Positions 1 through 64,000 are shown, counted from the first letter of the stretch. The stretch is 64,000 nt of DNA from an uncultured bacterium (GCA_964482725.1 CAYZYT010000001.1:86318-150317), one strand, 5' to 3'. Program-made: numbers and translations. The notes: generated by a model from the sequence alone, not told the origin.

Positions 1-339
1 CAGAAGTTCGGCGTGATGGATCTTGGCGAGAGCCGCTGCAAAACTATCCGCATACGGAAGTTTCTGAAGAGCTTTATAGAGGGAAGCTTTCCGGGTGATC
101 GCCTCGTCGGCAGGAACAAGCTCGATGGGGAGAGTTTCGATAAGCTTCGCGACCTGCTCGGCCTTCTCAAGACCACACCGGCGGATCAGGATATAGTAAA
201 CTTCCCCCCAATTCACGATGCTCATAAGAAGACACTCGCCACGCTCCACGGCACCCGCGAAAGCGGTTTTCACCTTCTCGAATCCTTTTCCCCGTTCAAG
301 AAAAGTGATGAGAGCCGATGCGTCCAAAACCTTCGTCAT
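1..339 (-). CDS. vapC: PIN-domain ribonuclease toxin VapC. The CDS is partial: its 3' end lies beyond the window start. It was not in the ORF track because no stop codon falls inside the window.
   Basis: I translated the reverse complement of 1..339 by hand. It gives MTKVLDASALITFLERGKGFEKVKTAFAGAVERGECLLMSIVNWGEVYYIL..., a typical PIN/VapC N-terminus (DASALI). The ATG at 339..337 overlaps the stop codon of the upstream antitoxin ORF, as expected for translational coupling. Confidence 0.65.
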   Translation of the reverse strand, partial: MTKVLDASALITFLERGKGFEKVKTAFAGAVERGECLLMSIVNWGEVYYILIRRCGLEKAEQVAKLIETLPIELVPADEAITRKASLYKALQKLPYADSFAAALAKIHHAELL

Positions 340-578
340 GGCTTTTCTTCCCGATCTTTCTCCTGGCGCCGCGCCTGGAGCAGGTCCTTAAGCATCTGGC
401 CCTTGGAAGGAACGATTCCGGCCATCTGATCAAAATAATCCTCAGTGATAGGTTGAAGAATGACCTTTCCCTCGGATTCCACGATACAAAGCCGAGTCGC
501 CCGGGTAATGTTCAGACGTTTGCGGATCGCGGAAGGAATCACCACCTGGCCCTTAGTCGTCATAGAAGTGATCGTCAT
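336..578 (-). CDS. vapB: AbrB/MazE/SpoVT-type antitoxin (VapB-like)
   Basis: 80 aa. The motif TTKGQVVIPSAIRKRL is the swapped-hairpin motif of AbrB/MazE-type antitoxins. A GGAGGT RBS sits 8 nt upstream of the ATG at 578. The stop overlaps the PIN gene start. Confidence 0.8.
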   Translation of the reverse strand: MTITSMTTKGQVVIPSAIRKRLNITRATRLCIVESEGKVILQPITEDYFDQMAGIVPSKGQMLKDLLQARRQEKDREEKP

Positions 579-653
579 ATTTCTTACCTCCAGATATAAG
601 TATTACATATATCAAGAAGTAAGTCAACATTATGAAATTCTTACTTTACCCAA
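579..653. promoter_or_regulatory. AT-rich promoter/operator region of the vapBC pair. It contains an inverted repeat AGTAAG...CTTACT.
   Basis: Sequence ...agaagtaagtcaacattatgaaattcttacttta... lies immediately upstream of vapB. The inverted-repeat arms flank AT-rich spacers. Type II antitoxins typically autoregulate through such operators. Confidence 0.35.
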
Positions 654-1274
654 TTACCGGTTCCGGAGATAGGCTTTTTGTTTCACGGGATGGCGATCTT
701 CAAAGTAGGCGAGGTGTTTCTTGCCGGGGAATTTTCCGTTATAGGTGATAACGAGATCCGCCTGTGAAATATCCGAGGGGATATTATTGAAAACAAAAAA
801 GACACAATCGTGCTCCCCGTTCTCCCACACAAAGGGAAGCCTCTCCTTTTCTTTCGGGAACTCGAGTTCCGGCGCGAGCCCTTTTTCCATCGCCCCGTCA
901 TAGATCCTCGATGGCTCAAAGATTCGCGCCTCCTTCCCTGCCGGGGTCCGCTCGATCAACCGGATCCGGTCGACCTGAATCCTTGCCTGAGCTTTCGAGG
1001 ATGTCAGCTCAAAATTGAGACTTCCCGTCAGAACCGTTTGTGCGTCACCCTTTTTCCGTTCGCCCACGAGCATCCCGACGCCCATAAACACATCCCCGAT
1101 CGAAACATTCACAAGTCCCCCGCCTTTCTCGAAAGGGTACTGGATCTCCTCCACCACGACCGGCGTCGCATCCGAAGCGATCCCCACACCTCCCTGCGCT
1201 CGGAGATAGGCATACCCTCCGAAGAATACCAAGATTCCGATCAACCCCAAACACAAGATCTTAAAATAGGCCAT
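654..1274 (-). CDS. Hypothetical membrane-anchored protein with an N-terminal TM helix
   Basis: The ORF track gives 654..1337. The first ATG with a strong RBS (GGAGGTG, 5 nt upstream) is at 1274 (MAYFKILCLGLIGILVFFGGYAYL...). There is a single N-terminal hydrophobic helix followed by a soluble domain. I recognise no family. Confidence 0.55.
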   Translation of the reverse strand: MAYFKILCLGLIGILVFFGGYAYLRAQGGVGIASDATPVVVEEIQYPFEKGGGLVNVSIGDVFMGVGMLVGERKKGDAQTVLTGSLNFELTSSKAQARIQVDRIRLIERTPAGKEARIFEPSRIYDGAMEKGLAPELEFPKEKERLPFVWENGEHDCVFFVFNNIPSDISQADLVITYNGKFPGKKHLAYFEDRHPVKQKAYLRNR

Positions 1275-1319
1275 ACTCCACCTCCGTGAGTGTTTCCAGA
1301 CACAAAGATCAAGCGTCAC

Positions 1320-1406
1320 GAGAGAAAAAGAAATCAAAGTAACGGGACGCCGTCCGGGGGGAGACGTAAGGTGGTGTTAACCTCTCCCTGTGGACGGCGT
1401 CCGGTT
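1320..1406 (-). terminator. Rho-independent terminator-like hairpin downstream of the HEPN/MNT operon
   Basis: Two copies of the palindrome GGACGSCGTCC (1347..1357 and 1391..1401) form a long stem, roughly 1346..1367 paired with 1385..1406. In minus-strand orientation the stem is followed by a U-rich tract (CCGUUACUUUGAUUUCUUUUUCUCUC). Confidence 0.45.
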
Positions 1407-1429
1407 TACGGTTTACGCGATTTACTGAT

Positions 1430-1825
1430 TTAGACACGCGCCAGCTTAAAAACTTTTCGAACAAAGAACAGGTAATCGGCGACTTCCTTTTCCGTGATCA
1501 ATTCGCCACCGCCATAGAGGTCCTGGTTACGCTTCATCCGCATCCCGTTTCCGAAGGTCAGGATATCCGGATCTTTCAGTATCTCGCTCATCCGTTCCAG
1601 GATCTTTACATGATGCCCCGGTATACTGCGCACCTTCAAGCCTTCCCGGGCCAACAGGGCGATCCCAACCTTCATGAGCGCCTGAAAAGCATAAGTAAAA
1701 CGCACTTCTGGAAAACGATCTTTTTCCGCGATCTCCAGGTCCCGACGCGCACTCGCAAAACGCTTGCGAACCTCTTCTGGCAGAAACTTCTGCTTTTGGA
1801 AAAAATCTCCACCAGCGACTGTCAT
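1430..1825 (-). CDS. HEPN-domain protein, the toxin component of a HEPN/MNT toxin-antitoxin pair
   Basis: 131 aa, all-alpha sequence of the HEPN family. It lies immediately downstream of, and overlaps by 4 nt, a nucleotidyltransferase gene. This is the classic HEPN-MNT operon layout. Confidence 0.7.
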   Translation of the reverse strand: MTVAGGDFFQKQKFLPEEVRKRFASARRDLEIAEKDRFPEVRFTYAFQALMKVGIALLAREGLKVRSIPGHHVKILERMSEILKDPDILTFGNGMRMKRNQDLYGGGELITEKEVADYLFFVRKVFKLARV

Positions 1826-2364
1826 AAAAGTCGAATTTTCTTTTTACCAGCAAGGGATTTGAGAAACGGATCTTTCTTGAGTTTTTCTTTATATTCCTTC
1901 GACCCCATGCTGATCAGATTGATTTCACGATCCATTTCTTTCTGGAGCCCTGTAATGGCGCTCTGAAGCGCCAACGTGTCATGCCTCCCCACCACTAGAA
2001 GATCAATATCGCTCGCAGCATCCATGGTTCCTTTGGCATAAGAACCAAAAATAAAAGCTTGCTCGACCCCTTGAACTCCGGAAACTGCTTCACGAAGCTT
2101 TTGCTCAAAACCTATTGTCTTAAGCACGATCCCCCTATATTCCTTAAAAAGCGGATACTCGCGGTTCAAGGAGTAATAGCAGGCATTTGCGCTGTCGCGA
2201 CACTTGAGGATACCCTCCCCGGCAAGCGCCTTGAGCTTCCGGGACAGGTTCCCGTCATCCAGAGAAAATTTTCGGGCCATTTCATTGACATAGAGCTCCG
2301 CATCCTCATGGAGGAAAAGGTATCCCAAAACCGCCTTCGTTTCTTTCGCTCTCAAGCTGATCAT
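1822..2364 (-). CDS. Minimal nucleotidyltransferase (MNT) antitoxin with an N-terminal winged-HTH
   Basis: 180 aa. The C-terminal motif GSYAKGTMDAASDIDLLVVG is the GS-x9-D-x-D signature of the Pol-beta nucleotidyltransferase superfamily. The N-terminus (LGYLFLHEDAELYVNEMARKFSLDDGNLSRKLKALAGEGIL) resembles a MarR/ArsR-like HTH. Confidence 0.75.
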   Translation of the reverse strand: MISLRAKETKAVLGYLFLHEDAELYVNEMARKFSLDDGNLSRKLKALAGEGILKCRDSANACYYSLNREYPLFKEYRGIVLKTIGFEQKLREAVSGVQGVEQAFIFGSYAKGTMDAASDIDLLVVGRHDTLALQSAITGLQKEMDREINLISMGSKEYKEKLKKDPFLKSLAGKKKIRLL

Positions 2365-2380
2365 ATCAACCCTCCTCTGT

Positions 2381-2412
2381 TATAAGTTACAGTAATCACT
2401 GTAACTTATAAC
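2381..2412. promoter_or_regulatory. Perfect 32-bp palindrome (TTATAAGTTACAGT-AATC-ACTGTAACTTATAA) directly upstream of the MNT-HEPN operon. Candidate operator.
   Basis: The palindrome is read directly from the sequence. It lies between the stop of ORF 2423..2728 and the start of the MNT gene at 2364. The MNT protein carries an HTH, so autoregulation through this site is plausible. Confidence 0.5.
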
Positions 2413-2422
2413 AGAACTATTG

Positions 2423-2728
2423 TCAAACGCCACTTTCGAGCCCAAACTTTTCGAGCCGCTCTTTGAGGTGGTCCTGCACCTGCGGCAAAAGACTCCCGAA
2501 ATATTGATGATAAGGCCCCTGGCCCGCGAGCATATTATCCCGGGTCCAGGCAAGCATCTCCTTCTCCCAGGCCTCGTCACCCGTGATTTCCATCGTCCGC
2601 TGCACCACGGGATGAAGCATTACCCATCCGGATTCCCCAAAAGCCGCAAACACTTCCTCTTTTAGGACAAGCATCCTTTCGTAAGATTCCTTTGCCTCCC
2701 CAAACTTCCCCGCATGTTCAGCTAACAT
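2423..2728 (-). CDS. Hypothetical small protein (101 aa)
   Basis: ORF between the TPR gene and the TA module. No recognisable motifs. Acidic. Confidence 0.4.
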   Translation of the reverse strand: MLAEHAGKFGEAKESYERMLVLKEEVFAAFGESGWVMLHPVVQRTMEITGDEAWEKEMLAWTRDNMLAGQGPYHQYFGSLLPQVQDHLKERLEKFGLESGV

Positions 2729-2866
2729 CGCCTGCTTACCTAAACGGCGGATCTCCGTGTCCTCGAGAAGCTTTTTTTCTAAAAAATTTTTCTGGGACCC
2801 ATAATCAGCCCTGTAAAAATCACCGACTTTATCGGTCTGCTTCTTTTTGTTACCCTCTCCGGATTT

Positions 2867-3277
2867 TTACTCCTCAACCTTTCCCCCGCGCTTCTGCGCT
2901 TCGATCTTCTTGAGAAGACGCCGTTTTGTTTCTTCGTATTTCATTCGTCCAGGTAAGGTCAAATTCCTCCTCAGAAGCCAGTCGGTCTCCTCCATAGCCA
3001 AATAGTAATCACCGTTTTTCTCGTAAAATCTCAACAATGATCCCCTCGCGACCACTTCTGTGTCGTCGTTTTTCGCCATACGAAGAGCTTTTTTATAACA
3101 ATCAAGCGCCTCCTGCTTTTTTCCGCTCAAAGCTAATTGGTCGCCCTCATTTAATAAAGAGTAATATTTTACTAAAAGGCTTTCCGTTGTCTCAGTGGAC
3201 GCTGACACAGCAAAGCCTTCTACAGCAAAAAAAAGAATAAGAAATACGATTGAACTCTTACTATATATTTCCTTCAT
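2867..3277 (-). CDS. TPR-like secreted protein or lipoprotein, translationally coupled to the giant protein
   Basis: 136 aa. N-terminal signal peptide (MKEIYSKSSIVFLILFFAVEGFAVSA) followed by helical TPR-like repeats (ALDCYKKALRMAKNDD..., LLRFYEKNGDYYLAMEE). Its start overlaps the giant gene's stop by 4 nt. Confidence 0.6.
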   Translation of the reverse strand: MKEIYSKSSIVFLILFFAVEGFAVSASTETTESLLVKYYSLLNEGDQLALSGKKQEALDCYKKALRMAKNDDTEVVARGSLLRFYEKNGDYYLAMEETDWLLRRNLTLPGRMKYEETKRRLLKKIEAQKRGGKVEE

Positions 3278-6200
3278 CCTTCTAACCTCGATTCGAATAG
3301 AATGGGATCTATTGAATAAACTTTTCTTGTATCATCGTAGCTAACACCCATCCTTCCGCCATTAAGAAGATCGAAAAGCTGAACGACATTCGATGATGCA
3401 AGGCTTAGCTCTCTCATAAATAAGCTCGTTTTTCGGGCGATCTCACGCTCTTCGGCGCTGCCGTACTCAAAAGAGGAATCATAGCTGAAATCGTCGTGCC
3501 CGGCACCCAGGATTTCGATATTGCACTGATTGGGAAGCGCCGTGACATTCCCATTTTCGTCCACGATCTTAAAATCGCGCTGATCCAGAAGGGGCACTGC
3601 AAGACCGGGCTTCACACCACGCACGCGAACAAGCGTCTCAAGATAAGGATCATCGATAATCGCGTCTCCCACATACGGTCCCTCATAAACGACAAGCGTC
3701 TTGATCCGGGAACGATAGTCGTCCGGCATATGCTCCAACGCTTCGATCATAGGCTGAAAATTCCCCGAATGCGAAAAATGGGTGAACTTCATATTGGGAT
3801 CAAGGCCAAATTCCCGCTGGTTCAATTCGATAAGATCAACATAACTCTTCAATTCCCTTTCGATCTCATCGCGCATAAAATTGCACCCGAACCAGGTATC
3901 GGCCATCCACCGGAACACATTCCCAACGAGCGAGGTCTCTTCATAGAGCGTCACGGGAAGTGAACTCGTTGTAAGTATATTCCCATGCCGGTCACGGGCG
4001 ATGTTCCCGTCCGAATCAAAAAGCACGATGCCCGGAGTGCCCTTTTCCGCCTGGTCTGACTTAAGATCATTGATGAACTCCATGATGAGACCAGGGACAG
4101 CGTCGGGTGATTGATGCGTATTCCAGAATCCATTGCCGAATATAAACGCTACCAGCTGAGCTACGGATTCGGAGGAAAGATTCGTATTAAAATTATAAAA
4201 GAGCGGGTTCAGGTCCTGGAGGTCCGGTGCGATCGAAAAATCAAACGTGAATCGACCGTCTGCCGTCAGATAATGAGAAATCCCAAGATTATAATTGGTG
4301 AACTCAATAGCTCCGGAGGCATTGAACGATAGACGTCCGTATGTTTCCCCCGTCCAATCCCGGAACGAGATCTCCCGAACCAGGCCCTTGGGATCGAGAA
4401 GATCCCGGCGAGTCGTTCCATCAGGCATCCGTTCCTCGACAATCACTTGGATGATCCTTCCCTCCTCATCAACATCCCAACGGATGAGGCGCGGCTTACG
4501 ACCGTTGGAGTATTCCTCATAAATAGCGCGGATCTCAAGCCGTGTCCCTCTGGGGACATAAATAAAATTAATCGTCTTACCGTTCTTCGCCAGCTTCAGC
4601 AGCTTCGCGGACTCGCCCGCATAGATGATATCATCGGCAGAAGGCATTCCCCGCTCGATCCACTGGCTCAAACTCTCCCCGGCGCCCGTAAACTCCTGCA
4701 ACGCTTCCCGCGTAAACAGAGCGATCGCATACTGCTCGAGGCCTTCCGAAAAACCAAGATCTCGGATCGAGCCAAAAAGCTGCGCCAACATGGCCGGATC
4801 CAAAGAATGATAAATCGATTCGTCTACGGATTTGATAAGACTGTCGACAACGCTAAACCGCGTTGGCGAGGCTATGAAATCTCCGAAAAGGCCCGCGACG
4901 ACCCGGCTGGAAAAAGAACCGAGAAGCGAATCATCAAGGCCCCACCGAGCCATCAAAAACTCCGCGCTTACAGAGAGAACACCCCCCAAAGTTTCTCGGC
5001 TCAAAACAGCCTCTTTGATGAAGCCGAAGATCCCGGACGGATTAAAATCGATGGAACCGTTCCCCAGGAAAGCACCGGCAATATTTTCGGTGATGGCGGC
5101 GATCGGGGATCCTAATAATCGCATCAACCGGGGATCGAAGCCCATGGATCGGCTGACGAGTTCGAGACCGCCCAAGGTGAGTTGGGAAGCCATATGGGGA
5201 GCGATCTGGAGAAGACCGGCTTTGAGTGTAAGACTTGGATCAAAAAAAGCGGTTAAGCTCTGCGTGGCAACCAGAGAAAGGAGATTCGCGAACGGCGGGG
5301 CAAGGCCTCTTCTGAGCGCGATTTCGGAAACGCCCTGCATCGCAAGATGTTGAAGCCCTGCGTGCATAAAACTCGATGTGGCACTGCCAAGCCCTAAAAA
5401 TCCACCTCCCACAAAAGCTCCGGCAAGCTGCGTAAGCCTCGAATCCAGGCCCAATCCCTCAAGCCCTTTGGAAACACCGATCGTCAGCCCTGCCGCAACA
5501 AGCTGACGGGCCACATTCTGCGCAAAACTGAATGCATAGCCGGTCGTCACACCCTCCTTGATAATGGCCTGGGCAGGCGCTAACAAAAAATCCTTCACTT
5601 TGATAAGCCCGGACCCGATCGCATTCAATCCGCCTGAAAAACATTCCTTCAGAAAAACAAAGCCATTCTGAAAAAACCGGCCGACATAGGTCACGGAGTC
5701 CCAGAGCATCTTGCTGATATATAGAAAGCCCTGCTTGATCGTCTCAAAAACAGATTGTTGAGCAATACTCGAAAAAACCGCCTGCATCCCTTGAACGATA
5801 AACCCGCCGAGTCCGGCCACGATCCCGAGGATCCCCGCCACAAGCGCCGCATAGCCAAGGATTTTTCCGAATGCCGGGCTAAAGATCGAAACCACCCCAC
5901 TTGCGGCGGTCAACACAAGCGAAGCCACGAAAAAAAAGATGAACCAAAAAGCCCCTCGGATCTCCATAGCCTCCTGGTCCGAAAGTGCTTTCTCGAGAAT
6001 TGCCTGCTCTTCGGAAACCAGCAAAGGCCCGGCATTGTCTTCTGAAACCCAGACCTTGAGGAATTGTTCTTTCGTGATCGTCACCGATTCACCGTCCGTG
6101 CCCTTGCCTGCCTCCCGGTAAGTCACCTCGGCATCCGTCACTTTTTCAAGCATCACAAAATGATCTTCCCCGATATGCGCGATCATTCTCAAAGTGCAGG

Positions 6201-9200
6201 CACCGGCGGAAGACCCGCAAGCGGATCGATACATCGATCGAAGATCCTCGAAAGTGTATTTCCCCGCAGAGAAATTCCGGGCGTGGATCGCCGCCGTCCG
6301 GTCCAAGGCGAACAGGGAGATCAAAAGATCGCCTTCGGAGAATTTATGGATCACGCCCGTCAGAATATCGATCAAGATCGCTTCTTTCGCGATCACGTCC
6401 ATCGACACGTTCACGCCCTTCGAGGCCAACATCGCCTGGAGCGAAAGAAACGCTGACTGGCCAAAGTGAAGATCTCGGCTCCGCAACCATCCGAGGATCT
6501 TTTCCGTATCTTGTCGGGTGAGACTGACCGCTTCGGAAGGATCGAGTTTCAAATTTTGCAATAATTGCGCCCGAACCTCCAGAGACGCTGTCAGATATTC
6601 TTCCAGAAAGCTTTGGACCGCCCCGAGAATGGCCGCTTTTTGAGCCTCGCGCGTCGCCTTTTCCGAAGAATTTTGAAGTTCACTCCTGAGCGTCTCCGTA
6701 TCAAGCCGGCCCGCCGTCTTTGAACGGTTCACCCATTCATCGAATTCCTGCCGGGAGGCATCACGGCCGAGGATCCTTCTGAAAAAGTCCGTGATAATCG
6801 GTTCTATCTCCTGACGCAGAACATCCAGAAGGAACTCCTGTTTTTTTTGTTCCAGCTCCTGCCTTTTTTCGGCAGTCGCCTGTTCGATCTCCGATTTTTT
6901 GGATGCGACCGCGCCCGGGATCTCGGCCAACTGCATTTCACCGACCGCTATAAGTTCGGATCGCTGACCTGCCAAACGATTGATCGCATCCTGGATGCCC
7001 GGGACTTCGAACGTTTCTTCATGGCAGGATTTCCAAAAAACAAAACTACGGCATGTTTTTACATTCCGGAAACGCTGCGCTTGCAAGACTGCGATCTGAG
7101 TTGAGATCTGCCGCGCCCCGGCCTCCACGCTTTCTTTGATCTGCAAACGCGCGGCTTCATCCTGCCCGGCCAGACGATAATATGCGTCAAATTTCGCCTG
7201 CTCGATCTGCTGCTGAAACCTTTGGGATTCGGCTTCAAAATCACTGCGAGCTTTCACAAGCGTGATCTTCTTCAAGACTGCCTCGTTAGAATCCTGGCAT
7301 CCTCCCACCGGGCATTCATATTCATGGACCGCCACAAGATCGCCGACCGTGTTATAAGTCTCCCGGATCTTTCCGAACTCATAATAGGCTTTCATGCCAT
7401 CGATACGGCTCGTATAAATGATCTGCCCTTGAGCATCGTAAACCGTGGTGCTTTGCGTATCCTGAGACACCTTAAGTTTTTGGTAGCGCTCCAAAAATGG
7501 GCTGTAGGCCTCCGGGACCGCCAACGGGATATTCAATAACATCGGGGTATTTAAAAACAGAGGTTTTGTTTCCCCCGAGACAACAACCGTCTCGCTCCTT
7601 TCCTCTACAGTCGAAAAGAAACCCACCCCTGTCTTCTCGCGACCTTGGCCCATACCAAGCCCTTGGGCACCGAAAAAAGTCCATGGGCTGTTCGAGACCG
7701 ACGCCTGACGGATCTGCGCGGCACCCAACCCTTCCAAAAGCGTCAAGATTTCGTTACCGGCTTGTGAAAAGGAGCCGTCGGAAACCGCCATCGCGACCGC
7801 TTCGCCGGGTTTGATCCCTAAAAGAAAATTCTTGATCCTTGCGCGATCTCCGGACGATCCAAAACTTCCGGCGCAAAGATCCCACTGGTTCATCCCCGCC
7901 TTATAGACAGCAAACAAAAACCCGTTCCCCTCATGTTGGGCAATCTCTTGACCGCTCTCATCAAAAAGTTTCTGCGTTGTATCCGAAACAAGTTTCACTT
8001 CTTTTGGGAATGGAACTCCGTTGAACGCGATTTGGGACCGCTCGAAATGCGTATAGCCCGTCACGAGGCCAAGCGCATCCAAGACATACGAAAAAGTGTG
8101 CGTAACCCCGCTCGCGGATTCCGTCTTTGTGAGACGACCTGCGGTGTCATAGCTAAAAAACCATTCGCCGATCTTCAGTCGGATGCCGGTCCATCGATCC
8201 ATCTCGTCTTGTAAAAGCTCGTAAGTTTCCGCTTCAGGAAGAGCAATGGTGAAAAGCTGTCCATCCGGAAAACGCCCCCGGACCGGCACAGAGCGCTCGA
8301 TCTCCAGGATCAATCCGTCCGGAAACTGGATCTGCCCACTCAGGATATTCTGGTCGGAATCGAACGAAAGATTGACTCCATGCCCCCCGCCGGCAAGGGT
8401 CACCTCGCCGGTCCCATCCCTTTTGAAATCAAAAAGAACCTGCGACCCGTCCTGAGCCTCATACCCGATCAGATTCACCGCGCGCAATCCTGTCGCAGAG
8501 AAAAGTCTGGCAGGAAGGTCCTCTTCCGAAAAGCTCGCCTCCGGACCAGGCGCTTGTGTGTAGTCGGAATATTCATACAAGAAACCGTCCTTCGTAAGAT
8601 GCTTGATCAAGTCCCCATTTGAATCATAGAACCATGTCGTTCCTCGCTCATCCGTCACTTGTGTTCCGTCCCCAACAAAAGCATATTGCGTGCTGTTGAG
8701 GGCACGGCTGTTATAGGTCATTTGAGCGCCGATCAATTTCCCGTTCTCGTAGCTATAGCGCGTCTGAAGTTGATCCGGATCGGTCGCCGAAAGAAGTTTC
8801 CCGTCCTTGAACCGGCGTTCTTCTCCGCTTAGCCCATCCTTAAAAACGGTGATCTCTTGGCCGTCTGCATCAAATTCATAAAATAAAAGATATTCGCGAC
8901 CATCCGTCTGGATGATCTTTTGGAGGGCGCCATAGTGATAGTTGATCGTCCCCCCCGTAGACGTTTCACCAGGCGCCCCGATCGTTCCCTGCGACGAGTT
9001 GCCCGACACGGCATACTCGTGAACGGTTCCATCCGGCAAGGTCATGCGACTGACATTTTGTCCCCGAAGCTCCACCTGCGTTCCGTCGAGACGTTTAAAA
9101 TTAACAAGCTCACCGTCCCCCTCAAGGACATTTTGATAGTTCAAAACGGTGGGAATATCCAACAGCTCGGCCAGCGGCGGATAAACAACCGGAGTTTTTG

Positions 9201-12200
9201 AAGCAATGGCGGCCCCGACAGAAGTCAGCTGCATGAATTCGATCCGGAGACTCTTGAGTTTGCTAGCGAGAATCCCGGCAGGGCCTTCCCACAGAGGGTG
9301 ATCCATTTTTTTTAAAGCCAGGTAGGAAATATCCTTGATATAAAAAGCACCTGTTTTCCCCACTCCCGAAGACTGGCGAAAAACTTCGATCGTTACTTCC
9401 GCCTCCACCCCGGCCTTGTAAACCAATGGAAAATCGAATGTCTGGTAATCACTTCGGGTAGCGTCCACCTGAAAAGAATAAAGGGTAGACTGCTCGGAGG
9501 TCTTGAGTGTTAGTTGCAAAGTCTGGTTCCAATCCATCGAGGGATCTTTTTTGATCGTAAGAGTTAAAAAATCATAGTTTTCAATATTGACGGGAGTTGC
9601 GACATGCCGTGCAGACATTCCCAAAACGGGGCCGTTCAGATCCTGATAGTTGAATTGATAGCGCGCCAATGCGCCATCCCCAAAATCCCCCTCCACGGCC
9701 TGGGTAAGCTCACCGGGAGGAAGAGTTCCGGCACTAAAACCGACCACCGCATCCGCTCTTTCGAGCACATTGACAGGCGGTTCTTCCAAAATATGTGTTT
9801 TTTCGATCACGCGATCCGGCCGCTGCAGATACTCCGAAAGCTTCATGTATCGAGAGACGGTCTTCGAAGTCCCTGTTTGAGGATCCGGGACGGTTTCGAA
9901 AAAGCGAGCAAACGCGTTCGTGACCCTGCCCCCGGTAGGATCCAGATAATACGAGAAATAGGTGATCCCGTTCTGCGGGGTTTCAATGGCCTCTATGAGA
10001 TCCTTAGAATAAAAGACTTTTACGCCGCCTCCGACATCGGTCCCTTGCGATCCTGTCTGATCAATATCAAACCCGCCCCCTCCGACAAGCGCCACATGGG
10101 CCTTCGCGAGGTTCCCGTCATCGGCAAAAACAATGTCCGTCAGAGTGGCTGTGTCGGTTTGAATGGCATGGATTTGGCCTTGCTCAAAATCAACAACATA
10201 GCCGTCCTCCACAAGAGTTGTGAGTTGACCGCTCGCATCAAAGATCTTTTTACAGTCATTATCCTGGACGACAAAAGAACGGATCTCGCCCCGAAAACTC
10301 TGGTCGTAATAGAACCGTCCCGTTTCTAGTTTTCCGCGGGCCAGATCGATCACGAATGTCGCAAGCCCATTTTCAAAAAGGACCGTCCGACCGTTCCGGA
10401 ACACCCATTTCACGAGTTGTCCCTTTTGAAAATACTGGATCCCCCCGTCCGCCCGTCTGAGGACTCCCTGCACCAGCTTTCCATCCGAATCGACCGTAAA
10501 ATTCTCGAGAGTCTCCTTCTGCGCATAACCGCTTTCATAGCTGGCCTGATCGATAATCTTCTGCTGGATCAACGCACGGATCTCGGTTTCCGTCCTCCCG
10601 AGCAAAAGCTCCCATTGAATTTCATTTGAAGTTCTGACTTTCAAAGCTGAAAGTGGCCCCAGGAACAGATCGCCCGCGATAGGATTGCCGTCAAGGGGCT
10701 GGATCGAGATGGCCAGCTGGCTCATGGCGCCGGCAGGTTTCGGGATCGGAATGGAAATATACTGCCAGTCATAGGACAACGCACCCGTCAGGAAAACCTC
10801 GCCCATTCCCTTGAATTCGAATTTCAACCGAACATTTTCGGGCGTCCCGGGCGACAGCTTGACCGGGACAGAAAGAAAATCATATCCGGAAAGATCGAAT
10901 CCCGGGTAATTCGCCCAGATTCCCACGGGCTTCCCTGCCGACCGAAAATCAAAACTCAGATGCCTTACCTCCCCAAGACTGAGATCCATGGCGAGCATGC
11001 TCATCAAATGCCCCGACCCCGGCGTATAGAAAACTCCCTGGGACGAAGCTCGGTTTAAAATATCGCGTTGCAACCCGCCCAAAAGCGCGGTCGCGGAACC
11101 CGCGTGTTTTGGAGAAAGGCAATATTCCTGCAAATTGATCCTCCGGAGATTCTCTCCTTCCCCAAACTCGATCTCAACGTGATGGAATTTTCCACTCGGG
11201 GTCAAATAATTGAACACGCGCCCTGCTCCCCATTCCGGATCCACCAGCACAGGGACAAAAGCCTGTTGCTTGATGAGCCCCGCAGAAAGTCCATCCGGCA
11301 TGGCACTCGACCCGTCATAAAGCGGGGTCACAGTCTCGCCAAAATCAGGAGGCGGCAAGTTCGTTCGAATCGCAGGATTTAATTTGAAACTCAATCCTTG
11401 ATAAAGGGCATCAAAAGAGGATCGGACACCTGTCCGTCCCAGATATTTTTGAAAATAATTCCGGCTTGTATTCAGAAGGGAAAGAATAAAAGACGCCTGA
11501 TCCACACCGTAATACTGGTCGGAATAGACGGGGACCGTACTCATCACGGTTTCTCCGGTCTGGGGATCCTCCCGGGAAACTTTCCGGAGCTGGATCGCAT
11601 CAACAAAACCCGCGCCGGTCCGCATCTCCGGAAAATGAGACTCCATGTTTTTCAAAAATTGGAGTGTATAATGCGGCGCCAACGGAAAAGCGGCCGCGGT
11701 CCCATAAACAGACCCAGTATCCGTCCTTAAGAGATCGTCCGTTTCTGCAGCTCCGGGCAATCCTATCTTCCCCTGATAACCCTGCAACGGCACATCGCCG
11801 GCCGAAAGAAGACCCGGGATCCCCTGCGTGTTGACATATTCCGCTTGAGCGTAGAGAAAATTCCTCAGAGCGACTTCAAATTCCGGATATTGTGTTTCGT
11901 CCGCATGGATAAGCGGCCAGAACATCTGAAAGGCACCTCCGTCATAGGGCGTCGCCACATCGATCGTATCCCCGCTTTGAGTCTTAAAGGGACGGATCGC
12001 TATGTCCAGGTTCTTTAACGCGTCCTGGTATTGCGGATATTTTGCCGCAAGCCAGATCATTCCAGTCCTGAATTCGTTAAAAACACGGTCAATGTAATAA
12101 TTATTGATGAAATTCCATTGCCTTGTCCCCGCATCGAGGCCATACGCCCCGTGAAAACGTTTTTTACCAGGATCATAAAAAGCTGCATAGCCGGGTTCCT

Positions 12201-19992: not shown

Positions 19993-20424
19993 TTACTTAC
20001 AGCGGCAACGCTTCTTAAGAAGCGCATACTCCTGAACAACTTCCTTGATCTCGGCGGGTACGCGGCAGGGCTTCATGGTCTTGTTCACGAAAACATGCAC
20101 GGTATAACCCGTTGCGAGAGAAACCTGGGTCTTCGCATTCATCACCTGATATTCAAAACGCAAAGTGCTGTTGCCGATCTCGACAACGCTCGTCCTGACG
20201 ATAATGTCATCATCGTAGGTCGACGGCGCGAGATAATTGGCGTGCGCCTCCGCCACCGGAAGGTAGATCCCTTTTTTTTCGCATTCGGTGTACGGAAACC
20301 CGAGCGCCCTGAAATATTCCGTGCGCGCGGCCTCGAACCATTTCAGATAATTCGCGTAATAGGTGATCCCCATCTGATCCGTGTCTGCATAAAGCACCCG
20401 GTAACGATAATCAAAATAGTTCAT
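19993..20424 (-). CDS. Acyl-CoA thioesterase of the YbgC/4HBT (hotdog-fold) family
   Basis: 143 aa. Starts MNYFDYRYRVLYADTDQMGITYYANYLKWFEAARTEYF, the typical hotdog-fold 4HBT/YbgC N-terminus with the catalytic Asp. Confidence 0.7.
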   Translation of the reverse strand: MNYFDYRYRVLYADTDQMGITYYANYLKWFEAARTEYFRALGFPYTECEKKGIYLPVAEAHANYLAPSTYDDDIIVRTSVVEIGNSTLRFEYQVMNAKTQVSLATGYTVHVFVNKTMKPCRVPAEIKEVVQEYALLKKRCRCK

Positions 20425-20503
20425 GATATCTCCTCGGTGAACGGGAAACGCCGAACGGCAAACGTTCTCGTTCCCCGTTACCCGTTCCCCGGAAAAAGAT
20501 TTT

Positions 20504-21601
20504 TTAAAAAAAATTCTTTTTTGTTTGGATCTTTTCTTTACGCTCGCCCGCTAATTTTTCAAGCAGCTCTCGCTCCGGCTTGCTCAATTTTGTCGGGATC
20601 TCAATATCGACCTTCACATACTCCTCCCCACGGCGGCCCTCCATCCCAAACGCCGGAACGCCCTCGCCTTTGATCTTCAGGACCTTGCCGGCCGGAGTTC
20701 CGGCCGCGATCTCAAGGTTCGTCTTTCCCGTAAGGGTGGGCACTTCCACCTCTCCGCCCAGCACGGCAATGGTGTAAGGGATCAACACCTCACAATAAAT
20801 GTCTTGGCCCTGGCGCTCGAAGGTCTTGCTTTTTTTTACGAGCACTTGGATATAAAGATCGCCTCGGGACGCGCCCCCTTGCCCTGCCTCCCCTTCGCCC
20901 GTCACTCGGAGTCGTGAGCCATGTTCAATGCCGGAGGGGATCTTGACTTGAAGCTTGCGTGTTTTCCTCAAACGTCCTTCCCCGTGGCACGTTTGGCAGG
21001 GTTTCTCGATCGACTCCCCCTCCCCATGACAACGGGCACAGGTTCTGCGAAGCGTAAAAAAACCCTGGGAAACACGCACTTCGCCCCGACCTCCGCAATC
21101 GGCGCAAACTTTCTTTTTGGAACCTTTTTCGGCGCCCGTCCCCTGGCACTCGCTGCAAGTTTCCTTGCGCGGGATCTCAAGGTCAAAGGTTTTCCCGGTC
21201 AGCACTTCCGCCAGTTCGAGCTCGACGGTGTATTCAAGATCCGAACCCCGTTGCCCGCGGCCGCGCCTTCGGCCACCGCTCCCGCTCCCCCCAAAAAAAT
21301 CCTCGAAAAGATCGCCAAAAATATCACTGAACCCGCCAAAGGCATCCTGAAAACCTTCGAAACCGGAAAATCCAGCGCCGCCCATGCTGTGACCAAATTG
21401 GTCGTAACGGGCCCGTTTGTCTGAGTCGCTCAGGACCGCATAGGCCTCGGCGGCTTCCTTGAATTTTTCTTCGGATGCTTTATCCCCGGGATTACGATCC
21501 GGATGATATTGGAGGGCAAGCTTACGGTAGCTTTTCTTGATAGTTTCCCCGTCTGAATTCCGGGTCACGCTCAACACTTCATAATAATCGCGTTTGGTCA
21601 T
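20504..21601 (-). CDS. dnaJ: Molecular chaperone DnaJ
   Basis: J-domain with HPD ([14 protein letters not shown]), a G/F-rich linker, four CxxCxGxG zinc-finger repeats, and a C-terminal substrate-binding domain. Confidence 0.95.
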
Positions 21602-21673
21602 AAACCTTAGGATATCGGATGATGGATGGAGGAGGGTGAAAAACCCGCTTTTACTTCATCCGCCATTCTGTTG

Positions 21674-22336
21674 TCAGGTGATCTCGTCCTGTTTTTCTTC
21701 GGACGCGGGCGGTGGATTGGGAGACACACGGACACGGACCTTTGCAGCCCGGAGAAGACGGTCCTGCAACATGAAACCGGGCTCCAGCTCGTCCACGATC
21801 TGGTCCTCCTTACCTTCTTCGGACACATGCGCAACCACTTCATGAAAATGGGGATTGAAGGTTTGACCGACAGTCTCGATCTTCTTCAGCCCGTGCATTT
21901 TGAGAATATCGGCCAGTTGCTTTTGAACTCTCTCCACGCCGGAAATGACCGTCTTCAAATTTTGACGCAGGGCTTCATAACTCGAGGCATTCGCAGAAGC
22001 CGTGTTCGCATGACCCACCGCACGCTCAAAATTGTCCAACACCGGGAGGAGATCTTTTAAGATCCGCTCCTGGCTGAATTTGATGAAGTCCTCTTTATCC
22101 CGCGCGTTCCGCTTCTTCGCGTTCTCATAATCCGCCGCCGCGAGCAGAAATTTCTGGCGCAGCCCTTCGAGCTCCTCTACCTTTTTCTTGAGATCCTCAT
22201 ATTCCTGAACGGCGACTTCTATTTTTCCGCCTTGGGGCGACGCGGAAGGTAGCGAGCCCTCTTTCACTTCGCCCGGCATCTGATTTCCTGTATCCGGCTT
22301 TTCATGAGAATGATTTTTTTTGTGGTGGCTCATCAT
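21674..22336 (-). CDS. grpE: Nucleotide exchange factor GrpE
   Basis: Coiled-coil N-terminus and a conserved GrpE C-terminal beta-domain (...EVVAHVSEEGKEDQIVDELEPGFMLQDRLLRAAKVRV). It overlaps hrcA by 4 nt. Confidence 0.9.
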   Translation of the reverse strand: MMSHHKKNHSHEKPDTGNQMPGEVKEGSLPSASPQGGKIEVAVQEYEDLKKKVEELEGLRQKFLLAAADYENAKKRNARDKEDFIKFSQERILKDLLPVLDNFERAVGHANTASANASSYEALRQNLKTVISGVERVQKQLADILKMHGLKKIETVGQTFNPHFHEVVAHVSEEGKEDQIVDELEPGFMLQDRLLRAAKVRVRVSPNPPPASEEKQDEIT

Positions 22337-23112
22337 TCTTCAGATTCCCTATGTTCCAGAATATCCCCGACGGCCACAGCCATGCGAGAAACCAAGGGAA
22401 TGATCTGGCGATACGCCATGCGCTTGGGCCCCAGGATCGCGATCACCCCCTGACGGTTCTTTCCCGCGGTATAACGCGCCGTCACAATGGCGCAATCGCC
22501 CAAAGCTTCGTGCGAATGCTCATGACCTACAGAAACCGAAACATGTTCCGGGTCCGCGTGCGTCAGAACCCACTGCATCAACGCCACTTTTTCTTCAAAA
22601 ACACCCAGAAGGTTTCTGATTTTTCGAACATCCTGGAACTCCGGTTTCTCAAGCATGTAGGATAAGCCCTGTAACGAAAGCTTGAGACGGCCCGGCTTTT
22701 CAGACGCGGGGACTTCTGCGAAGGGCATTAACGTCAAACCGATTTCCTGAGAGAGCGAGGAAAGCAAGAGTGAAACATGGTCCAAAAACTCCTCAATTCT
22801 TTCATCCCCGTTCTTAGAAATGAGTTCTCCTCCCAAACGGTTCAAAGGTGCTTCGGAAGCATCTTCAAAGGAAGTATGATCCAGGTAATAACGATAGCCA
22901 TGGTCCGTCGGTAGACGACCGGACGAGGTGTGCGGATGTGTCAAATACCCCATTTCCTCCAAAGCACCCATCTCATGACGGATGGTCGCGGGAGAAAAAG
23001 AAATGGCGCATTTCTCCGCGATCGAACGAGAGCCCACCGGCTGAGTCGTCTCGATATGCGTTTCAATGACACCCCGGAGAATGTCGTTCTGTCTTAGGGA
23101 TAAGGTTTCCAT
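22333..23112 (-). CDS. hrcA: Heat-inducible transcription repressor HrcA
   Basis: N-terminal winged-HTH (LSLRQNDILRGVIETHIETTQPVGSRSIA), typical of HrcA. In an operon with grpE. Confidence 0.9.
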   Translation of the reverse strand: METLSLRQNDILRGVIETHIETTQPVGSRSIAEKCAISFSPATIRHEMGALEEMGYLTHPHTSSGRLPTDHGYRYYLDHTSFEDASEAPLNRLGGELISKNGDERIEEFLDHVSLLLSSLSQEIGLTLMPFAEVPASEKPGRLKLSLQGLSYMLEKPEFQDVRKIRNLLGVFEEKVALMQWVLTHADPEHVSVSVGHEHSHEALGDCAIVTARYTAGKNRQGVIAILGPKRMAYRQIIPLVSRMAVAVGDILEHRESEE

Positions 23113-23115
23113 GGG

Positions 23116-23186
23116 CCCTGATTTTCGTTCATTTCATTGATAAGGAAGTCGGTCCTGATTTTCATTTACTTTAAATCGAAAATCAG
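23116..23186 (-). promoter_or_regulatory. hrcA leader containing three copies of CTGATTTTC/GAAAATCAG (two direct, one inverted). No canonical CIRCE was found.
   Basis: CTGATTTTCG at 23118..23127, CTGATTTTC at 23156..23164, and the inverted copy CGAAAATCAG at 23177..23186. One copy sits 5 nt from the hrcA ATG, where the RBS should be. Confidence 0.4.
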
Positions 23187-23306
23187 CACAGTCCCAACCC
23201 TCCCTGCATTTTAACGAAGGATTGGAACAGGACAATCATGATCGGCGGGTATGATAGCAAAAAACAGGCCGGATGAAAAGGAGGCGTTATAAGCAAAAAG
23301 GACACA

Positions 23307-23374
23307 GCGCATAGTACCTAGCCCTTGAGAAAAAACGCTCCGTCTCTCTCCCAAGCTCGCTAAGTACTATGCGC
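23307..23374. repeat. 16-bp near-perfect inverted repeat, GCGCATAGTACCTAGC ... GCTAAGTACTATGCGC, with a 36-bp spacer. It lies between the CpxP-like gene and hrcA.
   Basis: The arms are at 23307..23322 and 23359..23374, matching 15 of 16 positions. Read directly. Confidence 0.5.
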
Positions 23375-23424
23375 CAGATACTTGATACCTTCCCGCCAAC
23401 AGGCAGGTTCTTGCCGTAGTGAAA

Positions 23425-23955
23425 CTAGCTCTTTTTCGGCTCTTGATCCTTTTTTCCCCAGCCGTCATGCTTCTTCTGCATCCAGCCTTTATGCTGATCC
23501 TGCATTTTGGCGAACTGCTCAGGCGTCAGGATCTCCTTCATGGCGAAAATGCCATCGATGTTCTGTGCGAACATCTGACCCTTGAGAGCATTCACTTCGT
23601 CGATGAGACCGCTCACCTCGGCCCGCGTCGTTCCCGGTTTCGCAACCACTTCGTGAAGCGCCTGCATTTTTTTCTTCATTTGATCACGAACCGCTTTGCT
23701 GCTTTCCATCTTCGCTTCCCGCTGGACTTTGAGCTTCTCTTTCTGCTCGGGGGTCAAATTCAGTTCTTTGAAGAACTCTTTGGGATCAGAACGTCCATAC
23801 CCCGAACCCTCGTCTCCGGAACCACCCTGAAGAGCCCCCGGATCACCTGCGGTTGCCGTGCCGCCGTCTTGAGATTCGGCATAGACCCCAGGCCCCGAAG
23901 CCATCAAACCCACCACCAGCAAAAGCGCCATCACCTTCGTTAGTTTTTTTTCCAT
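23425..23955 (-). CDS. Periplasmic LTXXQ-motif protein of the CpxP/Spy family
   Basis: Signal peptide (MEKKLTKVMALLLVVGLMASGPGVYA). Two LTPEQ motifs (NLTPEQKEKL and ILTPEQFAKM), which are the LTXXQ signature of the CpxP/Spy envelope-stress chaperones. Confidence 0.7.
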   Translation of the reverse strand: MEKKLTKVMALLLVVGLMASGPGVYAESQDGGTATAGDPGALQGGSGDEGSGYGRSDPKEFFKELNLTPEQKEKLKVQREAKMESSKAVRDQMKKKMQALHEVVAKPGTTRAEVSGLIDEVNALKGQMFAQNIDGIFAMKEILTPEQFAKMQDQHKGWMQKKHDGWGKKDQEPKKS

Positions 23956-24057
23956 TTTGAAGCCCTCCCTTTTCTGTCTTCTATACTGTTCTCTGTTAAA
24001 TTTTAAGGGTTAACAGTATTGTACTGCCTCCCCATAAAATCAATTGTCAGGCAGTGC

Positions 24058-24086
24058 TAAGACAACTCCCGTTCGATAATAGTTCC
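24058..24086 (-). promoter_or_regulatory. Candidate ECF-sigma-type promoter (GGAACT-N17-GTCTTA) upstream of the CpxP-like gene
   Basis: In minus orientation, GGAACT is the reverse complement of 24081..24086, followed by a 17-nt spacer and then GTCTTA (reverse complement of 24058..24063). This resembles sigma-E-type -35/-10 elements. It sits immediately after the anti-sigma gene's stop codon. Confidence 0.35.
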
Positions 24087-24087
24087 A

Positions 24088-24585
24088 TCATCCGCCCATC
24101 TGCTCCAGAACCGCCGAATAATCTTTCGGATCGCTATTCAAAAGGTCCGTGTCCCCGGCTTTGAGACCGCTCAGGAAGGTCATCTGCTCGGAGATATAGC
24201 CATAGACCGGATCCGCAAAACTGGAAGGCCATTTCGCGAGCACCACGACCCCCAGGATCACAACGGTCACGAAAGCCGCGCGCATCAGGGGAGCAGGCCA
24301 AGGGAAACGGGAAGCAAAAATATCCACAAGCTTCCAAAAACCACCGTTGGAACGCGCTCGCTCCGCCTCAAGCCTCTCCTGAATCCTCTGCCAAACAACG
24401 CCCTCCGGCTGCAATGCTCCGGCTTCTTTAAACGGAACCACCGAGCTCCTACGAACGACCGTAAGAAATTCCCGGCACTCCGCGCACACGGTTAAATGCC
24501 GTTCAACTTCCCTATTCTCTTCGGGGCCCAGCTCTTTGTCCACATATTCGGTTATAAGCCGATCCTGAATTTTTTTACATTCCAT
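24088..24585 (-). CDS. Zinc-finger (zf-HC2-type) anti-sigma factor with one TM helix
   Basis: MECKKIQDRLITEYVDKELGPEENREVERHLTVCAECREF gives an HxxxCxxC zinc-binding anti-sigma N-terminal domain, followed by a TM helix (AAFVTVVILGVVVLA). The AAGGAGGTG RBS is upstream of the ATG at 24585. It overlaps the sigma gene's end by 11 nt. Confidence 0.7.
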   Translation of the reverse strand: MECKKIQDRLITEYVDKELGPEENREVERHLTVCAECREFLTVVRRSSVVPFKEAGALQPEGVVWQRIQERLEAERARSNGGFWKLVDIFASRFPWPAPLMRAAFVTVVILGVVVLAKWPSSFADPVYGYISEQMTFLSGLKAGDTDLLNSDPKDYSAVLEQMGG

Positions 24586-25138
24586 GGCTCGCCACCTCCT
24601 TTTCCCCAAGGGCCATCAAGGTCTCACGGGCTCTTTTGAGCCTTGAACGGACCGTATTGATTTTAAGGCCAAGACTCGTCGCGATCCCCTGATAATCCAA
24701 CCCTTCGATCTCCCGGAGCACGATACAAGCCCTCTGGTCCGGGTTCAGTTGATCAAGCAGAAACTTCAGCTGTTGCTCGGTTTCTCCGGCTTCAAGACGC
24801 CTCCCGGCATCCGGCTGCGTCACAGTTGCGGGATCCTCAAAAACCTCTTCGACTTCGCGCGTGGTCACGCGACTTCTTTTTTTTGCATGGTTGAGGGCCG
24901 TATTCACCGAGATCCTGTAAAGCCACGTCTTAAACGACGCCTCAAACTTGAAAGAACCGATATTTTTATGAATCTTCAGAAAGACGTCCTGCGTCACTTC
25001 CTCGGCATCATGTTTTTTATTCACGACACGATAGGCCAATGTGTAGACATATCCGGAGGCCCTTTGATAGATCTCCCTGAAGGCTCCCCGGTCCCCTTGT
25101 CCCGCTCTTAGGATCAGTTCCCGCTCGATCTCTTGCAT
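24575..25138 (-). CDS. ECF-subfamily RNA polymerase sigma-70 factor
   Basis: Sigma-70 region 2 (FREIYQRASGYVYTLAYRVVNKKHDAEEVTQDVFLKIHKNIGSFK) and region 4 (LDQLNPDQRACIVLREIEGLDYQGIATSLGLKINTVRSRLKRAR). The AAGGA RBS is upstream of the ATG at 25138; the ORF track extends to 25162. Confidence 0.85.
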   Translation of the reverse strand: MQEIERELILRAGQGDRGAFREIYQRASGYVYTLAYRVVNKKHDAEEVTQDVFLKIHKNIGSFKFEASFKTWLYRISVNTALNHAKKRSRVTTREVEEVFEDPATVTQPDAGRRLEAGETEQQLKFLLDQLNPDQRACIVLREIEGLDYQGIATSLGLKINTVRSRLKRARETLMALGEKEVASHGM

Positions 25139-25153
25139 GGTCCTTATACCTTT

Positions 25154-25185
25154 CAATTTCATTAAAGATGAAATTGGGGCTGTTC
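25154..25185. promoter_or_regulatory. Conserved palindromic element, copy 2 (CAATTTCA-N7-TGAAATTG-GGGCTGTTC). It overlaps the promoter and leader of the sigma/anti-sigma operon.
   Basis: Direct reading: caatttca ttaaaga tgaaattg gggctgttc. It lies 16-47 nt upstream of the sigma factor's start at 25138. Confidence 0.6.
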
Positions 25186-25390
25186 TTGTCGACCGTAAAG
25201 GAAATAAAACGGAAGACGAGGATAGTTTGTTACCTCAACCCCCGACGACTTAGACCGCAGCCTCTGGGGTTTAGTTCCCCTCGCAGAGGACTTTTTCGAT
25301 CGCTGCCCATTCTAAGCTAAATTATTTTTTCCCCTCATTTTTTTTCGCATGTTAAACTTTGCTTCTTTTTTGAAAAGGGAATGGATCTCT

Positions 25391-28171
25391 ATGGACTTAA
25401 AACGCCTAAAAAAAGCGACCTGCATCTGCATCGCTGTCACCCTATGGTTTGGCCCAAACTCCGGCCTGGCCGTCACGGCCGACAACGCGACGACACCGGT
25501 ACCTCAAGAGATCTCTTTGCCCACCCCTCCCAAGCCAAGCCCCCCAGGCGCTCTTCCCGAAAAAACACAGGAACCCCTCTATTATAAACCCGGCTCCCTT
25601 TTCAAACAGGGGCCTTTGCCCCCCGACATGATCCGGGCCCCCCAAGAAATATCACCGAAAGAGTCCCTCTATATTGTCTCCGAACCCGACTTTTACGCCC
25701 TCAGTCAAACCCTGCCGCTTTCGGATGCCGCGCGATTTTTTTTAGAAGAAACTCTCATCCCTAACGAATCGATCTATTTCATGCCCGGGACGGGCATGGA
25801 CGCCAAGACAGGCATGCCTTACGACCACATCCGCATTCGCTTAAAGGAAAATCTTTTGAGCGAGGTCGGAAATTACACCGCCGCCTCGAAGTTGTCCCTG
25901 CTTATCCCCTTTTTATTAAAAGTGATACAAAAAAACCCTTATTACCGGCAGGTGAAGCTCACGCCCGAGGAAGCCTCCGTAAAACTGAAGCAGACTTTAA
26001 GGACCCTCATGAACTACAACCAAAAATATCCGGACTACGGCGGCTTCCTGCCCTGGGTTGACATCCGGCCCAATGGAACGATCGCGCCGGCCTCCACGAA
26101 AGTCCCCTCGCTGGACAACGGTCAGCTGACCTGGGCCCTGGCTGCGGTCGTTGCCGCGCTGGAAGATTCTGCAGACCCCGAACTACGCAAGATCTCTAGC
26201 ATGGCGCAGGGAATCCTGCACAGCCAAAACTACAGAAAATTCTACGATGACAAATTAAAACTTCTGCACGGCACGATCCAATTTGATACTGAAACGCGCA
26301 CATGGAGCGGGGACACTACTTATTATTTGAATGATATGTTCGAGGGAACGCTCGCCGTACTGTGGGGAGTTCTCAACGGCCAGATCCCGGAAGAAGTTTG
26401 GGACAACTTGTCCATCCCCACCATCGAATACATCACAGCGCATGATGAAAAGATCACGACGCTAGCGGGATTCCGGGCTTCGTTCCACGAGCATTGGGCT
26501 TTGGCTTTTCTTCCTGTCATGAGTTCCGCTCTAGCCCCCCTCTACCAGAACTTTCTTTACGCCCAGGCCGACCACGCCCGCAGGAACCACCTCCCGGGAT
26601 TCCTCAGCACGGCTTATGACCCCAAAGGGATCTACCGTCAGATGGGGGTCCCTTCCATTGCGTACAATCCGGTCGATCGAAGCGATGTGGCCGTGCTTTT
26701 CGCAACCGCCATGGCAATGCTGATCTCTCCAACCGTCGGCGCCTCCTGGCTCATCAAGCTTTATTCCTTTAAAAACTTCATCACACCTTATGGGGGCTAC
26801 GAATCCGTGGGCCGGGACGGTTATGCCGACATCTTCACCGCCGATGCGAAAGGAATGACCCTCCTCGCCGCAAGCGGAGGCGTCGTGGACGAGATCAACA
26901 AATATCTCAATGAACGAACCGTTCCTAGGACCAGCATCCCGATGAACGTGAAACTCATTGAACTGCTGCATGCAAAATACAAGCAAATGCTTGCCGCGCG
27001 CGATGGCCGGCCAATCTTTTTTCCTTCGAAGCCGTTCCCCGCTCCCCCGGAAGACCCGATCGTGGTCAATCCTCAAAAACCTCCCGACGCGGGCGATGTT
27101 TATGATGTGATCGCTCACCTGCAACCCGGCCATTTGCACGGGAAAAATGTCCGGTCCATCGGCCGAAAAACCCTGGAGCAGGATATTTTCCCCGACCAGC
27201 CCATCCAGTTTGAATTTGATATTCCCGCGTACTATTCCTACTTCGATCAGTGGGCCTTCCGAGGCACTTACGTCGATAAAGCCGTCCGCATCGCCGACAT
27301 GCGCTATGTGACCCTCACTGTGCCGGCCCGGAATCCCCCGGGCATGTTCGAACTCGAGATCAAAAGCGACGACATAACCTTAGCGACGGTCATCGTCAAT
27401 ACCACCAAACCGGGAAGGATCTCGGCAGACGGAAACTGGAAAATCCTTGCAGAGAAGATCACGCCGATCCCGGAATCGGATGATAAGCCGTTCAATTACA
27501 TCTCGGTGGCAATCCACGACCCACGGTATCTCCTGGGAGAGTTCACCCGGGGCGGTCGCGAAGGAACGATCCTCTTAAAAGAGATTATCTTGTATAAAAA
27601 GTTCCCCTTTCCGGATACTCCGGAAACTTTATTTGAGCGCCAAGAGAAGGAAGATAATACGGAATTGGAATTGGTGCGCTACTGGCGCTTGAGCCACGGA
27701 GATTTGCCCTTCAGACGAGACGATCTTCGCGGCACCTACTATTTTTCGGGAGGTTTGGGATGGCGGGGCGGGTATATTCCTTATACCAACTTGTCGAAAT
27801 TCCGCTATCTTTACATCAAGGCCCGCAATGTCTCGGACAAAAGCTGCGGCTGTTTTTATGTAGAGCTGAAGCATGAATCGGACCAGCTCCTTGGGGAAAA
27901 AACGCCGATCCACATGCCCGCGGACCAGAAATGGCGCATCTACGAGATCCCCATCCCTCCGCACATCCGTTACACCTTCAATTATATTGCGCTCTCGGAT
28001 CCTTTTTCAAGTTTCGAATTGGGTTCACTCTTGCTTTCGCCCGCTGAGATCACGGGAGATTTAGGCGCTATCGAAAAGGTTTCATACTCACCGCGTGAGC
28101 ATAAACCCCTTGAGTGCACTCATCGCCCCTGCCCGACCACCGCCGCCGACCTAGAACCTAAAGGTCTGTAG
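25391..28171 (+). CDS. Secreted protein with a DUF3131/GH144-like (alpha/alpha)6 glycoside-hydrolase-like domain, paralogous to a domain of the giant protein
   Basis: Signal peptide (MDLKRLKKATCICIAVTLWFGPNSGLAVTA) and a Pro-rich linker. The central domain has strings shared with the giant ORF: NFLYAQADHARRNHLPGFLSTAYDP here versus NFLYAQAEYVNTQGIPGLLSAGD in the giant protein. This family includes endo-beta-1,2-glucanases and the glucoamylase-like domains of cyclic glucan synthases. The start at 25391 is preferred over 25349 because of the upstream AGGGAA. Confidence 0.65.
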   Translation: MDLKRLKKATCICIAVTLWFGPNSGLAVTADNATTPVPQEISLPTPPKPSPPGALPEKTQEPLYYKPGSLFKQGPLPPDMIRAPQEISPKESLYIVSEPDFYALSQTLPLSDAARFFLEETLIPNESIYFMPGTGMDAKTGMPYDHIRIRLKENLLSEVGNYTAASKLSLLIPFLLKVIQKNPYYRQVKLTPEEASVKLKQTLRTLMNYNQKYPDYGGFLPWVDIRPNGTIAPASTKVPSLDNGQLTWALAAVVAALEDSADPELRKISSMAQGILHSQNYRKFYDDKLKLLHGTIQFDTETRTWSGDTTYYLNDMFEGTLAVLWGVLNGQIPEEVWDNLSIPTIEYITAHDEKITTLAGFRASFHEHWALAFLPVMSSALAPLYQNFLYAQADHARRNHLPGFLSTAYDPKGIYRQMGVPSIAYNPVDRSDVAVLFATAMAMLISPTVGASWLIKLYSFKNFITPYGGYESVGRDGYADIFTADAKGMTLLAASGGVVDEINKYLNERTVPRTSIPMNVKLIELLHAKYKQMLAARDGRPIFFPSKPFPAPPEDPIVVNPQKPPDAGDVYDVIAHLQPGHLHGKNVRSIGRKTLEQDIFPDQPIQFEFDIPAYYSYFDQWAFRGTYVDKAVRIADMRYVTLTVPARNPPGMFELEIKSDDITLATVIVNTTKPGRISADGNWKILAEKITPIPESDDKPFNYISVAIHDPRYLLGEFTRGGREGTILLKEIILYKKFPFPDTPETLFERQEKEDNTELELVRYWRLSHGDLPFRRDDLRGTYYFSGGLGWRGGYIPYTNLSKFRYLYIKARNVSDKSCGCFYVELKHESDQLLGEKTPIHMPADQKWRIYEIPIPPHIRYTFNYIALSDPFSSFELGSLLLSPAEITGDLGAIEKVSYSPREHKPLECTHRPCPTTAADLEPKGL

Positions 28172-28557
28172 ATCCATCCTGCGACGATACCACCGACGAT
28201 GCATTCCACCATCCCTCCCAGGAACCACGCCACGGGGATCACGACGGGAAGCGGCATGACGGCATAGCACATCATATTCGCGGCCGCAAACACCAAAAGT
28301 CCGGCCAAGACCCCGAACCGCAACCCCTGCCCAAGCCCCGGCTTGTCCTTTTCATAACCCTTAGCGAAGATCCAGACAAAGAAGAGAGCAAAGACCGGAT
28401 ATCCCGCCCAGATAAAGAGGCCTTTTATTTCAGCTTCGGGCCGCCAAAGATGAAGGGTCTGTTTATAAGCATCCATCAGGATCACGTTGTGCAGGACTAT
28501 ATCGATCGCGACGATCACGGCCGTAACCGCGAGCACAGCTCCTATGAAACGTTTCAT
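28120..28557 (-). CDS. Hypothetical small integral membrane protein (4 TM helices)
   Basis: 145 aa, largely hydrophobic (MKRFIGAVLAVTAVIVAIDIVL...). It overlaps the 3' end of the convergent GH144-like gene by about 50 nt. Confidence 0.45.
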   Translation of the reverse strand: MKRFIGAVLAVTAVIVAIDIVLHNVILMDAYKQTLHLWRPEAEIKGLFIWAGYPVFALFFVWIFAKGYEKDKPGLGQGLRFGVLAGLLVFAAANMMCYAVMPLPVVIPVAWFLGGMVECIVGGIVAGWIYRPLGSRSAAVVGQGR

Positions 28558-28600
28558 AATCTCCTCCTTTTGGCTTTGAGACTGAAAGGTTTTGATTTCC

Positions 28601-31600
28601 CTAGATCTTCTGACTGGCTTGGCTCACCGCGTCATCGATCTGCTTCACGAATTCCTCTTCGCTCTGGCCCCCAAGGATCTGCTTCACTTGCTGCGGGTTT
28701 TGACGGATCCGCCGGGCTTTCTCTACTAGAGCCGGATCGATCCCTTTTTTCTCAGAAAGAGCGAGGGCTTTGTCCGCGCGATCCAGGGCCTTGGACGCTT
28801 TCTCGGCGGAAAGAGTCTCCTTGCCAAGAGCTTTTTCCTGCTGCTTCATAATATCCTTCGCCTCGCCCCGCTCGATCTTCGGAGAATCTTCCCCGGCGAT
28901 CTTATTCAATTCTTTCTCGAGGTCTTTTTTCTTCGCGTCCATGTAAGCGCTTTCGCGCGGGCTCAGGCCTTCCGTCTTTTCATTGAGCCTTTTCAGTTCT
29001 TTCTCCATAAGATCTTTCCTGATCAGAAGATCCTGATCGGTCATCGCTTGCCCCGAGGTCTTGTAAGATTTGATCTCACCGCCCTCGCCGGGTTTAAAGA
29101 CCGTGGTCTTTCCCTGCGTCGCCTGCCGTGTCCGGACAAACCCGGCCGTGTAGGCGTCTCCGGGACCGGCCGTGGCACCGAACCGGTCATAAGTCTGATA
29201 GCCCACGTCATAAGAACTCAAACCCTTCGTTCTTAAACTCTCATCCACAAAAGCATCCTGAGCTTTGGCGAACTTCTTTGAAAGTTTCTCATTCGCTTTG
29301 ACAAGATCCCCGCCAAAATTCTTATCGGCATAGGTCTTCAGAGAGACCTCGTCGAATTTTGGCAGCGAAGCAAAATCCGCATCGGTATTGACCGAACGGA
29401 CCTTTCGGGAAGCGCTGGAACCGCTATCCCCCACCATCACTTCCTTGATCTTCACGCCGGTGTTCTTCTCAAATTCCGTCATAGTCTTCTTCACGCCGTT
29501 ATCCACCGCGGCATTCACCTCTTGGGAGATCACCTGGTTCATTTTCTTCACATCGTTCGCCCCCAGATGCCCCTTGCGCTCGAGCTGGCTTAATTCCTCC
29601 ATCCCGCCGCCGCGATAAAGTTTTTTGATCGCCTCCGCCCGCGCCGCATCGTCTTTGATCGCAAGAACTTTTTCAACCGACGTTTTCTTTTTGGCCAGCG
29701 ACTTTGAAAGCCCTTCCGTTCCGACTTCCGCGGCCTGTCCGAAGGCTGTCCGCACCGCGGTGGTTGCTTTCTTCGCACCATAAGACATAACCCCGGCCTG
29801 GGCTCTTCCGACCACCTCGGAAGTGGCCATGTTCAGGGTGGTTTTGGCCACCGCGCCCATGATCGAATCGCCGCTCTTCAGATGATCGTAGACCTGATAA
29901 CTCGCGTCGGCGGTGTTGTAAGCAACCTCGGAATAACCGACCGTCACGCTTCCCATAAGCATCCGAAGCGCCATGGCTTTATAAGAGGCTCCACCCTCGG
30001 CATCGGAGCCCGTGACGATCTCGCGCGCCGCGAGCTGCGCGGTATTCGTCATCGTCGCCTTGGAATTCCAGCGGGCATCCAGCGCATCTTGCTTCTGCTG
30101 CTCCTCGAGCTTATCGAGCTTGCTGCGAAGCGCCTCGACTTTTTCATGCTTGGCTTCCGCATCCTTGATCTTCTGTTTCGTGTCCCGGATATCCTGAGAC
30201 ATTCTCTGAAGCTCCTCCCGACGTTTCTGATCCGAGGCCTGGTTGGAGGCCTGGAATTTCTGATAGCTCGACTGTTTCTCCTTGGCCTCTTTTTCATCCA
30301 CCCAGCCCCACTGATCCGTGTAAACCTTGCCCTGACTGATCATGGAGACATCGCTTTCATAGATCTCAGGCTTCACCCACCCGCCTCCGGCCACAGGCGA
30401 CCACACTTTTCCTTCGCCATTCTTTTCCCCGGGTTGGGGGCTTCCGCTGATTTGAGAGGATCCCCCTTCTAAAGAAATAGGCGGAAGTTCTCCTTGGGCA
30501 TCCGTCTTGGGATCCCAGAAATCTCCGTCCAAAACGACCGGAGGCGCTTCTTCAAAAACACTTTCATCCAAAACTTCCTCTTCGTAAGGACTCTCCGTGC
30601 CCCCCCCCGTTGCCGAAAAAAGTTCGTCATAATCCACATCGCGGATCTTTTGGATGATCTCGTCGATCCTCTCCTGCGGTGGCTCTAAAAACTTCTTGTT
30701 CCTTGATTTAAAACCAAGTTCCACAAAGGCAGCCCCGACCCGGAGCTCATAAGAAGTATATACAGGGTCTTTCCCGACTTGCTTAAATCCGCCATCCCCC
30801 AAAGAAACCTTGGTATAGGTCATTTCCGGGCTCGGACTTTTGAGTCGATTATCAATGATGCTCTGAACGAATTTCTCACCCCCCTTAAAAGGATAAAAAA
30901 ACTGCGCGTGAACACTATGCTCCCAGGCAGGTGCGTCATTAGAATCTTCACGAAAAGGCACGATGGGCTCTGAAAAATAGGTTAATAGCATCCAGCTGAG
31001 CCCCGCCTGCTTTCCGCCGCCCGGCATTTTGTCCGTCGTAAGATAAATGCGTTCCGCAAGAAGCGTGCCGGCATTGATCACAAGCGGCTTAAGCGGGGCC
31101 GGAAGACGATCGAACTTGGGATTTCCTTTTTTAAATATCGCACGCCAACCCCCACTTGAGATCTCCGAGAGGATCTTTTCCACCATCGGATAAAAATCCA
31201 TCTGTTGTCCCATAAGCTTTATGGTGTCTGGCGACGTCGATGCATTGAAATAAACCACAGCGCCATCTTTTAGCGCGGCAAAATGCCACTGCTCGGAAGT
31301 TTTACCTTGCCCCCCATCCATAGTTTTTTTGGTCACAAAGCTTTCATCCGCGCCCTTCACCGGAGAAGCGTCTTTGGCGCCATACTGATAATTGTCCTTG
31401 ACCCACTGTTTACGGGTTGCGTACATCCTTTTTTGAAACCCTCCCCATTCCCCTCTGGGGCTAAAAAGATTGATCCGCACGTCGATATCCCATAACCGTT
31501 GTTTTTGGGGCCCGTAAGTTGGGTCATTCACCACCCTACTTTTCTCACGGGAATAATCCAATTCGACTTCATCTGCAGAAAAAGAGTTCCCGACGCTGGT

Positions 31601-33799
31601 TCGTTCAGAATCTCTCTCTCCTTTCTCTGCATAGTTTAGGATCAGTCCCTGTAAAACCCCGGGGATCTTGCCTGGACCAAATTGGGTTTTGTCCGTTGCC
31701 TCCTGATCCTTCGTCCACAGATCGTCGGAAATGACATAATCACATGGTCCGGAATCCGGAGCGGCCGGCTGCTTGGCCGCTTGGGCCTTCACGATCAGCT
31801 TCACGGGAAGTTTCTGCACTAATTTCCCCTGCGGATCACGGACCTCCACATCGGTCGAATAATTTCCGGTCCCGAGATTCTTCGTTTTATAGGCTAATTG
31901 AAAAGCAGCCTTCTGGCCGGCGGGGAGAGTCCCTTGCGCGGGCTCCACTATCAGCCAAGCTTCGTTGGTTTTGAGCGTGTAGGAAAATGGGCCGCCGCCA
32001 TTCGTTATTTCAAATGTTCCGGCAGGAGCGTCACTGCCCCGGAGGATCTCGGATGACAGATCCGCAGGATTAAGGGAAAGTCCGACTGTGCTTTTCACCT
32101 TCACGGTCACAGGGATCACGATCGGTTCTTTGAGGCCTTCTGACTCGACCTTGATCCCGGCTTTTTGCTCATCGCTACCGATTGAACGAGTATGGATAAC
32201 CGCCGCCAAGGCAGACTCCCCGCCGCTCCGGACAACGCCTTCCTGCGGGGTGACGACCAGCCAGGAGGAATCGCTTGATGTTTTAAATGTCACATCCTCA
32301 GAACCTGAATTTTTCAAAACAAGAGATTGCGGTTTCGGGTCTTGGCCGCTCTCCCCTTCAACGTTCAACGCCGAAGGTTCCACCCGAAGCGTGAAAACGG
32401 CTTCGACCTTGAGTTTCACAGAAAGTTTTTCTGGGCTGTTCTCCGCGTTGGGATCTATCACTTGGATCGTGGCCGGATAATCGCCCGCTTTCAGTCCGGA
32501 GGCGCGAACCTTTAAACTGATTTGCGCTGAATCATCTTTTTCAAGGTTCCCTGAAACAGAATCCAGTTCAAGCCACGCAGCATCTTTAACGCACTGGTAA
32601 TGCAACGTTCCGTCGCCGTCATTTTTAAGGGTAAAAGTTGCCGCCGCTTCAAGGTCCTTCCCAGCTTCGGTCTTCAGCTCAAGGACTTGCGGTTCCAGTT
32701 GAATCACGGGAGGCGTCGTGAGCTTGAGCGTTACCGGGATCTTTTTTGAGATCTTTGCGGTTTCATCGGCAATGACGATCTCACTTGTTTGCTCGCCGGG
32801 TGGGATCTCTTTCGTATCATAATTGACCGTAAGAACAGCTTCCTCACCGCCTTGCAGGGTCTTCGCGGCAGGCGTCACGGAAAGCCAAGGGCTCTTGGCT
32901 TCAACCTTGATCGTAACAGCAGACGATCCCGTATTCTCCACACGAAGGGTTTGAGGATTGACCGGTTTTCCTTTCACCGCTTCAGCGGATAGCGCCTGGG
33001 CACTTAGCGAAAGAACATCATTCGTCATAACGAACGCTGTGACCTGAACATTTTGAGGACTGTTCTTGGCGCCCGGCGCGATCACCTCGATCGTGGCAAC
33101 GTGGGTTCCGGCTGACATCGCGGAGCCTTGCATTTTGACGGTCACAGGAACGGATTGGCCGCTGGCGATCGACCCCTTCCCAGGCTCCGCGGTCATCCAT
33201 GAACTGCTGCCTTCTTCTGAAGCCATCCGCAGCGAATAATCAAGTGTTCCGGCGCCCTGGTTTTGGATTACAAAGGTCTGGTCCCCAGCCTTCTCCCCTT
33301 GCCGGAATTTCGTGCTTATTTGTCTCTTGTCCAGCATAAGCACTGCGCCGGGAAGAACACCCAGACGAACGAATATTGTTTGCGGACTGTTCTGAGCGTT
33401 TGCGTCCTCGATCACGATAGGTGCTACATAGTTACCTTCTTGAAGGTCCGCGGTCTTGAAACGAAGAGTGATCGGCTGCTCCGTATCGCCGGAGGAGGTG
33501 CCTTGCGTGGGGCTCGCCTCCACCCAGGGCATATTTGATTTGACGGAGAAGTTGAGAGTCCCGGCCCCGCTGTTTTTAACGCTGAAGCTTGCGTCCTGAA
33601 TGTTCTCTCCCATAACTCCCTGCCCCTTGAGCTCGGTTCCGCTCAAAACAATGAACGGCTTGCTCGGGTCTTTTGGGGTTTCGGTGAGGGAGGTTTTCAG
33701 CGTTTGAGTCAGATCCTCGAGCAAACCGGCGGAACTGACGGGGAGCATAAAAACACAGCACAAAATCAAGGCCAGGGATGCGCTGCGGACAAATTTCAT
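28601..33799 (-). CDS. Giant secreted protein (1733 aa) with about 7 tandem Ig-like beta-sandwich repeats, a central domain of unknown function, and a C-terminal coiled-coil/charged region
   Basis: The ATG at 33799 (MKFVRSASLALILCCVFMLPVSSAG, a signal peptide) has a GGGAG RBS 8 nt upstream; the ORF track extends to 34063. It contains repeating ~95-aa modules with the pattern ...G.GTL.Y.V....WL.V.P..G.......Q.V.V........G.Y...I.V.....NSPQ.I.V.L.V. The C-terminus has long K/E-rich coiled-coil stretches. Confidence 0.8.
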   Translation of the reverse strand: MKFVRSASLALILCCVFMLPVSSAGLLEDLTQTLKTSLTETPKDPSKPFIVLSGTELKGQGVMGENIQDASFSVKNSGAGTLNFSVKSNMPWVEASPTQGTSSGDTEQPITLRFKTADLQEGNYVAPIVIEDANAQNSPQTIFVRLGVLPGAVLMLDKRQISTKFRQGEKAGDQTFVIQNQGAGTLDYSLRMASEEGSSSWMTAEPGKGSIASGQSVPVTVKMQGSAMSAGTHVATIEVIAPGAKNSPQNVQVTAFVMTNDVLSLSAQALSAEAVKGKPVNPQTLRVENTGSSAVTIKVEAKSPWLSVTPAAKTLQGGEEAVLTVNYDTKEIPPGEQTSEIVIADETAKISKKIPVTLKLTTPPVIQLEPQVLELKTEAGKDLEAAATFTLKNDGDGTLHYQCVKDAAWLELDSVSGNLEKDDSAQISLKVRASGLKAGDYPATIQVIDPNAENSPEKLSVKLKVEAVFTLRVEPSALNVEGESGQDPKPQSLVLKNSGSEDVTFKTSSDSSWLVVTPQEGVVRSGGESALAAVIHTRSIGSDEQKAGIKVESEGLKEPIVIPVTVKVKSTVGLSLNPADLSSEILRGSDAPAGTFEITNGGGPFSYTLKTNEAWLIVEPAQGTLPAGQKAAFQLAYKTKNLGTGNYSTDVEVRDPQGKLVQKLPVKLIVKAQAAKQPAAPDSGPCDYVISDDLWTKDQEATDKTQFGPGKIPGVLQGLILNYAEKGERDSERTSVGNSFSADEVELDYSREKSRVVNDPTYGPQKQRLWDIDVRINLFSPRGEWGGFQKRMYATRKQWVKDNYQYGAKDASPVKGADESFVTKKTMDGGQGKTSEQWHFAALKDGAVVYFNASTSPDTIKLMGQQMDFYPMVEKILSEISSGGWRAIFKKGNPKFDRLPAPLKPLVINAGTLLAERIYLTTDKMPGGGKQAGLSWMLLTYFSEPIVPFREDSNDAPAWEHSVHAQFFYPFKGGEKFVQSIIDNRLKSPSPEMTYTKVSLGDGGFKQVGKDPVYTSYELRVGAAFVELGFKSRNKKFLEPPQERIDEIIQKIRDVDYDELFSATGGGTESPYEEEVLDESVFEEAPPVVLDGDFWDPKTDAQGELPPISLEGGSSQISGSPQPGEKNGEGKVWSPVAGGGWVKPEIYESDVSMISQGKVYTDQWGWVDEKEAKEKQSSYQKFQASNQASDQKRREELQRMSQDIRDTKQKIKDAEAKHEKVEALRSKLDKLEEQQKQDALDARWNSKATMTNTAQLAAREIVTGSDAEGGASYKAMALRMLMGSVTVGYSEVAYNTADASYQVYDHLKSGDSIMGAVAKTTLNMATSEVVGRAQAGVMSYGAKKATTAVRTAFGQAAEVGTEGLSKSLAKKKTSVEKVLAIKDDAARAEAIKKLYRGGGMEELSQLERKGHLGANDVKKMNQVISQEVNAAVDNGVKKTMTEFEKNTGVKIKEVMVGDSGSSASRKVRSVNTDADFASLPKFDEVSLKTYADKNFGGDLVKANEKLSKKFAKAQDAFVDESLRTKGLSSYDVGYQTYDRFGATAGPGDAYTAGFVRTRQATQGKTTVFKPGEGGEIKSYKTSGQAMTDQDLLIRKDLMEKELKRLNEKTEGLSPRESAYMDAKKKDLEKELNKIAGEDSPKIERGEAKDIMKQQEKALGKETLSAEKASKALDRADKALALSEKKGIDPALVEKARRIRQNPQQVKQILGGQSEEEFVKQIDDAVSQASQKI

Positions 33800-33903
33800 A
33801 TTTGATCTCCCGGAGCAAAGCAGTAATGAGATCCCATTTATAAAAAAACGGCCGGAGCTTTTAGACCCGGCCGTTTCCACTGAGTCTATTGTGCCACTTA
33901 ACG

Positions 33904-34176
33904 CTAGAACCCCATTTTCCTTTTCATGTCGTTGCCAGACTTCTGGGCTTCCTTCATGACCTTCTCGGCTTCCCGTCTGGTACAGGCGCCAAGACGATCC
34001 GCTTTTCGTTTTAACAGGATCTGATCCTTTTCCATCCCCTGCTTTCCAAGCGTCCCAAACCAATCTCCGGCTTGATCGATCGGAGTATCCTTAGTGCAAT
34101 CCGCGGCATAAGCGGTCAGGGTGAACCCGCCAAGCATAAGAGTGACAACAAAAAACGCGATGACGAATTTACGCAT
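33904..34176 (-). CDS. Small secreted protein (90 aa), first gene of the operon encoding the giant Ig-repeat protein
   Basis: Signal peptide (MRKFVIAFFVVTLMLGGFTLTAYA). Two Cys and a K/E-rich tail. Confidence 0.5.
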   Translation of the reverse strand: MRKFVIAFFVVTLMLGGFTLTAYAADCTKDTPIDQAGDWFGTLGKQGMEKDQILLKRKADRLGACTRREAEKVMKEAQKSGNDMKRKMGF

Positions 34177-34218
34177 GTTTTTTTCCTTTCGTTTGTTTGG
34201 AGCTACAAAAAACTGCTG

Positions 34219-34230
34219 TGATTATAATCA
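34219..34230 (-). promoter_or_regulatory. Perfect 12-bp palindrome TGATTATAATCA containing a TATAAT -10-like hexamer. Candidate promoter for the 33904..34176 / giant Ig-repeat protein operon.
   Basis: Read directly from the sequence. It lies about 45 nt upstream of the ATG at 34176. Confidence 0.4.
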
Positions 34231-34273
34231 TAAATCCCGCCCTCGCAACCCCCAAGATGACGGGCGAAAGTCT

Positions 34274-34588
34274 TTAAAAAATTCCTGCCTGTTTATAGTA
34301 ATCGAGAAGGGTTTTAACCGCATGGAGAAACACGGCCACCAGAGCATAGGTCAAGCCCAGCACGATCACCGTCAAGGCAACCTTTTTGCGCCGGCTATAC
34401 ACCGGATTAAACCAAACCAACGGCAAAGCGAACGGCCCCACAGTCAAAAAGCTGATCACTAAAGTCGCGGTCTTGGCATACCATGGAACTTGCGACGCCT
34501 GGGGAAGCTCGGTTAAGAATTCGCCACAATGTTTACATTTGACCGCCTCATCTTGGATCGCCTCAGCGCAAAACGGACATTTTTTCAT
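34274..34588 (-). CDS. Zinc-ribbon membrane protein (N-terminal CxxC-x11-CxxC, then 2 TM helices)
   Basis: MKKCPFCAEAIQDEAVKCKHCGEF is followed by hydrophobic helices (TATLVISFLTVGPFALPLVWF and VALTVIVLGLTYALVAVFLHAV). The first ATG is at 34588; the ORF-track start at 34630 is a TTG. Confidence 0.5.
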   Translation of the reverse strand: MKKCPFCAEAIQDEAVKCKHCGEFLTELPQASQVPWYAKTATLVISFLTVGPFALPLVWFNPVYSRRKKVALTVIVLGLTYALVAVFLHAVKTLLDYYKQAGIF

Positions 34589-34595
34589 AGAAAAG

Positions 34596-34841
34596 TTAAG
34601 GCCTTTTGAAGAAACGTTTGATCCATTCAAAAAAACAACCGGCTAGACAACTCGCGGGCGCAAGCCGACTGCCACAGAAAACACAATTCAGAGACTCCGA
34701 GGGCGTCTCTTTCTTACAGGAAGAACAAACGACCGTTTGGGGAGCCGAGACCTCTTCCCGCTCCCATTGCTTCTGGAGTTTTGGGGGAGGTTCCTCGTCT
34801 TTCAGCTCCCAATCCTTCGGCCCCTCTTCATCGTCAAACAT
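34596..34841 (-). CDS. Small acidic zinc-ribbon protein (81 aa)
   Basis: A CSSC...CVFCGSRL zinc-ribbon motif follows an acidic N-terminus. It is 8 nt upstream of, and likely coupled to, the next zinc-ribbon gene. Confidence 0.4.
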   Translation of the reverse strand: MFDDEEGPKDWELKDEEPPPKLQKQWEREEVSAPQTVVCSSCKKETPSESLNCVFCGSRLAPASCLAGCFFEWIKRFFKRP

Positions 34842-34888
34842 CCGAACTCCCCCCGGCTCTCCGAACCTGAAAACCTAATTAAGGATGG

Positions 34889-35923
34889 TTAGATCACGTT
34901 CACTTCGGGAGACAACTCAATCCCGAACTTCTCTTTTACGGAGCAGAAAATAGCCTCCGAAAGCTCCAGGATCTCTCGGCCAGTTGCGCCCCCATAATTG
35001 ACGAGCACCAGCGCTTGAGTCTTGTGAGATCCCGCACGCCCCACGGTCTTCCCCTTCCATCCGCATTGTTCCACAAGCCAACCTGCAGGGACCTTCACGG
35101 TACCATCGGGCTGAGGATAGTGCGGCATCTTGGGGTATTGGGAGGCAAGCGTTTCAAATCGACCCAGAGCCATAGAAGGATTTTTGAAAAAACTTCCGGC
35201 ATTCCCAAGCTCTTTCGGGTCCGGAAGCTTGGCGCGCCGTATCCGGCAGATCGCATCACTCACCGCTTTGAGGGAAAGCTCCTGAGCCTTCATTTCCTCC
35301 AAGGTTTTTCGAACCTCGCCGTATTCCATCCGAAAAGGATAATGACTATGGGTCGCAGAAAGTTTTGCGAGTTTGAACGAAACCGATGTGATGAGGAATT
35401 GCCCCTGAAATTTATGTTTAAAAACGCTGTCCCGATATCCGAAGGCGCAATCCGCAGCATTGAATTTCGCCAAAGTCCCCGAACGAATATCGATCGCTTC
35501 CAGCTCATAAAATGTGTCCTTGAGCTCGACACCGTAAGCCCCAATATTCTGGATCGGGGCGGCCCCGATGAGGCCCGGGATCAAGGAGAGATTCTCGAGT
35601 CCTCCGTAATTCTTTTCGATGCACCCCAACACGAAATCGTGCCAGCCCTCCCCAGCGCCGGCCTTCACGATCACTTCCGTCGTGGTCTCATTCACAACCG
35701 TAACGCCGAGGATCGAATTCTTCACGACCCAGCCGTCAAAATCCCCTGTCAAAAGAATATTGCTGCCACCGCCCAGGATCAGCTTCTTTTCTGAGGAGAA
35801 CCGCTCGTCGCTCACAAGCGCTTTGAATTCCTCCGCCGAGCGGATCTCTGTGAAATGTTTCGCCGCAGCGTCGATTCCAAACGTATTATGCGCTTTGAGA
35901 GACTTATTTTTTTCGGTCATCAT
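34889..35923 (-). CDS. murB: UDP-N-acetylenolpyruvoylglucosamine reductase
   Basis: FAD-binding domain motifs (LILGGGSNILL, GAGEGWHDFV, GLENLSLIPGLIGAAPIQNIGAYGVE) and the MurB C-terminal domain. Confidence 0.9.
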   Translation of the reverse strand: MMTEKNKSLKAHNTFGIDAAAKHFTEIRSAEEFKALVSDERFSSEKKLILGGGSNILLTGDFDGWVVKNSILGVTVVNETTTEVIVKAGAGEGWHDFVLGCIEKNYGGLENLSLIPGLIGAAPIQNIGAYGVELKDTFYELEAIDIRSGTLAKFNAADCAFGYRDSVFKHKFQGQFLITSVSFKLAKLSATHSHYPFRMEYGEVRKTLEEMKAQELSLKAVSDAICRIRRAKLPDPKELGNAGSFFKNPSMALGRFETLASQYPKMPHYPQPDGTVKVPAGWLVEQCGWKGKTVGRAGSHKTQALVLVNYGGATGREILELSEAIFCSVKEKFGIELSPEVNVI

Positions 35924-35938
35924 ACGATCAAGGAAGTC

Positions 35939-36097
35939 CTAGCTCTTCTTTTTATCCTGATGGGCCGGGATCCCGAAGCAGACGACGAAATTCCCCCACA
36001 GGACCGGATTAAAGAGCATCCTGATCTGATGATCCCATTTAAAAAGGACCTTTTCATCTCCGAGTGCAGTGGACGCAGACTTTGGGTTGTTATCCAT
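35939..36097 (-). CDS. Possible small protein (52 aa) upstream of murB. Below the ORF-track size cutoff.
   Basis: Hand translation gives MDNNPKSASTALGDEKVLFKWDHQIRMLFNPVLWGNFVVCFGIPAHQDKKKS. A GGAGAG RBS is 6 nt upstream of the ATG at 36097. It ends 16 nt before the murB start. It could be spurious. Confidence 0.25.
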   Translation of the reverse strand: MDNNPKSASTALGDEKVLFKWDHQIRMLFNPVLWGNFVVCFGIPAHQDKKKS

Positions 36098-36174
36098 TTT
36101 TCTCTCCACTTTCAGGATGGCGATTAAGTTCGCTGTAAAGAGGGGCCATTATACCCCCGATGCTTTTTGGGGGG

Positions 36175-36837
36175 TCAGGATTTTCGCTTATGCGCTTTGG
36201 CTTTTTTGGGAACCGGTGTAGTTTTTGCGGGGGCTTCCGATCCTCCCCAGAATCCCCGCTTCTGCTCTTTGGCTTCGTCCTGTAACGTTGAAAAAAGCTC
36301 CTGGAACTTCACGTTGGGCGGAAGGATCTTCCTTTGAGCGTAGCCGGACTTGATCAGCGTGGCATTCAGGAACACCCGGAACTGTCTTTCCTCAGTCCCC
36401 GGACTGAGTTCCACAGACCACTCGTCGGGTATTTTCATATCGAGATGGGGATCCAGATAAAAATAAGCATACACCCATCGCCGGCCAGACTTTTCCTTCT
36501 CCTTCTCCTGCTCATCATATTCTAAAACGATCTTTTCGTTCTTGACCAACTTGCGAAGAAATTTTGCAGCATTCTTCCCGGCCGCAATGAGCGTCGGGCC
36601 GTCCTTGCCGGTGCTCTTGACATCATCGCGAAGCTTGGCGTTTTTGGAAGAAGCAGGCACATCGATCCCGATCAGACGGACTTTCTCGCCGCTGGCGAGT
36701 TGAAGTGTTTCGCCATCAATAACGCTGATCACGATCACAGGATCGGAAGCTTGGCAGGAGTTGAACGGAAGGAGGATCGAAAGAGCTAAGACCCCTCCCA
36801 GCAAAAAGGCTGCCTTGGCCCTCATCGGTAAATCCAC
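36175..36837 (-). CDS. Secreted thermonuclease (staphylococcal nuclease, SNase-like) homologue
   Basis: Signal peptide, then an SNase-like core (VISVIDGETLQLASGEKVRLIGIDVPA ... RRWVYAYFYLD). Confidence 0.65.
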   Translation of the reverse strand: MDLPMRAKAAFLLGGVLALSILLPFNSCQASDPVIVISVIDGETLQLASGEKVRLIGIDVPASSKNAKLRDDVKSTGKDGPTLIAAGKNAAKFLRKLVKNEKIVLEYDEQEKEKEKSGRRWVYAYFYLDPHLDMKIPDEWSVELSPGTEERQFRVFLNATLIKSGYAQRKILPPNVKFQELFSTLQDEAKEQKRGFWGGSEAPAKTTPVPKKAKAHKRKS

Positions 36838-36898
36838 GCGTTGGTTCGCATTTTATCCCCGGGTGCTTTCGCCCCTCGGAAACCCGGGGGCTTGCGTC

Positions 36899-37063
36899 TT
36901 ATTTTTTGCAATCTTTCAGGAGAGTAATCACCGCATCCATTTGAGCGGATATTTTTTGAAGTATCTCCAACTGTTCTTTCGACATTCTTTCCTGCTTTTC
37001 CTGCATCTGCTTGGCTTCACCCGCTATTTTCGCCATATCCCCCAACTTGCTAAGATCGAACAT
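36899..37063 (-). CDS. Small protein (54 aa) resembling the N-terminal half of the YbaB/EbfC nucleoid-associated protein. Below the ORF-track cutoff.
   Basis: Hand translation gives MFDLSKLGDMAKIAGEAKQMQEKQERMSKEQLEILQKISAQMDAVITLLKDCKK. There is a strong GGGGAGGA RBS. The N-terminus resembles YbaB (M..LGNMMKQAQQMQEKMQ), but the protein is about half the usual length. A hairpin lies at 36857..36889 downstream. Confidence 0.35.
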   Translation of the reverse strand: MFDLSKLGDMAKIAGEAKQMQEKQERMSKEQLEILQKISAQMDAVITLLKDCKK

Positions 37064-37105
37064 TGTTCCTCCCCTGAAAGGTGAACGGTGTCATGCGCTT
37101 CGTTG

Positions 37106-37987
37106 TTATGATTTCGGAAAAAGGAACTGTACCGTGTACCGGACCGTCCAATCCGCTTGATACCTCGGCCGTTCCAAATTATACAAACCCTGAACGCTCA
37201 TGTTGACCGGTGTCTTTCCAAAATGCAAAAGTTTGCCAAGGCCGCCCCCGACGGGGAGCGTCCATTTTTCTCCGTTTTTGGCCTCCCAATTCGCAGTCAT
37301 GATCGGAGAGGTAAAAACGAACCAACCCTTCTGAAGGTTGTAATTGATGAAGGGCTGCAGAGTCATGTTGTTCACATCTTTGCGGTTCCGGTTTCCGGCG
37401 TAAGACCAGAGATTATTGACGAGCGCGCCCAGCAACCAGCGCCCCTTGGAATACACAACGACCCCGGTCGGCCCGATCGACCATTTTTCAAGACCCAGCG
37501 TACGATCGGTCGCCGTCGGGAATTGGAACACCGGCCCCACGCCCACCATGAGATTCCCGAAAGGGGGCGGCGTAAAGAAAAAAGAGCTTGTGAGATCGCC
37601 CAAGCCTCCCGTATTGCGTGGCCATGGTTGGGCGACCACCGGAAGAATGTTCCGTGTAATAAGCGTCCATTTTCGAGGCAGTGCGATGGGATAGACCGGT
37701 TGGATGTTGCAAACGTACTGCATCTTGCCGTGCGGGCCATATCCGAGATTGAAATTATTCTGGAACGGAACGCTCACCATGTTCGCGATCGGATTTTGCG
37801 CTGCCTTAATAAGGGCTTCATTCTTTTGCTCCGCCGTAAGCGCGCTGGGATCCACGCCACGGGCTTGAGCAAGCGCGCTCAGAGTTTCCACCGCGCGAGC
37901 CGGCCTGGGCGAAAGGATCAAGCTGCCGGAGATCGCGAGGACGCAAATAAAAGAACCTGCTTTTTTTATAAACATCTCCCCCCCCAT
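37106..37987 (-). CDS. Outer-membrane beta-barrel protein (transporter / MetA-pathway-of-phenol-degradation-like family)
   Basis: Signal peptide, then alternating beta-strand pattern rich in aromatics and Gly (ANMVSVPFQNNFNLGYGP...). Ends ...FLFPKS. The choice of start (37987 or 37975) is ambiguous. Confidence 0.55.
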   Translation of the reverse strand: MGGEMFIKKAGSFICVLAISGSLILSPRPARAVETLSALAQARGVDPSALTAEQKNEALIKAAQNPIANMVSVPFQNNFNLGYGPHGKMQYVCNIQPVYPIALPRKWTLITRNILPVVAQPWPRNTGGLGDLTSSFFFTPPPFGNLMVGVGPVFQFPTATDRTLGLEKWSIGPTGVVVYSKGRWLLGALVNNLWSYAGNRNRKDVNNMTLQPFINYNLQKGWFVFTSPIMTANWEAKNGEKWTLPVGGGLGKLLHFGKTPVNMSVQGLYNLERPRYQADWTVRYTVQFLFPKS

Positions 37988-38068
37988 TTTATCGGATTAT
38001 GATGCTGAGCCCCGGCGAGGGCGAAGGATCTTCCATGCGTTGTTCCGCTCATCAGAAGGGTCCGTTCC

Positions 38069-39118
38069 CTAGAAAACGTAGATCAAATTCGCGGTCCCAA
38101 GAATGCCCTTGAAACGGTCCACACCGTAATATTCGTAGTAACACTTGGTCGTGAGGCTCAGTTTCTCTTTGAGGATCCATCCCGTGAACTGACCGCCGAT
38201 CGCGTGGATCTGATAAAAAACGTTCTTATTTCTCGCAGCGGTCCCCGTATCCGAGGAGATCTGCCACTGATCATAGCCGCACACACCGACTTCAACGCGA
38301 CTGTTCATATAATGGCTCAACGCGTACTCGATCGTCATGCTCTGACCCGGCTTCAAATCTTGGGAATATCTTTTACTGTTCAGATTGTACGTGGCGGTCG
38401 TGATCAGCGCTGTTTTGTGGTGGTCATCGAAATAGTAAGCGCCGAACGCCTGGAACTGCTGGGTCCAGAACCCCATGCCGACATTGGCAGCACGCTTCTC
38501 AAGGTACGATCCGGTCGGTGCAAAAAAACCGTAGTTGACACCCACATCATAGTGCTTGCCGCGCCAGTCGAGCATCAAGGGCTGCACCAACATGTCCCCC
38601 AAGCCGTAATCATCGCTCTTGAACTTAACTTCCTGATTGGCCGTCACCGTGTGAGTGGTCCCGCCGACCGTAATAGTCCCTGTTTCGCGCGCCTTGAGCT
38701 TCGCCTTGAGACTCACATACCCCAGGGATGGCATAAGGAGCATCGCATAATCCGCGCCCAAAAACTTCCATCCCGGGACCCAAAGCAGAAGGAGCTGCTC
38801 GGTGGTGAACATCATGGCCGTGCTGATATCCGCAGACAGATTCGCCGAAAGTGTTACGGGAATGGTCTGCCCCTGGACATTGATATATCTCGTCCCGGTT
38901 TCGGACTTTGAAAAGTGCGAGAGCTTTTCGCCGTGGGCGTCCTGGAGGCTGTTGCTCCCATAGATCGGATTGTAATAGATCGCGTAAAATCCTTTGGGAG
39001 GCATGATGATATCGCGCATGCCCAGAACGCCGGGATAATAATGACCCAGCGTTCCGGCATGGGCGTTTTGGAACGCAAAAAACATCATCAAAACAAAAAA
39101 CAGGCTCTTCCGCTTCAT
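38069..39118 (-). CDS. Outer-membrane beta-barrel protein (same transporter-like family)
   Basis: Signal peptide (MKRKSLFFVLMMFFAFQNAHA). Amphipathic beta-strands. C-terminal ...LIYVF, with a terminal Phe typical of outer-membrane proteins. Confidence 0.65.
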   Translation of the reverse strand: MKRKSLFFVLMMFFAFQNAHAGTLGHYYPGVLGMRDIIMPPKGFYAIYYNPIYGSNSLQDAHGEKLSHFSKSETGTRYINVQGQTIPVTLSANLSADISTAMMFTTEQLLLLWVPGWKFLGADYAMLLMPSLGYVSLKAKLKARETGTITVGGTTHTVTANQEVKFKSDDYGLGDMLVQPLMLDWRGKHYDVGVNYGFFAPTGSYLEKRAANVGMGFWTQQFQAFGAYYFDDHHKTALITTATYNLNSKRYSQDLKPGQSMTIEYALSHYMNSRVEVGVCGYDQWQISSDTGTAARNKNVFYQIHAIGGQFTGWILKEKLSLTTKCYYEYYGVDRFKGILGTANLIYVF

Positions 39119-39150
39119 CGATCTCCGTTTCCCTTCAGCCCTAAAAAAAC

Positions 39151-39798
39151 CTATTGAACCATGGTGTCGTTACTGACGGGCGCGGGAGGCGGTGAAACAA
39201 CCTGATAATAAACGCCATTGGACCCAAAAAACGGCCGATACCAGGATGCCCCGCACTGATACGCCATCGTTCCATTCACATTTTCGGCCGAACACACACC
39301 GGGAAGCGTGGTCACTTGAGTCCCGAGCGGGGGGGACGCTGGCACGACTTGCTGGATCACCGTGGTCGGCTGCTCCACCACGACCGTGGAAGGCTGAGCC
39401 GCCGCAGCTCCGATCATCGTGCCCATCGCCATGCCGGCAAGGGCATCGTCCGCAGCTCCATAACCCCAACCGCCACCCCACCCGTTCACGTCGTAATTGT
39501 TGGTGGTATTGTTGTTATTATTATTGTTATTGTTTCTCCGGTGACCGTCCCCATGATCGCCGCCGCCATGATATTCGCCGCTTCCGTGTTCGCCCGGTCT
39601 ATCCCCACGACCTCCTCCGCCAAAATCTCCACCTCGTCCTTCGCCGCCAAATCCGCCGCGCCCGCCACCGCTCCACCCTCCGCCCCCGCGGCCGCCACCA
39701 AAACCACCGCCCCCGCCGCCTCGCGCATACACATCCCCGGAGCAAAGCAACACCACGATCGCTAAGATCACCATTGTAAAAAGTTTATTTTTTTTCAT
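39151..39798 (-). CDS. Secreted glycine-rich (RGG/GGF repeat) low-complexity protein with a poly-Asn tract
   Basis: ATG at 39798 with a GAGGAG RBS; the ORF track extends to 40029. The sequence is MKKNKLFTMVILAIVVLLCSGDVYA-RGGGGGGFGGGRGGGGWSGGGRGGFGGEGRGG...HRRNNNNNNNNNTTNNYDVNGWGGGWGYG..., with two Cys near the C-terminus. Confidence 0.55.
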   Translation of the reverse strand: MKKNKLFTMVILAIVVLLCSGDVYARGGGGGGFGGGRGGGGWSGGGRGGFGGEGRGGDFGGGGRGDRPGEHGSGEYHGGGDHGDGHRRNNNNNNNNNTTNNYDVNGWGGGWGYGAADDALAGMAMGTMIGAAAAQPSTVVVEQPTTVIQQVVPASPPLGTQVTTLPGVCSAENVNGTMAYQCGASWYRPFFGSNGVYYQVVSPPPAPVSNDTMVQ

Positions 39799-39814
39799 GG
39801 CCAAGCTCCTCACG

Positions 39815-40639
39815 TTACTGTTGGTCTGCAGCGCCGGAAGAAACTCCCCGGCCTTGCTGCATCGGGTTGCGAAACTCGACCTTCGCCGCCTTGGACGTGT
39901 TCTGGTAGATAAACGTTTCCGGAGGAACCGGCGCATTGACCTTCCAGTCCAGGAATCCCACCGTATAGCTCGGCTCGCTAATATCGTCAAAGTAGTTCGC
40001 ATACACCAACCTCGGGAGATGGTCTTCAACTCCGATCCAGATCTGCCACTCCACGCCCTTATTGATAAACACCAGATGATCCGTTTTTACACCGCCGATC
40101 GTCGACTGTCCGACATAAACAGCTTTGACCAATCCTTCCGTCAGAACCTTGAACGGCTCCGCCACAAGAATATCGGCATACGGAAAGGACTTCCCTTCTT
40201 CCCGGTAGGCTGCCTCGATCACGTCATCGACCGTGCCCGGGGTTACCTTCTCAGCATAAAAATTCTTTGTCGGCGAGTAGGCCGTCACCGTTTTTCCGTC
40301 AAAATAAAAATCATACGGGAAAAAATCGCCACGGGTTTCCGCAAAGAGTTTCCCGGAACCTTCCTTGACGACCCGGGCTGTCCCGAAAAGGCTGACCCAG
40401 ATCCCGTTCGGTGACTTGATCGGAACCATACTGCGAGCTTCAAACTGGATCGACTTCGCTTGAGCAAGCGTGTCGCTCATAACTTTAAGCGCATCGAGAG
40501 CACGCGGGTCGAGAGACGCTCCGGCCGTCTGTGAAGACACAGCCTGCGGCGAAACGCCTTCCAGCGCCCAAGCATGCGTCATTCCGATCACCAGAACCGC
40601 CGCACATAACGTGGATATCAAAAGTTTTTTTCGCGCCAT
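39815..40639 (-). CDS. Periplasmic DUF2092 family protein (LolA-like fold)
   Basis: ATG at 40639 with a perfect AAGGAGGA RBS. Signal peptide (MARKKLLISTLCAAVLVIGMTHAWA). The overall pattern matches DUF2092 proteins. Confidence 0.55.
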   Translation of the reverse strand: MARKKLLISTLCAAVLVIGMTHAWALEGVSPQAVSSQTAGASLDPRALDALKVMSDTLAQAKSIQFEARSMVPIKSPNGIWVSLFGTARVVKEGSGKLFAETRGDFFPYDFYFDGKTVTAYSPTKNFYAEKVTPGTVDDVIEAAYREEGKSFPYADILVAEPFKVLTEGLVKAVYVGQSTIGGVKTDHLVFINKGVEWQIWIGVEDHLPRLVYANYFDDISEPSYTVGFLDWKVNAPVPPETFIYQNTSKAAKVEFRNPMQQGRGVSSGAADQQ

Positions 40640-40736
40640 AAATCCTCCTTGATGAGTTAGAACCCCCAACCGTCCTTGGAACATGTTGCACTACCGAGCC
40701 CTCAAAATCGAGCTCTTTATCATACGATCCTGCGTG

Positions 40737-41237
40737 CTACCGGGTTTTTGAAAAAAAGATCGCTTTTGTTTTATCAACGCCAACCGCGCGGATCAATTCA
40801 GCGGCCGCGCAGTAAAAAAGCAACAGCACGGCAACCCATATTTCCCCGGACCAAAAAACTGGCCATACGATGTCAGCAGTCAAACGGTCAAATGAGGCGA
40901 CAAAGCCCCCGTGTTTGAGCATCTGGTGAAAAAGCTCCTCGATAAAAAGGAATAGGTACGTGAAAAGGCCGAACACCACGGTCTTGGACAGCACGTTCAG
41001 GATCAAGGGCTGCCGGGGATAAAAATTAAGGAACGGAAATTTGTCCGCAATGAAGATCGCTTTCGAGACGACCAGCGCTCCCAGGAGCGCCATGGCGTGG
41101 GCGTGGGAGGCGATCCCATACTCTTTGAGCGTAAGCGCCCGTGTGACAAAAAGGATATGGAACATGACAAGAAAGAAGATAAATGTCGGCAGGATCTCTA
41201 GAAATTCGCTTTTGATTCTGTTGAGAATATTTTTCAT
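40737..41237 (-). CDS. Hypothetical integral membrane protein (about 4 TM helices)
   Basis: 166 aa, hydrophobic helices. No family recognised. Confidence 0.45.
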   Translation of the reverse strand: MKNILNRIKSEFLEILPTFIFFLVMFHILFVTRALTLKEYGIASHAHAMALLGALVVSKAIFIADKFPFLNFYPRQPLILNVLSKTVVFGLFTYLFLFIEELFHQMLKHGGFVASFDRLTADIVWPVFWSGEIWVAVLLLFYCAAAELIRAVGVDKTKAIFFSKTR

Positions 41238-41297
41238 GGTTCGCCTCGCCTCATGGTTCTCTCTACCGGTCCACAGAGATCACGGGAGCTCTTCTCG

Positions 41298-41981
41298 TCA
41301 ACCGCCGTGTTCCATTTTCCCTTTGTTTTCCCGAGCATACAAACTGACCAGCCTCGCGATAAAGATCGCCAGATACAATTGCCCCGTCATACCTTCCAGA
41401 CAGGCAAGTACCATCGCCCAATGGCTGACCGGGAACATATCTCCAAAACCGATCGTGGCGAGGGTCGAAAAGCTGAAGCAAAAAAAATAGGTCATGCTCG
41501 GCTTTGCTGAAAAATGGAACGCCCCGTTATCCAAACAGTAGATAATGTAATAGAGGAACGCCCATGCGAACCCGAGTAAGAAATAGATATTGATCCCTCC
41601 GGCAATCGTATCGATGGTGACCGTGGAGGATCGGAACAGATTGGAGCTCATAAAAAATATACAGAGCCCTAAGAAAACACAGTAGAGGGAGCACAACGCG
41701 ATGCTCAAAGGAACCGTATAGGAAGAACCCCAGGAAAAATTGAGCATCGTAAAGAGCGCGAAAAGTAGCGCGCCGATCCCGGCCGCGCCCCACAACCACT
41801 TCCGGCCGATCCCGAGCGTCCTCAGGATAAAAAGCAATGCGACGACAAAGATCGGGGTCATGACGGGGATCTTCGGATGGATCTCATTGATGTAAGGAGA
41901 GGCCAGGCAGATCAAAAGTATCACGGCCAAGAGATGCGCGTGTTTATTCACGACGAAAGCTTTGCCGGACGTCATCTTCAT
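41298..41981 (-). CDS. Potassium-channel-like protein with a 2TM/pore domain and a K+ selectivity filter
   Basis: The selectivity-filter signature TIGFGD (FSFSTLATIGFGDMFP) is flanked by TM helices. There are additional N-terminal TM helices. Confidence 0.7.
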   Translation of the reverse strand: MKMTSGKAFVVNKHAHLLAVILLICLASPYINEIHPKIPVMTPIFVVALLFILRTLGIGRKWLWGAAGIGALLFALFTMLNFSWGSSYTVPLSIALCSLYCVFLGLCIFFMSSNLFRSSTVTIDTIAGGINIYFLLGFAWAFLYYIIYCLDNGAFHFSAKPSMTYFFCFSFSTLATIGFGDMFPVSHWAMVLACLEGMTGQLYLAIFIARLVSLYARENKGKMEHGG

Positions 41982-41996
41982 GAAGAACTTCCTTGT

Positions 41997-43703
41997 TTAT
42001 TTGGCTTCGTAAACAACGTTGCCGCCCACGATGGTTTTCAGAGGTTTTACATTCTTAAGATCCTCTTTCGGCATTGTAAAGATATCGTCCGAAAGCACCG
42101 TCATATCGGCATATTTGCCCGGCTCGATCGAACCTTTCACGTCGGATTCGCCCATCGATTTTGCGGCCCAGATCGTCCACATCTTAAGAGCCTCAGTGAC
42201 AGAGATCGCCTCCGCGGGCTCAAAAAGTCCGTCATCCGAATCTCGAGTCACAGCCCCGTAGATCGCCAGGAATGGGTTCACATTATCAAGGTAGATCCCC
42301 GTCACATCCGAACCTGCCGCCGGTTCGAGGCCCGCATCGATCATGTCGCGGAACCTGAATCCAGTCTTGGTCCGTTCGGGCCCCATATTCTCATAATCGG
42401 CCTTCACCAGGTCCAAAAGCCACGTTGGCTGAACCGATACCTTAAATCCTTTATCAATCATGGCCTTCGCGCGAGCGAGCTGCTCATCCTTCATCTGGAA
42501 CATCCCGAAATGTTCGATACGCATGAGTGTCCCCGTGGCTCCCGATTTGATCTTGTTTTCATACGCGGTTAGCCCCATATCCATCGCTTCATCACCCGAA
42601 CAATGCATCATGCTCATCACGCCATTCTTATTCGCGATCGTGGCAAAACGATCTGCCACTGTCTGTGGGGTCACAAGAGTCCCTCGGCCTCCCGGAGGAT
42701 CGGTATCAAAATGCCCGACATACGGACCGTACATGTAACCCGTCCGGCAATCGTTTTCGCCGTCGATCCACACCTTGATCCCTCCGAGACGGTACCACGC
42801 AGGATCGGCGCTCGGGGGCATGCGGAATTTGTTAAGATCTTCGGGCATATCCTCGCCATTGGCGGAAGTCCACACCGAAGTGGTATAGCGGATCGTCGGC
42901 TGCACTTTCATCCCGGCAATCTTTTGCAGAACAGGAAGCGCAGCGGCGGGAGTGATCGCCAAAACCGAGGTGAACCCATGCGCGTTCCAGAACTCCTGGA
43001 GATCTTTCGTGTAATACTGTTCCAGCTGCGCCAGTGTCGGCGTCGTCGGCACATCCGCTTGGGCGTCCGTGAGAACGCCCGTCGGTTCACCGTGCTCATC
43101 CACGATCACCGAACCTCCGTGAGGGAGCTTGGTCACTCCCTTGACGATACCCAGTTTTTTTAAAGCCGCCGAATTCACGATCGCCATATGAGTGCCGTTG
43201 GCCACTACGGTGGGATTATGGGGAGAGACAAGATCGAGCTCGGTTTTTGTCGGGAGACGTTTTTCTTCAAATTTGTTTTCACTCGCTGAAACGCACGCCG
43301 CGAAGATCCATTCGCCCTTCGCCGTCTTTTTCACCCATGCGGCAATATGTTCCAGCGCCACTTTGACTGACGGGGTCTCCGGAAAGCGGCAGTCCACCCA
43401 GGTTTCTTTCATCATCATCGCTTCCATCGGATGACAATGCGCGTCAATCAGCCCCGGCACCACGGTCTTCCCGCCGAGATCGACCCTTTGGGTTGCAGGC
43501 CCTGCGAGTTTTTTAATTGCGTCGGAAGTTCCAACGCTCTCAAATTTTCCATCCTTGACCGCCACCGCTTCGGCCGTCGATCCTGCGGCATCCAGCGTTG
43601 CGATCTTTCCGTTAAAATAAATGACGTCCGGCTCCGCGGCATGGGCCGGCACCGGCATCAAGGCAAACGCCACGGTCATAAGCACCGCGATTATTTTTCC
43701 CAT
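41997..43703 (-). CDS. Secreted metal-dependent amidohydrolase (amidohydrolase-3 family)
   Basis: ATG at 43703 with an AAGGAG RBS. Signal peptide (MGKIIAVLMTVAFALMPVPAHA). Metal-binding motif GLIDAHCHP. A long TIM-barrel-like body. Confidence 0.7.
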   Translation of the reverse strand: MGKIIAVLMTVAFALMPVPAHAAEPDVIYFNGKIATLDAAGSTAEAVAVKDGKFESVGTSDAIKKLAGPATQRVDLGGKTVVPGLIDAHCHPMEAMMMKETWVDCRFPETPSVKVALEHIAAWVKKTAKGEWIFAACVSASENKFEEKRLPTKTELDLVSPHNPTVVANGTHMAIVNSAALKKLGIVKGVTKLPHGGSVIVDEHGEPTGVLTDAQADVPTTPTLAQLEQYYTKDLQEFWNAHGFTSVLAITPAAALPVLQKIAGMKVQPTIRYTTSVWTSANGEDMPEDLNKFRMPPSADPAWYRLGGIKVWIDGENDCRTGYMYGPYVGHFDTDPPGGRGTLVTPQTVADRFATIANKNGVMSMMHCSGDEAMDMGLTAYENKIKSGATGTLMRIEHFGMFQMKDEQLARAKAMIDKGFKVSVQPTWLLDLVKADYENMGPERTKTGFRFRDMIDAGLEPAAGSDVTGIYLDNVNPFLAIYGAVTRDSDDGLFEPAEAISVTEALKMWTIWAAKSMGESDVKGSIEPGKYADMTVLSDDIFTMPKEDLKNVKPLKTIVGGNVVYEAK

Positions 43704-43760
43704 ACACACTCCTTGGTTTTCCCGCTTCGCGCGCGACCGCATGCTTCGATCATGGATTCC

Positions 43761-44609
43761 TCACGACTTCTCCGGAAAGTTTTCGGCATATTCTTTAGCG
43801 GGCTCGACCAACTCTCCGCCCTTGTAAACTCCCTCTCTCTTCAATTTTCCGCTTTCATAATACCACCGAACCGTTCCCTCCAGCTTTCCGTTCTTCAAGG
43901 CTCCCTCACTTTTCAACTTTCCATTCTCTTCGTACCACTTCACCGTCCCCTCCGGCTCTCCGTTCTTCAAAACTCCCTCGCTTTTCACCGTTCCACTTTC
44001 ATAATAATTTCTAAACGGCCCCTCGAGCTTTCCCTCTTTATAGAAGGTCCCGTTTTTCAACTTTCCGTTCTCGTAATAAATCTTAAACGGTCCTTCGATC
44101 TTCCCGTCCTTGTAAAAAGCTTCCTCGTGAAGGCGTCCGCTCTCGTCATACCGAAGAACCTTTCCGTCAAGCTCTCCGCTCTTTAAAGCTCCCTCACGTT
44201 GTAGCTTTCCGTTCTTGTAATAACTCTTAAACGGCCCCGCAGGCTCACCGTTCTGATAAAATTCTTCCTTCTTGAGTGATCCTTCTTCGTAATACCACTT
44301 CACCCACCCCTCAAGCTTTCCGTTCTTTAACTCTCCTTCACTGTCAAAAACCCCGTTTTTGTCATACCACTTAACCAACCCCTCAGGCTCTCCGTTCTTT
44401 AAAGCACCTTCACGCTGTAATTTTCCGTTTTCATAGTAGTTCCTAAACGGGCCTTCAAGCTTTTTGTTTTTGTAAAATGCCTCGAGTCTGAGCTTCCCGC
44501 TTTTGTAATATTCCCGGACGAGTTCCGCCCCGTATCCGGTCGAACTTAATGCGGTCATTGAAATCACGAAGATTCCGATGAGCCCGCTGATGAAGACTCC
44601 TGCTTTCAT
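43761..44609 (-). CDS. Secreted MORN-variant (YwqK-like) repeat protein
   Basis: Signal peptide, then about 11 tandem 23-aa repeats of the form YYENGKLQREGALKNGEPEGLVKWYDKNG, which is the MORN_2/YwqK-type repeat. Confidence 0.65.
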   Translation of the reverse strand: MKAGVFISGLIGIFVISMTALSSTGYGAELVREYYKSGKLRLEAFYKNKKLEGPFRNYYENGKLQREGALKNGEPEGLVKWYDKNGVFDSEGELKNGKLEGWVKWYYEEGSLKKEEFYQNGEPAGPFKSYYKNGKLQREGALKSGELDGKVLRYDESGRLHEEAFYKDGKIEGPFKIYYENGKLKNGTFYKEGKLEGPFRNYYESGTVKSEGVLKNGEPEGTVKWYEENGKLKSEGALKNGKLEGTVRWYYESGKLKREGVYKGGELVEPAKEYAENFPEKS

Positions 44610-44670
44610 AAGCTTCTCCTATTGTGTTCCGGATTGTTCCATAAAACCCGGCTTTGATCGTTTTGCTATT

Positions 44671-45429
44671 TTATTTTGAACCGCCCGGGATATCCCGCAA
44701 GGTCAATACGATGTTGACCACCTCATGGGCGGCATTTTCGAAGATCTCCAGACGCACCTCCGCGCACTGCATCGCGGATCGTTCGGAACCTTTCTTTTCG
44801 ATCTTGAATTTTTTGGGGGCGCCTGCGCAGTCATTCAGCTCATTCCAAGGAACAGAAACGGTATAATGGTCGAAAATAAAATCCAGAAAATTAACGTTTT
44901 CGAACCCCGTTCCGGGCATAAGATAGCGTTGGGCCGCCTGATTGAGATTGGTGATGACCCAATCGGGACGACACACGATCAAGGGCTGGCTCATCTCCGA
45001 GATCATATGCCACAGCTTTTCTTTTTCATCCAGAGAGTCCCGGTAAAAACTGACCTTCAAAAGCGAGCGAACCCTGGCAATGAGCTCGCTCTCGTCAAAA
45101 GGTTTTGAAATGAAATCGTCACATCCCGCCTTAAGACCGCGGGCTTTGTCTTCCGGGGCATGAAGGGCTGTCACCAGGACCACGGGGATCGAGCGCGTTC
45201 GTTCCGACGAACGCAACGTCTCCAGCACCTGGAGCCCCGACATGACCGGCATCATGATATCCAACAGGATAAGGTCCGGGATCCTCTGAGAGATCCGATT
45301 GAGCGCATCTTCCCCGGACCCTGAAAGTTCAAGATCGTATCCCAGAGGCAAAAGCAGGGCCTCCAGAAGTTCGAGATTTTTCTTGTCGTCATCCACACAA
45401 AGCACCGTCCGTTTTTTCTCATTTCCCAT
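44671..45429 (-). CDS. Response regulator (REC domain) with a C-terminal PAS-like or sensory domain
   Basis: The REC motifs VLCVDDD, DLILLDIMMP and FISKP are present. There is no DNA-binding output domain. Confidence 0.75.
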   Translation of the reverse strand: MGNEKKRTVLCVDDDKKNLELLEALLLPLGYDLELSGSGEDALNRISQRIPDLILLDIMMPVMSGLQVLETLRSSERTRSIPVVLVTALHAPEDKARGLKAGCDDFISKPFDESELIARVRSLLKVSFYRDSLDEKEKLWHMISEMSQPLIVCRPDWVITNLNQAAQRYLMPGTGFENVNFLDFIFDHYTVSVPWNELNDCAGAPKKFKIEKKGSERSAMQCAEVRLEIFENAAHEVVNIVLTLRDIPGGSK

Positions 45430-45472
45430 GGAATCCTCCCTAATGCATCGGTTTAAAATGAACGATCTATTT

Positions 45473-46615
45473 TCAATTTTTTTGAGCGTCAGGACTTTTG
45501 TTTTTATCCAAAGCTTTCGTCCCCGAAGGGATCGTGAACCCGACGGTTGTTCCTTTGTCTATCCCCTCGGATTCGATCCAGATCCTGCCGCCGTGAAGCT
45601 CCACGAGCTTCTTGGAGATCGCCAACCCAAGTCCCGTTCCCTCGGTCTCCTTGGTATAGGCATTTTCAACTCGGGTAAAAGCTTCAAAAACCATTCCCAG
45701 GTGCTCGGAAGCGATCCCGATCCCCGTATCCCAAACAGCCACTTCGATCCCGACATCGGTCCTCCGGGCCCGGAGGCCTATCTTTCCTCCCGCAGGAGTG
45801 AATTTGACCGCGTTGGAGATCAAATTATAAAGGACCTGCTTGAGTTTGCGACGGTCGGCCTGGATCTCACCGAGGTTCTCGGAAAGTTCTATGACGAATT
45901 GGATCTTTTCAGAAAGATCCAGTCCCCCGATGAGCAGCGAGGCTTCCTCCAGAACATTTTTCACCGGGAAGACAGACGTTTCCAGGATCATCTTGCCGGA
46001 CTCCACACGCGCCAGGTCCAGGACATCTGTAATAAGAGAAAGGAGATACTGGCCGCTTGTGAGAATATTCTGGGCATATTTTTTCTGCCGTTCATTAAGC
46101 GGGCCGAAGGTCTCTTTGGTGAGAACGCCCGAAAACCCGATAATGGAGTTCAACGGCGTCCGGAGCTCATGCGACATATTGGCCAAGAACTCGTCCTTTG
46201 CCTTGCCGGCCTTTTGAAGATCCTCCGAACGCTTGCGCTCAATGGCATACCTTGCGGAACGCACGAGCAGCGGACCATCGAACTGGCTTTTGACCAGATA
46301 ATCCTCGGCACCGATCTCAAGTGCCTTGAGAGCGATCGCCTCGTCGTTCGTGCCGGTGATCACAACGATCGCAAGTTGAGCCGCACTCCCCTGAAAGCTC
46401 TCCATGGTAGAGATCCCGCGGCTGTCGGGCAAATTAAAATCCAGGAGCATCAGATCAAACGGTTCCTTGTGCAGACGATCATGGGCACCGCGAAGGGTCC
46501 CCTCGACCGAAAATTCATACCGCCCCGGGGTCTCGGCTTTCATCATCTCCTGGACCAGGAACGCCTCGTCCGGGTTGTCTTCCACCAATAACACCCTGAT
46601 CTTACCGTCCGTCAT
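45473..46615 (-). CDS. Cytoplasmic hybrid response-regulator/histidine-kinase (REC-HisKA-HATPase)
   Basis: REC domain (RVLLVEDNPDEA...DLMLLDFNLPD). H-box (FLANMSHELRTPLNSIIG). N, G1 and G2 boxes (YNLISNAVKFT, DTGIGI, GTGLGLAI). No TM segment. Confidence 0.85.
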   Translation of the reverse strand: MTDGKIRVLLVEDNPDEAFLVQEMMKAETPGRYEFSVEGTLRGAHDRLHKEPFDLMLLDFNLPDSRGISTMESFQGSAAQLAIVVITGTNDEAIALKALEIGAEDYLVKSQFDGPLLVRSARYAIERKRSEDLQKAGKAKDEFLANMSHELRTPLNSIIGFSGVLTKETFGPLNERQKKYAQNILTSGQYLLSLITDVLDLARVESGKMILETSVFPVKNVLEEASLLIGGLDLSEKIQFVIELSENLGEIQADRRKLKQVLYNLISNAVKFTPAGGKIGLRARRTDVGIEVAVWDTGIGIASEHLGMVFEAFTRVENAYTKETEGTGLGLAISKKLVELHGGRIWIESEGIDKGTTVGFTIPSGTKALDKNKSPDAQKN

Positions 46616-46636
46616 ACCCTACCCCGCTCCGTCATT

Positions 46637-46975
46637 TTATTTTGTCTCGTCCCCGGAATTCCGGTTCATTTCTTTATTCAGAAAATAGCTCGTCACCGTC
46701 CGGATGGCCACCATCGAACCCAGGACCGCCAGCTCCTGAAGCGACGGCCGGATCAGGGTCCGGACGATATCGGCACCGATCAGATATTCCAAGCCCATGA
46801 GAAGGTAAAAGCCAAAACGTTGTCTGACATGATACCGCTCCGCGCAAACATCTTTCCCTGAAAATCCTCTTACCTCCGCAACCCCCAGCGCCACCGTCGA
46901 GACAAGCGCGCCCCACACGATCACCGCCACCCCGATACATCCGATGCCCAGCGACAGGGCGTTCACGATCTCCAT
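46637..46975 (-). CDS. Small membrane protein, probably DUF1622-like
   Basis: ATG at 46975 with an AAAGGAGGA RBS (the ORF track extends to 47056). Two TM helices followed by a charged tail. Confidence 0.45.
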   Translation of the reverse strand: MEIVNALSLGIGCIGVAVIVWGALVSTVALGVAEVRGFSGKDVCAERYHVRQRFGFYLLMGLEYLIGADIVRTLIRPSLQELAVLGSMVAIRTVTSYFLNKEMNRNSGDETK

Positions 46976-46991
46976 CGGTGTTCCTCCTTTT

Positions 46992-48260
46992 TTATTTCTT
47001 CTTTTTCTGCAATTTAAAGTCAAAAAAATCGGAATAGACAAGATCCTTTGGGTCACCGGTGGCCGGATCGATCCGCCCGTCCTTCAGATAGAACTTCACC
47101 TTCATCGTACCATTTTTTTGATCGTACAGATCGGTCCAGATCGTTCGGTTCGGAATGGTAGGATTGGCCATCCCCCGGCCCGGATTATTCCAGCGGGCGA
47201 CCACCGCGGTCTGGTTCGCGATAACATCGTCCTCGGAGAATGTATCTTTCTTGCTAAGCAGGTTCTCAAGCGCGTTGTACCGCGCGAAAGTATTATCCTC
47301 CTCGAACGGTTGATACGCCGGGAAATCCGCGGGGTTTTTAAAACGATAGAGCGGATGATTGGTGAACGGCTGCGGCTTGCCGCTATTTTCCGTGAATTCG
47401 ACGCGCAGGTTCTTGGGATTGATCTCCGCGATAAGCGACCGGCCGGACATATCGGCGATCAAAAGATGCCCCGGCTCGAACGTCAGTGAAAGTTTTTGAT
47501 TCAGGATCGCGGTCTTCGCTTCGCCCACGGTTTGACAGTTCTCAAGAACATAGCGCAGGATCTGCGTCGGGAAGATCAGGCCCGAGATATCCGGCTTCGG
47601 GTCGGTGTTGATCGCGGTGTAATTATCCGTGTGAAGAATGGCGATCAGTCCCTTCTCGTTCATGCCGCTCACCACGCTCAAAAGGTCACCCGTTCCGACA
47701 CCGATCGAGGAGTATCCTTGATCAGGGTAGAGCTCGATCACATAATTCCGGGTGAACATGGGCGGGGCATTTCCCTCGGGAAGCTTTAAGAGTTTGTTGA
47801 TCGAGCACAGCGGATAGTCCATATTGTGCCCGAGAAATCCACGGCCCCCCTCCGTAAGCGCCGGAGGATAATAGACGCTCGAACACCCCCAAGGCCCCGC
47901 GTCATAAACCAGTTGATTGAAAATCGAAAGGGAATCTCCGTAATTTTCGTTGTAAGCCGCGGCCACGCCTACGGCCCGCTCCCTCAGCACCGGAAAGTTA
48001 TCTTGCATATATTGATCCATCGCTTTCGCATAAACGGCATCCGGATACTGCTGAAGCTGGGTGATCCCGTAATCTTTCCGCGCGATATCTCCCAGGGCCT
48101 GCCCGATCTCTTCGTTGGTGCCGCGGATCACAATATGCCGGACACTTTGGTAGCTATCCTTGCCCTGTTCCAAGATCACTTCATTTTTTACAACAGGCGC
48201 CGCGAAAAGAGCGCTTGTCGAAAATAAAAAAAAGAACACGCACCACAATGTTTTCTTCAT
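46992..48260 (-). CDS. Secreted Ntn-hydrolase-like protein, probably of the peptidase C45 (acyl-CoA:6-APA acyltransferase-like) family
   Basis: ATG at 48260 with an AAGGAG RBS. Signal peptide (MKKTLWCVFFFLFSTSALFA). The internal Gly-Cys (DAGPWG-CSSVYY) is the kind of autoproteolytic site seen in C45 enzymes. The family assignment is tentative. Confidence 0.45.
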   Translation of the reverse strand: MKKTLWCVFFFLFSTSALFAAPVVKNEVILEQGKDSYQSVRHIVIRGTNEEIGQALGDIARKDYGITQLQQYPDAVYAKAMDQYMQDNFPVLRERAVGVAAAYNENYGDSLSIFNQLVYDAGPWGCSSVYYPPALTEGGRGFLGHNMDYPLCSINKLLKLPEGNAPPMFTRNYVIELYPDQGYSSIGVGTGDLLSVVSGMNEKGLIAILHTDNYTAINTDPKPDISGLIFPTQILRYVLENCQTVGEAKTAILNQKLSLTFEPGHLLIADMSGRSLIAEINPKNLRVEFTENSGKPQPFTNHPLYRFKNPADFPAYQPFEEDNTFARYNALENLLSKKDTFSEDDVIANQTAVVARWNNPGRGMANPTIPNRTIWTDLYDQKNGTMKVKFYLKDGRIDPATGDPKDLVYSDFFDFKLQKKKK

Positions 48261-48276
48261 AGGGGCTCCTTGTGTT

Positions 48277-48561
48277 TTAAAGTACCGCGGCACTGCTTCC
48301 TGCCGTCGACCCGGTCCGGGCCGGTTTTTCGAATCTCGCCTTCTCCTGAGCATAGGCTTCGCTGGAAGCCGAAGAGGAGGAGGAAGAGGAAGAAGCCATT
48401 TGCTTCGCCTTGCGGGCGGCAAGCGCTGTTCTTGCCGCGCGGATACCGAAGATGGCATAAGCCGACGGTATTTCCAAAAGGAACGCCATGGCCATGAGCC
48501 AAATGATCATTCTAAAAAAATTCTTCATCATAAGCCGTGTTCTCCTTTGGGTGACAGTCAC
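48277..48561 (-). CDS. Hypothetical small membrane protein with a poly-Ser tract
   Basis: MMKNFFRMIIWLMAMAFLLEIPSAYA... followed by an SSSSSSSSASS run. It may be spurious. Confidence 0.3.
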   Translation of the reverse strand: MTVTQRRTRLMMKNFFRMIIWLMAMAFLLEIPSAYAIFGIRAARTALAARKAKQMASSSSSSSSASSEAYAQEKARFEKPARTGSTAGSSAAVL

Positions 48562-48566
48562 CTTTT

Positions 48567-49706
48567 TTACGGTTTGCCGGCAGGATAATACTTTACCGGA
48601 AGCGGACCGAACTCTTTGGCCTCCGCGGTCACGTCACGATATCCCGCGGGCATTTCTGCCGGGATCGTCATGATCCCCTTGGCCTGGGCGAGGGCCTTTG
48701 TCACATCGACCATGCGCCAATCTTTATTGGCGTAGGTATGGAAATAAAACCTTTTTCCGGAAAGGTCCGCAACGACGGCCCATTGGGTTTGGTCGTAGAC
48801 CGGCTCCTTACCGCTCATGTCACGGACTGAACCGATCGGGATATCGATATTGTTGATGATCGTCATCGCGAGATTGAGACCTTCTTCCGCCCCAGTCACG
48901 GGAAGCGATGAATGCACCAGTGCCACCATGCGAACGAACCGGGACGGCGGAGTGTAATCCCCCGGAAGCCCCAACATCCCTGATCCCTGGCCAAAACCGG
49001 ATTGCTTCAATCCTTCGACCGTGAAAGGCTTCGGGTTCGCCGCAGAGAGATTGGCATAATTACGAAGATTGGTCAGATGCCAATCAAACGGCGGCGAGTT
49101 GGTCATCACGCCAAGCGGGTTGTCATAGACCTTGAGTTCACCATTCACATATTCGATGACGATCGAATCCCCTTTTGAATCATGAACGGTATAATGAAGC
49201 GGTAGCTTGCCGACCAGCGCCTCAGGCCCCTTGGAGACGCGAATATTTTTGATGGCTTCTTTCACTTCACCGACCGTAGCGAAATTCGACAAGATCCAGG
49301 TGATCACTTCATACTGAGCGATCGTGCTGGAAGCCTGGGCCGGATCGAATGTCTGGTATCCGGCGTATCCGGGGAACATAAGATTCCCGGCGGCCAATCC
49401 CGCATCGTTCATCCCGTCACTGATCACGGGCAGACCGTACGTATTCATCCCGACCATTCCGTATTTCGTGGTCCACGCGAGGCCGGCTTGAGTGCCATCC
49501 GTCAATGTTCCCTGATATTTCGTTCCTTGGGGGATCACGGACACCGAAGAGTGGAAGAGTTCCCCGCCTTCCATCGTCCGCGCATAAAACACGAGGCCGT
49601 CCGCTGTTTTCACACGAAGACTGGTGCAAGCGCTCGCGCACGGCACGAGCCCCATGCACACTACCATGACTCCACAAAGGATTTTGATCGTCGTCGTCTT
49701 CTTCAT
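48567..49706 (-). CDS. Choloylglycine hydrolase / linear amide C-N hydrolase (Ntn, peptidase C59 family), paralogue 1
   Basis: The signal peptide ends ...CASA-CTSLRV, exposing the N-terminal nucleophile Cys. The body fits the CBAH / penicillin V acylase family. Confidence 0.75.
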   Translation of the reverse strand: MKKTTTIKILCGVMVVCMGLVPCASACTSLRVKTADGLVFYARTMEGGELFHSSVSVIPQGTKYQGTLTDGTQAGLAWTTKYGMVGMNTYGLPVISDGMNDAGLAAGNLMFPGYAGYQTFDPAQASSTIAQYEVITWILSNFATVGEVKEAIKNIRVSKGPEALVGKLPLHYTVHDSKGDSIVIEYVNGELKVYDNPLGVMTNSPPFDWHLTNLRNYANLSAANPKPFTVEGLKQSGFGQGSGMLGLPGDYTPPSRFVRMVALVHSSLPVTGAEEGLNLAMTIINNIDIPIGSVRDMSGKEPVYDQTQWAVVADLSGKRFYFHTYANKDWRMVDVTKALAQAKGIMTIPAEMPAGYRDVTAEAKEFGPLPVKYYPAGKP

Positions 49707-49730
49707 AAGTGTTCCCTTTATTTTACAGTC

Positions 49731-50831
49731 TTATTTGATAGAGTCCGTAATGTCGATGGCCGGCTGATCGATAAAGCTTGAGAAAAGCACAGGCCCGATC
49801 TTTTTTTTCTGCGCGAAAAGCTTATTCAAATCGATGAGTAAATAATTCAGCCGGTGGGCATAGTCGGAGACAAAAATCTTGTTATTTTTGAGGTCTTTGA
49901 TGAGGGTGATCTGCGCCGTCTCCAGCATGGCCTGGCCCTCGTAATCGCCGGAATTGACCGACCCTTTTGGGATATCCACGGTATTGATGATGTGCCCGGC
50001 AAGAGAATACGCTTCTTCCGCCGTATCAACGGGAGCCGCAAAAGAACGGAGCAGGCTTACCTTCACAAATCTGGATGCCGATTTGAAATCCCCGGGAAGT
50101 CCCGTCATCCCGTCGCCGGTGCTGAGTTCTTTTAAGGCATATCCGTCTCGCTCCAACGAAACCATGTCTTTAGGGTTCAGCGTCATATAATTCCGGAGGT
50201 TCGTAAGATGCCAATCATACGTGGGGCTGTTGGTCATCGTATGCGTAACGTTATCATGGATATTCAGCTTGCCCTTCACGTACTCCACAACGATTCCCGC
50301 ACCCGTCCTGTCAGTGATCGCGAAATGGAGCGTAGCACTTCCCTGGGCCGACACCGCAGGTGTCCAGACGGTGCATTTCGGCAAAGCTGCCCGGACTTCC
50401 TGAACCGTCGCAAAGTTCCCCATGATCCAGTCTCCCAGATCCGCCAAAGACACAACAGTTTTGTCTTCGGGCGTCACTGTCTGGAATTCAGTGAATCCCG
50501 GCAAATTCAATCCTTCCATATTAAGCCCGGCTTCGTTCTGAGCGGAATCGAGCCCCTGTTGAACGGTCACGCCCACTCCGGCATAGGCATATTGGCTCAT
50601 CCACGACGTAGGTTTAAAATCTTTCGCCACCTTGTCAGCAGGATAGCTCGCCGTAAAAGTTTCGCCCTTGGGCACCACCACAAAAGTGTACTCCATGGGA
50701 AATCCCCATTCGATCGTGCGCCCGATCACAACGCTGCCGTCTTTTGCTTCCACATCGACAAAAGTACAGGCGCTGACGCACGGCGCCAAAGCTATGCATA
50801 ACGACATTATTAAACCCATGATCTTTTTCAT
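49731..50831 (-). CDS. Choloylglycine hydrolase / linear amide C-N hydrolase family, paralogue 2
   Basis: The signal peptide ends ...CVSA-CTFVDV. Its length and motifs parallel the adjacent paralogue (NLRNY, GDY..SRFV). Confidence 0.75.
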   Translation of the reverse strand: MKKIMGLIMSLCIALAPCVSACTFVDVEAKDGSVVIGRTIEWGFPMEYTFVVVPKGETFTASYPADKVAKDFKPTSWMSQYAYAGVGVTVQQGLDSAQNEAGLNMEGLNLPGFTEFQTVTPEDKTVVSLADLGDWIMGNFATVQEVRAALPKCTVWTPAVSAQGSATLHFAITDRTGAGIVVEYVKGKLNIHDNVTHTMTNSPTYDWHLTNLRNYMTLNPKDMVSLERDGYALKELSTGDGMTGLPGDFKSASRFVKVSLLRSFAAPVDTAEEAYSLAGHIINTVDIPKGSVNSGDYEGQAMLETAQITLIKDLKNNKIFVSDYAHRLNYLLIDLNKLFAQKKKIGPVLFSSFIDQPAIDITDSIK

Positions 50832-50854
50832 AAATTTCCTTTTTCTTTCTCCGG

Positions 50855-51385
50855 TTATATTTTCTTTTTCTCAAACCATACAAATGCCGACAAGATCACC
50901 AGAGCGATGACGGGAATAATGATCCAAGCCGAGATCCCGAAGGCTTCGGGCAACCCGATCGTACCGAAATCTTTCCACGCAAGAACTGTGGATTGAAAGA
51001 AAGGAAAAAGCGCGGCAAAAATTCCCCCGCCCAAGAGCATCCCCAGGAGTGCAAAAATGGCATGCCACCGACCCTCCGCGACCGCAGCCCCGGAAGTCCC
51101 CGGGCAAAAACCCATGAATGGCAACCCGATCCCAAAAAGAACGCCGCCCCATAAAACGCCTCCCACATTCATGGGTTTGTGCGCGAAAGAAATCATGCCA
51201 AGATCTGCGAAAATCCAGATCCCCACCATACCCACCAGAACAGCGGCAAGCAAGAATTTGATCACCGCCGCGTCCTTGAGGAGTAATGCGTTGATCACTT
51301 TTTCAAAACGAAGGATGTGCGCTTTCTGCAAAAGAACTCCGAAAAAGATCCCCGTGATCAGGCCCAAAATCTGCGTCAGACTCAT
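50855..51385 (-). CDS. YeeE/YedE-family (sulfur/thiosulfate transporter-like) membrane protein, half-size unit B
   Basis: Four TM helices with a conserved GFCPG-type Cys loop. It overlaps the upstream half-gene by 4 nt. Confidence 0.65.
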   Translation of the reverse strand: MSLTQILGLITGIFFGVLLQKAHILRFEKVINALLLKDAAVIKFLLAAVLVGMVGIWIFADLGMISFAHKPMNVGGVLWGGVLFGIGLPFMGFCPGTSGAAVAEGRWHAIFALLGMLLGGGIFAALFPFFQSTVLAWKDFGTIGLPEAFGISAWIIIPVIALVILSAFVWFEKKKI

Positions 51386-51942
51386 TGGGGTTTCCTCCCG
51401 TAAACAATGCGGGCAACGAGGGCGGCCACAACAAAGAATGCCATGAAGAACACAAACCCGCTCGCGGACAGTTGCATCATGCCGCTAAGAGCGTTGCCGC
51501 TGGGGCAGCCGTCCGCCAGACGCGTCCCGATCAAACAGATCACGGCGCCCAGGAATGCCGCGAGGGCCCGCTTGACGATCGAAGATCCGAACTTTTCCTT
51601 CCACAGAACCGGCAGGCTTTCGGCCTTAAAACTTTTCCCGGCCAACGAAGAGATCCACGCCCCGATCACAATACCGATCACGATCATGAATTCCCAATCG
51701 ACGGTGAGACCGAGCTTATGGTAATAGGCATTGGCTTCCACATAAGCCGGGAAAAAAGGTCTTAGGATAAAACCCGAAGCGCGTGCATAAGTCGTCGATG
51801 CCCCGAGATATTTTGAAGACCCGAGAAAAAGATCCGTAACCACGGCCGCCACGATCGACAGAATTCCAACCAAGGCTCCGGCAAAATAGGGATTCCATGC
51901 ACCGTCTTCTGTTTTAAACCGTATTCTCGAAGATGAAGCCAT
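51382..51942 (-). CDS. YeeE/YedE-family membrane protein, half-size unit A
   Basis: The motif TRLADGCPSGNALSG carries the conserved GC-x-SG Cys motif of the YeeE/YedE sulfur-transport family. Confidence 0.65.
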   Translation of the reverse strand: MASSSRIRFKTEDGAWNPYFAGALVGILSIVAAVVTDLFLGSSKYLGASTTYARASGFILRPFFPAYVEANAYYHKLGLTVDWEFMIVIGIVIGAWISSLAGKSFKAESLPVLWKEKFGSSIVKRALAAFLGAVICLIGTRLADGCPSGNALSGMMQLSASGFVFFMAFFVVAALVARIVYGRKPQ

Positions 51943-51983
51943 GGATTTTTCCTCCGCCGTATATGAGTTGGCTTTAAAAATAG

Positions 51984-52802
51984 TTAATAAAAAAAACCAA
52001 TGCGCGCTTCCATCTTGAATTCATAGGTCGTATAGAATTGGGCCAGTTCCCCGCTGTGGTACATCGGAAATCCGAGCTCCACCGAGAAAACGGCCTTTTG
52101 GGGAATGGTTTTTCCGATCGCGATGTCGAACGGCACGAAGACGGCACCCTTGTCCTGGAAATTGATCTGAAGATCGGGCGAAGGAAATGCGGTGATGAAC
52201 CAGTGACGCGGGAGCATCCAGTTCACCATGGGCGCCATTTCGAGCGTGCTGATGTGACTCCTCTTGGAAGAGCCCGCATAGTCGCCAGCATACCGCATGA
52301 GGAAAGCTGCAAAGCTTCCGTTGCTTATTCCGGGAAGCGACCTGCGAACGCCCAGGGTGGGCACGATCTGGTATTTCCCGTCGCCCATCTGATCGGTACC
52401 TGCCGTCGGAAAAACGAACTGGGTGCCGGCCGCAGCCGCCCATTGGTCGTTAAATTTCCTAGCCAGAAGTATCTGAGCGAGAATATCTCCCAACCCGAAC
52501 CGAAGCGCTCCGTTCGGCTCATCCGCGGTCACCTTATTGGTAAGGTCAGAAGGAAGATCGACGCGAAGCCCGATCCCCCAGAAATCGTTCATCACGATCG
52601 GATAGTCAGAGCGGAGAGTAAAGATATTCTTGGAGCGTCCTTCTTTCAGAAGCTGATACTGGTAACGAGCGTCGACGCGGGAGAGCGGGCGTGTGATGTC
52701 CTGACCATTGTTGATCTGCCGGTTCCCGCCGACTTCTGCGGCAAAAGCGGCGGCGGAAAGGACCAAGCTAAGAAGCGCTAGAAGAAGGGTTCTTTTGAGC
52801 AT
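51984..52802 (-). CDS. Outer-membrane beta-barrel protein (transporter-like family)
   Basis: Signal peptide (MLKRTLLLALLSLVLSAAAFA). Beta-strand periodicity. An aromatic C-terminus (...ARIGFFY). Confidence 0.55.
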   Translation of the reverse strand: MLKRTLLLALLSLVLSAAAFAAEVGGNRQINNGQDITRPLSRVDARYQYQLLKEGRSKNIFTLRSDYPIVMNDFWGIGLRVDLPSDLTNKVTADEPNGALRFGLGDILAQILLARKFNDQWAAAAGTQFVFPTAGTDQMGDGKYQIVPTLGVRRSLPGISNGSFAAFLMRYAGDYAGSSKRSHISTLEMAPMVNWMLPRHWFITAFPSPDLQINFQDKGAVFVPFDIAIGKTIPQKAVFSVELGFPMYHSGELAQFYTTYEFKMEARIGFFY

Positions 52803-52913
52803 ATCTTATGGTCGAAATTATACCGTAAAAAAAATAATCGCCTAAAGAAAATACGCTCTAAAAAAGCGCACCAACGGCAAATCGCCCTCTTTGATTTTAG
52901 TCCCAATTCTTAT

Positions 52914-52945
52914 CAATTTCAGAGCGTCTGAAATTGGGGCAATCC
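52914..52945. promoter_or_regulatory. Conserved palindromic element, copy 3 (CAATTTCA-N7-TGAAATTG-GGGCAATCC), in a divergent intergenic region
   Basis: Direct reading: caatttca gagcgtc tgaaattg gggcaatcc. Locally it is the extended palindrome AATTTCAGA-gcg-TCTGAAATT. Confidence 0.6.
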
Positions 52946-53020
52946 CTGTCTCCATTTAATAAAAAAATAAGACAGGGATAGGGCTATCTGCCGATACAAT
53001 ATCCATAGGCGGTCGTTCAG

Positions 53021-53166
53021 AGCTCAAGACTTATGGGGCGGGAACATCAAAAGAAAAGGCTTGCCCCGTTAGAGTCTTAAACCACTCAAAGCGGGAGTTG
53101 AAAAAATAAAAGTTGATCTTAATCAGAAATTTCAGATAACAGCTCAAGACTCTAACGGGGGAACAC
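53021..53166 (+). promoter_or_regulatory. Structured 5' leader of gene 53167..53523. A 15-bp perfect inverted repeat sequesters the RBS, and an upstream near-copy offers an alternative pairing. Candidate riboregulator or attenuator.
   Basis: CCCCGTTAGAGTCTT at 53064..53078 is exactly complementary to AAGACTCTAACGGGG at 53146..53160, and the latter overlaps the GGGGGA RBS. A direct repeat of the right arm (AGCTCAAGACTTATGGGGCGGGAACA at 53021..53046) lies upstream and can also pair imperfectly with the middle arm. Confidence 0.45.
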
Positions 53167-53523
53167 ATGAAAAAATATCTTCTGGCGTTTGGGGTGGTTG
53201 CATTGGCCTTGATAAGCTTGGTCTCTACATCGCGGGCCGCCGAGGACAACGCTTTCACAAAATTCGGACGCGGCATGGCCAACATCGTGATCTCCCCCGG
53301 AGAGCTTTACACACAACCGCTATTGCTTTCGAAAAATAACGATGCCCCTGTCGCCATTTTCGGAGGACTACTCAAAGGAACAGCGATATTTCTCGCCCGG
53401 GAAGGGGTGGGAATCTATGAAGTGCTCACGTTCCCCTTTCCGATGCCAAAGGGATACCGGCCGATCATTGAGCCCGCCACAACCTTCACGGATTGGGATA
53501 CCCGCAAGCCCCAGAACGGATAG
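53167..53523 (+). CDS. Small secreted protein. It resembles the exosortase-associated TIGR04073 family.
   Basis: Signal peptide (MKKYLLAFGVVALALISLVSTSRA). The motifs FTKFGRGMANIVISPGELY and GIYEVLTFPFPMPKGY match my recollection of this small-protein family. The family assignment is tentative. Confidence 0.45.
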   Translation: MKKYLLAFGVVALALISLVSTSRAAEDNAFTKFGRGMANIVISPGELYTQPLLLSKNNDAPVAIFGGLLKGTAIFLAREGVGIYEVLTFPFPMPKGYRPIIEPATTFTDWDTRKPQNG

Positions 53524-53814
53524 CGAACATCAAACGCACCCATCAAGTGCTTAGGCTGGGATAATTCCTGATATGATTAGGAGGCCCTGAGAAACCGGCT
53601 ATACTGCCTTTCTCAAAGGGGGTGATTCCATTGGGTAATAAGAGCAATTCGACCAGAGAGAAAAAAAAGAAAAAAGGCGCCTTCAAAGGCAAAAAGAAAT
53701 AAAGCTACAAAAGTGGCGGTTATTCAAACGACCCGCTTGAAAAAGAAATGATAAATTTGGGCTGTCCCTGGATGGCCGCCACTTGAACCCTACCCGAGAA
53801 AGCGCCCTCCCTCT

Positions 53815-54228
53815 TTAATAACCCCAGGGACCCCACGGGCCCCAGACGCCCCAATTGAACATGGTTTCGTTGTTCAGCTCCGCCGTTGTTTCCTGTTCGT
53901 CGGCAAGCTCTGTCTGGTAAACCATTTTCTGATAGTCCTGGTAATTTTTCTCTGTGCCGACATAAACACACTGACAGACCTCGGCATCCGCATAAACATA
54001 CATGACCTGACCCCCTTGGGTATGCGGGATCAGCTTTCGCTGCGGCATACTTTGGACATTCGCCATTTGTTCCGGCGTCTGGGCTTGCTTCATCTGAAAA
54101 CCCGCCGCCGCAAGAGTCTCCTCTTTGGATCTGGCGTTACTATCCCGTATCGTCTGGCAGCCGGTCAGTGCGACCAGGGCACAGACGATCCAAAGGCCTA
54201 TCGAAACTTTCCGTTTTAAGAAAACCAT
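53815..54228 (-). CDS. Lipoprotein, hypothetical
   Basis: ATG at 54228 with a GAGGGG RBS. Lipobox LTGC (MVFLKRKVSIGLWIVCALVALTGCQ). C-terminal WGVWGPWGPWGY aromatic repeat. Confidence 0.5.
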   Translation of the reverse strand: MVFLKRKVSIGLWIVCALVALTGCQTIRDSNARSKEETLAAAGFQMKQAQTPEQMANVQSMPQRKLIPHTQGGQVMYVYADAEVCQCVYVGTEKNYQDYQKMVYQTELADEQETTAELNNETMFNWGVWGPWGPWGY

Positions 54229-54283
54229 AATCCCCTCTTTCCTGTAATATTGCGGTGAATGGCGCGCCACAGGCCCCTTCGCC

Positions 54284-55528
54284 TTATCGCTTCTTCAGTT
54301 CGGCAACCTCTTTTTTCAACACGTTGATCTGCTGTTGCTGTTCCTTAATCGCTTCGATGAGTGGCGGGATAAGTCCATTATATTCTACTAATTTCAGCCC
54401 ATGTTTATCAGACCCGACAATTTCAGGAAAAACCTTTTCCACTTCTTGAGCAATCACTCCCATTTGTAGTGATACACCTCGGTTTTCGTCTTTCCAGTGG
54501 TAGGTTACTCCGCGCAGGTCACAGACCTTTTTAAGAGCCTCAGGAATAGTAGCGATGTCTTTTTTAAGGGAAATGTCAGAAGTGTACTTTGTCACCCCAT
54601 TCACCATCACAGTCGCTGCAACAAGGTCGATCACTCCGGTAACACCATTTATGTGAGGTCCAATATAGATTGAATCATTAGCGCCACCATTACCGCTATT
54701 TACGGTCAAAACAGTTTCGCATCCTGACGTTAGGGATCCTGGATTTGCGGAATACAATTTACCTCGGCCCGGTCCAAAAAAAATAGCTCCATCAACATCG
54801 AGCAGCCCCTCTGGAGCCAAAGTCCCGACACCAACGCTACCGCCCCCAGGGTTTAGAAGAAGGGCCTTCGCCGTTCCAACACCCCCCCATGCCTGCAATC
54901 TTCCATACTCTGCCACGCCAGCATCATACCGATAACCAATTTCAAGTCTGCCGCTATTGGCATCCGAACTGCGAACATGGAGCTGTTGCGCAGCAATGTC
55001 GTCAGGGCCACTCACCACAAGCCTGACGACAGTTGGCGAAGTAAAAGGAAGCACCCCGATGCCGATATTACCGTCAGATGAGATGCGCATGGCTTCATTG
55101 GCTGCATCACTAAGGCTTCCCGATTTCCAGACTTTGAATGAGATCGCGCCTGTTTTATTGTTTGTGGAGCCGGTCAGAAAGTCGATCCCTGCGATGGCGG
55201 AGTTCTTATCGGTCCCGGCACGCCATGCGCCCACAATAGAATCTGTTCCCACATCCTCGTTTCGGAAGAGCTCTATAAAAGAAGCACGGCCAAGCGAATT
55301 AATGGTCAGACCCCGCCCGCCGTAGCCGGCATAATTCGGAGTGGTCGTCCCGATACCGACACTCCCGGAGGTAGTGGCAAAGTAAGCGTTTTCTGTCGTG
55401 CTTAAAGTTTGATACTCCCCCATCGGCGCGGGGTAGTAGGTCGTCAGTTCAACCTTCCCCGCAAAAGCGGAAGAGACCATCGCTAAAAACAAAACGCTCC
55501 AGCCGTATAAAATAATCTTTTTAACCAT
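54284..55528 (-). CDS. Secreted tail-fibre-like protein with a C-terminal peptidase S74 / intramolecular-chaperone (endosialidase chaperone) domain
   Basis: ATG at 55528 (MVKKIILYGWSVLFLAMVSSAFA). Gly/Ser/Thr-rich beta-rich body. The C-terminus SDISLKKDIATIPEALKKVCDLRGVTYHWKD...GVIAQEVEKVFPEIV...LIEAIKEQQQQINVLKKEV matches the S74 autoproteolytic chaperone domain found in phage tail fibres and tailspikes. Confidence 0.7.
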   Translation of the reverse strand: MVKKIILYGWSVLFLAMVSSAFAGKVELTTYYPAPMGEYQTLSTTENAYFATTSGSVGIGTTTPNYAGYGGRGLTINSLGRASFIELFRNEDVGTDSIVGAWRAGTDKNSAIAGIDFLTGSTNNKTGAISFKVWKSGSLSDAANEAMRISSDGNIGIGVLPFTSPTVVRLVVSGPDDIAAQQLHVRSSDANSGRLEIGYRYDAGVAEYGRLQAWGGVGTAKALLLNPGGGSVGVGTLAPEGLLDVDGAIFFGPGRGKLYSANPGSLTSGCETVLTVNSGNGGANDSIYIGPHINGVTGVIDLVAATVMVNGVTKYTSDISLKKDIATIPEALKKVCDLRGVTYHWKDENRGVSLQMGVIAQEVEKVFPEIVGSDKHGLKLVEYNGLIPPLIEAIKEQQQQINVLKKEVAELKKR

Positions 55529-55657
55529 AGGGAAACCTTTCCGTTTCTGTTTTTTCCTAGCATCCGTGCGCTGCACAGAGGACCCTCGCTTGACCTGCGC
55601 CATTCCAAATTTTAACTTTGCCGGCTATCGCCCTGAAGAGTAACTCTCGAAGAACGT

Positions 55658-56914
55658 TCAAAGAGCGCCGGTGTCTTTCCCCTCACGGACAAGCGGGCTG
55701 CCGGCGAGCGGAGTAAAATCCCGGAGCGTCGCCGCAGGGCCAAAGTTTTTGGCTCCTGAAAAAAGCTGCGCGTAATTATTGTTCGTTCCGCTGGTGAATT
55801 GAACCATGACGTTATCCTGGAAGACCGTTCCCGTATCTCCCTCGGTATCGTAATAAGTGAGAACATTGTAGCGGACGATCGCATTCGTCGTTCGGACAAG
55901 CTCTAACCGAGGATAGGTCCTCCAATTGGCGATATCCCCCAGCCAGTCCGCAAGGACCGTGTTATGTTGAATGATCAATCCGGACGCCACATCGTAGACT
56001 GTGATCCCCTGCATTTTCCCGTTATAGATCACGTTTCGTTCGATCAGAATGTCTCTCCCCACGTAAAGCCCGCTGTCGCTCTTGGTTTCGATAAAAATAC
56101 TTTGCATGGAATCGCCCGTGCCCCGCAACATGACGTTGCCGCGGATCACAATATCGGTCATATCTTTGGTGGCGGTCGAATTCCAGAATTGAATAAAATC
56201 CATATGATCCGGTCGAGCCCCCGTAAGGACGGGATGGAAACTTGTGAAGAGATTATTTTCCACAAGCACATGCGACGCGCTCTGGAACGCGACGCCATCG
56301 CAGCGGATATTTTTAAAGGTGTTGTCCCGGACGATGACGTGATCGGTGTCGTAAAAAGTTCCTCCGATATAAAGATCATGCAAGACATTACCTTCGAAGC
56401 GGACATCCTGCGTAAGGCTCGTCCCGAAACCACGCACATCGTTATTGTAAATGCCGTCCACGCTTCCATAGAACTCTGAATCCAGGACTTCAAGGTGTTT
56501 CGAATTCTTGACGTAAAAGGCGCGGGTGTAGTCGGTGTCAGTGGGCAAGCGGTCGTGATGAATCACCACACCCCGGAATCGCACGTAGCTGACGTTGGTA
56601 AGATGGAGGGTGTCGAAAACGGCGCGACGGACCGGATCTTCGGAACGGATCGTGACGTAGCTTGTGTATTGTTTGTTGCTGAAATCGATCGGGGCATAAT
56701 TCCCCGCCGCGAGCACGATCTCTTCGCCTCCGGTCGCACGATTCAGCGCGTTTACAAGCTCTGGACTGGTCGTCACACGGACCGTGGACGGGGTAGAAAC
56801 CCGAGACCCGGAGGATACGTCATGGGCCGCAACGCCGAGTGGGACGGTCTGCAATAAAACAAGGCTAAGGGCAAAAAAAACAACGCCGGCCTTTTGCGCA
56901 TTTCGTGGTTTCAT
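55658..56914 (-). CDS. Secreted right-handed parallel beta-helix (pectin-lyase-fold) protein
   Basis: ATG at 56914 with a GGGAG RBS (the ORF track extends to 56992). Signal peptide (MKPRNAQKAGVVFFALSLVLLQTVPLGVAA). Repeating beta-helix rungs (NVLHDLYIGGTFYDTDHVIVRDNTFKNIRCDGVAFQSASHVLVENNLF). Confidence 0.65.
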   Translation of the reverse strand: MKPRNAQKAGVVFFALSLVLLQTVPLGVAAHDVSSGSRVSTPSTVRVTTSPELVNALNRATGGEEIVLAAGNYAPIDFSNKQYTSYVTIRSEDPVRRAVFDTLHLTNVSYVRFRGVVIHHDRLPTDTDYTRAFYVKNSKHLEVLDSEFYGSVDGIYNNDVRGFGTSLTQDVRFEGNVLHDLYIGGTFYDTDHVIVRDNTFKNIRCDGVAFQSASHVLVENNLFTSFHPVLTGARPDHMDFIQFWNSTATKDMTDIVIRGNVMLRGTGDSMQSIFIETKSDSGLYVGRDILIERNVIYNGKMQGITVYDVASGLIIQHNTVLADWLGDIANWRTYPRLELVRTTNAIVRYNVLTYYDTEGDTGTVFQDNVMVQFTSGTNNNYAQLFSGAKNFGPAATLRDFTPLAGSPLVREGKDTGAL

Positions 56915-57106
56915 TCTTCCCAACTCCCGCCATAACTTCTTATGAACTCTATTCGTCTCAAGTGAAACAACACGGATGATTGACTTCGCCATTTCAAATT
57001 TTCTGATTATAGCCCTTGAGAAATGAACTGCCTAGAAAGAATCGGAAAACAGCCTCCGGGAGACGCCCCGAGCGCTACGCCTATTTTGCATTCCACGCTC
57101 CAGGCT

Positions 57107-58873
57107 CTAGGCTCTTGACAATTTCGCCCGCATCGCCGGAGTCAATTGTTTGACAAGCTCGGCATTGTACGAACCTGTCGGCATAGGTTTGATACTTGGA
57201 TCGGACAGTGGACTCGGATCTTGATATACCGCTCGCGTGTTAACGATCTGCTGCGCTGCAACAGCATAAGAACGCGACTTTGCCGCGGGGGTTCCCTCTT
57301 TGACCGCTGGATCCACGTTGGTCGTTATGATGGAAAGCGTCGCATCACTGTTGAGGTAGATCTCAAACAGGCGGAACTGCTGAGGAAATTCTCTCAGCGA
57401 GGATGTTTCCACCTGCCAAAAGCCTTTTTCAGGATTGCGGACTGGATCCGGAGAAATAAAAGCCTTCACCGTGTTGACATGACGATGCCCCGCGATCCAA
57501 AGAAGGAGATTCGGGTGACTTTGAAGTTCCGCGATCAGATCCGGCAGGGTGACAGCATTTTGAGGATCCCGCCACCATCCCATTTCGGACTGAGTCGGTT
57601 CAACGCTGAGCGGGATATGCGCAGCGATGATCATGAGCTGACCGGCAGCATCGCCCGCCGCAAGTTCTTTTTTAAGCCAGTCCCAACGCTCCGGATCAAG
57701 AAAACCATGCCCATGAATATCCAAAGAGCCGTCGTCTTCCCTTTGGGTATCGTCGAGGACGATCACCTTGATCGGGAGAGTTGACTTCGGCACGAAGCTA
57801 TAACAGGCGAAGCCTTTTCCTTTGCCGGGGTCGACCCCGTTAAACCCATGGCCGACCGGACTCGAAGATGTTTTGAAAAATTCTTTTATCCATTCCGTTC
57901 TTAAAAGTGAACGGCGATCCGGATCGGGAGCCACCTTCGGAGGATTCTTGAAGTTCGCGACAGGCCCCGCGTATTTGATATCACCGTACGGAGTCGAGCC
58001 GTCGAGTACGCCCATATAGTAATCAGGCTTTTTTATATTTCGAGGATCGGCAAGAACATCTCCCGTCGCGAAAACCGTGTCGCTCACATAGGACTTTCGA
58101 AGATCCTCGTTCACAGGGATCGACCCGATCCAGAAATGATCGTGATTGCCGAGAGTCTGATACCAGGGGATCCCCTTATCAAGCCCCGCCGCCTTGTAAG
58201 GCTTCTGATAATCGAGAGTGCCGGCGCCGAGATGAGCGCCCGAACTGGGGGTGATGACCCTGCCATCGAGGACGTCGATATACCATCTGAGTTCGTTCTG
58301 CTGGGTACTGTTGCAGGTATCGCCTAGGGAGATGCCGAAATCAAACGGATTTTTTTTGTGAAGGGCATTGATCGTCTGGACCGCTGCGTCAAGCACGTGC
58401 GTGGTATACAGCATGATCGGCGAATAGATCGAGGTGACCGCCGCATCTCTGGCATTCAGCTGCTGAAGATAGATCAACTGATTGGGAGATTCTTTGTCGG
58501 TGATATGGATGTCGGTGAAGGTAAAGAAATTCAAAAGTTTTGTTTTTTTAGTGACAGAGGCCCCGTCATAAGCACTTCCCATGATGTCGAGCCGCTTTTC
58601 GGAAAGAAGAGGCCCCCCCGCCTTCCATTGACCGTAGCCGTAGAGGCCGAATTTTGCGACCTGGCAAAGATCTTGCGGAAGAAGCTTCCCTGAAAATGTC
58701 GAGGCGGGGACGACCGTCTTCTGGAGCGTCGTAAAGACATCGGAAGCGATCGGGTATCCCTCGAGACGGGCTTGCTCTCGGACGACGCCTTTGGAACATC
58801 CCGATGAGAAGGAGATCAGCGCGCCCATCAAAAAAGTGAAACAGAAAATTTTAAGTCCATCCGATGGCTTCAA
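57107..58873 (-). CDS. Calcineurin-like metallophosphoesterase lipoprotein
   Basis: Lipobox (LISFSSGC). Metallophosphoesterase motifs (FTDIHITD, GDTCN, GNHDHFW, and a later GHRH-like motif). Confidence 0.7.
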   Translation of the reverse strand: MKPSDGLKIFCFTFLMGALISFSSGCSKGVVREQARLEGYPIASDVFTTLQKTVVPASTFSGKLLPQDLCQVAKFGLYGYGQWKAGGPLLSEKRLDIMGSAYDGASVTKKTKLLNFFTFTDIHITDKESPNQLIYLQQLNARDAAVTSIYSPIMLYTTHVLDAAVQTINALHKKNPFDFGISLGDTCNSTQQNELRWYIDVLDGRVITPSSGAHLGAGTLDYQKPYKAAGLDKGIPWYQTLGNHDHFWIGSIPVNEDLRKSYVSDTVFATGDVLADPRNIKKPDYYMGVLDGSTPYGDIKYAGPVANFKNPPKVAPDPDRRSLLRTEWIKEFFKTSSSPVGHGFNGVDPGKGKGFACYSFVPKSTLPIKVIVLDDTQREDDGSLDIHGHGFLDPERWDWLKKELAAGDAAGQLMIIAAHIPLSVEPTQSEMGWWRDPQNAVTLPDLIAELQSHPNLLLWIAGHRHVNTVKAFISPDPVRNPEKGFWQVETSSLREFPQQFRLFEIYLNSDATLSIITTNVDPAVKEGTPAAKSRSYAVAAQQIVNTRAVYQDPSPLSDPSIKPMPTGSYNAELVKQLTPAMRAKLSRA

Positions 58874-59005
58874 AAACCCCTCCCCGGTTAATCGCTCGTG
58901 ATCGACTCGTCCCCTTCGGCTATGCCTTATGATTATATCCTTATTCGGAAGACCCGGATAGGCGTGGTTTCGGGATCTGTGAAACGATTGAACGAACCGC
59001 TAGAA

Positions 59006-60631
59006 CTATTTCCCGGAGACTTCAATAACATAGAGAAGTGGCATATGATCTCGCTCGACTTTGTAGAGCACCTTACCCGGGAAAAGGTTCTGTCTCCCAA
59101 AACGCGTGGTGGACAGGAAAATATCCGGATCCGTTAGGACCATCTCAAAGCGATCACGCAATTCCTGAGTTTTTTCTAAATAATAGCCGGTTTGACACGG
59201 CACCGACGCATTCAGGACCCGGATTTTTCTCTTGAAGGCGGGGTGGTAATTTTTGATCACCCACAGGATCCCTTCTCGATAAGAATTCCCCCAATAATCT
59301 GTTTCGTATTTTGTTGCAGCCTCAGCAAGTCCTCCGGCCAGGACACGATTAAAATACACCGTTTCATAGGGGTGAAGACGGCGCATATCGAGGGCTGTCA
59401 TTGCCAGGGAAAAGGCGATGGCGCAAATAAAAAACACCTTCACCCAATGATTTATTTTTGAATGGACCCACGCGGAAAACGAAAGGCCCCCCAAAATAGC
59501 CAGAAGCGGAATTAGAAAAAGAAAGTGGCGGAATCCGTCAAATTGGGGCGCCTTAAAAAAAATTGACCCCAAAACAGGCCCAAGACATGCGAACACGAGC
59601 AAGCTTACTTGAACAACCTGGAAGGTTAATCTCGGATTTCTAATTATATAAATAACAGCAAGCGCGGCTCCAAGCGACAGAACTATAAAAAAGTACTCCG
59701 GGAGAGAAATCAGAACGGATTGCATTAAATAAGCTTTGGGAAGCTGAAAAGAACTAAAATAATCCCCGTTAAATAACACCTTCATCTCTGTATTAAAATC
59801 CCAACGCGCCGCCTTGATCGCTCCGATGAAAGGACGGGTGAACGGATCGAGCTGTGCCCACGGCCACCAGACCAGCATGACGGGCCAGGCAATTCCAAAG
59901 ATCCACGCCAGATTGCGGATAAACTCGCGAGCGATCTTTTTGAGGCGGGTGTGCGTTGTCGTTACTTTGCCATTGGGGGACCCTTGCCCCAGAAACCACA
60001 AGAACCAGCCAAACAGCATACATGGAAATGCGATAAGCATACCTCCGACGCGTATCGCCATCATCAATCCCAGAGAAAGCCCCAGGAAAAACAGATCCTT
60101 TGGCTTGAGTCTCGGGAGGTTCTCGTAGGCGGCGATCATGCAATAGAGCGCTGTCAGAAACAAGGCTCCGAAAGGAATATCCACGGGGTTATTGAACATG
60201 TGGCCATAAAAAACGGGGTGCAAAGCGAGAAAAAGAGCCGAAAAGAAACCCGCCAGAGTTCCCGCAATTTTTTTCGCAATACAGAAACACATAAAAATAG
60301 TCCAGTAACCCAACAGTGCGCCCAAGAAGTGTCGCGTCTCAAAAACTCCCCAGGGAGATAGTCGGCTTGCTACTTGGGCAAGAACATCAAAAAATCCTCC
60401 ATAGAAAACAAGAACGGGATGCTGAAGAGCCCTCCCATCCTTTAAAAATGAAAGATACCATTTAACAACAAGCTTGCCGTAAGTTTGATGATCCTCTTCA
60501 TCCCAAGTAATGCCGTAATCGCGGAATGTTTTTAAAATAATAAAAAACAGAACGGCAAAAAAAACACAGGCACAGAGCTTGATGATTTTCTCAAAGGTGA
60601 AAGCATTCCATTCCAGGGGGCAGCGCTTCAT
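59006..60631 (-). CDS. Integral-membrane GT-C-type glycosyltransferase (ArnT/PMT/GT39-like)
   Basis: At least 10 TM helices with large periplasmic loops. This is the general GT-C topology. The region is lower in GC than the rest of the window. Confidence 0.5.
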   Translation of the reverse strand: MKRCPLEWNAFTFEKIIKLCACVFFAVLFFIILKTFRDYGITWDEEDHQTYGKLVVKWYLSFLKDGRALQHPVLVFYGGFFDVLAQVASRLSPWGVFETRHFLGALLGYWTIFMCFCIAKKIAGTLAGFFSALFLALHPVFYGHMFNNPVDIPFGALFLTALYCMIAAYENLPRLKPKDLFFLGLSLGLMMAIRVGGMLIAFPCMLFGWFLWFLGQGSPNGKVTTTHTRLKKIAREFIRNLAWIFGIAWPVMLVWWPWAQLDPFTRPFIGAIKAARWDFNTEMKVLFNGDYFSSFQLPKAYLMQSVLISLPEYFFIVLSLGAALAVIYIIRNPRLTFQVVQVSLLVFACLGPVLGSIFFKAPQFDGFRHFLFLIPLLAILGGLSFSAWVHSKINHWVKVFFICAIAFSLAMTALDMRRLHPYETVYFNRVLAGGLAEAATKYETDYWGNSYREGILWVIKNYHPAFKRKIRVLNASVPCQTGYYLEKTQELRDRFEMVLTDPDIFLSTTRFGRQNLFPGKVLYKVERDHMPLLYVIEVSGK

Positions 60632-61464
60632 TAAGATGATGGCGTGCGGGAAGACAGAATTTCTTTTATTTGATCTATTCTTACGTTGAGAGGCTTTCCA
60701 GGGATATGATAAATAAACGACTCTGTCGTCAACTCACCTCTAGGGAAAATCCTCCCATAAAGCTTATGGGTGTATGCGTTCAAAATATGCTGGGGAACAA
60801 ACTGCACCCTTTTGCGAATACCCCTCCAATCCCGGTCGATCAAATCGATGACCGCTCTTTGCCACCACCACGCATGATCGACATATTTTCTAAGCGACCA
60901 GGTTTTTTTAAGCATCGCCTTCACGAAACAAGTATTTTTCAAAAGGGTCACTCCCGTATTCACACCATTGAAATCTTTGGTTAATATCATCTCAATTTGA
61001 GGCGGCGCCTTTTGGATAATTTGCGTCAGGAGATTAAAATCTAAATTCACGATACATGCATCGGCGTCGATCCAGACAACCCATGCCTCAGGATCATTTC
61101 CCACCAAAAAAATAAGCGCATAATACAACGTAGCAGCCGTGAGCCAAGGATAAGGCCGACGGCACATATTCTCCCCTTCAAATATCACAGCCCCAAAATC
61201 GTACCGCTCACAATATTTTTTGATCTGGGATGCGGCAATATCCCCCAAGATTTTATAATCACGGTTGTAGGCGGTAATCATAGTTACTTTCTTTGCCCTA
61301 TAATCGCCGGGGGGCGAGCTAAAATGCGCCTTTATTTGCCTGAGCGGTATTTGATAGCGCGGGAATTCCAACCAATAATATTTGAGATACTTGAACTTCC
61401 TCAAAAAGCTTTTGAGAGTTTGGATTATTTTAGATTTTTTCTCAAAAAACAGTTTCAAACCCAC
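60631..61464 (-). CDS. Putative nucleotide-diphospho-sugar glycosyltransferase (GT-A-like, DxD motif)
   Basis: WIDADA, a DxD-type motif. Low GC. The family assignment is tentative. Confidence 0.4.
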   Translation of the reverse strand: MGLKLFFEKKSKIIQTLKSFLRKFKYLKYYWLEFPRYQIPLRQIKAHFSSPPGDYRAKKVTMITAYNRDYKILGDIAASQIKKYCERYDFGAVIFEGENMCRRPYPWLTAATLYYALIFLVGNDPEAWVVWIDADACIVNLDFNLLTQIIQKAPPQIEMILTKDFNGVNTGVTLLKNTCFVKAMLKKTWSLRKYVDHAWWWQRAVIDLIDRDWRGIRKRVQFVPQHILNAYTHKLYGRIFPRGELTTESFIYHIPGKPLNVRIDQIKEILSSRTPSS

Positions 61465-61549
61465 AGATCCAATTCCTCCCTAATCTCTCGTTTTTACAAT
61501 ATGCTCTGCTCTAGCAAAGCCGCATCAAAACTCGTGGTCATCACAATCC

Positions 61550-62698
61550 TCAAAAGATCAACCACTTGAGAACCCCCGCGGTCGCAACGAGATTAAGCCC
61601 CAAAGCGATCCGATCCCCGCGCCGACCGCTGCGGGCATAGCAAATAAGCAGCAAACCCGCCGACGGAAGCAACAGACGCCCGTACGCCCACGGTTCAGGC
61701 CAAACATTATGGCTCCCCAGGATCGGGAGCAGAGAGAAAAACAAAAACGACATGGAGAGGGCATCCGGACAGCGCCTGACCTCACGCACCGCACTGAACA
61801 GCGTAAAGAGCAGGACCAAAATAAAAGCAGCCAGGCAATACCCGTCCTGGCTCACACCCTGGCCTGAAAAAAACCTCTGGGCCAAGCCCAGGAACGGCAT
61901 ATCAAAATTATGGCCCACGCTCTTTTGTAGAAAAGTTCCGAGCCGAACGTAAACATAGCCCTGCCAGAGCACAAAAGGGATAAGCGCGGTGGCACATATC
62001 GCGGCTTTTCGAAACTGGCGCCGTTGGAACCCTTGATCCAGAATCATGAAGACCGCAATCGGAAGATAGATCTCACGGGTAAGCAAGGCAGCGCTGAGCC
62101 ATAAAGCACAGCCCCAGAAACGCCGCGATTCATACAAAATAAGTGCTGAAACCGCAAGCGTTAGCCCGAGAGGATCCGCCAAGTCACGGAAAAGCCCCAA
62201 AAGATTGCCTCCCAGAAAAGCAAAAACAATGGCCCAAAGAGACGAACGCCCCTGAGAGGCCAAATAGCGCGCTACAAAAAAAGCCCCCATGATAATGGCT
62301 ACAAAATTGATCTGAACCATACGATCCGGATAATTCCGAGGGTCGCCTCCGGCCGTCCAATGCACCAGCAATGGATAAAAAATGCGTTGATAGCGATAAC
62401 CCGGGCCATCGATGTATTTGTAATAATCACTGAGGATCCAAGGATCGTGAGCGATCAGATAAAATAATTGTCCGTCGTAACCCTCGGAATTTTTGAGGTA
62501 AGGGATTCCGGGATCCAGTTTTCCGGGAGGAATAAATTGATCCCCAATGCAAATAAAGCCTCCTGTGTTCCCCCCCAACCTCACAAAATACCCACCCACC
62601 ACACCGAGCAGAATGATGGCGCACAGGAGAGCAACCCCCCAGGGACGGCTCTTCCGGAGTTGATCGAGCACGCGGTCCTGAAAAATGCTTTTATTCAT
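61550..62698 (-). CDS. Hypothetical polytopic membrane protein (possible glycopolymer or O-antigen-like polymerase or transferase)
   Basis: About 10 TM helices. Adjacent to the glycosyltransferases. Confidence 0.45.
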   Translation of the reverse strand: MNKSIFQDRVLDQLRKSRPWGVALLCAIILLGVVGGYFVRLGGNTGGFICIGDQFIPPGKLDPGIPYLKNSEGYDGQLFYLIAHDPWILSDYYKYIDGPGYRYQRIFYPLLVHWTAGGDPRNYPDRMVQINFVAIIMGAFFVARYLASQGRSSLWAIVFAFLGGNLLGLFRDLADPLGLTLAVSALILYESRRFWGCALWLSAALLTREIYLPIAVFMILDQGFQRRQFRKAAICATALIPFVLWQGYVYVRLGTFLQKSVGHNFDMPFLGLAQRFFSGQGVSQDGYCLAAFILVLLFTLFSAVREVRRCPDALSMSFLFFSLLPILGSHNVWPEPWAYGRLLLPSAGLLLICYARSGRRGDRIALGLNLVATAGVLKWLIF

Positions 62699-62922
62699 CT
62701 TCGGGTCTCAATGTTTCTTTTTTAATAATGAAAAATGTTTTTAAAGAATAATCTCCCGTAACCCCATCAAAAGGAGCTACGCCTATCCAAACCATGACGG
62801 TTTCGCGCGGGAAGTTGCCACGCACGAATGAATCAATTGCTGCGAAAATAGCGACCGCTTGCGTTAATCCATTGAACTCAGAAGCATTTCATTCTCCGGT
62901 CGTTACTGCTTTCGCCCCGATT

Positions 62923-63726
62923 TTACCGAGCAACTGCATTGAGTATAGGCCTCAGCAAACGGGAAATGGTTTCTACCCGCCGTGCCCCTGCAAGTTTAAG
63001 CTGCCCACGGCGTTCAAAAACCTGAGCATGCGCAGCACCCTCCACCCGCCCTAGATAACGGAGCCCCATCGCCCTCAGAACCAAGTGAAAAGTGTGTTTA
63101 AGATGGAAAGTGGTTGGCAGATGGCTTTGGATGACAGGAGAAAAACAGTTTGCGAAGATCGCTTTGCCACCCTCTCGAACTGCTTCTGCAATGTCAAAGG
63201 CGATCCGCACAGGATCCTCGACATGTTCCAGAACATCCTGCGCGATAATGGCATCATAGCCAAGGGCTGAAAGCTCACTCACAAAGTGGATCTCTGGTTC
63301 ATTTTTCAGGTACCCCACTGAAACACGAGATGGATAGGGGTCGATGAGCGAAACTTTCGCATTCGGCATGGACCTCATGAGGGCCTGCGCAAGAGCCCCC
63401 CCACCCCCTCCATAATCAGCGATGTTGGCTGCACCGGTTTGTGCGATGTAGGACGCTATAGCTGAGCGATGTCCCGCGGAAACAGGATCGAGCCGGGTGA
63501 AAACGCCATTCATGACCCAGACGGGATGTTTGTAGTAATCGCCTATGGCTTGCCCAGCCAATGGCAACGCATTATTAAGCTTCAATTGTTCCCAGACTCG
63601 ATCCATTTCGGACCAAACCCACTCCACCGTAGGAAGCCTCTGCGGCAGGCTGGCAAGATAGTCGTATTCAGCCTGGTTGAGAAATTCACGAGGGATAGTG
63701 CTGCCCCATAAGTTTACGCCATTCAT
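62923..63726 (-). CDS. Class I SAM-dependent methyltransferase
   Basis: Motif I IADYGGGGGALA and post-I LIDPYP. A Methyltransf_11/23-like fold. Confidence 0.7.
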   Translation of the reverse strand: MNGVNLWGSTIPREFLNQAEYDYLASLPQRLPTVEWVWSEMDRVWEQLKLNNALPLAGQAIGDYYKHPVWVMNGVFTRLDPVSAGHRSAIASYIAQTGAANIADYGGGGGALAQALMRSMPNAKVSLIDPYPSRVSVGYLKNEPEIHFVSELSALGYDAIIAQDVLEHVEDPVRIAFDIAEAVREGGKAIFANCFSPVIQSHLPTTFHLKHTFHLVLRAMGLRYLGRVEGAAHAQVFERRGQLKLAGARRVETISRLLRPILNAVAR

Positions 63727-64000
63727 CTTTTATAACACCCCTCATAAGCATCAATAAATCGCGCCCAATAGACATCCACTTTAATTTCAGTCTCCTTCAA
63801 GCTATTTTACTCCTCAAAGGTTTCTTTAAAATCCGCACCTTCCTGCCGCGGGATCACCGTCCGGTTACCGCATAACCCATAGTTTCAGCGCTAAAATAAA
63901 AGTAATGCCATCGCTTTGTCTAGGCTGTTTGAATTCCTACCCACTAATTAAGAGCAGCCCTTTTTCTCACTATGTCACGCACGTAACGAAGCTGAGCAAT

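What the first reader, a model, noticed from the sequence alone, without database searches (positions are those of the whole stretch)
53815..63726. Low-GC surface-glycan-like cluster containing a non-phage tail-fibre protein with an S74 intramolecular-chaperone domain
The cluster contains the following genes:
- lipoprotein
- S74-domain fibre protein
- beta-helix protein
- metallophosphoesterase lipoprotein
- GT-C glycosyltransferase
- GT-A-like glycosyltransferase
- polytopic membrane protein
- SAM-dependent methyltransferase

The glycosyltransferase genes (about 59.0-61.5 kb) are visibly AT-richer than the surrounding genes, which suggests horizontal acquisition.

The S74 C-terminal chaperone domain (autocleaving, trimer-assisting) is a phage tail-fibre or tailspike hallmark. 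Here it has no other phage genes nearby, which implies a cellular trimeric fibre or adhesin. The fibre is possibly glycosylated by the neighbouring glycosyltransferases. The adjacent beta-helix protein could be a polysaccharide depolymerase-like partner.
Basis: partly seen in the sequence, partly recalled or inferred. Interest (0 to 1): 0.55.

Follow-up and report, generated by a model that had tools for sequence, protein, structure and literature searches.

The report
Cellular tail-fibre-like surface protein beside glycan genes
A bacterium, probably from the little-known phylum Omnitrophota, encodes a secreted phage-tail-fibre-like protein as an ordinary chromosomal gene; it belongs to a large, undescribed family of shuffled surface proteins and merely sits next to a strain-variable sugar-coat gene cluster.

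Summary
The fibre (414 aa, 54284-55528, minus strand) has a genuine S74 chaperone domain with the Ser317/Lys322 dyad. No phage genes occur in the window or in the 9.7 kb beyond its end, which holds more glycosyltransferases.

Low GC is patchy. It affects the GT-C and GT34 genes, methyltransferase third positions, and the 3' half of the fibre gene.

The fibre has a Sec signal peptide followed by an invariant GKVELTTYYPAPxGEY motif. That motif heads at least 4,297 protein clusters. Only 15 of 133 sampled carry S74, none match a Pfam model over the motif, and none were found on viral contigs. All named members are Omnitrophota.

The fibre is a mosaic: aa 1-157 match one relative and aa 230-414 another. 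In a roughly 95%-identical strain, homology stops just after the motif.

The shaft is homologous to Bdellovibrio MAT adhesin fibres, but the N-terminal module is not.

Fibre homologues lie in unrelated housekeeping contexts, so a functional tie to the glycan genes is unsupported. The beta-helix protein resembles polysaccharide lyases and epimerases and tracks glycan loci.

Verdict: a cellular, S74-matured mosaic surface fibre, a new variant of a known kind.

The parts
54284..55528 (-). Fibre gene (414 aa). Modules: signal peptide, N-terminal constant module, shaft modules A (aa 65-157) and B (158-229), tip (230-316), and S74 chaperone (317-414).
   Evidence: Pfam S74. P0001 is the identical NCBI gene call. 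The family profile hits MAT fibre structures and phage fibres in the PDB.
55460..55528 (-). Sec-type signal peptide, MVKKIILYGWSVLFLAMVSSAFA, with cleavage expected before G24.
   Evidence: Read directly from the sequence. An AxA-G junction immediately before the motif is conserved across the family. No signal-peptide predictor was available.
55412..55444 (-). Invariant N-terminal motif TTYYPAPMGEY (aa 29-39), the core of the constant module (aa 24-64).
   Evidence: Y, Y, P, P, G and Y are invariant in alignments A1, A4 and A5. A profile of the motif finds 4,297 representative proteins, always at about aa 20-65.
54287..54580 (-). S74 intramolecular chaperone and self-cleaving domain. Ser317 is at 54578-54580 and Lys322 at 54563-54565. 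It ends in a coiled-coil-like helix.
   Evidence: Pfam 63 bits. S317, D318 and K322 are conserved in at least 90% of alignment A1. The region aligns to the SSDRRIKKDI segment of phage S16 fibre 6F45.
55658..56992 (-). Secreted right-handed beta-helix protein (444 aa), resembling polysaccharide lyases and epimerases.
   Evidence: Pfam Beta_helix/NosD. The AF2 core has pLDDT above 85. Top Foldseek hits are alginate lyase 6KFN, the Vibrio polysaccharide lyase RbmB, PL6 lyases and the AlgE/AlgG epimerases. Only 9 homologues were found.
57006..57071 (-). Terminator-like hairpin (57071-57056) followed by the best promoter-like site in the region (TAGGCA-17-TATAAT, 57034-57006).
   Evidence: This is a consensus match only: 14 promoter-like sites were found against 10.9 expected by chance, and 21 terminator-like sites against 15.4.
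53815..54228 (-). Small lipoprotein (137 aa from ATG 54228; lipobox LTGC; C-terminus WGVWGPWGPWGY). It is not conserved next to fibre homologues.
   Evidence: no tblastn hit in 94 loci; no family.
53678..53691 (-). Terminator-like hairpin plus T-run downstream of the lipoprotein gene.
   Evidence: consensus match only.
57107..58873 (-). TIGR03768-family metallophosphoesterase with a probable lipobox (FSSGC). An alternative start lies at 58828.
   Evidence: (778 bits against a cutoff of 387), and for the alternative gene call.
59006..60631 (-). GT-C fold glycosyltransferase (PMT_2/ArnT-like, 541 aa). Low GC.
   Evidence: 45 bits against a cutoff of 26; GC 0.466. A WDEEDH acidic motif follows the first transmembrane segment (read from the sequence).
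60631..61464 (-). GT34-like (GMA12/MNN10 family) glycosyltransferase. It has the lowest GC in the window.
   Evidence: (GC 0.424).
61550..62698 (-). Polytopic membrane protein of the AZOBR_p60025 family ('cell surface glycopolymer formation protein').
   Evidence: NF046093, 163 bits against a cutoff of 150.
62923..63726 (-). SAM-dependent methyltransferase. It lies in a strain-variable cassette whose conserved-side border is at about window 62791.
   Evidence: Searches show L099 is about 95% identical to L001 except across L001 7996-10936.
62791..64000 (-). Start of the variable part of the glycan locus. The locus continues at least 9.7 kb beyond the window: Nucleotid_trans, GT2, GT4, a 255-aa protein, a GT7/10-like protein, a 905-aa GT2 and an epimerase.
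   Evidence: L001 overlaps the window with 0 mismatches in 8,676 bases. Upstream glycosyltransferase genes have GC 0.40-0.47.

Best explanation
The 414-aa gene encodes a cellular, Sec-exported, trimeric surface fibre. It is not a phage part.

Proposed steps:
1. The signal peptide is removed.
2. The C-terminal S74 domain nucleates trimerisation of the beta-helical shaft and tip.
3. The S74 domain then cuts itself off at Ser317, with Lys322 as the general base. This leaves a mature fibre of about 293 aa.
4. The constant N-terminal module (GKVELTTYYPAPxGEY...VGIGT) holds the fibre on the cell, and the exchangeable C-terminal tip binds a ligand.

The protein belongs to a very large family, apparently specific to Omnitrophota. 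Family members share the constant N-terminal module joined to swappable C-terminal modules: S74 fibres, lectin-like tips and many unknown domains. This is the same design as the Bdellovibrio MAT adhesin fibres, so the likely job is recognition of and attachment to other cells or surface glycans.

The adjacent genes (GT-C, GT34, AZOBR_p60025 protein, methyltransferase, further glycosyltransferases beyond the window, the TIGR03768 phosphoesterase, and probably the beta-helix lyase/epimerase-like enzyme) form a separate, strain-variable surface-glycopolymer locus.

What is shown: domain content, dyad conservation, non-phage context, family size, mosaicism, strain-level replacement and composition. 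What is inferred: export, trimerisation, self-cleavage, N-terminal anchoring and an adhesive function.
For: S74 domain:
- It scores above threshold, and S317, D318 and K322 are conserved.

Non-phage context:
- The window and 9.7 kb beyond it hold no phage structural genes.
- Homologues P0004, P0016, P0006 and P0002 lie among dnaE, guaA, lpxD, serS and ruvC/ruvA.
- The signal peptide and N-motif are conserved.

Family:
- The N-motif profile finds 4,297 representative proteins, with the motif always directly after the signal peptide.
- Only 15 of 133 sampled members have S74. Others carry Gp34_trimer, L-type lectin or Lcl_C domains.
- No relatives were found in 2.9 million viral contigs.
- Every named member is Omnitrophota.

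Mosaicism and variability:
- aa 1-157 are 77% identical to P0003, whose remainder is unrelated. aa 230-414 are 81% identical to P0002.
- Strain L094 is 94.6% identical in nucleotides up to codon ~40 of the fibre, and homology is lost after that.
- L014 has two tandem fibres at the same site.
- GC3 falls from 0.61 in the N-module to 0.38-0.43 in the tip and S74. Family genes are GC3-poor in three genomes.

Relation to MAT fibres:
- The family profile hits the MAT fibre structure 8OND (Bd2133) at E 7.5e-12, and also 8OML and 8OJN.
- MAT biology is described in PMC10769870.
Against: - The AF2 monomer model of the fibre is unusable (pLDDT 41), so the trimeric beta-helix and the fold of the N-module are not shown.
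- No signal-peptide predictor was run.
- Taxonomy rests on homologues, not on the window's own record.
- The N-module is not homologous to the MAT N-domain (hhalign probability 0.9%), and how it anchors the fibre is unknown.
- The family count comes from a 42-position profile and may include some false positives.
- The beta-helix-then-fibre order is kept in two relatives, so the fibre may not be fully independent of its neighbours.
- There is no expression or localisation data.
Confidence: 0.7

Rival explanations
1. Attack pair. The beta-helix enzyme and the fibre are co-transcribed and work together against another cell. The fibre binds a prey or host surface glycan, and the secreted lyase-like enzyme degrades its capsule or matrix, as phage tailspikes combine both activities.
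For: The beta-helix-then-fibre order is kept in L094 (beta-helix 94% identical) and L014 (79%). A promoter-like site lies before the beta-helix gene and a terminator-like site after the lipoprotein gene. The fold resembles lyases, with phage tailspikes among lower-ranked hits, and there is a weak PHROG tailspike hit. Both proteins have signal peptides.
Against: In L095 (beta-helix 72% identical) the next gene is not a fibre. The 37%-identical homologue P0123 lies between a type I secretion system and a Wzy/Wzx/glycosyltransferase locus. None of about 90 other S74 fibre loci has this enzyme. The promoter and terminator matches are barely above chance.
Confidence: 0.2
2. One glycan-plus-fibre unit. 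Either the fibre is O-glycosylated by the neighbouring GT-C and other glycosyltransferases, or it is anchored to the glycopolymer those genes make.
For: The genes are adjacent and on the same strand. PMT_2-type GT-C enzymes include protein O-mannosyltransferases (established knowledge). The fibre has Thr/Ser/Pro-rich stretches such as TTYYPAP and GTTTP. Two homologues also lie near envelope glycosyltransferases.
Against: None of the glycan genes co-occurs with fibre homologues in 94 loci. Homologues sit beside ruvA, dnaE and pilin genes. The related strain L099 keeps the glycan genes and varies them independently. No glycosylation evidence can be obtained from sequence.
Confidence: 0.12
3. A relic of a degraded prophage or tailocin: a stranded tail-fibre gene with no current cellular role.
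For: PHROG tail-fibre families match the C-terminal 100-300 aa. GC3 is low in the 3' half.
Against: There are no other phage genes within about 54 kb on one side and 18 kb on the other. The ORF is intact with a conserved catalytic dyad. A signal peptide is incompatible with cytoplasmic tail assembly. The N-module is shared by thousands of non-viral proteins and is absent from viral contigs.
Confidence: 0.04

Closest known systems
Bdellovibrio bacteriovorus MAT (mosaic adhesive trimer) fibres, S74 subgroup, e.g. Bd3182 (Caulton et al. 2024, PMC10769870)
   Same: Chromosomal and non-phage. Both have a signal peptide, a constant N-terminal part, a shaft with V-G-x-G..P...L capping-loop motifs, swappable C-terminal tips, and a C-terminal S74 domain with SDxxxK in only a subset of members (13 of 21 in Bdellovibrio, 15 of 133 here). 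The family profile hits the MAT structures 8OND, 8OML and 8OJN.
   Different: The N-terminal module is unrelated: a roughly 40-aa TTYYPAPxGEY module against a roughly 130-aa beta-rich domain (hhalign probability 0.9%). The proteins here are much shorter (about 100-450 aa against about 700-1,900 aa). The phylum differs. There are also 71-77-aa mini-proteins carrying only the module. No localisation or prey-binding data exist.
Phage tail fibres and tailspikes with a C-terminal intramolecular chaperone (K1F endosialidase, T5 L-shaped fibre, S16 long tail fibre 6F45)
   Same: S74 domain with a Ser-Lys dyad and a terminal helix. The shaft is homologous to PHROG tail-fibre families.
   Different: The protein here has a Sec signal peptide, no N-terminal virion-attachment domain and no phage neighbours. 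The N-module is absent from viral contigs.
Myelin regulatory factor (MYRF), a eukaryotic S74-containing protein
   Same: A non-viral use of the S74 trimerise-then-cleave domain. PDB 7DC3 is hit at E 3.8e-9.
   Different: MYRF is a membrane-bound transcription factor and is otherwise unrelated in architecture and role.
Strain-variable O-antigen, capsule or EPS loci with an in-locus lyase or epimerase (e.g. AlgL/AlgG in alginate loci, RbmB for Vibrio polysaccharide)
   Same: Many glycosyltransferases, low GC, cassette replacement between roughly 95%-identical strains, and a beta-helix lyase/epimerase-like enzyme at the edge of the locus.
   Different: No Wzx, Wzy, ABC or export genes were seen in the 28 kb examined. 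The locus uses a GT-C, an AZOBR_p60025 protein and a TIGR03768 phosphoesterase, and the product of that combination is unknown.

Membership tests
Peptidase_S74 / C-terminal intramolecular chaperone domain | Match to the family model above its curated threshold, located at the C-terminus | tested here: met
   63.2 bits against a cutoff of 22, at aa 317-371 of 414.
Peptidase_S74 / C-terminal intramolecular chaperone domain | Catalytic Ser and a Lys five residues later (SDxxxK) | tested here: met
   S317-D-I-S-L-K322. The positions are conserved in at least 90% of 11 homologues and align with 6F45.
Peptidase_S74 / C-terminal intramolecular chaperone domain | Trimerisation-dependent self-cleavage | not testable with these tools
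   Needs protein expression with S317A and K322A controls.
Bdellovibrio MAT fibre family | Conserved beta-rich N-terminal domain of about 130 aa directly after the signal peptide | tested here: not met
   Bdellovibrio N-domains (FTYQGRI...) against the N-module profile give hhalign probability 0.9%.
Bdellovibrio MAT fibre family | Beta-helical shaft with capping-loop motif V-G-G/N-pi-x-x-P-x-x-x-L | tested here: met
   VGIGTTTP at aa 57 and VGVGTLAP at aa 232, plus a looser GNIGIGVLP copy near aa 153. The profile hits 8OND at E 7.5e-12, 8OML at 3.5e-7 and 8OJN at 8e-6. This is sequence-level evidence only.
Bdellovibrio MAT fibre family | Mosaic, exchangeable C-terminal modules with both S74 and non-S74 members | tested here: met
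   (L012 has one S74 member and two non-S74 members).
Bdellovibrio MAT fibre family | Surface display and prey binding | not testable with these tools
   No cultured organism or data.
Prophage, tailocin or contractile-injection tail module | Neighbouring tail, baseplate, capsid, terminase or integrase genes | tested here: not met
   PHROG and Pfam scans of window ORFs find none. The extension L001 holds only glycan genes.
Surface glycopolymer biosynthesis locus | Several glycosyltransferases plus glycopolymer-specific membrane proteins | tested here: met
   GT-C, GT34, NF046093, and beyond the window GT2 (twice), GT4, GT7/10-like, Nucleotid_trans and an epimerase.
Surface glycopolymer biosynthesis locus | Flippase, polymerase or exporter (Wzx/Wzy, ABC or synthase) | tested here: inconclusive
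   None was recognised in the 28 kb seen. The locus may extend further, or the GT-C and NF046093 proteins may act on the outer face of the membrane.
TIGR03768 metallophosphoesterase | Score above the NCBIfam cutoff | tested here: met
   778 bits against a cutoff of 387.

The most novel reading that the evidence does not exclude
The TTYYPAPxGEY module marks a previously undescribed, phylum-wide and horizontally shuffled repertoire of Omnitrophota surface fibres and lectin-like tips. It would be an independent counterpart of the Bdellovibrio MAT system, used by these ultra-small, putatively predatory or parasitic bacteria to recognise host or prey cells. The module itself would be a new kind of cell-surface docking device, possibly tied to type IV pili in some lineages.
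Probability: 0.4. Interest if true: 0.75.

Novelty: new variant of a known kind. Interest (0 to 1): 0.55.

Why it matters
Omnitrophota are uncultured nanobacteria suspected of living off other cells. So far only their giant proteins and pili have been proposed as contact factors (PMC10066038; bioRxiv 10.1101/2023.11.21.568195).

A family with thousands of sequence clusters, a constant N-terminus, variable tips and strain-level hypervariability is a concrete candidate for host or prey recognition. It gives a sequence handle, the N-motif, for cataloguing that repertoire.

It also shows that the phage S74 fold-then-cut device has been adopted by cellular adhesins outside Bdellovibrio, on a different N-terminal anchor.

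The glycan cluster itself is an ordinary kind of strain-variable surface-sugar locus.

Tried and rejected
- The AF2 monomer model of the fibre failed (pLDDT 41, pTM 0.20), so no fold search was run on it.
- The metagenome scan with the beta-helix protein gave only one 2.1-kb locus.
- The beta-helix protein has no significant sequence match in the PDB.
- Look-up of mini-protein P0168 failed because it is not on record.
- Cluster look-ups returned no organism names, so taxonomy rests on named homologues.
- The pilus-association idea was tested. Four prepilin-like genes precede homologue P0004, and a PilT-like ATPase precedes mini-protein P0172. A prepilin-motif scan of 12 sequences (the window plus 11 loci) found such genes only in L003, so this stays a lead and is not a rule.
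- No silent fibre cassettes, shufflon-like repeats or second copies exist in the window.
- The literature searches found no description of the motif or of S74 fibres in Omnitrophota.
- The prophage reading is rejected (see the rival explanations).

Full report
**Observation**

| Coordinates | Identity | Evidence |
|---|---|---|
| 54284-55603 | Peptidase_S74, 63 bits against a cutoff of 22 | |
| 55658-56992 | Beta_helix/NosD | |
| 57107-58873 | Metallophos; TIGR03768, 778 bits against a cutoff of 387 | |
| 59006-60631 | PMT_2 (GT-C) | |
| 60631-61464 | Glyco_transf_34 | |
| 61550-62698 | No Pfam; NF046093 'AZOBR_p60025 family cell surface glycopolymer formation protein' | |
| 62923-63726 | SAM methyltransferase | |
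| 53815-54270 | No family; canonical lipobox LTGC | |

The fibre most likely starts at ATG 55528, giving 414 aa. A GGAAAGG sequence lies 8-14 nt upstream. This start matches the identical NCBI gene call P0001 and the family alignment.

**Is it a prophage?**

- A Logan contig, L001, overlaps the last 8,676 bases of the window with zero mismatches and runs 9.7 kb further.
- That stretch encodes a Nucleotid_trans protein, a GT2, a GT4, a 255-aa protein, a GT7/10-like protein, a 905-aa GT2 and an epimerase.
- Inside the window the other genes are chromosomal: hrcA-grpE-dnaJ, murB, gpsA, FadL, a two-component system, three CBAH hydrolases and sulphur-transport genes.
- PHROG scans find no phage structural genes apart from the fibre itself and a weak tailspike hit for the beta-helix protein.
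- No tRNA genes are present.

**Composition**

Thirty other genes in the window give GC 0.523 +/- 0.021 and GC3 0.617 +/- 0.035.

| Gene | GC | GC3 | z (GC / GC3) |
|---|---|---|---|
| GT-C | 0.466 | 0.511 | -2.7 / -3.0 |
| GT34 | 0.424 | 0.482 | -4.7 / -3.8 |
| Methyltransferase | 0.527 | 0.519 | 0.2 / -2.8 |
| Fibre | 0.495 | 0.482 | -1.3 / -3.8 |

- The beta-helix, phosphoesterase, polytopic and lipoprotein genes are normal.
- The glycosyltransferase genes beyond the window are also AT-rich, with GC 0.40-0.47.
- Within the fibre gene, GC3 falls from 0.61 (N-module) through 0.56 and 0.47 (shaft modules) to 0.38 (tip) and 0.43 (S74).
- Fibre-family genes are likewise GC3-poor relative to their neighbours in two other genomes.

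**Fibre anatomy**

The protein reads as follows:
- Signal peptide: MVKKIILYGWSVLFLAMVSSAFA, cut before G24.
- Constant module: GKVELTTYYPAPMGEYQTLSTTENAYFATTSGSVGIGTTTPN.
- Shaft module A (aa 65-157) and shaft module B (aa 158-229).
- Tip (aa 230-316).
- S74 domain (aa 317-414), beginning S317-D-I-S-L-K322 and ending in a coiled-coil-like helix.

Supporting evidence:
- Ser, Asp and Lys are conserved in at least 90% of 11 homologues. They align with the chaperone domain of the phage S16 fibre 6F45.
- A profile of the family hits 6F45 and 8JOV (phage fibres) and 7DC3 (MYRF). Through the shaft it also hits the Bdellovibrio MAT fibre structures 8OND (Bd2133, E 7.5e-12), 8OML and 8OJN.
- The AF2 monomer model was unusable (pLDDT 41), as expected for an obligate trimer with a shallow alignment.

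**Who has it, and where?**

- Of 859 homologues, most share only the S74 end.
- Full-length relatives are named Candidatus Omnitrophota or Gygaella obscura.
- They lie in unrelated cellular contexts:
  - P0004 lies between four prepilin-like genes and guaB-like, guaA and dnaE genes.
  - P0016 lies between LPS-core glycosyltransferases and serS/rtcB.
  - P0006 lies next to a GT2 and a GGDEF-EAL gene.
  - P0002 lies between ruvC and ruvA.
- In a GTDB scan, S74 fibres turn up widely in Omnitrophota, Patescibacteria, Bdellovibrionota, Bacteroidota and DPANN archaea.
- The three GTDB loci carrying the N-motif are all Omnitrophota.
- tblastn of the window's seven neighbouring proteins against the 94 other loci then held found none of them next to a fibre. 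The one exception is the beta-helix gene in L014.
- The window's organism is therefore probably an Omnitrophota. This is an inference from the 79%-identical beta-helix protein in an Omnitrophota MAG, the fibre relatives, and a 4,471-aa giant ORF.

**A large hidden family**

- All full-length relatives share the invariant stretch T-T-Y-Y-P-x-P-x-G-x-Y directly after an AxA-G signal-peptidase site.
- A 42-position profile of this module was searched exhaustively against 1.84 billion representative proteins. It found 4,297 proteins at E <= 1e-3 and 89 at E <= 1e-10.
- The match is almost always at residues ~20-65, and protein lengths are mostly 100-450 aa.
- Among 133 top members, only 15 carry S74. 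Single members carry Gp34_trimer, an L-type lectin or Lcl_C. The rest match no Pfam family, and no Pfam or NCBIfam model covers the module.
- There are also mini-proteins of 71-77 aa that consist of the signal peptide, the module and a short tail ending GEIWVE.
- Several members can occur close together: three in L012 (one with S74, two without), two in tandem in L014, and two mini-proteins listed with the same 61,009-bp longest contig.
- A scan of 2.9 million viral contigs with the module found no relative.
- Full-text searches found no paper mentioning the motif or S74 fibres in Omnitrophota.

**Mosaicism and strain variation**

- Residues 1-157 are 77% identical to P0003, whose C-terminal half is unrelated and lacks S74.
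- Residues 230-414 are 81% identical to P0002, whose middle differs.
- The joints fall at the VGIGT-type motifs.
- Metagenome contig L094 is 94.6% identical in nucleotides to the window from 57148 to 55410. That span covers the beta-helix gene, the spacer and the first ~40 codons of the fibre. After that, homology collapses, and the fibre is 59% identical in protein over the aligned part.
- MAG L014 keeps the beta-helix gene (79% identical over the 70 aa available) but has two tandem fibres that are only ~31% identical to this one.
- The glycan locus varies independently. L099 is ~95% identical to L001 except for a replaced cassette. That cassette covers the methyltransferase, Nucleotid_trans, GT2 and the end of GT4, and its border falls at about window 62791.
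- A 2026 preprint lists LPS and capsule glycosyltransferases among the hypervariable loci of Omnitrophota genomes.

**The neighbours**

- The beta-helix protein has a signal peptide and only nine detectable homologues.
- Its AF2 core is confident, with pLDDT above 85 for about aa 70-400.
- The model resembles alginate lyase 6KFN, the Vibrio polysaccharide lyase RbmB, PL6 lyases, chondroitinase B and the AlgE/AlgG epimerases. Phage tailspikes rank lower.
- Its 37%-identical relative P0123 sits between a type I secretion system and a Wzy/Wzx/glycosyltransferase locus. The 72%-identical relative in L095 is not followed by a fibre.
- A terminator-like hairpin and the best promoter-like site in the region lie between the phosphoesterase and beta-helix genes. 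A terminator-like site follows the lipoprotein gene. These are consensus matches, barely above the shuffled expectation.
- The lipoprotein is not found next to any other fibre.

**Most likely mechanism**

Shown:
- Domain content and a conserved dyad.
- A non-phage chromosomal setting.
- A constant N-terminus with variable C-terminal modules.
- Strain-level replacement and atypical composition.

Inferred:
- Sec export.
- S74-templated trimerisation of the shaft and tip.
- Self-cleavage at Ser317, releasing a 98-aa chaperone.
- Docking through the N-module.
- Ligand binding by the tip.
- A role in attachment to other cells or glycans, by analogy with the Bdellovibrio MAT fibres. In those, S74 cleavage was demonstrated (Bd3182, S782A) and the fibres sit on the predator surface (PMC10769870).

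The glycan genes are best read as a separate, ordinary strain-variable surface-glycopolymer locus, to which the beta-helix enzyme probably belongs.

**Comparison with the known**

The fibre works like a MAT fibre, and its shaft is homologous to MAT shafts. It fails one defining feature of that family, the ~130-aa N-terminal domain (hhalign probability 0.9%). It is therefore a parallel family built on a different anchor, not a member. It is a bona fide S74 protein. It is not a prophage, tailocin or contractile-injection component by any test available here.

**Verdict**

- The 'non-phage fibre' reading is supported.
- The 'one glycan-fibre cluster', 'glycosylated fibre' and 'beta-helix partner' readings are unsupported or open.
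- Cellular S74 fibres have been known since 2024, so the core finding is a new variant of a known kind.
- The added value is the large, unannotated N-motif family, apparently specific to Omnitrophota, and its clear mosaic and hypervariable behaviour.
- Interest 0.55.

Noticed in passing
window 53167-53523 (+): A small exported protein of the TIGR04073 'exosortase system-associated' family (73 bits against a cutoff of 50), convergent with the cluster. An 18-nt inverted repeat (53061-53078 / 53146-53163) lies mostly just upstream, its second arm ending about 3 nt before the start codon.
   Followed up: partly
window 3274-16689 (-) and 28601-34063 (-): A 4,471-aa giant ORF with only traces of RHS, ILEI and glucoamylase-like domains, and a 1,820-aa ORF rich in BACON and Ig-like domains. 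These look like the giant proteins reported for Omnitrophota.
   Followed up: partly
L003 8121-9956, upstream of fibre homologue P0004 at 10001-11299: Four genes with prepilin-type N-termini (GFTLLEL, GFTLAEL and similar) directly precede a 42%-identical fibre, in the position an adhesin such as PilY1 occupies in minor-pilin operons. No prepilin genes lie near the other family loci checked.
   Followed up: partly
L097 6817-9696: A 72-aa mini-protein consisting of a signal peptide, the TTYYPAPYGEY module and a GEIWVE tail. It sits between a PilT-like ATPase gene and a 489-aa secreted protein with no family match. Such mini-proteins are numerous.
   Followed up: partly
L012 6006-6716, 6918-7880 and 16719-17459; L014 439-1587 and 1665-2810: Several N-motif family genes lie close together, with near-identical signal peptides and different C-termini. 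Their GC3 is 0.41-0.51 against 0.60-0.71 for neighbouring genes.
   Followed up: yes
window 46992-50831 (-): Three tandem paralogues of the choloylglycine hydrolase / linear amide hydrolase (CBAH) family, next to split sulphur-transport genes.
   Followed up: no
L015, L019 and L031 (Patescibacteria S74 fibre loci): Patescibacterial S74 fibres carry their own recurring N-terminal motif after the signal peptide (W-x-x-P...AP-I/L-N-x-G). This suggests lineage-specific anchor modules on a shared fibre and S74 chassis.
   Followed up: no
L001 7996-10936, against L099 5619-7631: Cassette replacement inside the glycan locus between ~95%-identical strains. One strain has the end of GT4, a GT2, a Nucleotid_trans protein and a methyltransferase; the other has a GT4-methyltransferase fusion and a 467-aa unknown protein.
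   Followed up: yes
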